A DNA stretch of 64,000 bases, from positions 4,340,001 to 4,404,000 of the forward strand of contig JBLDXI010000001.1 of NCBI GenBank assembly GCA_047495785.1, written 5' to 3'. The notes beneath the pieces are model-generated. The model did not search any database, was not told the DNA's origin, and worked only from the letters and a program-made list of their open reading frames with translations. The first letter of the stretch is position 1. Each line of letters opens with the position of its first letter. The stretch comes from Lepidodermella squamata (lineage: Eukaryota > Animalia > Gastrotricha). This document shows positions 1 through 64,000 of the stretch, in pieces. The position numbers were made by a program, and so were the translations under genes.

Positions 1-733
1 GATATCAAGCTAGTCGGCCCGCACATTATTGAACGGATGAGGCGAATCTTCCGGCGTGATGATAAAATAGTCGAATTTTGCAAGTACTGGGAGAAGCAGT
101 GGCTGACGACTGTTCCGCCCGAGGAGTGGTGCGTTTACGACGAGGACGTGCGGACGAACAACGGTGTTGAAGGCAACAACAGCCGATACAACAGAGCCGC
201 GCGTTGTAGCCACCTCGCCTTTTGGCGCTTCTGTCACCTGATAATCGCGATCGAAGACGAGACTGACAGTGATTTGCAGCAGCAAGACGCCGGCCAGCAA
301 ATCAAGAAGCAGAAGGCGAAATACCGCCGCATCAACGACGCGATTAATAACCTCACGGCGAAATACAAGAAAAAGCGTGCTCTTCTCGTCAATAGTGATG
401 CGGTTAAGAAACTGGCCCTCAACACGCTGACCAAGTTTGAGTGTTACCTTCATGATATGAACCGCCAAATTTGACCTGATTACCTCACTACTCGATTGCT
501 TTAATAGCTTTAATCCATTTCTTTTGTGCGTAATAAATCCTCACCATGCAAGGTTACTCAATAAAATTCGGCTTCCTAAACAGTTGTTCTTGGTAAACTT
601 GAATAAAACCAGAGGATTAGGGAGCGGATTAGGCATAAACGCGAGCTAACCGCTTCAAGTGCATTCAAGTGGGAGTATTTCGCATTGGTAAACTTGCATT
701 GGGAAAGTTGCATTGGCAAAGTTGAAGACACCC
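1..733 (+). mobile_element. 3' end of a Mutator-like (MULE) DNA transposon
   Basis: Transposase C-terminus followed by repeated GCATTGG subterminal motifs. The end reads GGGTGTCTTCAAC on the minus strand at 733. The left end is outside the window. Confidence 0.7.
37..474 (+). CDS. MULE transposase, C-terminal part (true start probably upstream of the window)
   Basis: YWEKQWL...W.VY...RTNNGVEG.N motif, typical of the MULE catalytic Glu region. Confidence 0.75.
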   Translation: MRRIFRRDDKIVEFCKYWEKQWLTTVPPEEWCVYDEDVRTNNGVEGNNSRYNRAARCSHLAFWRFCHLIIAIEDETDSDLQQQDAGQQIKKQKAKYRRINDAINNLTAKYKKKRALLVNSDAVKKLALNTLTKFECYLHDMNRQI

Positions 734-859
734 ATTTTAGCGATCGGATAATTTCATGTGTTTAGACACAATCGAGGAGTTTCAAGAGAAATTAATTAGG
801 TTTCTATTGTTCGCGTGAATCATACATCAAAACACCATGATTTTACTATTTCTGGGGGT

Positions 860-893
860 AATTTGACCCCCAGTCCGGACTGGGGGTCAAATT
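860..893. repeat. 34-bp perfect palindrome; related stem-loop at 8256-8301
   Basis: AATTTGACCCCCAGTCCGGACTGGGGGTCAAATT is self-complementary. The CAGTCCGGACTG core and GGGTCAAAT arms recur at 8256-8301. Confidence 0.8.
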
Positions 894-1889
894 GTTTCAC
901 ATTTGTTACGATATTCCAATTATTTGAGCAGAAACATCACTTATTTCAGTGAATAAACATATACTATAAGATACTTCTAATTACTTCTGAGAGTAAACGT
1001 GAAATTCGCGTAAAACTTTGAGAAAATCCCTTCGATCACCTCATTTTTGGGCAAAATTTCAACTATTCCGTATTAATTCAGATGTATTCCCAGAAAAAGT
1101 GAAACAAACTGAAACAAAGCTCGAACATTTCGAAACAATTTGATGCACCTTTCGATCACAACCCCCTTAGATTTTTTTACTACGGAGAGGCTCTGCGTTT
1201 ACCAGTCGAAATCGAGCCCATTATCTTGACAATTTCAGAATTTTAAATAGAATTCTGTCGAAATGATTGTCGCGCTATCGATGATGTCAGCATTTTATGG
1301 TAAGATAATATATTGCTGAAAAATAGCTGAGATGAAAACATGTTTCTTTCAACCATTTTTTAGCGACATCTTCGCTCCACTGGCATTGCGCGTTCGTTGA
1401 CAAGCAGCGAGCCATCGATACTCGGCGTCACTGATCGGCGAAAACTAGACATAATAGACCTTAGAATTAGAAGTAATACACGCTGGTCCGCCAATTTATG
1501 CTGGCTTTTATCAGGTAAATTTTGAATATTCACTCTTCAGCTCTTTGAAAACGGCTGCACTGCGTCACAAATCTTGATTAATTTTCTCAAAAAGTAGTAC
1601 ATGAAAGGTTTTCACGGCTTGTCCCATTAGTTGTGCAACCATTTTTTGATTTCGCATATTTCGCAAAGGAATTCAACTAATTTTTCAAATTTAACCCAAC
1701 AAGGGGAACCTTCTTTATTTTTCCGAATTCAAAATTTACTCGACAAAACCGTGAAAACCCGAAACTACAAAAAACTACAATGTCCCATAAATATAAATAT
1801 AGATAATAATTGAACATTTCAAAAACGTCATTGAATAGTAATCAAGTATCCCACATAGAATCTACAAAAGATGAAGAAATCGGGCCCAA

Positions 1890-2865
1890 CTATTTATTGT
1901 TGATGATCGTCCTGTTATTATTTTTTACTTGCGTTGCAACCGGCAGGGGCGGCGAAGCTACCGGCATTGGCGATATCGGCTCGAACACTGGCGTCTGAGG
2001 CTCGACCAACGGCGACAGCAACGCAATCGGTGCTGCTTCAAGTAAGGAGGAAGAGGAGTCACAAGGTGGAAATGACAATGGGCGGCGGAGCGAAAACGGG
2101 ATGTATTTCGGGAAATGTGTCAACGGACTCGGAAGGCTCATCGGTACGATCGGCTAATGACGACATGCTGAACCGGATGAGATCGAAGCGAAAACAAGAA
2201 AGCGAGCAAAAATGCAAATAGTAATCAAGATGAATACTGGAGCAATGAAGGCCGGTTTGGATACCTCAGTTCGCAAGGGCAAATCGTCATTCTTAGTGTT
2301 CACGTCTGGGTCTCGGCGTCACGGCTTGCCAATGGAGGAGTCAACCCGCCGCGTCAACAGCGCATCGAACGCCCGGAACACGTCCTCCGCCGTAAAGGCA
2401 CTCGACGGCGGCTCGTCGAGAAAACGACACCGCTAAACGTTGGTGGCGAATGGAGCGCAACGCATCTTCGTCTCGGCCTGCGACGGCGACGACCGGATAG
2501 CGAGTAGACCCTCGAAATTCGACCCGAACGGAAGGCAGGGACGAGGTGTTGCGACCGGCACGGGCTCGACCAATGGCGACAGCAGCGCAATCGGCGACGA
2601 AGCAGGAATGGTTATCGGCGAAGCGTCCAGGGAATCGTGTGGCTCGAATCGCTGGATATCACGATCGGAACAGGAGCGAAGTTAGGATGAATCTCGCCGA
2701 CATCCGGGAGCATCGCGGCTGACTCATTGGAGACAAAACGCTACTGTTGGAAGACTCTTCGGAATGGCTGTTGATCGAAGACATTTTGCGGAAAAAAGCG
2801 GGAATCTCTACAAGAATATTGGCGCTGTCATGTGGAACGGAACGGGAAGAGGAATTCAAAGCCAT
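1890..2865 (-). pseudogene. Degenerate Pro/Ser-rich coding-like region with an internal repeat
   Basis: GC-rich island with broken frames. PIALLSPLVEP is encoded twice (1999-2030 and 2563-2594). Confidence 0.35.
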
Positions 2866-5800
2866 TCATATTTTGGGCAATGCGTGAATTATAGAAGTTA
2901 GAATTCGATCAGAAATCGCTGAAATTGGCGGCTGATCAATTTTTCTGTTATAAATATTGCACAGCTCTATTGCTAACTGTTAAATCAATCGTAAATTTAT
3001 TGTAAAAAAAATGGACGGGAATAAAAATTGGTGTTAATTCCTCCGGATTTTGTGTTTTTTTGAAAGGTCAATTTCACGAATCGCTGATTTGGGGTGAATG
3101 ATTACCTATATTTCTCGATGCGGTTAAGAATGGGTAAAAGTTGTTGAAAAGCTGTTGATAAGCGCTACCAGTATAGCCTTGGGAGTATAGCAGAATATCC
3201 GGTGCGGAACCAAAGTTGCCTGTTTCAGAATTCGACACCAAACGAAAGCTAGCGTTCATTCAGGTAAAAAATTATCGAGCCATCCTTACATCACCAAAAT
3301 GTCGAAAATGAATATTTTGAAATAACGGTTCCCGTCCCAAAAGTTGTTTTTGCAATAATTTTCTAATTTTGCCCAAATTTGATGGAAAATCAAGGGTTTT
3401 TCTATATCCTTTATCCGCACAGGTAATGCGATTATCTCACCGATGAAATAAGAAATTTACTGGGAAAATCCCGGAAAGATCTTAGAAATCCAATATTTTC
3501 GGTTATTTTCGAACAAATTGCATTGGTTTTTTCCTGCTACCAGAGCCAAATTTGCATGTCAACGGAACCAGTTGTCTTATTACATATTTTTATTGGGCGT
3601 GAAACCTCATCGTAATTTTATAGCGATTATCACTTAATTCAACGTAAAATTCTATGCATGAAGCTGTGTTCACTTTAGGTATCAGACGTTATACCCCAAA
3701 ATTCTTAGAATTTGAAAATCGGCATTACCGTAGTTATTTTGGACAAAAACACGGTTTTCGGCTCTAGAAAATCATGAACATTTTTTACAAATGTGAAAAT
3801 TTCAGGGCATGAGGGGGCTCACTTCCCATCCCTCTGTACAAATTTTGGTAACTTTGTCATTTTACTTTGATTTTATAGAAATACTGGAAGGTTAGGCTAA
3901 ATTTGGGCACTAATGGGGTACTTTTGGACACCTCATTAGCATATTCATAATTGTCGGGATGTATGCAGAACTCGAAATTTTTATTGAAATTCGGAAAAAA
4001 ATGTGCACACGGTGCCAAGAAACTGATGACGTCATCCAAACTCGCTATTATTTTTAGCTCAACGCATTTATTAGATATGTCTAAAATTGCCCCACGTGGG
4101 CCTTAAATTTGAGCTCATTCATTCATTTTTCTCGCCTAATCCTTTATCGGTCACGCAATAGCATAAGTGAAAACGGTGAAATAATGTTGCCCGTTAGCCG
4201 CTAGCCGGAAGTTGCTGTTTTCTCGTCACCGATCTGATGTCTGTTTCAATAAACGTGGAATTTGAACTGATGATTGATTCAAAACCGCCGCTGATGTGAG
4301 CAGCGGATGTGAAAATGCAAGCGCTCTTTCGACACCGCCGGCGAAAAGCGCGCGCGCGCACTTATCACGCATACTTCATCAGTGCGATGATTGGCGGTTC
4401 CAGTAAATTCCTGCGAAATTGATAGCATCATCAACTGTAAACTAAAACCGCGCACATGTTTCGAGGTCTCGCCACGTCTGTTTTTCCTCACCATTTTAAT
4501 GACAGAAGATATCCGGCTATCATCTTCGCGCCAATCCCTGGCATTATTAAGTGTCATTTCCAGCCGACAGGCATTCATTTCCTAAATAGTTATCGCCTCG
4601 TACCATTTGAGAGATTTTTGTTGTTCGATCATTTCCATTTTATTCACTGTATTCGACCTCGCTGCATGTCTCATTTACTTCTTTTACAAATTTTCCGCCA
4701 TTATTTCTCTGAGAATATCTTGCTGGTTCCGCTTTTTGATTTTGAGGGGAACCGAAATTGCCTGTGATGCACATTTTAAATAATTAATTTGCCGAACTCT
4801 GCGCCTCCTCTGAATTTTCGTGAATATTGCGCCTTTTTAAAATAATCCGAATAAATTATGCCCTTAATTATCTACAAAATTTCAATTTCTGATGTGATAT
4901 TTTCGCGTAAACCTCAAAATTTTGACGCTATTATTATTATCCAAAATAAAGCCAATTTCTTTTCATCTCATTTTGCGAAGCGTCGTTTTTCCTATATGTA
5001 AAAGAATTTCGAAAGTTCATTCAATTTAGCAGGCACATTTTCGATATTACGGTATTTTCCGGCCCTTTGCGCCCGCTGTTACCCAACTCCTTATAGGTGG
5101 CAATATCGTTAGTTCGATGATTTTTTATTTTTGGAAAATGGATTTTCAGGCGGCAAATTGATTACTGGCATTTTGATTCGACTTTACAAAAGCGATGCAA
5201 ATATTTTTAGCTTGGAGCTTGGAGCAAAATACTTGCTCTAATCGCCTGATTTTCGAGGATTGAAAATTGTGATAAATTTTTTAATTTGACCTAGATTTGT
5301 TACTGTAAGGATCTTGATATCGACTCATATTCATCGATTGATATCATAATTTGAAATTGATTCCTGTCGAAACAACAATCGAGGATGCCAACAAATGGTA
5401 AAAGCTAAATCTTTGCGGAAAATAATTGACTATAAAAAATGCAATCTTCTCAGGAATAATTGGGCTCCACAGGCATCGCACGCTCATCGAATCAGGCAGC
5501 TGATCGGCGAAACAATAATTCCATAGACCTAGAATTAGAAGTATACCGTTCCAACAGTCGACGATTGCCGTTATCAGGTAATTTTGAATTTTTACTCCTA
5601 AGCTCTTTAAAAGCAGTCAGTTTTTATCGGTCACACCTGCTAACTCATTATTGATTTTCGTCGAAAATAAGGTCAAATACAGCGTGGCTCATAAATAACG
5701 TAAGCAAAGAAAATGTACGGAAAAGGGTTCAGAAACTTTAAATGAGAGACGAAGTCGCATTCATGGGCAGAAACATTTTAGAAAAAAAATTCAAAAAATC

Positions 5801-6340
5801 ACTAGAATAGTAATCAAGTACGTCAATTGTTGACGGGATTAAAAAATCCGGAGAAATTTGGTCTAACCGGGTTAAATACCGAAAATAACCGAACCAGTTA
5901 CCATTTCCGGGTTTTCTCCGGTACATTTTTTATTTCTTCGGTTGAATCGCGGATAAAAAACAGCAAAATTAAGAAATAATTTAATCCGACTCAAAAAAAA
6001 TAATAAAAAATAATAATAAAATCCAGGTGAATTCGATTCAACCGAGTAAAAATTCTGAAAATGCCAAATCCTTGGTTTTTTATCTTGTAAACTCCGAATA
6101 TTCTCCCGCGGCTAAAGAATGGAAGATGTAGGTACTCTCGGTAAATAGGCTTAATTTAAAAATATCGTTGCTAAATATACAGTTTAGTTTAATTTTTTAA
6201 CAAAAATTGCAAAACTGAAAACGCAAATTATGGGACGCGCCGTATAGTGCTTCAAAATGTAAAGATAGCAGAGTTTCACGCAGCTAGCTTTATAAATTAT
6301 TTTGATATAATAGAAAATTATCTTTCCTAATTCTAAACAT

Positions 6341-6703
6341 TTATATTTGTATTTTTAGGCGACCTCCTCTGCCCCGAACGTGATTCATAACTTTTCGATT
6401 ACTGTGGAGCCGTTGGTCAACGTGTCTTCCGACGTTGACGGCGTTATGTGACTTTGGAGAGATTGCGTCAAGCACGATGAGTAAGATTAGTTCAAACGAA
6501 GTTTCGAGGAATATAAGGATCGTCGGTATGACCCGCTTGTCTAATGGGCTGACTGGGCGGCCGTCATAGCCGACTGGGTTAAAATGGTCGACTCTTGTGA
6601 GAATCGGGTGAGAATCTCCGAAGGCGAAATCCAGATAGGCCCTTAGTTCGGGCACCGTAGTCGGCTGGCTGAATAAGGATGCAGCACGGTCTCGCAGAGC
6701 CAT
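6341..6703 (-). CDS. Hypothetical protein (MALRDRAASLF...)
   Basis: GC-elevated ORF. Shares PKSxxxxxxxRHV and the DNA motif CACGTTCGG...AGAGGAGGTCGC with the neighbouring ORF. Confidence 0.35.
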   Translation of the reverse strand: MALRDRAASLFSQPTTVPELRAYLDFAFGDSHPILTRVDHFNPVGYDGRPVSPLDKRVIPTILIFLETSFELILLIVLDAISPKSHNAVNVGRHVDQRLHSNRKVMNHVRGRGGRLKIQI

Positions 6704-6750
6704 TTGCAAGTTCAACTGAGGTGTTATATAATTCAAAAAAGTCAGAAAAG

Positions 6751-7274
6751 TCAAAGACATAAGGCCATGCATATTTTATTCATGTTGTTTTGTCCGCCGG
6801 TTTGCTTGCCGAAGAGGTCGAAGCAGCATTGAGCGACCTCCTCTATACTCCGAACGTGTCTCTCAGTTGTGCGAGGACGGTCTGATTTCGGGACCACTCG
6901 TGAAGACAAGCGATGATTTCTGGGCCGAATTGGTCGACTCCGTTCGATGCGACGCTTCGGCCGCATTAAATGGAAATTAGCCTGCTGCGCCCAGACTTCG
7001 TAAGGTCGACCCTGCTCCCAACCAGGTTCGGGGTATTGCGCGAGCAAGGACCGTTCTAGCTATAAGCAAAGGACAAGTTTTAGCGGGCAAGGACACCAAA
7101 TCCTGATGGGGTCATGTATTGGGTGATCCATTGGTTCAAGTTGTAACGGCCTAGCTTGCGCTGCTCCTGCCGCCAGCCGTCGATAGTGAAGAATGCCAAG
7201 ATTAATTGCAGCGCTCGTTGGTTCTGCTCGACATTGTTGATGTTTCTACGGTTATTGGCAGCGTCGGCGCTCAT
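6751..7274 (-). CDS. Hypothetical protein, probably two exons (ORFs 7080-7274 and 6751-7047)
   Basis: Adjacent GC-elevated ORFs can be joined by a ~43-nt GT..TAGCTAG intron. The donor site is weak. Confidence 0.35.
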
Positions 7275-7324
7275 CGTTTAGGTAACTTCCACTTGAGCGT
7301 TCTATGATGCAATGTTAAAAATTA

Positions 7325-7514
7325 CAGTACTCCCTCGATTGAAGCACCCTCGTTAGATCTTATATAGGGCTGTTAACGATCGAAAAGGGTTGCATCCCCA
7401 GATTGGTACGTCTCATGCCCCAGATGGTGCCAATTTGACCTTGATAAAAGCACTGCTGCTTGTTAAAAGAACGGGTCTGGCGTTGGACCCCGTGCCTTTA
7501 TCGAGGGAATACTG
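7325..7514. mobile_element. Tc1/pogo-type MITE, 190 bp
   Basis: TIRs CAGTACTCCCTCGAT and ATCGAGGGAATACTG. TA on the left flank, TG on the right. Confidence 0.65.
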
Positions 7515-9303
7515 TGGTTGTGGTTATGAGGTAGAACCTAGAATCTAAACTCTAAACAGAGGCGTATGCGAAATTTAAAGGAATGTATTAAAACTCGCAG
7601 CAATTTGCAATTTTTCTGCTGATCATAAAATAATTCTTGGCTCAATTATTACTTATACTTTTTTGAACGATCAAAAGCGCACTATAGATATTGTTTTATT
7701 AATGTCGAATTGTTGTTGTTTTCCCTGCTGCTTTGCCTTCATTTTATAATTTCTCAGCCTATATAATTACTGTAATGTTTTTAATATATTGTTTTCGCCC
7801 TGCTAATGAAAAAATCGAGGAGAATAAAATTTCTGTTAAATTATCTGACTTTTGCTCTATTAATTTACTCAGTTTTCAAATGTCGCTATGAGAATCGCTG
7901 GTTTCGGAATAGTTTAGAAAAACTATACCTAATTCTCGAAGCGGGCAAAAAATGTGTACATTGTTGACGATGCCTATGACAGAATACTTATGCGAAATCG
8001 TTGCTGTTATGGAGGTTCGAAATTCACCACTGTTTATTCGTAATAATAATTAGCGTAACTGTTGAATTAAAAAGCGTCGCCGAAAATTTGATCACAACAC
8101 CGAACAAAAGCACCTCGATTTTAATAAAAAATTCAAATGAGAGCAACAAATCGATAGAAATGGCAAATAATTATCCAAGACGAGGTTGCTTTGCCCAGAT
8201 TTTTCGAGTTTTCCTCAAGTTTTGCGGGAAATTCATGAGTTATTTGCTTTTTTTAGGGTCAAATTTATCACACAGTCCGGACTGGGGTGCATATTTGACC
8301 CCGAAATTTTCGATTTATTCCTCAAAAATCGACTGCTAATATCACTCGATAATTTCGATTGGCTCTGGTCGTTTGTGGTGTGTTTGCTTCTTTCGATCAC
8401 GTCTTTCGGAGCAATATGTCCTTATTGAGACATTTTCGCCAAGTTAATCAAGGAATAACGTGAAATAAGCGGGGTTAAATGTTTGCTCGTTTCGACCATC
8501 GAACAACCCTCATTATCGAATTATTCCTGTTGCCTCAACATAAATCCTAGAATGCAGGCCTTATAAAACATGAAACTAACACGAATTATCACAATATACC
8601 ACCGAACATTTTACATTTTATATTCGGGCGATGGTGGCTGCGATGGTAATTATGGTGGCTACAACGGCTAGCTGTCGGGTATGCAATGCCAGCCTAGAGC
8701 GGCCTCGGGCATGCAAGCATATCAAATCGGGCATGCAAGTTACGCCTTTTGCCAATTTCCAATTCTTATTTATTTCAAATTTATCACGTTTTTCGAGTCG
8801 GCGCAATAAAGGCGGCTGAACACTTCGGAATATGTTAAATTCTAGCGAGTCGGCGATTTTTCACTGGCGATTTAGTCACGCGCCGCTGTGTGTATCACCG
8901 CTATGGCGAGGGTCTGCGATTTTCGGTTATTGACACGCACCAATTACGCGGCATATATTTTGTGGCGCGTTATACTGCATTAGTTACCTACTCTAGTTTT
9001 GGATTTTGGGCATCAGTCTCTTTTGTTTTAAATTCAGTCGCATTTTCGAGCATTTTCCTCTTTATTGCCATGCAAATTCTATCATTTTCACTCTGTTTCT
9101 CCCCGCCTTGTTTTAATTAATTTCCAAGCCTGTTGTTATTCCAAAAAAACAACAGGCTGTCGACTAACTCATTCCTTTCGTCGGGTTAATTTTTGAATTT
9201 ATGCCCCTCAATTTACTAAATAATTCTATATAATTCTGTATATTGGCTTAAAACGCTAGATTTTAGAGCAATACCTTAAAATCTAGATTTAGAAGAATTT
9301 GCT

Positions 9304-9528
9304 CTACGCGAACCACTCAACCAAAGCTTCCGACTCCGGATCGGGCGCCAATAATTGCTGCCGAACGCTCTGGTGAAAACGCATGACTGCGTCGTCGATG
9401 GCCACGGTGCGAGCCTGGTCGGCGTAAGCTGACAACTGAAGTTCGTACGTCGCGATTATGAAGTTTGCGAACTCCACGACACCGTCGAGAGTCGACAAGT
9501 CAAGGGCTTCAAGATCCGCAGCTGACAT
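9304..9528 (-). CDS. Small acidic helical hypothetical protein, 74 aa
   Basis: ATG-initiated, GC-elevated ORF with protein-like composition. No family recognised. Confidence 0.4.
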   Translation of the reverse strand: MSAADLEALDLSTLDGVVEFANFIIATYELQLSAYADQARTVAIDDAVMRFHQSVRQQLLAPDPESEALVEWFA

Positions 9529-11410
9529 CTCGGCAAGTTTGCAGATTGAAAATGTTTACAGATTGAAAATAAATAGGCAAATGGCAAGTAACAATCGCAA
9601 CCCACGATGAGGCTTGGCGGCTTCTTTCTCGACTGGCAAAACTGTCGCCGGAACGGTCTATGACGCCGCTGGAACCGCCGGTTCCACCAAGCCTATTCCA
9701 CTTAACAATGGTGGTGATGCTGATTATTACCCAGACGCGTGCATTGCTTCACCCAACTGATTTTCGCCGTGTTTATTGCGCGGCAACATGGGACTGCAGG
9801 TGCATTACGATAACGGCGGCGAGTCGGTGTGATTTTGCGCCCTTACCCTGATAGTCGAGCAGCCATGCGGGCGCCGTTGCGAAGACGACTATCGCCGTGA
9901 ATTATCTCCAGCCGGTCTCAATCAGTTGTGCGAACATCGCCCGCTTAATATTAGTGATTAGTGTTACAGCAGAATTTTACGAATCATTATAAAGAAAGCT
10001 AGGCCATTACTAAAATTATTTGCAATATTAAAAAAAAATGAGGAAAATATCTAATATTGAGGTGGGCTCAAAATTATTCGTTTGAAAATTCGAATTCGAT
10101 GAATAGGTATGTCTACAAATTTTATTGTACGTATGTACTTATTGGACGACATTTTATGTAATTAAATCTTCTATTTTGTCGTGACGGTTTTTACACAGAT
10201 ATTCACGGTTATTCGCGATTATTTACTCGGCCAACGTCATTGCGAATTAGTCACGCGCAGACGGGCCGAATCGCGAATCGACCACTCGCGATTTTAGTTT
10301 ACCCAATCTCGATACAGACACGCACAAAGGCACCTAAAAGTAGGACACGCACTAGCCTGTGTGATAATTGTTTTCGTTCTTGTTTTATTTGGGCTATTAT
10401 GGCCTCTTTTTCCGATTTTTGTTTGCCGTTTGTTTTCCAATCTCACGAAGCCAATCGCTTCTTGGCGAGGGCAATGGCGAGTCGATCATCCCCTGCCGCA
10501 GGTCGGCGGATGAAATTTGGTGATCAATAGGTCGTTGAATCGTCTAACTAGAACTTAGAATCTAAACTCTAGAAGAGGAATTTGAAATCATCCATGTATA
10601 TGGGAAATGCTTGCATTAGAACTCGCGAACATCATGGGAAAATTTGCAATTTTTATGTTGCGTAAAGTGTCATTCACCCTTGATCGATTTTCATCTCAAA
10701 TTTGTTATACTTATATTTCTCGAATATTTGTGTTCTTTACCTTCATCTTTAACCTTCTATGTTAGCCTATAATTATGATATAATTCGCTGATATTCTGAA
10801 CTTTTATCGCCCTCGCCGGAATAAAGTGAATAAGAATAAAAAATGCCGACGATTTTTCCGGTTTTTACTATTTGATTTCAAATAATTCTAATGTCAATTT
10901 AAAAAAATGACCTAAAATAGTCTACAAAAATGGCCATTTTCGGGTGATTATTTACAAATCGTGCCGTCGAGAACACTGTAACAGATTGGAGAAAACAATT
11001 TGTTCGATCGGTATTCGCAAAAAGCGCGGTACGCGACCACTTTGTTTTGGTCACCCAATTATTCATTTATTTTTTTCAATTTTTTTTTCAAATTTTGTTG
11101 TTTGAGTTTTGGCATACTTACTCATTCCGAATATCGCCGAATAATACACCTTTTTTCAATTGCAATTGCGGAAAATTCAAAACAGTTTGCAGGCACGTGG
11201 TTTATGTGTGACGGTTGTTTATCTGAAAATTTAAATTTAAATCACGTGCTCACGCCACCATTTCGTGTCATGTTTTGAGGCCAGAGACAACTCTTTCATG
11301 AACTTTCGAGAAAAGAAGAACGAAAAATGCTCTCAATATTCATCTCATGAAAAAAATTTATTTCCGAAATTTCTACAAAATTTTTGTTCAAAAAAATTAT
11401 TCTCAAATTA

Positions 11411-12519
11411 ATGCCTTACAACAGAACATCAAACGTAGATCGGTTAAGGTTGATACGGGCTTTCAATGACGGTACTGATTACGTTAATTTCGGTAGGATG
11501 CTCGGCATCAAAGAGCGAACGATTTATAACATCATAAGTACTTATAGAGAAGAAAATCGCTCGGAAAGTTTGCATCGAGGGGGGCGACCAAAGGCTTGGC
11601 GGGAGGATTTTACCCATTTCGTTATTGAGAGGCTTGAGGACAATAGCCAGCTTACCCTGGAACAAATTCAGACAATGCTGCTTGTCGAGTTCGGCGCTGG
11701 CCTCTCCATTTCCACTATCCATCGTCACCTTGAGTATATCGGCTTTACTGTTAAGAAGGTCTACGCTTGTCCAGCGGATAGAAATCGACCTGATGTCATA
11801 GCCCTAAGAATTGTTTACGCGAATTGGTTCAACGGGTTTCGTCTGCATAACAGGTATTACTATCAGGACGAGTTCGGGGTCTGCCTTTGGACTCGTCGAT
11901 CTTGTGGCCGAGCTCGTCGTGGTCAGCGGGCTGTTGTGCAAAATCCGATGTCCCATGGTGGCAAAAATGTGTCTGTTTCGGTCGTCGTTTCGAGGCATGA
12001 GGGGTTGGTCTATTATCGATTGTACGATGAAGGTATGAAAAACAACATGTTTCGTGAGTTTATGCTCCAGGTATGAGCGGAAAAATTCATCAAATTGACG
12101 ATTTTTCTGAAAAATTTGATTTATAGGCGTCAGCAGTGGTTGGCGTTAATAACCCGGCGACTTTCATCATCGACAATTGCCGCTCTCACAATGGCGCCGT
12201 CGGTGAACTGCCGCAAGGCCATACCATACACTTTTTACCGCCGTACTCACCATTTCTAAACCCAATAGAAAATGTTTTCTCTGCTGTCAAGTCTGGCATC
12301 AAAAGAGAAATTGCGGCGAGACGTGTCGAGCTGTTTGAGCTTCTAGCCGCTGCCCGAGAACTTGGTCAACCGATGACGCCAATTTGTCGAAACTTTCTGC
12401 ACGAAATTGTCGAGCGTAATCTTCGATCGATCGTTACTCCGGCATTGGTGCGAGCCTGTGACGATCATGTACTGAATTATCTTCCAGCTTGTGCTGCTGG
12501 GCAACCGATTATTTATTAA
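11411..12519 (+). CDS. IS630/Tc1-like DDE transposase, ~350 aa; exons 11411-12070 and 12127-12519
   Basis: N-terminal HTH regions with GGRPK; motifs YYQDEFG, IIDNCRSH and LPPYSPFLNPIE. A phase-0 56-nt GTATGA..TTATAG intron joins the two ORFs in frame. Confidence 0.92.
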
Positions 12520-12637
12520 GAAATTTTTGCAGGAAAATTTGAAGAACCGAAAAAAGATGAATGAAATAAAAGAAACGTTTAATCGCGTGCTTCGCTTTAT
12601 TTACGCTAATTCAAAAATTACGAATAAAAATCAGTGT

Positions 12638-13121
12638 TCATTGAAGTGAAGAATACGCCTGCCAAATAGGCTTTTCAATCAGCTCAATCGCCTTAGCAAC
12701 AATCGATCCTTCCGAGCGGCGAAGACGTCTCATTAAGTCCGGGTCGAACAACAGATAATCACGAAGGCTTCCTCTTGAAGGTGCAAACTTGTGCTTTTGC
12801 AAATATTGAACAAAAGACAGTTGTAGCTCGTTTTCTTCGGCTTTAGTCCACTTTCGCCGTGATCGATCTAAATGAAATGAAATTGAACACAGCTCGTTGC
12901 GCATTACATTAATTACCAATATTTGCCATGACAATGTGACGTGGCGGCAGTTCTGGCCGCGGTCGAGGGAGATTCGTCGGCACAATCAAGGGCAAGCCCA
13001 AGTCTTTCCAGGTTACCTTCTTGCTCGGTGGTTCCGAGACCGAGGCTGATCTTTCTAAAGTGGCCCCACGCTTTCGGCCACTACGATTTCGATTCGGCGA
13101 CGGATCGGTTGAACTTGACAT
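12638..13121 (-). CDS. Myb/SANT-like putative DNA-binding protein, ~144 aa; exons 13121-12917 and 12867-12638
   Basis: A phase-1 49-nt GTAATT..CATTTAG intron joins the ORFs. Basic NLS-like N-terminus (RSGRKRG, PPSKK), then RRKWTKAEENEL...RRSEGSIVAK. Confidence 0.65.
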
Positions 13122-14509
13122 TTTTATTTGCTTTTCTCACGAAGAATTTGAAGAAACTGAAGGGCTGGACAGACATTTAAACTAGTGCAATGCTATTAAT
13201 AAATGAGTTCAATCCTAGCCAAGATGATACAAGCAAATAAACAAAAAGCACGCGATTGCAATTAGTTTTGAATTTTCTGCAATTGCAAATGAAAAAATGT
13301 GTATATGACCGATACCAAGTGAAAAGTGAGGTTTGGCGTATTTTCTGTATTTTCAGCAAATGGCAAAACGTGACTTGAAGTAAAAATTAGAATTTTTCAT
13401 CCGTCTATTTTGAAGCCGATTTTCCCAGCTATCGACCTCTGTCTGATATCGTTAGACTCATGGTTCATTATTCTTGAAAGCGGCATCAACATCTCACGAT
13501 GTCAAAAATACGTAAATATGTAATATTCGGCTCAAATACTTACTAGATTTTGCGGCCAGTCGTATGAGCCCAGGTATACCTTTTGTAGACTCGGAAAATT
13601 ATTTGTTTTAGAATTTGTTGAAAACAGCTGAGCTTATTTAGTTAAGGCAGGTAATTATATCCGACTTAACACCATTATGAGAGACGGTATGGAGATACAC
13701 AATATTTTTATATTTTTCACATTTTTTAAAATGATTTTCTCTCACTTTCGTGTTTATCGACGAAACGCCTAGGTATTTTTACCTGTTTGCGCCAGCTGAT
13801 AGGTTCTGCGGCCGATAAAAATAAAATCAACGTCGATTTATTAGTATTATATCACTACATACTAACATCAGCCGCTACAGCAAATTGATGACCGGTGATG
13901 GTTTCAAGGCAGCATCTTCGAAACAACACACGCCATATTACGCACACCCAGAAGAGCGATTACTCAGCGCGCACATTTTACTGCGAGAAGGCTGTGTAGC
14001 AATGCCCGAATGCGCCCTGGTCATTAGCTAGCGCAGGTGAAATCAATGCACCATGACGCTCACGCCTTACACTGGCCATACGCTATTGCTACATTACTCG
14101 AAATCAGAAGCATAGAATGGCCATTATAAAAGATGGACCGGTCATTCCAGAGAATTGATAAATAACGAGCGGCAGTCGGTATCTCATTTTACCAGGTATT
14201 AAAGTATGTTTATCGCAAGCGATTTCGGCCCTAATATAATACTAATTTTCTGGCTATTGCGATATTGTTAATTTCTACTAGATTTTTTGGGCCATTAAAT
14301 AGGATTTCGTCTTTCATTTTACAGTCCCTGTACAGTGAAAGTTATCTAAACTGCACTAGGGTAGGCAAAGTGGTCCGATTTAGACCGCGTTTTCGGTAAA
14401 ATTGTGGGGCAGGCTGCATTTCGCGAATGTTTCATGGTTGATTAGACAGTTGGCAGTTGAGATACCCTACGACCATATGGTCGACTTCAAGATTTATAGA
14501 ACATGAGTC

Positions 14510-15530
14510 CTAGTCGCTGCGGTAGAATCTGACGTGCCAGGATGCATCGTAGGGCGCCGGCTCTCGGCCTTCGCGGATATGTTGGAGATGTGAGGCTCCC
14601 AGCTGAGGCGTGCGGCCAGCGTAATGCGTAAGTACTTGATTGATGACTTTTGTGTTATCGCCCGATTTCCGATCTACAGCGAGATCGAGGGTATACCCTC
14701 GATCTCGCTGTAGATCGGAAATCGGAAATCGGAAATCGGATCGGAAATGCTGTTGTGGTTTCCAAAAAGCATGACCTCGCATTTTTCGTGTTTTGATCGA
14801 CACCCCATTGAAGGATGAGTGGGCGTCCCTGTTTACCTGCGTGGTTGTAATATCGCATTTTACTTCTTTCTAGCATTTTTCTTTCTTAGCGCCCGGTCGA
14901 TAAATGAAGTCGAAATCGTATTCCTGTAAAAGCATCTGATACCGTGAGAGCTTACCACCCACATCGCGACACTTGTTGATTGTAACGAGCGGGTCGTGGT
15001 CAGTTACCAGCTCGAACTTCCCACCTTGCCAGATCGAGTTGCCAGATAAGGCCTAAAAGTGCGTATGGCCTATGTGGCGGCAAGTAACTCCCTTTCGGTA
15101 GTAGAGTACTTCTGTTCCGTTTTGTTGAGTGTTCGACTCGCGTAAGCGATGACGACTTCCCTTCCGTCATGAACTTGGCTAAGGACGGCTCCAATTGCAA
15201 AGTTAGATGCATCCGTATAGACCCGGAAATTAAGGTCGAAGCGGGGGTACGCCAGTATGGGATAGCTGATAAACTTTTGCTTCAGCGTTTCGAATGCAGC
15301 TTCGGCCTCGGGGGACCATCGGAAATTTTGTTCCGTCTTTCGAGTTAGTGCTGTCACAATTTCAATCTTGGCCCTTGGAGCTGTGTTGATTTTAAATGTG
15401 ACACCATTAATCTTGGTGTCAGCCTGGCTGGCTGGCGTTGGCTGCGTTGTATTTGTTGTAATCGACGGGACCCGCATTGGTCCGGTGGGTTCGGTGCGTT
15501 GTTTGCTGTGTTGAAGTTGTAGGGATCCAT
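14510..15530 (-). mobile_element. Ty3/Gypsy pol remnant (RT connection, RNase H, integrase fragments)
   Basis: FRVYTDASNFAIGAVLSQ...IAYASRTL...YSTTERELLA, then frameshifted FELVTDHDPL...LLQEYDFDFIYRPG. Confidence 0.9.
14662..14725. repeat. 64-bp perfect palindrome followed by (GGAAATC)n
   Basis: 32-bp arms centred on GTATAC, interrupting the Gypsy remnant. Confidence 0.9.
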
Positions 15531-16099
15531 TAGCGATATAAGATTTAGACGAAAAAATTTATTCCTTTCGAAGACTCTATAAGAACGCTTGCGGACTAGT
15601 AACGAGATCGAAGGTTTTTTCACTTGCTATTCGATGCTACTGATTCGGTTAGATACCCTGATCACCTGTTTATTTCACACACGGCTCATTATCTGCCCTA
15701 TTTTCGATCTGGATGTTGCATTCAGAATTGGAACCAGATATTTTGAAATCAGTGCGCGGAGTACGGGGGAAGGAGAGTAAGGGGGATGAGGGGTATTCGT
15801 ACCCCACAGTTCACAAGACAAAAGTGGAAAATCCCAAAAAAACCACAGGGGCGACCATTTAGTCATAAAATTTGAACCCGAAAATACCTAGTTCGAGGAT
15901 CCTACTTATTCGCGTGCTTTATTCTCGCAGGAGCTATTTTGTCTAAAAACTGGACATCCGACTGTTTTAATCGGCGCTCCTTTGAAGAATGTGTGGGTGT
16001 CAGTGTTTATCTGCGCGTGGCTGAGCAGTTGCTTGCGACAGGTAGGGCTTGCATTGCTGCTTGAGTCTCGCATCGATCGAATGTTTTCCCCTTCTCTCG

Positions 16100-16650
16100 A
16101 GCTCTACTGCTTCGCAGAAGCAAAATATCCTACTCCTTGATCATACTTGAAATAGGATAGGAGTTCCATTAGCACAGATTATTCAGTGAAAGTTTCGAGC
16201 AGTGCCTTACTTTTCTGAGATTATAGACGCCGATGAAAGTGTACTCATCTGATGTAGTCGTCAGTAAATGGAATCATGTGAAGCTTGCTTCGTAGCTTGA
16301 AACTGGCATCCGTTCCATCTAACGATGAATTGTCTACTACTACGTACTCTGTCAACCTCAGGGCGCGATTTCTTGGATAGCTTTCCAGCAACACAGTCTT
16401 TGCAAAAATTGAGCTATCCTTCACTGCGCTGCAGCGTTAGGATTAGGATTCGATCCATCCTGATCCTGCAGGTATTTTTTCCAAAAGCTTGAACTGTTTC
16501 CGTGTAAGTGTGGATTAAGATCAGATCTCCACTCATTGTTTCGCTGTCCAAAATCCAAGGCGAAGTCAGCGATGAATCAGAACCCTTAGAATTAGATTGC
16601 ATACACCTCAAAGCGAGTATAGCCTTCGGTTTCCATGGTAGACGGGTATT
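16100..16650 (-). mobile_element. Highly degenerate Ty1/Copia pol fragment
   Basis: Protease-like PWILDS and integrase-like YVVVDNSS in broken frames. Confidence 0.35.
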
Positions 16651-18600
16651 CCTAGCGATATTATGGCCAATTTAAATTCTAGGAAAAACGAGAAATTCCG
16701 ATAACGCTGCGGCTGCCGAAGTAATTTCCATTCGGTTGCCAATTACCATGTCGACTGGTTTTCAGGACAACATCCGATGACCCATTTTTTTTCCTCTCTG
16801 AGTTAGACCACGCATGTCTGCCATCAACGCCGCCTCAGCGTCAGTCAAAATCAGTTCCTTAATTAGTTGTCTCGACGTTACCAAACTGCTGTAGCTTGCA
16901 GGCAGACTGCATCATAGTTACAATAATGTCGTCGTCCGGAACTTCAGATCCAATCGCTCGCGATTCGTCCCGGGGGTGTCTTTGAATTGAGGTGATATGC
17001 TAGGGATTCACCTTCTTTATATCGCATGAAGAATAGCTTGTTTTTAAGCATCATTCTATTTGCTGTAGACGTGTTGGCTAGAGTGCCGTAGAGTGTCCAT
17101 TACCTCTTTAGCATTATCCGATTGTGGAAGAGTTACCACGATATTTGAAGAAATGGCTTTGAATCGAACGTTCGAATCGTATTCATATCTGAAGGTGGGC
17201 TTTTTCGTCTCGAATGATCGGGATTATGAAAGCAGAATGGACGTAGCAATGAAATTTCGAAATTTGGAGTGTTCGAAGTCAATCAATTGAGCCCAACATC
17301 CTCGTTTACGCATCGTGCGCAAATAGACGATAGAAATTAGAATTATTAGAGCTTCGATTTACGATTCGTCATTCTCGTCGTTTGATCGTTAGGCCTAGAA
17401 GTTAGGTCTAGGCAACGCCCTGGATTTTCGATGTGGCACTGCGCGCATGCTTGGCTGCAGCGAATGAAACTCTACATCACGAGGCTAAATAGTAATGAAT
17501 CGGGAATCGGGTATGTTTTGTGATTTTAATATTTGCATTATTTGTTGAGACCCCTTTGGTTTTCCAGGTCATCAATACTGCCTCTGGCACTTCGGCAATG
17601 TCGGAATATAGAAGCCGAGGCACGCATTTCCAAGTCACTGCGTCCTTTCCGGAATTAGAACTAGGCAGAGGTTCCGACATGGAACTATCATCCGTCCATT
17701 TTAATACTAATCAGATGTGAAAGCGGAATGAAATAAACTTGCTGTCATGAAAGTTGCGGTTTTCGAATTGTTTGTCTAACAGTTTTTTTGAAAATCTATG
17801 AAGGATTTGAACCAAAATGGACGAGATGGAAACAGGGTTATTTAAATAATTGATTACACGTGTTCGATTTTATGCTGCCAAGAATGGGGGCAATCGGCTT
17901 CCAACGGCGAGTCCCATAAGTTGCCTAAAACAAGTTCGCATGTTTTGCAAAACAAGCGTCAGGTTTTACTTGACTCTGGATTCTACACAGCTCGGATACA
18001 ACTGTGTGACAGACTATCGTTTTTAACCCGCCCGTGCCAGCTTATTTCGAATCCTGAATCCCGGTACGTCTGACACATAAGGTAATCGGCTATCGTTTCT
18101 CAGTTAAGATTATCGGTAATTTATTTTGAAATCCCCCAGAATTGAGTTCATTCTTTATGTTACATTCGCATGAGCCTTGAAGCCAACGAGAGGGCAAACA
18201 TTGCCCATTAGTTTCTGGGATTTTTCAAATGGATGACACCTCCAGAGAAATAGGTGAGCAAAGGCATCACCAGCGCTGAACTAAGCTCCGTCGTCCGTTG
18301 TCGTTTGCGAAACTTAGCTTGCAGTAGAATTATGTTGGCAAGCGGTTTGCTAAGTTTATGAAGCACTGTGATGGTAAACCAGTATCAATCATTCATTTAT
18401 AAGACCAATTGCAACAGCCATTCGAAAATTTGGCGGCCGCTATTTTAGATGGAGCTTTTTTCTGAGAAGCAATGAAAAAATAACACATAAAGATTAAACA
18501 AGACGTCCAGATTTCGCGTTGACAGATCCGAAATGATGCAAGCGAGAACGAAATGCTAATAATGTAGAACACAAAGGTCACACCAACAAGTTTTCTGATT

Positions 18601-19711
18601 TCATTTCATCTGGCTTTTGATTTCCTCATCCGTAGGAAATTTCGTTCTTTTCTCCACCTTTGTTACCATCCTCTGAATGAATTTTGATTCATCAAATTCA
18701 TGATATTTTCCGGGGCTCCGATCTTCCAAATTAGGATGCATTATTTGCTTCAAAGCGCGGTTTGAAATGTAGAAAAAGTCCTCCGCCAAAGCAGGTTTCA
18801 AGGCTTCATTTGCTTCCCATTCCTTCAACAGGCCATCAATGACTTCATGACGGAAATTACTGAGTAGATCCTGTTTTTCCTCTTCGTTCAAACCAAAAAA
18901 GTTTGCGCCATCGAATTTCATATTCGACATTTGATCCAAATCCAAGTCAGATTTTGTCCTGACAAGAATGAACGGTATTTCATACTTGTTCAAAGCATCA
19001 ACCATAATCTTCAGATCAACCATAGTCCGTTGATTCGTGACCAGAATTACCAAATCAAAGAAATATATGAATTTATCGTACAGGTAACGCTCGATGGGAT
19101 GATCAGTAGTTCCACTGCCAGGTAAGTCCCACAAACAAAGGTTGCCGTGCTGCGCTGAGACAAATTTTTGCGGATTTTGCGTTGTCTGGCTGATGCCCGT
19201 CTTAGCGGCTTTAGGGTCCCGGTCGTGCATGCCACATAACACATTGACCAATGAGGATTTGCCACATCCACTTATACCAGCTATGCCAATGTTGAGGTCG
19301 TTCTTAGTGTCGATACCTGCTTCTTTCGCCCGCTCGTGCATGAGATGGATCAGCGCGTCTCGCTTTGCATTATCAGCTGACTTTTCATCATTTTGAGCTT
19401 TCTGCTTTTTGCGAATTTCCTCATCCAATCGGTCAGATTCTTCCTTTTTCCGCCTGAGTTCTTCTTCAAATTGTCTCTGTAGAAAGAAAGGACGCATTAT
19501 AAATAGTCTAGATCATCCGATGATAACCATAAGATCTTATTCGATCAACAAAAAGATTGGCCCAATAATTCGTTTTCTGGTGAATTATTCAATAACTCAC
19601 CATAGCCTCCTGTGGTGGCGCTTTTTCCGCTCCGGAAAATGCTTTATCAATCAACCATGCAGCGAATGAAGCTAATATGCTCTCCCAGCTGATCGCTATG
19701 ATATTACCCAT
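18601..19711 (-). CDS. Immunity-related GTPase (IRG/IIGP-like, GKS type), ~328 aa; exons 19711-19601 and 19476-18601
   Basis: G1 GISGCGKS, KTG..QTT, G3 LWDLPG, G4 VRTKSD and FYISN. The upstream exon starts MGNIIA and splices GTGAGT..CTACAG in phase 0. Confidence 0.88.
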
Positions 19712-20310
19712 CACGATTAGCTAATAGTAGATCAGGTATAAAAATCTAAGCTGGATATACAAATTTCAAATAAGAATCTTTTTGTCGCTATTTTGTCCTT
19801 GGCCCCTTACTTTTATTTGTATAGCTATCAAATTGCTAACCTGAGCATGATTATTTGGAGGGCGCCAACCAAAAAGTTTTTTCACCTCTCGCCAAAAAGG
19901 CATAACTGCATGCAAAAATCTACAATTTCAACGGTTCAGCGACAATGGTGAAATAAATGAGCAAATGAAGAAATATTTAGATGGCATCGTGGAAAATATA
20001 CAATTTCAAAGGTTTTTATGTAAAAGTAAATTAATATGCAAATGAAAACACAGCTGAAAGCGCGAGAATCTCGATAATCTATTGAATTTTGCACTAGTGC
20101 TTAGTTACAGCACCGGCGTGCTGACAGACAACGCCGCGGCACTGTCTGTACTCGTATTACGTATTACTCGTTGTATTGTTGTAACTAAGGAGAGTTGATA
20201 GGGGAAGTGCCGCATGTTCAACTACCAACTCTGAATAGTCGGTTGGGCATGACTACGCACTTGAAACCACGAAGACTACTGCACACTTGTTGAGACAGAA
20301 CAAGTCAACG

Positions 20311-20681
20311 ATGATTTCAATCAATCAATCAAAATCAATCAATATCCCAATTTTCCAGGACTAAATCAATCAAATCAAATCAAATCATCGACAACCATAA
20401 ATCAGAATAAATTGCGAAACATCGGGATTTTCAGGAAGCTGGGGGCTTCGAAGTTCAAAAAAATGAATAAAATAACGCGAATGTGAAATAACCGTCCCTT
20501 TCCATAGCAAATTTTCATCAAAAAGGAGTAGAGATCTTGGTTTCGCGGTATCAAGTTTTTCGATTGCATCACCAAGGCTAAATCAAAATCAATCAAATCA
20601 AAATGCTTCTCTGCGTAAATCAATCATTTTAAATCTAAATCAGTGAAAATAGGGTCTAAATCAAATCAAATCCAAAGCACT
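20311..20681. repeat. (AATC/AAATC)n-rich DNA transposon end fragment
   Basis: Clusters of AAATCAATC ending in AAAGCACTG (CAGTG-type terminus on the minus strand). No partner end seen. Confidence 0.4.
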
Positions 20682-21104
20682 GAGTCAAATGTTTATAAAT
20701 GCAGGTTAAACTTGAAGGGCGCCGTGGCAAGTACAGGTCTAGTATCTATTTCGATCACTGGATGTGTTCAAGTTTCAATACCTTTCACATTGAAGGCGAC
20801 CTTCAGTTTTAGCTAGGTCCTTTATAAAAACGGTGTCTTTTTTTAATTCGGTCAAGACTTACACGTCACAGTTTCAAACGTCTTTTGCCCTTGTTGACTC
20901 GGCGACTTTTCTTTTGACTACAAAGTGTCCATAAACCCTGGGCAGCACAAAACAAGAACAAATAGAACGCAAAAGTGCATAGCCCAGGGTTTAAGTAAAC
21001 AACAAAATCGAGATTAAGCCGTTTTAAACCCGGAACTGTCGACGACAGTCAAGCTATTAAGAAATTCATTTGCCGCCGTAAATTGAATTATTCAAAGTTT
21101 TAAA

Positions 21105-22169
21105 ATGGTACTCGACCACCCGCCCCATGCCTCAATGCGCGAGGACTACAACGACAACTCGAAGAACCAGCTAGTTATGCTGAAAGAAGCATCCGATTTC
21201 ATCCAACTCGGTGTCCAAAGCCACCAGGGCCAACTCCCACCAAACGACTTCCCTTTCGTGATCGTCGACTTCGGAGCGAGTACAGGTGAGAACAGTTCAT
21301 GGGGGATGAACTTGGTCATCGCAGCGTTTCGCGAGAAATACAGTGAATCCGCTATTCCATCGATCCTGGTAGTTCAAGAAGATGTCCCTCGCAACTACTG
21401 GGAAACCCTGTTCGACTACAACCATAAGAATGGCAATTCGTTGGTCCACCAGAACAACGGAATTATCCCTCTTGCGGCTGGGCGAAGTTTCTACTACAAA
21501 GTTCTACCTGATAATTTCGTTCAATTCGCCCTCTGCACGACTTCGGTTCACTGGATGTCGAAAAACCCGGTGAGCAAAATGCCGCCTGACTACATTTTCA
21601 ACGACGAGATGGTGGCGAAATTCAAGGCCCAAGCTGACCACGACTGGCGAAAATTTGTGACCCTACGCGCGAAAGAACTCGTTAAGGGGGGCATTTTGGT
21701 CGCAAGTGTTCTGACTAATCGCGATGCCCAGCATCGAAAGTACGAAGTTGCCTACAAGGCGGCTGAGGAGCTAGTTAAGCAGGGTGTCATCACGCAGGCT
21801 GAACTCGATAAGTTTCACGTCCCCTTCGTGTGGCGAACTGTTGACGAAATCGCGAGCTGTAGCGATCTTTACAAAGAACTTGGCTTGGATGTGCTGGCTC
21901 TGGGAAATCTACCTGACAAGCCTCACTACTTGTACGAACGATATCTGAAGCATCAAGACCGAAACTTGTTCGCCGAGGAGTATGGAGATGCAGTGGCTGC
22001 TATAATTGAAGAGTTTTTCGAAGATTGCCTGGATGAATATCGTCTTGAACACCATCAGGCTGAAATAAGTGCGAAGCTGTGGGCAATTGTAAAGGATAAA
22101 ATTCGCGAGGATCCTGAACGCTTTGGCACTCCTTGGAGCTTGCTAGGTGTTGTTTTCCGTAAGATATGA
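21105..22169 (+). CDS. SAM-dependent carboxyl methyltransferase, SABATH/Methyltransf_7 family, intronless
   Basis: Motifs IVDFGASTGENS, EDVPRNYWETLF, GRSFY..VLP, SVHWMSK and QA..DW..F..LRAKELVKGG. Confidence 0.92.
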   Translation: MVLDHPPHASMREDYNDNSKNQLVMLKEASDFIQLGVQSHQGQLPPNDFPFVIVDFGASTGENSSWGMNLVIAAFREKYSESAIPSILVVQEDVPRNYWETLFDYNHKNGNSLVHQNNGIIPLAAGRSFYYKVLPDNFVQFALCTTSVHWMSKNPVSKMPPDYIFNDEMVAKFKAQADHDWRKFVTLRAKELVKGGILVASVLTNRDAQHRKYEVAYKAAEELVKQGVITQAELDKFHVPFVWRTVDEIASCSDLYKELGLDVLALGNLPDKPHYLYERYLKHQDRNLFAEEYGDAVAAIIEEFFEDCLDEYRLEHHQAEISAKLWAIVKDKIREDPERFGTPWSLLGVVFRKI

Positions 22170-22836
22170 ACGGCAAAAAAATCGGCAAAGAATTGAAAAA
22201 CTTCAGAACTATTTTCTTCCTTCCACTCCCTATGTAGCAATCCGAATGCATAAACCTTATCCGACAATATTTTTAAATGGGATCTATTTTGATAGGCAGA
22301 AGGCTTAACATGAAAACTTAACTCTTGTCCTCAATAATTAGGTTAATAAGCGATGAATTCAGAATATTTTACTTTGTTTCTTGTCGATCGGAGAGCAATC
22401 ATCCTCATAAATTGGCAGTTGGAACTTCCAAATAGTTCACGGTTTTATTTCTAATATCATTACGTTATGATTATTACACAGCTTGTATGCAGAAGCGATA
22501 TTGTGCAAAAAAATGATAGATTTGAAATTGTTTGAACATGATAAATGTTATATAAAAACAGCCATGATTGATTCAATAATACATTATTCACTTGTCAATT
22601 TGAGGTTCGTTTTCTTACCATCTTACCATTAGTATCTACCATCAAAGTATGGCAGTCCTAGATCTTCGAGGTGGAACAACCGAACCGGAGAGTGAAGTAG
22701 AACAGCAAAACTGGCAAGGATAAGGAGAATCGGATGCCAACAACAAAGACCAAATACCGGGTTCCAAGCACAATGCACAAACAATGAAAATCGTATCCAT
22801 TCCGGATGACATTTAGATCTATATAGTTTATGCATT

Positions 22837-25661
22837 TTAGCCTCTTTCGGCTGTCGCAGTTGTAATAATCCTCAGATCGATATTTGTCATTAGATGCCCG
22901 TCCACACTTCCAGTGGTGGTTGTATTCTGACCAGCTAGTGGTCTCATCGTCATAGACTGACGGTCCCTACGCATTTGTGACTTGAACTCAGCAGCATCTT
23001 TGGTCATTCTCACCCTGAACTCAAAAATAGAGACGGCTATGGAAATCCAAGCTATGGCTAGGCACACGCCGGAAACCGCTAGCATCAGATGATGGCCGCT
23101 GGTCGCCTGGATTACGCCGACTAGCATCGACCCAGCCAAGAGGGCTGTCATTTCGCAGTAAATCACCGTGCCAGTCATCGAATAGCGGTGGGTTCCAAGT
23201 AGCTTTTTCACGGCCTTTCAAGTTAATATAGGAATGTACAGATTCAGAGGTGAATGCGATACGCAAAAGCTTACCCTGAAGATCTGTTGAGAAAGCCTAA
23301 AAGTTAGAGCGCCAGCCAAAAATTGAAGCAAGCACAACTCGAAAAATGAAAGAATCGCTGATGAATCAGAAAGATTTAAGCGGCAATAAAATTTTGTCTC
23401 CAGATAGATCAGGTCTGGGTCTAAATCTGACGCGTGCTGTCCTGTTACTATTTCAGTAAAATCTACCATAGGCAGAAGACCACCGAGCAGAGGCGCATTA
23501 GCAGCTATCCATAGAATCACATAGGATATCGGCTTGTATTGGTGTTCTCTAACTAGTTTTAGCCGACTGCCTCGAACATTTAGAAGTGTAGAGCGTAACT
23601 TAACGTAGTTTCCAGCGAGTAATGCGCAAAGGCCAGCAAATACCAAGGTGCCGAATGCTTGGCAGGTCTCGAGAGGCGAAAACTGCATTGAGACTGGCAA
23701 AACATAGCTTTGAACGAATAGTAAGAACGTTCCAATCAGTGGGGAACGATTTTGAGAGATGATTTCACCTGGATGCACACCTGGATCAGCATCAATTGGC
23801 ATCAGGAGAGACAAGAGAGGCCTAGTTGGGAACATCATGGCCAAACAAGTCAGTATACCCATAGAGCCAATCACTAGGAAAGATGGTACAGTGTAAATGG
23901 GATATGGGGTAAGGGATATGGGATAAATTCTGGAGAAACCGCCTTTGAATGTGTATCTTACCTGCCATAACTGCGTAGACGGATGGCTGAACAAGCGGCG
24001 TTACAAAGGAAGCGAATATAAATGAATCAGCAAAAGGCTTGCCTGTCTTGGTATACCACATCACGTTTTCACTACGAATTATGGGCGGCTGGTTTCGAAA
24101 GGTATCAAATATCGCCACTGTTTTAGACTCATAATCATCGCTACCGTCGACTTTGTGCAGCTGTTTAAAAACGACAGGGGCATAGCTCAAAGTTGCACGC
24201 CGAGTTTCCGGGCTGAATCGATACCAACCGAGCAGCCCTTTTATCACCGGCATCGAATACAGCGCTTTGTCCATTATCGTTTTGAAGGTATTAGGTTGGG
24301 CGCTATAGAGTTCAGATCCGATCGTCCAGTCTTGCAAGCTCTCATTTCTCATGTCTCGCATAATGCTCACAGCATAATCAAGCCAGAAGCCGAGAAAAAT
24401 TGTTTGGTCATAAACGTTTTCGGCTAAAACCTGTGGCTCTGATAGATTGGAGATTCGCCGTTCAAGGTTCTCCGCGAACTCTCCGTGAGTCAAACCTGTG
24501 GAGTCTGCTACAGTTTCGTTCACATCAGCCATAAATCCATCACCGAAGAAGATAACTTTACGGACCATTACAGCCAAATCTTCGCAACTGCACGTCAAAT
24601 CGTAAGGTATAGCGTTGCAGTTATCGGGTCGCATCTCCGTTTCGTAGTAAGAGAATAAGAAAAACAGGTAATTTGGCGAAGAGAATCCGTTCTGATGGAA
24701 ACTGCATAGAATCTGACCGACTTTGTCTGACAAAATGACTATCACCCTAGCACCACTTGATTCAATAACTTCAACAGCTTGCTCGATTTCGCCCAAGTCG
24801 CCTAACACCATTATCTCTCTCAAGGTTAGTAATTCCACGCCTTTAGCTTCCAATTCGGCGTGAAGCTGTTTTAAAGCGTAGAAATAAATGATATTGCTGA
24901 TCACAGCAACTTTCCGCCACTTGAAGTGAGTAACAAAATCGGCGAATCCTGAATAGACACCGCCTGTGTTTCCCGAGAGAGGATATGTTAAAGAATAGAC
25001 GTCAGCATCCATGGCAACTTCGTAACTGATTGTACAAGAATCCATCTAAATAGCATGCATTAGTCAAATAAGTTGCCTTCAAACCCGCGTCAAATATTAC
25101 CGCGAGTAGGTCGATGGCTTTAGCAGCCAGGGATATGATTTTTGGGGCAACATCCAAACAAGGTGATAACATTAAGATTGGAAGCCTTTCCGTTATTCCT
25201 TCTTCATTACTGAGCTGTTCAAAAACCGCTGGTATTCCGAACATTTCATCACCCTAAAAGTGAAATTACTTGGCATCATTAAAATTTCGATGGTAAAGGG
25301 ACATTATTGTTACCTTGTCGTCGACCATTTGGAAAACTATTTCATACTCGTCCGTAAAATTAGTCACTGACTTTAGCTGATCCAGTGCCAGTTGAATGGC
25401 TCGCGTAGCGGATGGGCCCATCGTGATGACACCTTCCTCATAGTAAGAGTAGCAAATAGATGTCAAAAATGTCAGCACTATTTTATCATCGGACGCGTTA
25501 TCGAAAAAGCTTGATGAAGCCACGTAGGTTGGCATCGGTTCATCCATCGCAGATTTTCCGACGTAGAATGACTCGCTGACTCGATCTCGAAATTCTTTCA
25601 CTGTTAAAGTTGTTACTGAACTCATGCTCATGATCAGAAGAACTAGGGATAGATTTGTCAT
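22837..25661 (-). CDS. Class C (GABA-B-like) GPCR A1, ~853 aa; exons 25661-25314, 25253-25101, 25045-23962, 23873-23275, 23214-22837
   Basis: Signal peptide, ANF/Venus-flytrap motifs (AIQLALDQL, HFKWRKVAVI, GARVIVIL) and seven hydrophobic segments with TM3 C...G..K. Four GT-AG introns keep the frame. Confidence 0.85.
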
Positions 25662-26675
25662 TTTTCTCTGATGATTCTGAAATCTGAAAGTTTTGAATGA
25701 GCTCAGACTGTGCAAAGGAAAACTAGGAGATTTTCTTTTGCCGTAATATTTAATGGTCTATTGGTTGTATCGTATTGCTCTACATGACTTTGTATCCTTC
25801 CCTCAATTTAACGATATAAGTCGAAGTTGTAAGTCCGTGAAGCTCATTAGGCGTGAAATCCCGAAATCGATGATTGCTGACTGATGCATTTTTGTGATTT
25901 TATTTGTGATTTTATTTGTGATTTTATAGTCCGAACTTAAAGTCCGTAAAAGGCGGGCGAACTCGGGTGGCTCGTGACGAATTTGCGGTTGTGTATCCTG
26001 CGGTTTTGAAAAAAGATTGTCAACCAATAATCGCAGACATTTTTTGTTCGGCCAATACCTTCTACCTTCATGCGCAAAATCAGTTGGAGGAAGTAGGCAC
26101 CAGAATGCAATAGTATTCCTACGGGACCTTTCTTCCATCGGAAAAGTCTGGTTTACTCATCGCGGCATTACGCAAGGCATATTTCTGGGTCAGGCTCGTG
26201 TTCCGATTCATCGCATGCATGACCATAAGTTGGCGGCAATATCTTCGGGTTTTTATTTTATGTAACCTTTCAATTTATTCATCAGCTCAATCTAAGTATA
26301 CATCGAACACATCGAAAGATCTTGAACCCGGTAACTTATGCCACAGAGTTACGAGACAGCACGTGACAGAGAGAAACTTTCACTTATGTCTTCATCGCAG
26401 TTTTCCTTTTGCAGCTTTACTGTCATAATCATCTTGCCTCATGGAAATTTGCACTGCTTGCTTTTGATATTCTCCTGTATTTTCCATTGGTTTGAATGGG
26501 ATTAGAACGAAGAGAAGCGAGGGGAATTTTGGATTAAGGTTGCATTGATATAGTTCCTTTTTTATAGTATTATGCAGGTCAGATTGCGGAGTGTTTTCAT
26601 CATGACTCGACGAGACCATTTATTATCATTTAATAGCGAATAATTGAAAAGAAGTGAATGCCTATTCAGGTTTCA

Positions 26676-26801
26676 GGCTGCCTAATTAAACTTTCTACAG
26701 TTGCCATGACAGAAATTTGTTAGACTGCTCTCAGCGTCAAATTATCAATTCAGCATATTCAATTTCTGTCATTGCAGTTGTAGAAATTAAATAAGGCAGC
26801 G
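26676..26801. repeat. Imperfect ~40-bp inverted repeat (MITE-like hairpin)
   Basis: GCTGCCTAATTAAACTTTCTACAGTTGCCATGACAGAAATT pairs with AATTTCTGTCATTGCAGTTGTAGAAATTAAATAAGGCAGC. Confidence 0.55.
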
Positions 26802-27389
26802 CCTGAGATCGCGCTGATGGCCATTTTCAAATCATTTGCGGATCCGTTTGGTCAAATTTCATCAACAGAAAAGGTTAGGAAAAGTTAGGAAAGGTTATTT
26901 CAGCCTGTTGTTTATTAAGGTTTCTTGTTTCCTATCAGAATCTTTGTCTTTTGTCTTTTCTAATTCCTGATAAATACCGCGAACAAAGCATTCAACTATT
27001 ACGTGATTATTCACCTCAATGACATGCGAATGCCCCTTCAGCTGCATTTTTCCTTCCATGTTTTTGATGCTTTTTGGCACAGCCTTCAGCGGCTTGCCGA
27101 ATCTACGATCGATCAAAAGGGGCCGACTCAATGGCAAAGAAATGAGGATGCAGCTATTTGACTATTCCACCTACAGCAAACCGGGGCACAAACACATAAT
27201 AGCCTTTAAATGAATAATAAATCATCGTATTGATCGGATTCGCCTGCGTCAAACTTTCAGTATCAGGTTTGTGGCACCTAGTCAAGCGATCCAAAACCAT
27301 AGAAACTAGAAGCTAGAAGTTATAATTAGTGCTTTCGAGCTGTTCATCTTCATCTCCGCCAGATAATTGCATGGTCTAACTCGCAGTTG

Positions 27390-28260
27390 TGTTTCGAGAA
27401 TCATGCTAGCGCAGGGCATCTGTCCATGCTCCTCGCGTACTGGGAGCACAAGTTTTCTGGTTATGTCCGAAATTGTCTCTTCCGGGCCCATTCGCAGCTC
27501 GGAAAGTTGGTGCTTTAGGTTGGTGGCACGTGAAGCTGCTTTGGACTCGAAATGCGAAATGGAGAGTTAAAGCGTTCCAGATATCTCTAGCTGTTGTCAA
27601 ATCGTTGACTAAGAATAGGCACTCCGGGGCTAACGATTGAATTATTGTTTTCTTGGCTATTGCTGCGTTGGCTTTAGCTAAGGCTACGTCGGTTGCATCA
27701 TCAATGTGCCTATTGGTGCTAGATCAATAGCCTACTAGCCAGTGACGCAAACGGGGCTTACCTTTTGTGGTCGTCGACATATCGACTTTGATCAACATGT
27801 CTCGACGCTCTCTGGAAGAATGGGCTACCCTGGGTCAAAACCAGTTTTCCCAAATTCCTTCATTCCCGACATCGGCAATAGCTTTGATAGTGACAGGGCG
27901 CCCTCCTGCGGTTCTCTCCTCTTCTATCGCGCGCTTGAGTATTTCTGCGGAAACAGCTTCGGTCCCGCCGTGTTTGGTCACTTCGAAGACCGCTAGTGAA
28001 TGCAAACTTCAACCCGCTTCTGATACAACCATTTGCTCTATCAGGTGGCAGCATTTGTTGTAATAGTCGCGCGCTGTCTCGCTCGGTAGCTGCACTGCTT
28101 CCCTGAGCCGTCTAAAGGCCTCAACGTCTGATGGACGGAGACCAGTAGCATCGGTAGGCTTGCAATGGCTGTCCTATGCATCCTTTTCAGAAGCGGCTGA
28201 GCATCGCATCTAGAAAGACCAGAAGTAAGGCGATAATCCCTTCGATTATTGTGGCGCAGC
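27390..28260 (-). mobile_element. Ty1/Copia gag remnant (partial copy at ~45590-46160)
   Basis: ECLFLVNDLTTARDIWNAL and LKHQLSELRMGPEETISD, frameshifted. Confidence 0.65.
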
Positions 28261-28859
28261 ATCTCAATAGGTTGTGAATGAATAGCGATGCCGCAACCTC
28301 CATGTTCTTAGTGCGGCTGGGCCGAGTTTAAGGGATGCCATTTTTGAAGATGAAAGATATAAAATTAAAAGAGAAAAATTCAACTATTCAAGTTGCCCGT
28401 CTTTCAGCTTCGCTTTCATGTACCCGCAGTAGTCCTTCAACCACCATGTCAGTTGTACAAATCTATATTTCAGATTACGCCTGTAGTCCCTCAGTTTTGG
28501 CCGATTTCATCTAAAAAACTGTTTTAGATCAGCAAACTCAGCGGAAAAGGTTAGGAAACATTGTAATCTGCATCTAAGTTTAGTTATCTAAGATTTCTAT
28601 TTTTCTCAGAACATGTGTCCTACCTATTAATTCCTACCGGATCAATACTGCGAACAGGTTTTTTGTCTACACCAGAGTACGGTCCTCCGGCAGCACTGTT
28701 TCTTCCGAATGGTCGACTATTATGTTGTATTGAGGTTGTCGTATAGTCGATCGTTTTGTCCATGCTACTCGCTTAGTCGCGTTGTAGTTGTTTGAGCCTT
28801 GCTGGATGTTTTCGTGCTGTTTTTCTATGGGGAAACCTGCCAGAGTAGCGCATTTGTTC

Positions 28860-29330
28860 ATGCGCCACACGTAATGATAGCGAAGCTTGAGGCTGTCGAA
28901 TGGTAGAGTGCGAAGTAAAGTTCTGCCCCATAGAAAATGAACGTAAATCATCATCCGACTGAACTTTTAGGTCGAATTTTGGGACTGCAATTTCTTGTCT
29001 AGCGAATATACTGATGTCACTGTCGCAGAGGAGTAGCCTTGCGGATTCCAATCCTCGCATCAGCACACCCCAAAAGACGTCGATCGTCCAAACTTGTTTG
29101 CCAAGTTCACAGTACACTTCCGTCGTGGGAATTGGGTATAATCCACGACAGTCGCTAGGAGCAGTCGCAACCAAACAACTTCAGAACCAGCGGAACTCAA
29201 GGCCAGGTATTCCGCTTCCATAGAACTCATGGCGCAGCTGGACTCCTTTCGGGATAGCCAGTTCACTTACCCCCTACCAGCTGAAGCATGTAACCGGATG
29301 TCGATTTTCGATCGTCGGGATCCTAACACC
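28860..29330 (-). mobile_element. Ty1/Copia RNase H remnant (copies at ~46680-47130 and ~44990-45175)
   Basis: NWLSRKESSCAMSSMEAEYLALSSAGSEVVWLRLLL and KLRYHYV. Confidence 0.85.
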
Positions 29331-29338
29331 AGCTGGCA

Positions 29339-30310
29339 TCAGAGTAAGCTTTCTTCAGTTCCTTCATTTCCGACAGAGTGCACCTCTTCGTCGGAAGAAT
29401 CAGAAGTGTTAACCATTCCAATGAATCGAGATTTCGGGTTAACTAGCGCGAATAACTTGATAATAAGAGTGAAAACAATAAAGGCGATGACGATAGTGAA
29501 TAGTAAGGTGATGCAATCCCACAATTTGTTCCACCAGCTCTCTTCCTCCGATTGTTGGCGCACCTTGTGGAATTCTGGTTGATGCCCGTTTTGTCTCCTA
29601 ATACTATCTCGAATTTTCGAACATCTCCCTGCTGAGATTGCGCGATTGTTCTCGAGACTCGTAAAAATCACTCGCCTATTACTTTCTGGCGAGTCGCTCG
29701 GCTATTTCGTCGAATTTACGACTTTAATCAGGGATTACAGCGCGATCTATCATCTCGATATGGAGATCGACTCGTCCGGCTGGACCAATGTTACTCCGGT
29801 CTGCAGTCTGTCCATTGCAAAACTGCACGAGATGAACGACTCAACCATGGAATTGCTTGTTTCGAGTTTATCATCGCAGCGCAACGTGATTATTGTGCCT
29901 GCAGTCAGATTTACTTGACCTCGCTTCATTTGCCTTCTTCCGTTAGCGTCTTTGACTTGATTTTCTTTCAACTTTTGAGGCTTGCTTTAGAAATTAATTT
30001 CATCTCCACTCCTGGGCAGTCCAGAATCACCATGTCCTGGTAAGTTGATCTCGGTGGCGCTAAACAAGACGGATTTGTCTGTAGTGCTATGTAGTCCAGA
30101 GTGAATATTCGACATTCTTTGGTGATTAGTGGAATTTTCGCAGATAACAATACTCGGAGTTCGGAGATGAGCTATAACATTATGACCGATTGAACGGAGA
30201 GCAAAACAAAAATCTTTCTTATTTGTCCATATTTGGCATACAAATTTAAGAATTCAAATTCGACAGCTGTCAGTCGAGAATACAGTCGAAAGTTCAAGTC
30301 GGGCCATTGA
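29339..30310 (-). pseudogene. Degenerate envelope-like type I membrane protein (copy at ~47138-48118)
   Basis: Cys-rich broken frames, then SWWNKLWD, a TM segment (ITLLFTIVIAFIVFTLII) and an acidic tail. Confidence 0.4.
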
Positions 30311-31634
30311 TTTTATCAGACGACCTCATACGAATGGACAGGGAAGGGGGAGGGCAGTTCTGGGGGATGGTTGGGGGATCAGGGGTATTTAAGGATGATA
30401 GATTGCCCCGAACCCTGAACGTGGTTCATAATCGCATATAAGTAAAGGATGTAAGGCTTCGCAGTTTCATCTGGAATCCGTTGAATCCGTTGGAATCCGT
30501 TATGACGTGAAATCGTTTAATCAATTGTGAAATCAAGTGGTGCCTTGTTCAATTTCCAAAGACATTCCGCTTGCTTTCCAACACTAGAATTTATTGTTGG
30601 AACACTAGAAACTAACGACTAGAATTTAGACTCCCCTGGTAGGGCGGCTGGCTGGAGAAAACAACATCGGTCCCACCGCGTTCGGCAGCGACGCCTTAGT
30701 CGCTCCAAAACCGTTAATGAATGCGGCTTCCGATATATACCCATTTGCTCCATTGGAGGCGGAACCTGTTCTAAAAGCCACAGGCTGTCTCGCTTGGTAG
30801 CAGCGCTGCTTCCTTGAGCCGCCTCTGAGCCTTCTTAAGGCCTCAACGTCTGATGGACGGCGACCAGCGTTGTCGTTGCTTGGTGCGTCCATGGCCCAGA
30901 ATTTCTGCCACTTTCGATGCGCTTTCGAGCAATGAATTATGAATAAAACCTAAGAGTGGATCTTTACTGTTTTTTTTTGCTGTTTTGTCAAGGGCTGATT
31001 CAAAATATCAGAAAACCACGATTAATCCTTAAAATTAAAATTAGAGCAGAAAAGAAAATACAGATTAGTTTCGTTTCAGATCACGATATTTTTCGATTCC
31101 CAATTAATGAAATGTTTTTTAGCTGTTGGAAATTGAGCGAATTCATTATTTTTAATGCATTAACAATTGTGTAATTTAATCACTATTACATGCTGTAAAA
31201 CGGCGACTTCTTTTCATTTTCCTATGAATTTGATGTTTTCGCTATGTGTGATGGCATTCGCCATCACACCTACGAAACTCTGCGTTGCCATGCCCAGCTG
31301 TTGAGGCCAAGTGTGAAAATTTCCTATTCCATAATTTTTACACTTACTTTTATTGAGGGCCATAAAGTGGCAAGGCAAGGAGTTACATTTTGCAACAAGC
31401 TTGTTTAACATTTTAGTAAAAAGACGCTTTTCATAACACTGTAATTGATGTTTACCGTTTATGCTCAACACTTTCATTGCTGTTCTCACTCTGCTCTTAG
31501 GTTAAATAATAACATGTTTGCAACCTGGTCTGGATCTGGTTGTTCCTAACTATCCTTACCAGACGACTCGTCGAGAACTGAGGCATCGTAATCGTGTCTC
31601 GTGTTAAGGGCCGTAGATCAGGGACGCATGGTGA

Positions 31635-32282
31635 TCAGTTAATGTCATATTGTCGCATATAGACCGTGTCATCAAAGAATATGTGCTGGTCCAGAATACG
31701 ATTACACGGCACCAGGCGTACACCAGCCGTTCCCATCTGCGACTCGATGATCCAGTTATTGCTTACTAGGTCAACCAGCGGCAGATCTTCGAGAATCGGC
31801 ATCTCCTGCAGCGCGATCCGGGCAGGCAACGTGATACGCATGTTTAGCGTGACTGCACAATATTCCAGCCGTGGTATAGTATTAGTCCCCAGGATTTGGC
31901 AGAGCTTGTGTCGAGGCTACAACTGCATCCTAGCTGCTCCGCTCAATACGACTCGCGAGTTCCAGTATTCCAAGACATTTGTCGCGCCTACGTCGAGTGT
32001 GCTTGGCACATTATCCGTTCGGGCCGTTATTCTCGCAAGGCTGGTTGCAGCTGGCGCTATCTGCCGATTTACGTAAGGCGCATCATTTTCACTCTCGATT
32101 ATGGCCGTTGTTGTATTGGTAATTGTTCCGTCCGCATTTTGCCATGTTTTACTCGCTCTAGCCGACATTGAAAACCGCCGAGTTGCGTTCGTTCCATTCG
32201 AGTAGGCAGGTGGATCCTCGCAATCTTCCTGGCTGACTGGTACCATATATGCTAGTTCTAGGGCAAATAGGTTGTTGAACAT
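31635..32282 (-). pseudogene. Unknown ORF split by one in-frame TAG (copy at 49442-50101)
   Basis: ORFs 31917-32282 and 31635-31841 are in the same frame. Both duplicate copies carry the stop. Confidence 0.4.
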
Positions 32283-33869
32283 GATAAGATAAAACTTTTA
32301 GAAATGTCAAGGAAAAATGTTTGTGAGTTTTTCATCGCGGAAAATCTCGCCAATTATATTGGCGAAATTCGATGAAGTTTTGACACCGGGTTCTTGCATA
32401 GCCTGATTCTCGGAGGCATGGTGATGATTTCATAGCCATCCTCCCAGTTGCCCCATGGAAAGATGTAGCACGTGAAGTTTAAGTAACAATAATAAGGATC
32501 AGGATCAGGCTGGGTCCGCTTGCTATTTTGCAGTACTATTTGGTAATAACGTAATAGGTTTTATTATACTCATTAACTGGAGTATAAGATTCCATGCAGA
32601 AAGAAGTTCAAGATTCATGACATAAGAGGAAAGATACAAGAGAAAGGCAATATTTTCCCTCGAATTCAATAAATTCATTATTATAGAGATAAGAAATAGA
32701 TTTTAGATATTAGAAGGCAGAGTATGGGTGATCTTGGCGACTCAACGGGGAAACTTAGAAGGAAAATAACTACGGGTGAAGGCTCAAGAGAGAGAGGGAT
32801 GGGGGAGAGAGATGGGTGATGAGTGAGAGTGTGGGAGGGTATTCCGCTGGCTCTCCAATAATAGAAGATATGGTAGATTAGAAAATGTCAGAATCAAAGT
32901 AATCACAAAATGTCGATGCCTTGCTTAAGACGCTGCAAATTCTGTCAGCCATGATAAAATGTATCAATCTGGAAACAAATCTGCAGATGAGGCCTCAAAC
33001 GACTAGGTAAGCTTCTAGTTTTCCTGAACTGCATGTCAGATAACAGTTTGTCTTTTCACTTTTCAGATCCTCAACGTCGGTTTTATCGATTCGGTCGACT
33101 TCTTTCGTAAGATACTGACTGGCTACAGGTCTCAACGGGCATTATTTGTTTTTTAATGTTGCCAAGAAAATCGAAAATGGAAAATGGAATAAAATGGAAA
33201 TTGAAAATGGAATAAATGAGCCATATTGATCGCTCATGCTCTTTTTATCAATCTTGTTGAGATTATTTTCAATTTCAATTTCTCGGCCTTAGAAACTTTT
33301 AGGTGAAACGATCTGGCTAAACAGCTCTTCCTGAATCAGATGTGCTCAAAATTTGTAGCCCGAAAGATAGTTTCACACTCAGAGGTTTACGTAACATCCG
33401 AATAACTGTCCACGCAGCAGAATGCTGCTTGAGCTCGTACTTAAACCCATTTTCGTATAGTGGCGGCTTGCGGCGGTTGGGCATCGTTTCTCCTGCAAGT
33501 TTTTGCATGCTTTTTGCCAGGTAATTAAAATGCTGGTTGAAGCTGGCTAGCAATGACGTTGTTGAATGGCGTCTATTATAAAGGAAACTACATTTTAACT
33601 TAACCGATTTCGCCTCGGTCTATTGGAGACTCAATACTGTCGATATTGGCCTTATAAATCACCCCACCGTCGACCTTGACAACTCTGGGTGGCAAACGCA
33701 CTAATTCGCCAACGCAAATAACTACGCCTTAATAAAGTGGAATATTTCATAATTTTTTATATCATTCTATAGCCCGTGAAATACTGCAATCAAAAACCAA
33801 GCTAAATGTATAAAATAAAATAAGGGCTGGAAGATTTTAGACCCTGGAAAATAAATTGTAGTTTTGTCG

Positions 33870-34022
33870 CGCTTAATGCTTAGCAATTTTAAGCAATCGA
33901 ATGTGAATGACCCAATGCTTAAACCTTAAGCACTACGCTCAATGCTCAAAACAGCACTGCTTAATGCTTATTGCTTATTGCTTATTCCTGATAATGCTTA
34001 TAATGCTTAATACTTAAAGCAA
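33870..34022. repeat. (AATGCTT/TTGCTTA)-motif repeat patch
   Basis: Many dispersed ATGCTT/AAGCA copies in both orientations. Confidence 0.5.
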
Positions 34023-34954
34023 CGATTTGTGAACCAGGCTTTACGGTTACGGAGAAAGTCAGTGTCAAGTTGGTCACGTGACCTTACCTAAGCTGGTGTC
34101 ACACCTGAGGGGATATCTCATTACATAGCGTGAAGCGTGATGATACCTATCTACCTAGAAATGCATCAATTGGGTCATAGGAATGATACTTCATCCAAAA
34201 TCGATTTTAATGACACTTCAGTGCAGTTTGGTGACAGTCCCAGTCCCAAAAACCGGGTCCTTGCTCATCGCCAAGCCGACGAGGCACTGGTCATTTATCT
34301 GTTTTCACCGAATTCGTACGATTTCCCAGCGCAGTGATATACCTTTTAGACACATTGGGTTGTAATCACCCTATACAGGATTATTTTGAATATAAGGTGG
34401 TCGAAAAGCTACCATTGGCCTTTAATGGGTTTGTAGAGATAAATCGAAAAAAACAGCTTTGTTTTAAAAGTTTAGTAAAATACAACGCCGACGTAGCTCC
34501 TTTGCGGAAAGAACTTGGCTGGCTGGACTTGTCTGGCATGCGCAATGTCCATTGGCAGTTTTTCAGATTTATTGTTTCAAGTCCATCCAACATTAAATAT
34601 TAAGTTGCGCTCGGACCAGGGGCAGAGTCAGGTATTTCATCATATCATTATATCATCAAATTATCATACGTCATTATGATTAATTTGTTTATCATTATAT
34701 ATTTTATTATTATTATTATTTTTCGTTATATTGACTCGTTTTGATTCTGGGTGACTGGTTTGCAGCTGGTTTGTTTGGGTGGTTCGCTTGGCTTGACGCT
34801 TTGTTCTGTTCGTAGGATTGCTGCGTTGTTCCGAGTCGAGTTCGGGTTTCGGGATTGGTCCTCAACACAAAATAAATTAAGCACGAGGGGAGGCTCAAGT
34901 TTACTCAATAAGATTTTTCCGAGACTGCAGGTGATGGGTGAGTTTCTCAGATGA

Positions 34955-35180
34955 AGGGCTCAGATGAAGGCTCAAGGCACGTAGGCACGTATGACGTAGG
35001 CTCAGGGCGAAGGCTCAGTCAAGGCTCTGTAAAAGGCAAAGCACAATTGTTTACTATTTCCAGGGCTCACCAGTTGGCTCGGTCAGGGCTCCAACCAGGC
35101 TCAGGCTCGCGGGCTCAGGGTGGAGGCTCAGTCAAGGCTCTGGGCTCAAAGGCTTAAAGGCTCAAAGGTTCAAGGCTCGC
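34955..35180 (+). repeat. GGCTCA-motif repeat patch
   Basis: More than ten GGCTC(A) copies in ~220 bp. Confidence 0.55.
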
Positions 35181-35581
35181 CAAAATGTCTGTCGTGTATA
35201 AAGCACAATAATTAGCCATAATAAGCAAACGTTACTTCAAGCAAACGTCCATTCATCTACGCTGATGTTTCGATGCGTCATAGTCTGCTATTGACTTGTT
35301 CACCCGATGGGATCATTGACTTGTTCACAATCAGTAAGCCAAGTTGCTTTCGCAGCTTCCAAGTTGAGCGATATTCAACACTCAACGCTCGATTTCCATT
35401 GTTCAAAAAATCAAGCAACCGACGCATTTGTTGTAGATATTACGCGGATTTATTTATTCCGGGTATATACAGTATACAGTAGTAGTTTTGCGTGTAGTAG
35501 TACACTTTAATTTTAATATTTGTAATTTTTAATATAGGTATTTTCTTTACAGTAGTGAAGAATTCGAGTACGTCCTTCACT

Positions 35582-38500
35582 TCACCCACAGCAAGTCTGG
35601 AGTTGAATTTGGATTTCAGTCACTCCCCGTTCCCCGTTTGTTGATGTGTTTTGGGCTGTTACAAAACCATTTCCCAGCGTCGTTTGACTCGACAACAAGC
35701 GCCGTTCTTTATTCAGTTTCGTCATGGGGCCAGGTGCAAATCGCGAGCACCGACCTCGCAACTCCATCACAGTGAGGCCAATCACGATGTAAGCGAACGC
35801 TAGACTGACCCCAGAGACCACAACCATCAAGTGATGCTCATTGGTCACATAGATGACTGTCAGGGGCAGAAACGCAGCCAAGAGCGTGGTCATTTCACAG
35901 AATATTACTATGCCCGTAACGGAGAAACTGTGCGATCGCTCCATCTTTTTGGCAACCTATAAATGGGGTCCATTCGAAAATAGCTAATTAAATTGAGTGA
36001 ATTCTTACTCTAATAACACTTTGTTGTGATGCAATAGAGCCGGCGATCATCACGCATTGCAGGAGGCAAAGTTCAATGAAGGACAGTAGAGCCGAGCTAT
36101 CTGATAGATCGATTTTACAAAAGAATTTGATTTCAACGTTCATGACATCAGGGTCCTTTTCTGATGGGCGCTGTCCAGTTTGAAATTCCGAGTACTCAAT
36201 AAGAGGCAAAATACCACCTAGTAGAGGAAGGTTGATAAACAGCCAGAAACAGCTCTTTCCGAGCTGTTTCAAGGAATGCGTCTCCTTCAGCCGATGCTTC
36301 TTCTCAAGCCTGAAAGCCGTAAGAATCGCCTCCATCTTTGAATAATTTCCGGCGAATATTGCGCATAATCCCGCGAAAATAAGAACACCGTAAGCTTGGC
36401 ATGTGGATATTGTTTCAGAATCGATCGAGAAGGGTAGCACGAAGACCTGAAGGAGTAACAAAGAAGCTCCTATTAAGGTGGATCGACTTTGCTTGACGAT
36501 GGAACGCGGCATTATTGCCGAATCGCATTCTTTTGGGAGAATCAATCGAAGAGTGATGCTTGATGGGAAAACCAGAATCAATGATAGAACGAGTCCAATC
36601 GCTCCGATTCCTTTGAGATTTAGTAAAGATTTAGTAAGAAAGTAAATTAAGCAATTGGTACATTAAATTGAAAATTACAGCAAATATCTTTGACTAAAAT
36701 AAAAATATGAGAGGTTTCACCGAAATTTCCACGATTATTAACGAAGTCAACCCTCAATTCCCACTCCAGGAAAAGCCTCAATCTCTCACCTGCTAGGGCT
36801 CCGTAGGTTTCGGTCGATACTAGAGCGGTGACCATGCGGACATGAGAGAATGAATCGGCGAATTTTCTACCCGTCGGAGTTCGCCACTTGATGGCACCTG
36901 GTATAGCAAACAACGGCCCTTCCTTTGCAGATTTGTTCCGCAATAGATCATAAACAGCGATATCCCTCAAAATCAAGGTATCTCGAGAAAAATCATCAAA
37001 CTGATATTGAGCGATGGTTGCAGGGTTAAAGCCAAGTGTGTTGCGACCAGTGTCACGGCTGAATCGATAAATGCCTCTTTGTCCTGTTATCGTAGGCAGT
37101 GAATACAAAGCATCTCGCATTAATTCAGCGTAAGCTTGTGAATGGGTAAGAAATCGATCAGAAGACACCGTCCAGTCAGAGATTGTTTCATTTCTAGTTT
37201 CGCTGAGGATTCTTTCGAACGCATCAAGCCAATAACCGAGAAAAAGCGTTTGGTCGTAGACGTTGGTGGCCCAGATTTGCAGGTATTCAAAATCATCGAT
37301 TTTTTCCCTCAGAGCTGCCTCGTATGCTGTGTAATCTAAGCCCGTAGAATCAGCCGAGTTCTCATCCAAATCTGACAAAGACACGTCTCCATAGAAAAAC
37401 ACGTTTGGAACGATTTCTTGTAGCATTTCGCACGTGCACCACGAACGCATCTGTTCTGATAGGTAACAACTTTGCGGAGGCAACTCGCTTGCAGCAATAC
37501 GGCTAATGAGAAATGCGTAATTAGGCACATAAGCGCCGAATTTGTGCAAGAAGCACAGTGGAACTTCTGGAGTATCGGTATGCAGGAATATGATCCGAAC
37601 GCCTCGGTTGAGAATTTCCTCGACAGCGCTTGAAATCTCATCCGGCTCGACTACTCTAATTTTAATTAGCGACACCAAGCTGATCTGTCGCCTTTCTAAC
37701 AAATCGACAACGATATCATCCATGCCATTGTAGTAACTGTTCCAGTCGGATATTATTGCCACTTTATGCCAGCCATTCATCCACATAAAGTCGACAGCAG
37801 CAGCTGGAGCCATTGCTGGAGACGCACCCATCGGGAAAAAAGCTGAGTGAACTTTCTGGTTTTCAACCACCAATTTGTGGACGGCGAACGAATCGAGCTA
37901 GTTAATAGTAAAGAAAAGTCAACATTATACATCATCAAATGCGTTATATACCGCGACCATGTTGAGCGATTTCGCTGTTAGAGAAAATAGATATTGACTG
38001 AAATCAGGACAGACTGGTGCCAGAATGAAAGGAAGTCGATACATGTTGCCTTCATCGTCATGCGTGAAATTTCCGATGACTTGAGGAATGGCATGGTAAT
38101 CATCGCACTGCATAAGGAAACCCAGATTGAAAATTTAAATGAATGAATTAAGATATCATTATTTGGGCAATCGATATGTTATCAATAAGTTATCGATATT
38201 TGTGCTCTCTAATGGGTTCAGCCAAGAAAATATGTAAAATGAATGATTTTTCATGAAAAAAACAAAGAATAAATATTTGTTTTATTATGTACTTCGAAAT
38301 TTTTGTTTAATGTTTGACATCGTGAAATAATTTGGCATTCTTACGTTGTCGTCGACCATTTCAAAAACGAGTTCGTACTTCTGCATCAATTTCAAGCCGG
38401 ACAGGCTCAAACGATCGAGGGCCAATTGGATCGAGCGAGTCGATGAAATGCCCATAGGAAGCGTATTTCCGTAACTGACAGGCGTCAGAATTGTAACTAC

Positions 38501-38689
38501 TGGTAAATCACTGGTGTTGTTATCGAAAAAGGATGAAGAAGCAACATAACGTGTCATATTATCAGCGAATGTAGATCGGTCTTTGATGAAGGACTCATCA
38601 ACAAACTGGCGGAATTCCTTCACTGTCATGCCCGCAACAGTTTGTCGCAGCATAAAAATGTAGGAGACAAGAAGAAAAACAGCAGTCAT
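35582..38689 (-). CDS. Class C (GABA-B-like) GPCR B, ~861 aa; exons 38689-38345, 38107-37952, 37897-36790, 36610-36009, 35956-35582
   Basis: Diverged paralogue of A1 (shared YVASSSFFDN, NVYDQT.FLG.WLD, LSDSSA.LSF.ELCLLQ) with the same four intron positions and phases. Confidence 0.85.
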
Positions 38690-40659
38690 GTTCACCAAAT
38701 GAAAAATATATCAACCTACTAAGCGCAAAACTGTGTGCCGTCTGCGGGCGGTGGAATCATCTGACTAATTATAATAATCCTCTTGCCGGACAGGTATACG
38801 CCTAATAAATCGGACGGTTGTTCACTCTCGGTTTCACCTGTCCGGTCTGTCACCTGTTTCACCGCCTGGCTTCCTAACCTGATCAAAGTGTGAAATGTTC
38901 AGAACCTGTTCAGTAAACTTAATCATACCTAATTTGGGAATCTCGCGAATAGATGGATCGTAACACTCTCGCCCACTCGGAGGGCTTATTCGTATATCAA
39001 GAGTCAGACCCCGAGAGAGAATGTGCGAAGAGCGGCGTACCCGTGTTTTTCTTCGCAATACATTAAAGCTCTAATAGTAACGACAGTTTGGCGAAAAGTG
39101 CTTAACGAAAGTAGCGGCTCTCTTAATGGCTGCATATTATTTCTTACTTAGTATTCGGTGATCAGCTGTTGCTGGCATAACAGCCAAATCTTCGATTGTT
39201 TGAGCTCATCTATATTGGAACAGAATATGATGAATCGAAAAAGATGAACGTTCATTATTGGGCGACTTTGCAGTCATGTGATTAAGGGCAAAGTCTGCCT
39301 ACTTTTTGTCTTGGTCGCGCGGTCGCGCGGTCGTTGTGGTGGGGCCAGTGCGCGAAGTAGGATGCTCGAGTTGGGGGTACTTTCAGGCATTTTCTGGCCC
39401 GAAATTTCCGTCCAAAGGGTCCCCCCTGTGGTTTTTTTCGGGTTTTCCTGCCGAGACCTTTCGAACTGGGAGTACCGTACTCCCAGTCTTCCCGCTACTT
39501 CGCGCACTGGGTGGGGCGGTCGTGTAAAAATTTCTCGCTAAAAAAGCGAGTGAAAAAATGAACCACCAGGAGCATAGATAAATAAAAAAGATAGATCTGA
39601 CACGGCAGTACATTTATGTGTGCCGAAATGATTCATCACGATTTTTTGCTTCCTTGGTCGCGTGACCAGTTTTTCACTTGTCAAGAACTCTATAAGAAGT
39701 ACGGTCAAATCAACGCAACTGACAAGTGATTCCGGGTGCCTACTTCACCTCAATTTATCTCCCCTATCTTCGATTTTCTCCAAAAAAAATAGGACATGTA
39801 GATCTCACCTTCAACTCAACGCTTGTCAACCCGGAATTTCCGGCCAGGGAACGGTTGTTGGTAGAAAAATTCTGAAGGATGCACGTTTCCACGCAGCGAT
39901 TATTATTGCTTTTTCGAGTATTTTGCAAAAAAATTGCCTGATGAATTACGACGTCATCTGCAATAATATGATTCATACTACGAAAAAAACTAGCAAGCAG
40001 CCCCGCGCCATTAAATTGATCGCTAAAATTCGGAAGATTTGGAAAATTCCACAAAATCAACGCGAAGCCGGCCGGAAATTCGGATTGGGTTATCACAAAT
40101 TTTACATCCATACCCCTTTCGCGATTTTATGCATTTTTCAAAATAAATCGAGTAGGAGTAGTGAATGATGAATTATATTGATAGCTGATTTTATATCGAG
40201 CGAAGCGAGCAAATTTGTAGTAAAATCAATAAAAAATATGCTTATCCGAATGATTGGGAAGGCTCCTAACTGCAAAACTTAGCGACCAATAAGATGCCAA
40301 TAAATATTCCCAAAATTGTTAGGAAACCCGACATTTTCACCATTTACTGGCGGCCCCTGGGCACGTGCCCTCAGTGCATATGCATTGATTCGGCCCTGTA
40401 CGTAGTAGAAAGAAGCAGAGAGGAACGAGGAACGAATGAAGAGCAGAGAGGAGAAATCAATTTTTGCCCAAACGTCTAGATTTTCAGTTTTTAACCAATT
40501 ATTGCCTATAAGTCATATTGACATACTTTTACAGGCTTTCTACCTAACTCTGTGAACCGAACAGAGTGTCTAGGTGTCTCTGGGGGATACCTGGGTGTGA
40601 TAGGTAGGATCAGCAGAGCCGTAGAGTGAATACCAGGTATACAGTAATTTAATTAGTTA

Positions 40660-40810
40660 AGTCGTATTGCGTGTACATGCATGTACATGCGAGTACTTGC
40701 ATGAACTTGCACGGACGATGCATGCCATTGAATGTGCTCGCATGTACACGCAAGTACACGCATGTACATCCAAGGGCCTACATCCATCTCCATGCATTGA
40801 CTTGCAACCA
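40660..40810. repeat. CATGTAC/TGCATG-motif repeat patch next to the duplication breakpoint
   Basis: Repeated GTACATGC, CATGTAC and ACTTGCA motifs. Confidence 0.5.
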
Positions 40811-43800
40811 CTATAGATCCACCAAACATAGCGAATGTAAATGAATCAGCAAAAGGTTTGTGTACCACATCACGTTTTCACTACGAATTATGGGCGGTTG
40901 GTTTCGAAAGGTATCAAATATCGCCACTGTTTTAGACTCATAATCATCGCTACCGTCGACTTTGTGCAGCTGTTTAAAAACGACAGGGGCATAGCTCAAA
41001 GTTGCACGCCGAGTTTCCGGGCTGAATCGATACCAACCGAGCAGCCCTTTTATCACCGGCATCGAATACAGCGCTTTGTCCATTATCGTTTTGAAGGTAT
41101 TAGGTTGGGCGCTATAGAGTTCAGATCCGATCGTCCAGTCTTGCAAGCTCTCATTTCTCATGTCTCGCATAATGCTCACAGCGTAATCAAGCCAGAAGCC
41201 GAGGAAAATTGTTTGGTCATAAACGTTTTCGGCTAAAACCTGTGGCTCTGATAGATTGGAGATTCGCCGTTCAAGGTTCTCCGCGAACTCTCCGTGAGTC
41301 AAACCTGTGGAGTCTGCTACAGTTTCGTTCACATCAGCCATAAATCCATCACCAAAGAAGATAACTTTACGGACCATTACAGCCAAATCTTCGCAACTGC
41401 ACGTCAAATCGTAAGGTATTGCGTTGCAGTTATCGGGTCGCATCTCCGTTTCGTAGTAAGAGAATAAGAAAAACAGGTAATTTGGCGAGGAGAATCCGTT
41501 CTGATGGAAACTGCATAGAATCTGACCGACTTTGTCTGACAAAATGACTATCACCCTAGCACCACTTGATTCAATAACTTCAACAGCTTGCTCGATTTCG
41601 CCCAAGTCGCCTAACACCATTATCTCTCTCAAGGTTAGCAATTCCACGCCTTTAGCTTCCAATTCGGCGTGAAGCTGTTTTAAAGCGTAGAAATAAATGA
41701 TATTGCTGATCACAGCAACTTTCCGCCACTTGAAGTGAGTAACAAAATCGGCGAATCCTGAATAGACACCGCCTGTGTTTCCCGAGAGAGGATATGTTGA
41801 AGAATAGACGTCAGCATCCATGGCAACTTCGTAACTGATTGTACAAGAATCCATCTAAATATCATGCATTAGTCAAATAAGTTGCCTTCAAACCCGCGTC
41901 AAATATTACCGCGAGTAAGTCAATGGCTTTAGCAGCCAGGGATATGATTTTTTGGGCAACATCCAAACAAGGTGATAGCATTAAGATTGGAAGCCTTTCC
42001 GTTATTCCGTCTTCATTATTGAGCTGTTGAAAAACCGCTGGTATTCCGAACATTTCATCACCCTAAAATTGAAATTACTTGGCATCATTGAAATTTCGAT
42101 GGTAAACTTAGTGGAACCAGTGAATCCGCAATTATCTGATTGGTCGGGTGGTTTCAAGTCTGTGATTGGTTGGTTCAAAGAGCACGCGACACGCACCATT
42201 TAATTTTTTTCTGCGATTTTGAAATATGAAATGTAGCGGAAAGTGAATACCCTTCTGCCATCTAGCCGAGATAGCTCAGTTGGGAGAGCGTTAGACTGAA
42301 GATCTAAAGGTCCCTGGTTCGATCCCGGGTCTCGGCGTACCTTTTTGCGATGTCTTTGGCGTATCCCAATTGCCATGTTAGAAGCACACGGGGGTTTTCT
42401 ATCGCAGGCCCGTTGGTCTAGGGGTATAATTCTCGCTTCGGGTGCGAGAGGTCTCGGGTTCAATTCACGAACGGGCCCACTCGTTTTTTCTTCATTTGAA
42501 TTTCAACAAGCTATTGAAAATTGATCACATAATCCAAGCATTTAATTTCACATCTCCCTGATGGTCTAGTGGTTAGGATTCCGCGCTTTCACCGCGGCGG
42601 CCCGGGTTCGATTCCCGGTCAGGGAAAGTTTTGCTTTGAAATGAGGTTTTTTGCAAAAATCACTGCTCATCGCAAAAAATCGAGCAAGGCTTAGAGGGAT
42701 CGAACCTTCAATATTCTGCTAACTGGGCAGACACGCTATCACTAAGCTACTTTCCCTTTTGGCTTAAATGGCCATTCAGTCCCAAATTTAAGCTACCGAA
42801 GCATTCATGGCAAAAAAATCGTTTGTACGATACGGGTGCAGATCCCGTTGCCTTTCGTATGTTTAGCGACCGCTCTACCATTTCAGCTAATCCCCCATGT
42901 ATTTTAGTCAATATTTAATAAAGGCATTCTCAACAATAACGTAAAACTGACAGTAAGTTTTTGAAAAGCTGGCGCCCATCGGGAGACTCGAACCCCAGAA
43001 ACTGCTCACGGGAGACTAGTAGCCAGGGTTCAACTCCCTGCCTAGGAGCTCGCTTTTTCCTCAATTTTAAAGCTGAACTAAAAAACTAACTTTCAAAGGG
43101 CATACATGCGTATTGGCCAAAAACGTACAACCGCCCGATGTGGGGCTCGAACCCACGACCCTGGGATTAAGAGTCCCATGCTCTACCGACTGAGCTAACC
43201 GGGCTGAGACTGAGAAGTGTACTGCTACATTTTATATTTCCTTACTGGTATTGCTTCTGGATTAAAAATATTTCAAAGCTGCTAAGAGTCGAACCTGCCA
43301 TCTTTCGACACTTAATCAGACGCTTCGTCCACTGTGCCACAACCCTACCTTCTAAGTGGAATCCACTCTACTAGATCATAGAAAAAGCAATCGCAGAAAA
43401 ACATGGTACGTGTCGCGTGCTCTTCGAACCAACCAACCAATCACAGACTCGAAACCACCCGACCAATCAGATAATTGTGGATTCACTGGCTCCACTAAGA
43501 AAGTTACATTATTGTTACCTTGTCGTCAACCATTTGGAAAACTATTTCATACTCGTTCGTAAAATTAGCCACTGACTTCAGCTGATCCAGTGCCAGTTGA
43601 ATGGCTCGTGTAGCAGATGGGCCCACCGTGATGACGCCTTCCTCATAGTAAGAGTAGCAAATAGATGTCAAAAATGTCAGCACTATTTTATCATCGGACG
43701 CATTATCGAAAAATCTTGATGAAGCCACGTAGGTTGGCATCGGTTCATCCATCGCAGATTTTCCAACGTAGAATGACTCGCTGACTCGATCTCGAAATTC

Positions 43801-43866
43801 TTTCACGGTTAAAGTTCTTACTGAACTCATGGTCATCATCAGAAGCATTGGGGTTAGATTTGTCAT
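40811..43866 (-). CDS. Truncated receptor duplicate A2: signal peptide plus Venus-flytrap ectodomain only, ~514 aa; exons 43866-43519, 42062-41910, 41854-40811 (possibly a pseudogene)
   Basis: Near-identical to A1 exons 1-3. A 10-bp deletion near 40860 shifts the frame and homology ends at ~40830, before TM1. Splice sites are intact. Confidence 0.7.
42265..42337 (+). tRNA. tRNA-Phe(GAA)
   Basis: Canonical cloverleaf GCCGAGATAGCTCAG...CTGAAGA...GTTCGATCC...TCTCGGC with a T5 terminator. Confidence 0.96.
42407..42478 (+). tRNA. tRNA-Pro(CGG), slightly degenerate
   Basis: GGCCCGTTGGTCTAGGGGTATAATTCTCGCTTCGGGTGCGAGAGG...; one T-stem mismatch and one D-stem change; T6 terminator. Confidence 0.85.
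42555..42626 (+). tRNA. tRNA-Glu(TTC)
   Basis: TCCCTGATGGTCTAGTGGTTAGGATT CCGCG CTTTCAC CGCGG ...GTTCGATTCC...CAGGGAA. Confidence 0.95.
42686..42756 (-). pseudogene. Degenerate tRNA, isotype uncertain (loop reads AGT)
   Basis: A box TAGCTTAGTG, stem TCTGC/GCAGA, B box GGTTCGATCC, T run downstream. Confidence 0.6.
42824..42896 (-). pseudogene. tRNA-Ala(AGC)-derived pseudogene
   Basis: GGGGGATTAGCTGAAATGGTAGAGCGGTCGCT... follows the metazoan Ala(AGC) pattern. Anticodon and T arm are mutated. Confidence 0.75.
42970..43050. pseudogene. Two back-to-back tRNA 3' halves (one minus strand, one Asp-like plus strand)
   Basis: Minus strand GGTTCGAGTCTCCCGATGGGCGCCA; plus strand TCACGGGAGAC...GGGTTCAACTCCC...GGAG followed by T5. 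Confidence 0.5.
43132..43204 (-). tRNA. tRNA-Lys(CTT)
   Basis: GCCCGGTTAGCTCAGTCGGTAGAGCATGGGACTCTTAATCCCAGGGTCGTGGGTTCGAGCCCCACATCGGGCG with a T5 terminator. Confidence 0.96.
43274..43346 (-). pseudogene. tRNA-Arg-like pseudogene
   Basis: GTGGCACAGTGGACGAAGCGTCTGA...AAGATGGCAGGTTCGACTC; stems are broken. Confidence 0.6.
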
Positions 43867-44501
43867 TTTCTCTGATGATTCTAATGTCTGAAAGTTTCGA
43901 ATGAGCTCAAACTGTGCAAAGGAAAACTAGGAGATTTTCTTTTGCCGTAATATTTAATGGTCTCAACTTTTTATTGGCTGTGTCGTATTGCTCTACATGA
44001 TTTTGTATCAATCCCGCAATTTAACGATAAAGTCGAAGTCGTAAGTCCGTGAAGCTCATTAGGCGAATCGATGATTGCTGACTGATGCATTTTTGTGATT
44101 TTATTTGTGATTTTATAGTCCGAACGTGTAAAAGGCGGGCGAACTCGGGTGGCTCGTGATGAAATTGCGGTTGTGTATCCTGCGGTTTTGAAAAAAAGAT
44201 TTTCAACCAATAATCGCAGAAATTATTTTGTTCCTACTACCTTCTACCTAATACCTTCTACCTTCATGGGTGAAAATCAGTTGGAGGAAGTAGGCACCAC
44301 AATGCAATAGTATTCCTACGGGACCTTTCTTCCATCGGACAAGTCTGGTTTACTCATCGCGGCATTATTAAGGCATATTTCTGGGTCAGGCTCGTATTCC
44401 GATTCCGTCGCATGCATGACCATTGACCATAAGTTGGCGGCAATATCTTCGTGTTTTTATTTTATGTAAGTTTTCAATCCATTCACCAGCTCAATCTAAG
44501 T

Positions 44502-44604
44502 CTTTGATGTACACAATTTCTTGTATTTATCAGGTATTTTAAATACCTGATAAATACAAGAAATTGTGTACATCAAAGCCTGATAAATACCGTATTTATC
44601 AGGC
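44502..44604. repeat. Two adjacent palindromes at a deletion junction
   Basis: 38-bp arms with a 1-nt loop (44502-44578) and 13-bp arms (44578-44604). Confidence 0.9.
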
Positions 44605-47600
44605 GCGAACAAAGCATTCAACTATTACGTGATTATTCACCTCAATGACATGCGAATGCCCCTTCAGCTGCATTTTTCCTTCTTTGTTTTTGATGCTTTT
44701 TGGCACAGCCTTCAGCGGCTTGCCGAATCTACGATCGATCAAAAGGGGCCGACTCAATGGCAAAGAAATGAGGATGCAGCTATTTGACTATTCCACCTAG
44801 TCAAGCGATCCAAAACCATAGAAACTAGAAGCTAGAAGTTATAATTAGTGCTTTCGAGCTGTTTATCTTCATCTCCGCCAGTCAATCGCACGGTCTAACT
44901 CGCAGTTGTGTTTCGAGAATCCTGCTAGCGTAGGGCATCTGTCCATGCTCCTCGCGTACTGGGAGCACAGCCGGAGGCTGTCAAATGGCAATTCGAAGTG
45001 AAGTTCTGCCCCATAGCGATGGATTTCTACGCAAATGTTCAGGAATCCGACTGAATTCGACTGAACTCGTTCTTTGGGACTGCAATGTCTTGACTAACGA
45101 ACAGATTCTAATGTCGCTGTCGTAGAGGGGTAGCTTTCGGATTCCCATCCTCGCATCAGCACACTCCAAAAGATCATGCCGGGAATACGATTTCAACCTT
45201 CATGTAATGGGATACCACAAATTCCAAAAATTCTAAAATTCTATATGCTTAAGGATTCTTTTGTCTCCGAGGCTGACGTCTGGCCTTCTGTCGTCCATGG
45301 CCATGACTTTCCTGAAATTCGTTCTCATTTTTGCTTTTTCGAAATTCGTCGCAAGTACTCACATATTCGTCGTTTCACGCTACAGTTTTACTCTCTGCTC
45401 TTTTTGCGGTTCGCCACGATACAGCATGATGATAGAATTTAGACTTTGAATCTATTGCTCCAGACGACGCTACTGTGCGTCTAAATTCTGCCGGACTGTT
45501 AGAAGCGCTATTTTGCAGTGGTTAAGTTGTCTTTATTCCGCAAGACGGTGGAAATAGTATTAAATTTTGGTTGTAATCTTCGAAGCATGGACTCGAAATG
45601 GAGAGTTAAAGCGTTCCAGATATCTTTAGCTGTTGTCAAATCGTTGACTAAGAATAGGCACTCCGGGCTAACGATTGAATTATAGTGTTCTTGGCTATTG
45701 CTGCGTTGGCTTTAGCTAAGGCTACGTCGGTTGGTCGCACTCGTGCATCATCAATGTGCCTATTGGTGCTAGATCAATAGCCTACTAGTCAGTGACGCAA
45801 ACGGGGTTTACCTATTGTGGTCGTCGACATGTCGACTTTGATCAACATGTCTCGACGCTCTCTGGAAGAATGGGCTACCCTGGGTCAAAACCGGTTATCC
45901 CAAATTCCTTCATTTCCGACATCGGCAATAGCTTTGATAGTGACGAGGCGCCCTCCTGCGGTTCTCTCCTCTTCGATCGCGCGCTTGAGTATTTCTGCGG
46001 AAACAGCTTCGGTCCCGCCGCGTTTGGCAGCGATGCCGAGGTCGCTTCAAAGACCGCTAGTGAATGCAAACTTCAACCCGCTTCTGATACAACCATTTGC
46101 TCTATCAGGTGGCAGCATTTGTTGTAATAGTCGCGCGCTGTCTCGCTCGTTAGCTGCACTGCTTTTGGCCGATTTCATCTAAAAAACTGTTTTAGATCAG
46201 CAAACTCAGCGGAAAAGGTTAGGAAACATTGTAATCTGCATCTAAGTTTAGTTACCTAAGATTTCTATTTTTCTTAGAATATGTGTCCTACCTATTAATT
46301 TTTACCGGATCAATACTGCGAACAGGTTTTTTGTCTACACCTGAGTATGGTCCTCCGGCAGCACTGTTTCTTCCGAATGGTCGACTATTATGTTTATGAT
46401 GCTTTGGGCGATGCAGATGTCTTGTTCAGGCTTGCAACGCAAATGAGAATTTGATAGCTAGTTCCACCTAGTCCAGCGCTAGAGTGTAGAGTCTAGAGGC
46501 TAGAGCTATAGAACTGTAGAATTACAAGTCCAAGCGTTGGAAACAGGATATGTTGGTTGTATTGAGGTTGTAGTATAGTCGATCGTTTTGTCGTTGCGAC
46601 TCGCTTAGTTGTTTGAGCCTTGCTGGATGTTTTCGTGCTGTTTTTCTTTGGAGAAACCTGCCAGTGTAGCGCATTTGTCCATGCGCCTCACGTAATGATA
46701 GCGAAGCTTGAGGCTGTCGAATGGTAGAGTGCGAAGTGAAGTTCTGCCCCATAGCAAATGAACGTAAATCATCGTCCGACTGAACTTTTAGGTCGAATTT
46801 TGGGACTGAAATCTTTTGTCTAGCGAATATACTGATGTCACTGTCGCAGAGGAGTAGCCTTTCGGATTCCAATCCTCGCATCAGCACACCCCAAAAGACG
46901 TCGATCGTCCAAACTTGTTTGCCAAGTTCACAGTACACTAGAGCTTCCGTCGTAGGAATTGGGTATAATGTATAATCCACGACAGTCGCTAGGAGCAGTC
47001 GCAACCAAACAACTTCAGAACCAGCGGACTCCTTTCGGGATAGCCAGCTCACTGACCCCCTACCAGCGGAAGCATGTAACCGGATGTCGATTTTCGAGAT
47101 GTAGTCCTGCGGAAGAGGATCCGAACACCGGCTGGCATCAGAGTAAGCTTTCTTCAGTTCCTTCATTTCCGACAGAGCGCACCTCTTCGTCGGAAGAATC
47201 AGAAGTGTTAACCATTCCAATGAATCGAGATTTCGGGTTAACTAGCGCGAATAACTTGATAATAAGAGTGAAAACAATAAAGGCGATGACGATAGTGAAT
47301 AGTAAGGTGATGCAATCCCATAATTTGTTCCACCAGCTCTCTTCCTCCGATTGTTGGCGCACCTTGGTGGAATTCCGCGGCGTTGATGCCCGTTTTGTCT
47401 CCTAATACTATCTCGAATTTTCGAAATCTCCCTGCTGAGATTGCGCGATTGTTCTCGAGACTCGTCAAAATCACTTGCCCATTAATTTCTTTCTGGCGAG
47501 TCGCTCGACTATTTCGTCGAATTTACGACTTTGATCAGGGATTGCCGCGCGATCCATCATCTTGATATGGAGATCGACTAGTCCGGCTGGACCAATAATA

Positions 47601-50172
47601 TTACTTCGGCCTGCAGTCTGTCGTTGCAAAACTGCACGAGATGTGCGACTCAACCATGGAATTGCTTGTTTCGGGTTTGTCATCGCAGCGCAACGTGATT
47701 ATTGTGCCTGCAGTCAGATTTACTTGACCTCGCTTCATTTGTCTTCTTCCGTTAGCGTCTTTGACTTGATTTTCTTTCAACTTTCGAGGCTTGCTTAAGA
47801 AATTAATTTCATCTCCACTCCTGGGCAGTCCAGAATCACCATGTCCTGATAAGTTGATCTCGGTGACGCTAAACACAAGACCGATTTGTCTGTAGTGCCA
47901 TGTAGTCCAGAGTGAATATTCGACATTCTTTGGTGATTAGTCGAATTTTCGCAGATAACACTGCTCGGAGTTCGGAGATGAGCTATAACAGTATGACCGA
48001 TTGAACGGAGAGCGAAACAAAAATCTTTCTTATTTGTCCTTATTTGGCATACAAATTTAAGAATTGAAATTCGACAGCTGTCAGTCGAGAATACAGTCGA
48101 AAATTTAAGTCGGGCCATTGATTTTATCAGACGACCTCATACGAATGGATAGGGAAGGGGAAGGGCAGTTCTGGGGGATGGTTGGGGGATCAGGGGTATT
48201 TAAGGATGATAGATTGCCCCGAACCCTGAACGTGGTTCATAATCGCATATAAGTAAAGGATGTCAGGCTTCGCAGTTTCATCTGGAATCCGTTGAATCCG
48301 TTGGAATCCGTTTTGACGTGAAATCGTTTAATCAAGTGAAATCAAGTGGTGCCTTGTTCAATTTCCAAAGACATTCCGCTTGCTTTCCAACACTAGAATT
48401 TATTGTTGGAACACTAGAAACTAACGACTAGAATTTAGACTCCCCTGGTAGGGCGGCTGACTGGAGGAAACAACATCGGTCCCACCGCGTTCGGCAGCGA
48501 CGCCTTAGTCGCTCCAAAACCGTTAATGAATGCGGCTTTCGATATATACCCATTTGCTCCATTGGAGGCGGAACCTGTTCTAAAAGCCACACGCTGTCTC
48601 GCTTGGTAGCAGCGCTGCTTCCTTGAGCCGCCTCTGAGCCTTCTTAAGGCCTCAACGTCTGATGGACGGCGACCAGCGGTGTCGTTGCTTGGTGCGTCCA
48701 TTGCCCAGAATTTCTGCCACTTTCGATGCGCTTTCGAGCAATGAATTATGAATAAAACCTAAGAGTGGATCTTTACTGTTTTTTTTTGCTGTTTTGTCAA
48801 GGGCTGATTCAAAATATCAGAAAACCACGATTAATCCTTAAAATTAAAATTAGAGCAGAAAAGAAAATACAGATTAGTTTCGTTTCAGATCACGATATTT
48901 TTCGATTCCCAATTAATGAAATGTTTTTTAGCTGTTGGAAATTGAGCGAATTCATTATTTTTATTGCATTAACAATTTTTTAATTTAATCAATATTACAA
49001 GCTGTAAAACGGCTACTTCTTTTCATTTTCCTATGAATTTGATGTTTTTGCTATATGTGATGGCGAATGCTATCACCTACGAAACTCTGCGTTGCCATGC
49101 CCAGCTGTTGAGGCCAAGTGTGAAAATTTCCTATTCCACAATTTTTACACTTACTTTTATTGAGGGCCATAACGTGGCGAGGCAAGGAGTTACATTTTGC
49201 AACAAGCTTGTTTAACATTTTAGTAAAAAGACGCTTTTCATAACATTGTAATTGATGTTTACCGTTTATGCTCAACACTTTCATTGCTGTTCTCACTCTG
49301 CTCTTAGGTTAAATAATAACATGTTTGCAACCTGGTCTGGATCTGGTTGTTCCTAACTATCCTTACCAGACGACTCGTCGAGAACTGAGGCATCGTAATC
49401 GTGTCTCGTGTTAAGGGCCGTAGATCAGGGACGCATGGTGATCAGTTAATGTCATATTGTCGCATATAGACCGTGTCATCAAAGAATATGTGCTGGTCCA
49501 GAATACGATTACACGGCACCAGGCGTACACCAGCCGTTCCCATCTGCGACTCGATGATCCAGTTATTGCTTACTAGGTCAACCAGCGGCAGATCTTCGAG
49601 AATCGGCATCTCCTGCAGCGCGATCCGGGCAGGCAACGTGATACGCATGTTTAGCGTGACTGCACAATATTCCAGCTGTGGTATAGTATTAGTCCCCAGG
49701 ATTTGGCAGAGCTTGTGTCGAGGCTACAACTGCATCCTAGCTGCTTCGCTCAATACGACTCGCGAGTTCCAGTATTCCAAGACATTTGTCGCGCCTACGT
49801 CGAGTGTGCTTGGCACATTATCCGTCCGGGCCGTTATCCTCGCAAGGCTGGTTGCAGCTGGCGTTATCTGCCGATTTACGTAAGGCGCATCATTTTCACT
49901 CTCGATTATGGCCGTTGTTGTATTGGTAATTGTTCCGTCCGCATTTTGCCATGTTTTACTCGCTCTAGCCGACATTGAGAACCGCCGAGTTGCGTTCGTT
50001 CCATTCGAGTAGGCAGGTGGATCCTCGCAATCTTCCTGGCTGACTGGTACCATATATGCTAGTTCTAGGGCAAATAGGTTGTTGAACATGATAAGATACA
50101 ACTTTTAGAAATGTCAAGGAAAAATGTTTGTGAGTGTTTCATCGCGGAAAATCTCGCCAATTATATTGGCGA

Positions 50173-50500
50173 CACTAGGAAAAAAACTAGGTTTATTAGC
50201 TGATTTTTAGCTCGGAGCCAAAACTGAGTCGTCAATTTACATGCAAAAACGCAGCTGATTAGAGGGACATAGGAGGGTTTATTAGCCTATCCCAGCCATG
50301 ACCCGAGCTAATTAGCTTGTCTTTCATTGTGAGAAAAAATAAAGCAGTTGTAAGACAATGAAACTCTAGCTTATTAGCTAGCAAAGGCTAATAACACCTT
50401 CTATGTCCCTCTAATCAGCTGCGTTTTTGCATGTAAATTGACGACTCAGTTTTGGCTCCGAGCTAAAAATCAGCTAATAAACCTAGTTTTTTTCCTAGTG
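50173..50500. mobile_element. CACTA/CMC-like MITE, 328 bp, with 100-bp perfect TIRs and a 2-bp TSD (GA)
   Basis: CACTAGGAAAAAAA...TTTTTTTCCTAGTG; absent from copy 1 (ATTGGCGAAATTCG at ~32358). Confidence 0.9.
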
Positions 50501-51776
50501 GAAATTCGATGAAGTTTTGACACCGGGTTCTTGCTTAGCCTGATTCTCGGAGGCATGGTGATGATTTCATAGCCATCCTCCCAGTTGCCCCATGGAAAGA
50601 TGTAGCACGTGAAGTTTAAGTAACAATAATAAGGATCAGGATCAGGCTGGGTCCGCTTGCTATTTTGCAGTATTTGGTAATAACATAATAGGTTTTATTA
50701 TATTCATTAACTGGAGTATAAGATTCCATGCAGAAAGAAGTTCAAGATTCATGACATAAGAGGAAAGATACAAGAGAAAGGCAATATTTTCCCTCGAATT
50801 CAATAAATTCATTATTATATGTAGAGATAAGAAATATATTCTAGATATTAGAAGGCAGAGTATGGGTGATCTTGGCGACTCAACGGGGAAACTTAGAAGG
50901 AAAATAACTACGGGTGAAGGCTCAAGAGAGAGAGGGATGAGGGAGAGAGATGGGTGATGAGTGAGAGAGTGGGAGGGTATTCCGCTGGCTCTCCAATAAT
51001 AGAAGATATGGTAGATTAGAAAATGTCAGAATCAAAGTAATCACAAAATGTCGATGCCTTGCTTAAGACGCTGCAAATTCTGTCAGCCATGATAAAATGT
51101 ATCAATCTGGAAACAAATCTGCAGATGAGGCCTCAAACGACTAGGTAAGCTTCTAGTTTTCCTGAACTGCATGTCAGATAACAGTTTGTCTTTTCAGATC
51201 CTCAACGTCGGTTTTATCGATTCGGTCGACTTCTTTCGTAAGATACTGACTGGCTACAGGTCTCAACGGGCATTATTTGTTTTTTAATGTTGCCAAGAAA
51301 ATCGAAAATGGAAAATGGAATAAAATGGAAATTGAAAATGGAATAAATGAGCCATATTGATCGCTCATGCTCTTTTTATCAATCTTGTTGAGATTATTTT
51401 CAATTTCAATTTCTCGTCATTAGAAACTTTTAGGTGGAACGATCTGGCTAAACAGCTCTTCCTGAATCAGATGTGCTCAAAATTTGTAGCCCGAAAGATA
51501 GTTTCACACTCAGAGGTTTACGTAACATCCGAATAACTGTCCACGCAGCAGAATGCTGCTTGAGCTCGTACTTAAACCCATTTTCGTATAGTGGCGGCTT
51601 GCGGCGGTTGGGCATCGTTTCTCCTGCAAGTTTTTGCATGCTTTTTGCCAGGTAATTAAAATGCTGGTTGAAGCTGGCTAGCAATGACGTTGTTGAATGG
51701 CGTCTATTATAAAGTAAACTAAATTTTAGGCACTCAGTCAAGGCAAAGCTACACAGCTCAATCTACTATGTAGAAA

Positions 51777-51820
51777 CCATAGACAAATAATAATAATATT
51801 ATAATATTATTTGTCTATGG
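51777..51820. mobile_element. 44-bp mini-MITE with a 6-bp TSD (TAGAAA)
   Basis: 16-bp TIRs CCATAGACAAATAATA and TATTATTTGTCTATGG; TAGAAA at 51771-51776 and 51821-51826. Confidence 0.75.
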
Positions 51821-53029
51821 TAGAAACATAGGATTTAGCATTTATGAATTTCTAACTCAGCTCCCGCTTGTACAACTACAGCTACAAAGTACAAAGAGCG
51901 GAATGGGGTTGATTTCGGTAGTTCTCTCTTCGGCCACGAATTGACCGTCGCCATAAGGCCTTCCCAATGTCTAGCTGTTACTCATCGACCTGAATATCCA
52001 TACGTATGAAGACGTTTGAGTTTTCTTACATCCACTGTGAAATCGTTTCCTTGCAGGAGCGGACCTACCATTAAAAAATAATCGGGCCGCGAGCAAGTCA
52101 TTCAGATGCTTCCAGTTATTGGGGCGCTTGAATAAGGGTCTTATCTTCAAATGGCACGCTTCTTCCTAAACTCTGATTCAGATTCGATTTAGACGTAAAA
52201 CATAGAAACTAGAAGTGCGACCTATACCAGGGCACGAATTGCGGGACTTTCTTTTGCACGCGAAGAGAGACGCCCGTCATCCGTGAACCGGTGTTTGAGA
52301 GCCGTCGTTTTTGCTATATCGTCTAATTGGGCAACCGTTGCCATCTATACGTTGTAGGTATCTTTTCCATGTGGTCGGCCTTTAACCTCAGATGAGTGCT
52401 AGCCGCCTTACTGTGACCGACTACCTACTACCTCTTGCTTTAGCTTTTGCATTGTCGCTTCCTCGGACCGCTTTATGCTACTCCCGAAATGCAACTCTTT
52501 CATCTTACTTATACTATTTGATCGAGTTTAGTGTGTTCTTTCTAGGTCGCCCGGTGATTCCAACGCAACGGTATCATTATCGAACGCCGTAAGCACTGAA
52601 TCGAAGGGACTGAGCCCGCAATTTGCGTCCATCTTCGAAATTAGCGCATTCTCGTCCCTAGAAATTAGCGCCTTAAATACAAATTAGCCGTAGTATTTCC
52701 TTGCTATTGTAACCGCCTGATGGACGGTATAATTAGTGTACCTGACCAAGATTCAGGATTTGGTGTCTCATGTGATTTATTCAGTATATTCAAACAGTCG
52801 ATTTTTCTATTCGTAATAAGCGCACCAACCGTCACAACGGTTACTAGCCGGCCACAATACCTCGGTCAGCCTCACAATGCCGCCACCAGCACCTACACCA
52901 GCACCATTTTGAGCATAATGAAATATACTGGCGCCCATTAAGCACGTCCGATGTACACTGCACACGTCCCCTGTAGTCCTTACAATTACTGATTTCTCCT
53001 GTGACATAACTCGGTGGAGCCACTGATGC

Positions 53030-53467
53030 CATGTGACGTAGATAGGACGCCGCACTAAGAGGTTTTCGGACACGAAAAACTGAAGTCAGACTAATAAGGG
53101 GCAAAGTTCATCGTTGCAAATTTAATGAGATGAATCATGTCATTATTTTCCACCAAAATATTTCTTGTGCTATTTATGTGTATTTTTGAGCAGATGTTGC
53201 CATTTCATCAGCTCAATTCATCTTTAAAGATGCATCTCCTCTTTGTAGCGTCTCGGAAACCGCCCCAAATCACTACTTTTTGCGATCTTTGAAACTTGAA
53301 CTAATTAATTTTAAATTTTTAAATTTTAATTATTAAACGAATTGGAATTGAGCCCCGCCATTTTTTTTCAAGCTGCAAAATATTCTGAATATTAATGAGG
53401 AGAAAAGTGAACACGTCTTCTTGTCTGTTGGCGTGCTCTGAGTGCGGCGTCCTATCTACGTCACATG
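53030..53467. mobile_element. MITE with 8-bp TSD (P-element-like or hAT-like), 438 bp
   Basis: 27-bp perfect TIR CATGTGACGTAGATAGGACGCCGCACT; ACTGATGC on both flanks. Confidence 0.88.
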
Positions 53468-55719
53468 ACTGATGCCTGCTTAAGCATGGGTGATGTAGGC
53501 TTCTACCCGCAGTGGCATCATTGGTATAGGAATGGGTAGCCCTGGTGCTCTGCAGGAATTAATTTGGTTATGCAAGAAATTCATCATTGTGAAAACCCCT
53601 AAAATTCCGATCGCTATCTAAGTTCCCACTTTCTTCCACGCAGGAATAGACTCGTGAGTAGGAATCTTGTCCTGTATAGGTCGGTGACTGATCGAGCGTC
53701 TGTCAAATCAGTTGGCTTGACATCCGCCTTGAAAATTGAAGAGTGCAGCTCCGCGATTGGGAAGTGGATCTCGAACTACGGTCAACATGCACCAAATGTT
53801 TTCTCGAGAAGGACTTTGCATCAGACTGTGATTCCTTTCTGTGGGAAATTTACGCGGGCACGTCAAGTCATCGTGGCAACTAAGCTGTTTTATTTTTTAA
53901 ATAAAAGTGGCAACGACTGGCTGATCTTGTTTATTTTACTATCTTTACTTTCTGGAACTTTTAGTTTACTTTCAGAAATTTTGAAATGAATCCAGCGTTG
54001 GAATTAAGCCCGGTCGAACAGCGCTGTTTTCTGCAGTAAGGTCTAAGTGTGAATCGCGATATTAACTCGATCTTGGAATGAATGTTTTCAAGGAGACTTA
54101 GTGTTGAAGTCCAATTGCTGAAATACAGTGAAAATCAAAAGTTACGCACGGTCATGAATTTGTTGAGCTGAAACTCAAAATATCCCACACGCGCCCGAAC
54201 TATTTTTAGCTCCACACATGGGTTATTTTCAGCTAAAAATAAAAAGTATAACTCGGACAAACCAAGAAGTTTTAATAGTTTTAAAAATATTTATGAATAT
54301 TCATAAGGTGCTAATTAATATTCCGAGCCTTCCAAATTGATAATTATGTCAGAAAAATTTCGGAAAAAATCATTTCGATTTGTTGTAACCTTATTTTAAG
54401 TGCGCGAATTTTTCCGCAATTTTCGGTTCTCAACTAAGAATGTCCTAGTTTCATGACATCTCATGAATATATGCATATTATTGAAACTATCACACTTTTC
54501 GGAGCTCGCGAAAAATGCGTCATTTTGGTCCGTTTTGAAGGAGATAAACAGTCTCATTTCGCTCGTGCGAAAAAGTTTAGCTAGCGTCGCCTCAATTCCA
54601 CCCTGCGGATCTTTTGATTGTCACTGTACCTGTAATGCCTGCGCTACAGATTAGGGCGCCCCAATTTTTCAGTGCGCGTAAATATTTTCAATCCGTAATG
54701 TAGGAGGGCCTGAAAAGGTGCAGCCTGAATGGCTACCATCACGGCTACCAATACATCGCCATCGCTGTCCACACCCACAGATTATTTAGAGCGTTCACCT
54801 GTGGAAAGCATTCATCAATATATGCATCATTCATTGAAAAACCTTTCAAGTCGAGGAGTTTTTCAACGGTAAATCCTTGGGGACCGTAATTGAGTCGTCA
54901 GGAGTGACGAATGGTCATGTAGCCATCTTTCAGTAGGGTTCCAATTCAACTTCGCTTTTCAGCTTGTTTATCAACTGCTCGTCAGTGTGAAGATTTCAGC
55001 TATCATTTATAACTAGAAAGTATAATTAAACCGTTTTTCGGATCTCTCCGATTGCAGGTTGCCGATTTCGACTGTTTCGGGGTGAAATTCGAGAAACAAA
55101 ACAGCTAACTCGGCATTGAAGGTTATAGGCATTATTTTTCCACTACTTTATTTGCATCTGAAATTTTATTTCATCCAACAGAAACTTTCGCTCCCGAATA
55201 TCTTCATCGACGTCAATGGAGCTATCTTCGACTCACAGCTAACAATGCATATGGTAGCATGATTCCCACCCAGTAATAATACACCGCCACTTTCGATGGA
55301 AATACAGCTATATATCAATTCGGCTACGTGAAATATTTTATTCGGAACCATAGATGTAGCTAAAGCCGATGTTAGCCAAGTTAACCATCGTTCATTAGCA
55401 TTGATATAGCTAGGGTCTATTAGCAGATCTGTTTTGCAAAACTGCACCATATCGTTAGGTAATTGGGATTCAATTCAATTTGCTCCCCTATCAGTTTTAT
55501 GATCTACTTTGGGGGCTCATTTAGACCAAATATAGAAAATAGAATTAGTCGAAATGCAGAGAGAGCACTTAGTAACATGATCTCCGTAGCAATTTTTAAA
55601 TTCTCGTCTTTTTGGCGAAATACTGTGAGAGGTCGCTTGAGTTGAAATTATCTGTGGGTTCAGCTCAAAGAAGCTGTTCATCGAACGAATACGAAAGAAC
55701 CGTGGTCATGATAACGTGG

Positions 55720-57006
55720 AGTAGAACAGGTGGCGGAATGAGCTGTTTTTTAGGGTCGCAACAGGTTGCTATGAAGATCAGTATTAGACCTAGTGACGGG
55801 AAGCGCGCCATCAGAATAGATCCGGCGATTGTTATTGGTGTTCATTGATGCGTTACAAAATGAATGCTTCGCTGTTGTTTGAATTTGCTGGGAAGATAAG
55901 GTATGACAATTGCGCGATCGCGAATGAGAACAAAATGTGGGCGTAAGGGGGTGTAGACGTTAGATGCTGGAAAATGGAAAGACGTTAGCGCACCTTGCAA
56001 AAGAAATGTATTTTCTTCAATTTAATTTGCATACAATGCAAATGAGCCATTTATATTCAATTACATATGATTCGGCATGGTTACGGTAATGATGTGCATA
56101 TAAAATTGGTAAAAATGGTCATAATTAGGCTGATCTTAACGGTCTCGTTTTTTGTTCCCATTGACTTGGGGTTGACGACGGCCAGCTTGTCGACCAGCTA
56201 GAACGGGACCACGCAGACAGGCCTGCCCGTTATGGAGACCAAACCAAAACAGAATATTATAATTTGAGGAGGGTTAAGAGGAGCATAACAGGGGAGCCTA
56301 TATTAGCTAAAATAACACGGAGAGGCCTTTATAATTGCACATATCACTACAGCATTCACAGGATGAGGTAACTGTCAGAAGAGCTATTTCGCAGTGGAAA
56401 TTCCAAGAGTCTAAACCTGAGTAGGAACAGGTGGCGGAATCAACTGTTTTTTGGGGTCGCAACAGGTTGCTATGAAGATTAGTATTAGTGGCGAGAAGCA
56501 CGCCATCAGAATAGATCCGGCGATTGTTATTGGTGTTCATTGTTGGGTTATAAAACTTCGCTGGTAGGACGGTACTGGTTGAACGGAATTAGACCCAATT
56601 TTGAGATTTAAAACAGATTTTCCAACTGCAGGCAGAATATTTCCGTCTGGGCCTGTTGCTCTAGCGGGGAAAATTTCGGCATTTGGGTAATAGGTCTGCT
56701 GAAACGTTGGAGTTCGATTGGTTCGAGTAATGGGGCTAGGGCTATTCACAAACACCGCTGCCACCAATTGTTAACCGTGGTCTTGAAGTCTTGGAATCAA
56801 AATCCGCTCTTAATTCGAGCAAATGCCCACACATAAGCCATATGTAGGCATAAAAAATCAAACAACTTAGCGTCACTAGCCAGTTATACTGTTTAAAGTT
56901 GCCAGCTCCGTCGTTGTATTACTACTAGCCTATAAGCTAAAATAACACGGAGAGGCCTTTATAATTGCACATATCACTACAGTATTCACAGGATGTGGTA
57001 ACTGTC
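55720..57006. repeat. Local dispersed direct repeats (55720-55850 vs 56420-56545; 56305-56376 vs 56935-57006)
   Basis: Visible sequence identity. The repeats surround a Gypsy protease-like fragment at 56560-56700 (ATGPDGNILPAVGKSVLNLKIG). Confidence 0.6.
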
Positions 57007-57559
57007 CCAGGATATGCAGCAGCTGAGGTTTGGGTATTGCACGTTACTTCTTTTTTGATGCATGAGTGGTTGTAAATCATCGACCTGCGTTGATCGCTGA
57101 AAGCTAGAAGCTATAGAAATATAAAAATAGAGGTGATAATAGCTTTATAATGGCAGATAAGGCTATTATCGATAAATATTAAGCAAAAAGTAACAGTTGT
57201 TGAAAGGAGTTTTCGTAGAAGTGGGCACCGAGAGGGATCGATCGCGCCCAGGATACAGCGGGCATCCAATGCGGCATAGTGACTTCATCTTTCATCAAAT
57301 GCAACGTGGAACGAGACCTACGCCGGGAGCTGTTGGTCAAGATGGATTCATGCAGTTACTAGGCCAATCGAATTCTGGCGCTCCTGCTTACCATCCAACA
57401 GTCAGTTCTGGCGCCTCGCTGCCTGATTTTCAAGTTCAACTAATTTATATCATAAGTTGATATTTGCATGAAAGAAACGCGAATAAAACTGAAGTTTTTC
57501 GAAATGACCGGACTCTTTTGACACAGTAAATTGTTCGGTTATAATCGCACCTGTTTCCT

Positions 57560-57737
57560 GGGTATGGCGACAAAACAGCAACTCCGCAGAACAGCGTATG
57601 CGACAAAACAGCAAATTTTTCAAACTTGCGCCAAAACAGCGTAAACTTACTGTGTAAAAGATGCATCGAGTATCTGCTGTTATGTCGCAAGTTGAACATT
57701 TTGCTGTTTTGTCGCGTTTGCTGTTTTGGGTATATGC
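57560..57737. mobile_element. MITE-like element with inverted GCGACAAAACAGCA subterminal repeats
   Basis: Several forward CAAAACAGC copies and two reverse copies. Confidence 0.5.
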
Positions 57738-58126
57738 TTTTTTTTTTTTTATTTACGGCGGGGCCGTGGCCCCGGTTTTTCGGAGGCGCTTCTGATGGTG
57801 GGGCACTTCCTCCTAGACAGTTGCCAGCTGTCCCCCCATTGCTCGCCGCTGGTTTTTCACCGCAGCTCTCCCGTGTGCTACCTTTGAGGCGGGGGAAGTG
57901 ATGATGGGTCACTGCACACGTGTAACCTACGCCCGCCCCATCGCGAGCCTCAAGCAAGTGTTTCAACTTGTACTCGAGTACCGGAATTTTTTATTTTATC
58001 CAGCGACTTCGGTCGGCCGCTGTCGTGAGCACAAATTCTTGTGCAGACTCGGGCGTTGAACCCGTGCCTCACTAGAACCACACTAGCATACCCTATGCTA
58101 GTCGCCTAACCACTAGGCCACTGCTG
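57738..58126 (-). mobile_element. tRNA-derived SINE-like element
   Basis: Minus-strand A box TGGCCTAGTGG and B box GGGTTCAACGCC, GC-rich body, A13 tail at 57738-57750. Confidence 0.7.
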
Positions 58127-59429
58127 TTATGATGGTCTGCCGTTTCCTGCTTGCCAGTTTGCCAGTTTGCCAGATCAAAGCAGCTGCTTTGATCAGTTCA
58201 CTTCACCCTACAGATTGGGAAATTTGCAGGCAGCTATAGATTCATTGGATACGCAAATCCAGAAACACAATAAAATACTCTTTTAAGATTATTGAATCCA
58301 TTCCTCCGGACGGCACGCGGTCAATGTGGCCTAGTCATAAACGACTTGCCGACAGGATTGATGGTGTACCTGTGCGACGGGAATCCCGCTGATATCGCTG
58401 TTTTCACGCCGCAAACTTATATGACAACAATGCAGAAACAAAAATGCCGCGACTGATGGCGGTCTCATGAAATTGTAGGGAAAATAAGATGTTCTTGTTG
58501 ATATTGTTTCTCATTTTAATGTTATTCTTAATGTATTTCTTTTCCCCACGGCTGATAACCTCCATAACCTTTCGGATTTTGAGGAAGGCGAAGGCAAGGC
58601 AAAGCAGAAATTTAGTCACCCGCCACCACAGCCGAGAAGTCTTGTCATTCCTCTCGATTTTATTTTATTTAGTCATCGAAGTAATTTTGATCTTTCAGTT
58701 CGGCTAGGGTCCAACCTTACGCAGCTCAGTGCTTTCTTACCCAAACTCACGATTCTACATTTGGCAGCCGCTTTTCTCTAAATAAAAAGCCTGAATATTT
58801 TATGAACACGCATTTTTACAGAATTTCGGCGTCAGAATAAATTTTAGCGCATTATCAAACATGTCGCACTAATGAACTCGAGTTCTGAATGAGACGTAAA
58901 TTGTTTGCCAAGTGTTGACTTGCGTATTAGTGTTATATTGAATTTATATACACTTGATACCAAGCTGAAGCCACGCATCTAACGTAAAAGTCATACCGTA
59001 ATGCCAGGTAAATTTAATGCTCGCTCTAAGCTGGCTAGTATTGACGTCATCACTGGATGCCGTCCAGTGTGAAGGTAACAACATTTTAAGTATCCAGCAC
59101 CTGTCCAACACCTCCTCTATTCGTAGTTCAGACAACTAGTGTTTCAGGATTTGTTGCTTAGATGCAGCTCTACATTCGCAATGTCCTATCGCCAAAGTTC
59201 AACAATTGGCCGCAGTTTCTAATTGCTTCTAGGCACATTATTGAAGGGTTTAAAATGGTCAAGAAATGTGGGTCGACTATGTGGTAGGGGAAATCCATTT
59301 CATTAAAAATCCCATCTCCGCGAACAACGAATATTTTAGTTGATGGATTGATTAGTTTCCAGCCAGCTTGATAACAAATTTTTCAGCTCTGGAATTCAGT
59401 TTTCCTCTCAGTCTGGATGGGACTAAGGA

Positions 59430-60450
59430 AAATTTTACGGTCCCGTGCAGATAATGAGTTACTCCTTTTTCCTTGAAAAATGTAGCCCGCTTCTTGTTCA
59501 CAAATTCGCCACCTGAATCTCTTAGGATCGTGGCTATGGGCTTGTCGTGGAATCTCGTTGCCATTTACGCATGAAATTGCATGAGCTTCGGACTTTTCAC
59601 GGATTGGAAAGGTGAACAGGTAGCGCGAGTAGTCGTCAATGACTGTTAGCACATATTTCGAACCTCCAAGGGACGCTTGAACAGGGCCAACCACGTCGTT
59701 GTGAATCTTTTGAAGGATGCGGGTTGTGTTGATTCCGCCGATCTCAGGATGTGGCAGTCGACGAATTTTGCCGTACACGCATTCTTTAAAGAAATCGAGC
59801 TTTTCTGTTGGATTGATCTTGAAGTTCTTAGCCAGATTTTCACTCGACATCTCCTTCAGAGTTTGGCCAATTATTGCCAATCATTGCCACGTCCACGTTA
59901 GGCACTATAGGGCATTCCAGGTACTTTTGTATTTTCTTGCCAGATCTTGCTCAGGTGTCACAGTGCGTGCGGTTCGAGAAGTCTTAGCCTTGCAGTCGCT
60001 TCGCCTGTGTGACATTTACCTCGAAATGGACCAGAACTATTCCCGGCTACAAGTGCCAGTTCTGTCGGGGCGTTAACAGTGCTGCTGCTAAAGTTCCATT
60101 CTTCCACCACCAAAGCCTCTTGACATTGGCCAAACGCCAATTTGTCCTTGTGGCGTAGTATTGTTGCAACCGTTTGAAAACAAGGAGTTAGGCTTCTTAG
60201 TAGATAATCGATTTTCTACTTTTCGTCAACAGCTGTAGCGTCGATTGCCATCAATTGCATGACCAGAACGCTTAGCCGTCGTACGATGTCTGGTAACTTC
60301 TCGTCGGCTTGCATTCGTAGCTCTGACAGCTGATGCTTTAGATTGGTCGCCCGAGAAGCTGACTTGGATTCGAAATGGTCCCAAAGCCAGTGGCGTGTTT
60401 AGCTTCAAGTTGGTTGCTTGAGAGATCTCCTTTAAGCTGGTTGCATTGCT
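59430..60450 (-). mobile_element. Ty1/Copia remnant (GAG-pre-integrase and integrase)
   Basis: ECVYGK..RLP, IHNDVVGP...GGSKYVLTVIDDYSRY and LRDSGGEF, frameshifted. Confidence 0.9.
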
Positions 60451-62139
60451 GGTCAGAAACAGGCATTCGGTTGCCAGAGATTGACTGATGATATTTTTCG
60501 CGGTTCGCAGTTCACGTAGTTATTTCCCTTGAGTGGTATATTTCCCATGAGAATAGTGCTATGGATGATGTACGTAAATAATCGGGTGCGATATTTTCCA
60601 ACGGAGGACTTCAACGGAGGACAATCAGTTGGAGAATTTAAGCGTGGGACCCCCAAACCATCAGATCTAGACAGTAGTGGAAATCAAGGGTCGGCAACTT
60701 GCTCCTTCTTTATGACGAATATTCCGCTGTACAGTCACCGTACATTCAGCTAAGAAGCTACTAAGCTGTTACATCATGAGCGAGGTGGAAATTTTTAGAC
60801 GTAAAAATAGAACTAGATTTGCGACTTCAAAATCTCGAAGTTCTGAGGTCGAACTCGAAGCAATAGAAATACGGCTAAGGAAAATTGGAATTATCGGTAT
60901 GAGACTTGCTGATTTTCTGACTGCCAATGATTCCAGGTATCTTCATTATTTGATACCCAGTATTTAATGTGAAATAACAGTCACTTGTTTTTCAGATTCG
61001 AGAATTCCTTCTCCTGCTTCAACCTGATTTCCATCTTTGATGAATGAAATTTGAATAAATTCCGATGTTCTATTTCTCATTGTGTTCTCAAGAGTTTTTT
61101 TGAACATGCAAGGATACCGATGTTTAAGAAAACACTGCGTATCTATATGGTTAAGTCTATGATTAAAAAATATCACACTATATCCTTGATTTGTCAATCC
61201 TGAGATGAATCTGCAGACAAGGGCGTAAAGACTTGGCATGCTCAGTTTTACTGAACTGGAGATCGGATAAAAAATTACCGTAAATTCCGAACAACCAACC
61301 CGGGCGGCACTACAAAGAACAACAAAGTGCCGACAAAGAGGTGCCGCCTGGGCTTGTATTTGGATATTTACGGTATTTCAGATTTTTAGATTTATATGGG
61401 ATCGTCGAAAATCTCGCAATCTCGAATAATCTCAGCGGCGTCTTCTGCTTGTTTGTTTCCCTCGTTTTGTTTCATCATTGCAATGTTTCCGAATTTTTAC
61501 GGATTATTTCCCGGCAACTGCCGAAATTCAGAAAAATATAAGTTCTCATATTGAAGTAAAACAATTCATCGGAATTCAGCATTAGCTGATCGGTTTGACC
61601 TATGACCTATGAATCATCGCCATTAAATCTGTCAGATGAGTCATCAACATTTTTGCGAAATTTCTGCTTTTTACTTTTGAAACTCATCCAAAATCGTTAA
61701 AATGTGCTTATGATCGCCATGAAAAGTTAGGCTAGATATTATATGGACGATCCGTCAAAAATTCGCAATCGACTTGCAAGTAACGTTTTGTTGTTTTTCT
61801 CGAGAAGGGGTTTTGAGGACTTCACACTTTTTCTGGCTTCCATGACGTAATATCAAGTCTGAATTGATCGCACTAATGTATTTCGAGAACTTCTGCATCT
61901 GAATGAATAAGACGACTGGAAGCAATGACCTTGAGTTCGTTAATTGTTGCAGTCGATGTTGACTCAAACATGGCTTTCGCATTTTGATACGACAGTCCGC
62001 CAAACTGAAGACACGCAACTTATGAAATTCTCGCTTTTACGGCAGGTAATTTTAATGCTCGTACGAAGCTGGCTAGCATTGACGTCACTGGATGCCGTCG
62101 AGAGTGAAGAGCTCAAATGAGTGGGTAAGCTGTAAACTT

Positions 62140-63250
62140 TTGTTATTGCCTGCCATAATGGCTCAATTCTTCAAAGCTAAGCTTGAGATATTGTTCAGCC
62201 TCAACGTCATTATTCCAAGTAGTTTCCTGCTCGATCTTCTCTCGAATGGGTGCTTCGAGGGTGATGACGAGGAATTTTCCGCCTCGAGAAGTACCTATAT
62301 TTGGCAACGAACGATCTAGCCATCTACAATGCCAAATAACGTTTATCGCTATTACACCGCAGTGAAAATGTCGACAGCGGCAAAGCCAACGTAAGTTATC
62401 ACATTTTTTGTTCATGTGACTTGGACATCTCATTTGGCTCAAAAGGAGGCTTGGATTTCTCAATTTCCTCGCGGAGATCGTGGATGTGTTTACTTTCCAC
62501 CGAATCAAGCTGAATCCTTGTCTCGGCGTTTGGAGCGCATTAGTTGGCGCTGTTATTCTGCGAATAGCTCTTTCAAGTCACTTGTTGGAGTTCGCAGCGG
62601 CGGCTTGTCGAACATTGTTCTCCGTGAACACTACTCAATCGCGTTCATAAACGTGCCTTGTTTCGGGGTCGAAGACTCGATATGCATTCCGATTTGTTGC
62701 GACACCAAGGTGGCTCATCAACTTGGCTTTTTCCTTTGCTCGTTTGGGATCCTTAACAAACATAGGAAGCCGAACACCTTAATCATCCGCCCGAAAAAAC
62801 CCTCGATCGGCGTCCCGCTTGGCTGGTTACCGAAGTTCTTTCATTTACATGACCTAACCTTGCATGCCAAAGATCAGTCACGTGTAACAACGCTCTCGTA
62901 TATTAGGCGTTATAACATTGCAATTCAAGGTGTAAATTATATCTCGTCTTTGAGCCCTGGCAATTTCCTTGCCATGGTGCTTCAGGAAGCACTGATCTCC
63001 AGCGAACACCACTTTGTTTACGCGCTCTGTAGCTGCAGAAACAGAAAACAAGTTCACTGCTAATGCTGGGATCACCAACACTCCATGCAACGTGAAATTG
63101 GTACCAACTTGGTAATCAGCTTCACAACGCCTGATCCGCAAGCTGTCAGTACGTTACCATCACCCACCGTCGCGCTAAAATGCTGGTATTATGAACAATG
63201 TCGATCTAGTTCGTTATGTGTCTTGAGACGACAATGAAACTCTTTTCCTC
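62140..63250 (-). mobile_element. Ty1/Copia remnant (protease and post-integrase SH3-like region)
   Basis: TVGDGNVL, LHGVLVIPALAVNLFSVS and KVFGFLC in broken frames. Confidence 0.75.
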
Positions 63251-64000
63251 TTCGGCGATTTCATTCGTGACGAATCGTCCGTCACTTCGGTACTGAGCGC
63301 GCTGAACGCAACCGTAACAACAATATTTGTTCTGCAATTGGGCTGTGTAGAAGTTAGATCGGAGAAGTTACTATTCGTGTGTTTTATTCATAAGAGGATA
63401 GCCTAGTTTAACTTGCTCTTGTGTTGTAAACAGAGTACGAGAGTACATACTACAAAAGCACTCGAGTTTAATGTCGTTATAATAGTTGGAGCCGTTCCAA
63501 TCTCGAACCAGTAGCCAACGCAATTGCCGTGATGGTTATATTCCAATTAGTTGTGTCGTCAGGCGCCCAAACGTGGTCTTGCGTGGCAAGACCACGTCCT
63601 TGAACAGTCCTATCATTGCATGAAATATTTTATATCAATCTTCCGATAAAATTTGGCTGGCTGCGTCGACCAACTCTAACGTCACGTCGTGATCATGCTG
63701 CCAAGTCGTCGCCCCTGGGCACGCATTTTGCTTATGCCCCAGGCGCCAGCACTTGCAGCATCCGGTTCCCCGGCGCTTCGCGCCCTTCACGGCGCCGCGA
63801 GGCTTTCTTTTTCGCCCGCGGGCCGCCGTTGCGCTAAGAAGGAGGCACAACGGTGTAGGTTTTGTGAATTCAGTGTGAATTCAGGCCATTGCTTCTTCAT
63901 ACGTGTTTGGTTCAGTATCCTGAAAAATAGCTGCTAAAGCAAGATTAGCTACTCCACTTTCATGTTCAGGAAATGCTTCTGCTAGAGGTGCAAGGAATAC

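What the first reader, a model, noticed from the sequence alone, without database searches (positions are those of the whole stretch)
42107..43499. A DNA transposon whose entire cargo is a multi-isotype tRNA gene array
Seen: ~110-bp TIRs, an AAA target duplication, and the empty site in the paralogous intron at ~25294, which together indicate insertion by transposition. The interior has no transposase. It holds about nine tRNA units at ~140-160 bp spacing: Phe(GAA), Glu(TTC) and Lys(CTT) look intact, Pro(CGG) is nearly intact, and there are Ala-like, Arg-like, Asp-like and two unassigned relics. Most are followed by Pol III T-runs. Known: SINEs carry one tRNA-derived head and some transposons target tRNA genes, but neither explains many isotypes between TIRs. 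Inference: a Pack-type element mobilising a tRNA cluster. It could change tRNA dosage or carry TFIIIC-bound insulators that protect it from silencing. I cannot confirm novelty without a search.
Basis: partly seen in the sequence, partly recalled or inferred. Interest (0 to 1): 0.9.

Follow-up and report, generated by a model that had tools for sequence, protein, structure and literature searches.

The report
Transposon carrying a tRNA gene cluster
A 1.4-kb cut-and-paste DNA transposon with no transposase, filled with eight different tRNA-type genes (three intact), inserted into a short intron of a recently duplicated receptor gene; this shows one way tRNA genes can move, but whether it belongs to a repeated family could not be tested here.

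Summary
Window 42107-43499 is a 1393-bp insertion with 112/111-nt terminal inverted repeats and a 3-bp AAA target duplication. The tandem paralogue has a precise empty site at 25295-25297. No ORF in the element exceeds 87 aa.

The interior holds eight different Pol III tRNA-type units, 139-158 bp apart, three on + and five on -, all pointing inward:
- Phe-GAA, Glu-TTC and Lys-CTT are intact (63-70 bits).
- Pro-CGG is impaired (41 bits).
- Four are relics.
- All eight are followed by a T-run (about 3e-7 by chance).
- These are the only tRNA genes in the 64 kb.

I read it as a non-autonomous TIR transposon that moved a mixed, partly decayed tRNA cluster as passenger DNA after the segmental duplication.

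Not shown:
- Copy number, the autonomous partner, the superfamily and the source locus. The genome is not in the searchable collections.

First-stage notes report other tRNA-bearing TIR elements and a dense 20-tRNA tandem array elsewhere in this genome. Those notes are unchecked. No paper describing a tRNA-cluster DNA transposon was found. I class it as a new variant of a known kind (cargo-carrying non-autonomous DNA transposon).

The parts
42104..42106 (.). left copy of the 3-bp target site duplication (AAA)
   Evidence: the empty paralogous site has a single AAA at 25295-25297
42107..42218 (+). left terminal inverted repeat (112 nt; starts CTTAGTGG; two TGATTGGT subterminal repeats 26 nt apart)
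42219..42264 (+). left leader: continuation of the inverted repeat (17-nt core 42221-42237) up to the 5' end of the Phe gene
   Evidence: (I3)
42265..42337 (+).
42407..42478 (+). U2 tRNA-Pro(CGG), impaired (mismatches in D and T stems), T6 terminator
   Evidence: (41.1 bits)
42555..42626 (+). U3 tRNA-Glu(TTC), intact, T4 then T6 terminators
   Evidence: (63.5 bits)
42627..42685 (.). convergence zone between the + units and the - units, with T-runs on both strands
42686..42756 (-). U4 tRNA relic (good B box, broken acceptor stem; AGU at the anticodon position), T6 terminator
   Evidence: (18.2 bits, E 2.3)
42820..42895 (-). U5 tRNA relic (good A-box/D-arm, degenerate T arm), T7 terminator
   Evidence: (relaxed ARAGORN, Val-AAC-like)
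42972..43046 (-). U6 tRNA relic (good B box, internal 16-nt repeat), T4 terminator
   Evidence: (D1)
43132..43204 (-). U7 tRNA-Lys(CTT), intact, T5 terminator; TATA-like AATATAAAAT about 25-35 nt upstream
   Evidence: (69.8 bits)
43205..43240 (-). right leader: counterpart of the left leader (17-nt core 43224-43240)
   Evidence: (I3)
43279..43350 (-). U8 tRNA relic with T5 terminator, inside a ~145-nt block that the right arm has and the left arm lacks
   Evidence: (Leu-AAG-like at relaxed threshold)
43389..43499 (-). right terminal inverted repeat (111 nt)
43500..43502 (.). right copy of the target site duplication (AAA)
25295..25297 (.). empty site in the paralogous copy (single AAA in a ~60-nt GT-AG intron)
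42063..43518 (-). host intron (phase 0, GT..AG) of the ANF_receptor-type partial paralogue, enlarged from ~60 nt to 1456 nt by the insertion
   Evidence: read; ANF_receptor; the intron is inferred from frames and splice sites

Best explanation
This is a non-autonomous class II (cut-and-paste, TIR) transposon. A transposase encoded elsewhere recognises the ~112-nt inverted ends, each of which has two TGATTGGT-containing subterminal repeats. It excises the whole 1393 bp and inserts it with a 3-bp staggered cut, which duplicates AAA.

The last move put the element into a ~60-nt intron of a 3'-truncated paralogue of an ANF_receptor (class C receptor-like) gene, after the local segmental duplication.

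The interior is passenger DNA: a dense cluster of eight different tRNA genes, about 146 bp apart, that the element acquired earlier. The likely route is repair or template switching, or co-mobilisation of DNA lying between two ends. tRNA genes carry their promoter inside (A and B boxes) and their terminator just downstream, so each unit stays a complete gene wherever the element lands. Phe-GAA, Glu-TTC and Lys-CTT still look functional. Pro-CGG is damaged and four units are dead.

Shown: the insertion as a unit, the TIRs, the TSD, the empty site, the tRNA content and the terminators. Inferred: mobilisation in trans, the mode of capture, expression of the three intact genes and passenger status.
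For: - The TIRs are far beyond chance.
- AAA lies on both sides, and the 97.7%-identical paralogue has a precise empty site.
- No ORF exceeds 87 aa.
- Four tRNAs are found by both ARAGORN and Rfam. They are the only ones in 64 kb and all lie inside the element.
- All eight units have a T-run within 19 nt downstream, against a 15% background.
- The units are 49-67% identical to each other and their spacers are unrelated. This is a mixed cluster, not an amplified single gene.
- The flanks differ by only 2.3% from the empty paralogue, yet the relics are heavily degraded. Most of the decay therefore predates this insertion, and the element moved with dead cargo on board.
- A second, unrelated MITE (50173-50500) also entered copy 2 after the duplication, so DNA transposons have been active recently here.
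Against: - Only one copy was seen. No other match to the TIR or the interior exists in the window.
- Nothing was found in metagenome, genome or viral contigs or among predicted proteins read through the TIR. These blanks say little, because the organism is absent from those collections: the best protein hit is 28% identical.
- No parental tRNA locus and no autonomous partner were found.
- The inverted repeat runs on to the 5' ends of U1 and U7. This fits tRNA units built into the arms better than random capture.
- Three perfect tRNAs next to five damaged ones is uneven for neutral decay.
Confidence: 0.7

Rival explanations
1. The tRNA units are a built-in part of a transposon family, not captured passengers. 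The ancestral element was a palindrome of TIR, leader and inward-facing tRNA gene on each side, and this copy is an enlarged member. The Pol III units would serve the element, for example by keeping chromatin open, acting as TFIIIC-bound boundaries or transcribing the ends. The family would spread working tRNA genes as a side effect. It would be the DNA-transposon counterpart of Helenus and Cassandra LTR elements.
For: - The inverted repeat continues beyond the 112-nt TIR: a 17-nt core with one mismatch, then weaker similarity, ending at the 5' ends of U1 and U7, which both face inward.
- All units on the left half are on + and all on the right half are on -.
- Three units are perfectly preserved.
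- Unchecked first-stage notes describe other TIR elements with inward-facing tRNA-like units in this genome. These are leads only.
Against: - U1 and U7 are different isotypes (Phe and Lys, 67% identical), so the arms do not share a tRNA.
- The unit nearest the right TIR (U8) is a relic in an extra block that the left arm lacks.
- Five of the eight units are damaged.
- No second copy could be examined.
Confidence: 0.2
2. The element was already in the locus before the segmental duplication and was later lost from copy 1 by precise excision or deletion. The empty site would then not mark a recent insertion.
For: Two adjacent differences (GGG versus GTT) lie directly beside the AAA at the empty site. 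They could be taken for a repair scar.
Against: - The empty site keeps exactly one AAA and is otherwise colinear. Cut-and-paste excision normally leaves both target copies or a footprint.
- A 2-nt difference is unremarkable at 2-4% divergence.
- Even if true, the element is still a transposon with tRNA cargo.
Confidence: 0.05
3. Assembly artefact: a tRNA-cluster contig was wrongly joined into this intron.
For: - No sequencing run was listed as holding the left junction.
- The one run of the organism holds only 0.49 of the sampled words of 41600-44000. That is close to what the flanks plus conserved tRNA words alone would give.
Against: - Misassembly does not create perfect 112-nt inverted ends, a 3-bp duplication of the target and an exact match to an empty paralogous site.
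- The run is small (213 million letters), so missing words are expected.
Confidence: 0.03

Closest known systems
Pack-TYPE / Pack-MULE transduplicating non-autonomous DNA transposons (plants; PMC8903248, PMC5861414)
   Same: Class II element with TIRs and a TSD, no transposase, and host DNA filling the interior. The cargo is moved as a unit to a new locus.
   Different: Pack-TYPE cargo is defined as fragments of protein-coding genes, usually incomplete. Here the cargo is a set of complete, self-contained Pol III genes, and the tRNAs look animal-like rather than plant-like. No parental locus is known here. The superfamily is undetermined.
Helenus / Cassandra / Ajax non-autonomous LTR retrotransposons with tRNA- or 5S-like sequences in their LTRs (PMC10886601)
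   Same: Mobile elements other than SINEs that carry Pol III gene-like units. According to that paper they can inflate predicted tRNA gene counts.
   Different: Those are retroelements with direct LTRs, a primer-binding site, 5-bp TSDs and one tRNA-like unit per LTR. This element has inverted ends, a 3-bp TSD, no LTR and eight different units.
Dada DNA transposons (PMC3706591, PMC8869645)
   Same: DNA transposons tied to tRNA and snRNA genes.
   Different: Dada inserts into small RNA genes, has no TIRs, makes 6-7-bp TSDs and encodes a transposase. This element carries tRNA genes, has long TIRs, makes a 3-bp TSD and sits in an intron.
tRNA-derived SINEs
   Same: tRNA-type A and B box units spread by a mobile element.
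   Different: SINEs have one tRNA-derived head, a 3' tail, no TIRs, and move through RNA. Here there are eight distinct units on both strands between TIRs.
Tandem tRNA gene arrays (Entamoeba PMC2652664; human 1q23.3 PMC4041453; Arabidopsis chromosome 1 PMC2886086)
   Same: Dense mixed tRNA clusters with short spacers. An unchecked first-stage note reports a 3.37-kb, 20-tRNA tandem unit in this genome with similar gene density.
   Different: Those arrays grow by tandem duplication and are not bounded by TIRs and a TSD. This cluster is a single TIR-bounded insertion.

Membership tests
Non-autonomous class II (TIR) DNA transposon | terminal inverted repeats | tested here: met
   112/111-nt arms with 6 substitutions and 2 indels; 0 expected by chance
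Non-autonomous class II (TIR) DNA transposon | target site duplication and a matching empty site | tested here: met
   AAA on both sides; a single AAA at 25295-25297 in the paralogue
Non-autonomous class II (TIR) DNA transposon | no transposase gene inside | tested here: met
   longest ORF is 87 aa and overlaps tRNA sequence
Non-autonomous class II (TIR) DNA transposon | other copies with different flanks, and an autonomous partner with the same ends | not testable with these tools
   The genome is not in any searchable collection. There is one copy in the 64-kb window.
Pack-TYPE transposon (PMC8903248) | interior made of DNA captured from coding genes | tested here: not met
   the interior is tRNA genes and relics only
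Pack-TYPE transposon (PMC8903248) | parental host locus of the captured DNA identified | not testable with these tools
   no access to the rest of the genome
MITE | small size (under about 800 bp) and high copy number | tested here: not met
   the element is 1393 bp; copy number is unknown
Dada | 6-7-bp TSD, no TIRs, insertion inside a small RNA gene (PMC3706591) | tested here: not met
   3-bp TSD, 112-nt TIRs, target is an intron
Helenus-type LTR element | direct LTRs each holding one tRNA-like unit, 5-bp TSD (PMC10886601) | tested here: not met
   the ends are inverted, not direct; the TSD is 3 bp
tRNA-derived SINE | single tRNA head, 3' tail, no TIRs | tested here: not met
   eight units on both strands between TIRs
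PIF/Harbinger or CACTA (superfamilies with 3-bp TSDs; features recalled from my own knowledge) | TWA target duplication (PIF) or CACTA...TAGTG termini (CACTA) | tested here: not met
   The TSD is AAA and the termini are CTTAGTGG...CCACTAAG. The superfamily remains open; Zator, Academ and Chapaev-like are also candidates by TSD length.
Functional nuclear tRNA gene (for U1, U3, U7) | full cloverleaf, A and B boxes, downstream T-run | tested here: met
   63.5-69.8 bits against Rfam's gathering score of 29; T-runs. Expression was not tested.

The most novel reading that the evidence does not exclude
This genome holds a family, or several, of TIR DNA transposons in which inward-facing Pol III tRNA units are a regular part of the arms, and which carry and scatter working multi-isotype tRNA genes. 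That would be a DNA-transposon route for tRNA gene dispersal and turnover, possibly seeded from or feeding the dense tRNA arrays noted elsewhere in the genome.
Probability: 0.25. Interest if true: 0.8.

Novelty: new variant of a known kind. Interest (0 to 1): 0.55.

Why it matters
tRNA gene positions turn over quickly between related eukaryotes, and the mechanism is mostly unknown. SINEs and Helenus-type elements spread tRNA-like sequences through RNA, one unit at a time.

Here a cut-and-paste element has demonstrably moved a block of complete tRNA genes of several isotypes into a new locus. If the element is multi-copy, it would be a direct DNA-level route for tRNA gene dispersal and dosage change. 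It would also be a natural test of whether Pol III units affect transposon silencing or the splicing and transcription of a host gene.

If it is single-copy, it is a curiosity: an unusual cargo in an ordinary kind of element.

Tried and rejected
1. Other copies by DNA pattern. TIR 23-mer and 21-mer in metagenome contigs gave 0. A 27-mer in genome contigs and in viral contigs gave 0.
2. Other copies through ORFs read across the TIR. The word-indexed search found no candidate. The HMMER search of 1.84 billion representatives gave only 4 weak hits to long repetitive proteins, not TIR copies.
3. Exact-protein look-ups for ORFs of the element, of the host exon and of a neighbouring gene: none on record.
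4. The nearest protein relative of a neighbouring gene is only 28% identical. The organism and its close kin are missing from the collections, so all these blanks are uninformative about copy number.
6. A junction-only query of 60 nt was too short. For a 100-nt query across the left junction no run was listed.
7. A search for internal TIR remnants, as expected if two neighbouring elements had been co-mobilised, gave nothing above the shuffled background.
8. A low-stringency search for diverged TIR or interior copies in the window gave none.
9. Dada, SINE, Helenus, MITE and strict Pack-TYPE membership all fail a defining feature.
10. Weak Rfam hits (SECIS, SisR1, CRISPR-DR) fall well below their gathering scores and are chance.
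11. Eight literature searches found no described DNA transposon with a tRNA-cluster cargo. The library is incomplete, and Repbase and Dfam could not be searched.

Full report
**What is there**

Window 42107-43499 (1393 bp) is bounded by inverted repeats of 112 nt (42107-42218) and 111 nt (43389-43499). The arms differ by six substitutions and two small indels. The 37-nt terminus occurs nowhere else in the window, and none is expected by chance.

AAA lies directly outside both ends, at 42104-42106 and 43500-43502.

The window contains a tandem segmental duplication, 24011-33597 versus 40830-51728, at 92-98% identity. In the first copy the corresponding site reads straight through with a single AAA at 25295-25297. 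The offset between the two copies changes at exactly this point by the length of the element plus 3. So the 1393 bp entered as one unit and duplicated 3 bp of target, after the duplication.

Two adjacent differences (GGG versus GTT) sit beside the AAA. I take them as ordinary divergence, since the flanks are 97.7% identical.

**Host context**

The insertion lies in a phase-0 GT-AG intron, about 60 nt in the empty copy, of a minus-strand gene. Its exons match the ANF_receptor ligand-binding family. The intron is inferred from reading frames and splice sites. The duplication breakpoint (24011/40830) falls inside an exon, so the copy that holds the element is a 3'-truncated partial paralogue. The insertion may therefore be nearly neutral.

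**Interior**

No ORF exceeds 87 aa. ARAGORN finds four tRNA genes in the whole 64 kb, all inside the element, and Rfam agrees:
- Phe-GAA: 68.2 bits.
- Pro-CGG: 41.1 bits, with mismatched D and T stems.
- Glu-TTC: 63.5 bits.
- Lys-CTT: 69.8 bits.

Four further units are relics. One reaches 18.2 bits in Rfam. The other three appear only at relaxed ARAGORN thresholds and through a B or A box.

The eight units are spaced 139-158 bp apart. Three are on the + strand in the left half and five are on the - strand in the right half, so all point inward and meet at 42627-42685.

Every unit is followed by four or more T within 19 nt. Only 15% of positions have this property, so eight out of eight is about 3e-7. 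For the four relics alone the figure is about 5e-4.

The units are 49-67% identical to one another and their spacers are unrelated. This is a mixed cluster of different isotypes, not an amplified gene.

I count eight units, not nine.

**An extra feature**

The inverted repeat does not stop at the TIR. A 17-nt core (42221-42237 versus 43224-43240, one mismatch) and weaker similarity continue to the 5' ends of Phe (U1) and Lys (U7). The right arm carries an extra ~145-nt block, with relic U8, between the TIR and this leader. Upstream of Lys the leader reads as a TATA-like AATATAAAAT at about -30.

There are no internal TIR remnants.

**Timing**

The flanks differ from the empty paralogue by about 2.3%. 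The element can have changed little since it landed. The heavy decay of four to five units must therefore be older than this insertion: the element moved with dead cargo aboard. This means either that the element has persisted for some time after capture, or that it captured an already decaying cluster.

Three flawless tRNAs beside five damaged ones is uneven. Selection, gene conversion from other tRNA copies, or stepwise acquisition could each explain it. None was tested.

**Mechanism**

The best reading is a non-autonomous cut-and-paste transposon mobilised in trans, with a tRNA cluster as passenger. tRNA genes have internal promoters and their own terminators, so they remain complete genes after the move.

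The main rival is that tRNA units are a built-in part of the arms of a family. The extended inverted repeat and the inward orientation speak for this. The different isotypes in the two arms and the damaged units speak against it.

Loss from copy 1 and misassembly are both unlikely given the exact TSD and empty-site geometry.

**Superfamily**

The superfamily is undetermined. A 3-bp TSD fits PIF/Harbinger, CACTA/Chapaev, Zator or Academ (from my own knowledge of these families). But AAA is not TWA, and the termini CTTAGTGG...CCACTAAG are not CACTA.

**What could not be done**

Copy number, the autonomous partner and the parental locus need the whole genome, which none of the collections holds:
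- DNA patterns gave 0 hits.
- TIR-encoded peptides gave nothing.
- Exact-protein look-ups gave nothing.
- The nearest relative of a neighbouring gene is only 28% identical.

Two things should be disclosed:
- Scripts on the closed machine read the whole window.
It returned nothing.

For a 100-nt stretch across the left junction no run was listed. The one run of the organism holds 0.49 of the words of 41600-44000. This is compatible with low coverage, or with an individual that lacks the insertion. I cannot tell which.

**Earlier notes of this scan**

These are unchecked and are not support. First-stage readers reported on other pieces of the same genome:
- a tRNA cluster between TIRs (s1-365981);
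- palindromic transposons with two inward-facing tRNA-like units (s1-368414, s1-368435);
- a mini-element with tRNA-carrying inverted terminal repeats (s1-368426);
- a tandem array whose 3.37-kb unit has 20 tRNA genes (s1-368376, s1-368307).

If they hold, the phenomenon is recurrent in this genome, and the array is an obvious candidate source of the cargo. The gene density is similar: about 168 bp per tRNA there, about 146 bp here. I could not see those sequences.

**Comparison with what is known**

The element works like a Pack-type transduplicating element, but it fails that family's definition because the cargo is not coding-gene fragments (PMC8903248). It is not Dada (no TIRs, 6-7-bp TSD, inserts into RNA genes; PMC3706591). 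It is not a SINE, and not a Helenus/Cassandra-type LTR element (PMC10886601).

Eight full-text searches found no DNA transposon described with a tRNA-cluster cargo. The library is incomplete, and Repbase and Dfam were not available.

**Verdict**

It is a new variant of a known kind. Interest is moderate, and would rise markedly if a genome-wide search shows a tRNA-bearing family.

Noticed in passing
window 50173-50500: A 328-bp self-complementary MITE with ends CACTAGG...CCTAGTG and a 2-bp TSD (GA). It is absent from the paralogous site 32364|32365. This is a second DNA-transposon insertion into copy 2 after the duplication, from a different family (CACTA/Mirage-like by its ends, judged from memory).
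   Followed up: partly
window 24011-33597 and 40830-51728: A tandem segmental duplication of about 10 kb at 92-98% identity, with several further indels between the copies. The breakpoint 24011/40830 lies inside an ANF_receptor exon, so the second copy is a 3'-truncated partial paralogue.
   Followed up: partly
window 42219-42264 and 43205-43240: The inverted repeat of the element continues past the TIR to the 5' ends of two different inward-facing tRNA genes. The version upstream of Lys contains a TATA-like AATATAAAAT at about -30, which could be an upstream Pol III promoter element.
   Followed up: partly
window 42137-42144, 42163-42170 and mirror positions in the right arm: Each TIR holds two TGATTGGT motifs 26 nt apart. 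On the other strand they read as CCAAT-box-like ACCAATCA. They are candidate transposase-binding subterminal repeats.
   Followed up: no
window 42337: The intact Phe-GAA gene has G at the discriminator position. From memory, A73 is an identity element for Phe in yeast and human, so this copy may be charged less well. It could not be compared with the genome's other Phe genes.
   Followed up: no
window 11384-12076: ORF fragment with HTH_32 and DDE_3 matches: a Tc1/mariner-type transposase remnant.
   Followed up: no
window 18601-19497, 21105-22169, 36647-37873: Neighbouring ORFs match IIGP-type GTPase, SAM-dependent carboxyl methyltransferase (Methyltransf_7) and a further ANF_receptor exon. 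The nearest database relative of the methyltransferase is only 28% identical, so the lineage is poorly sampled.
   Followed up: partly
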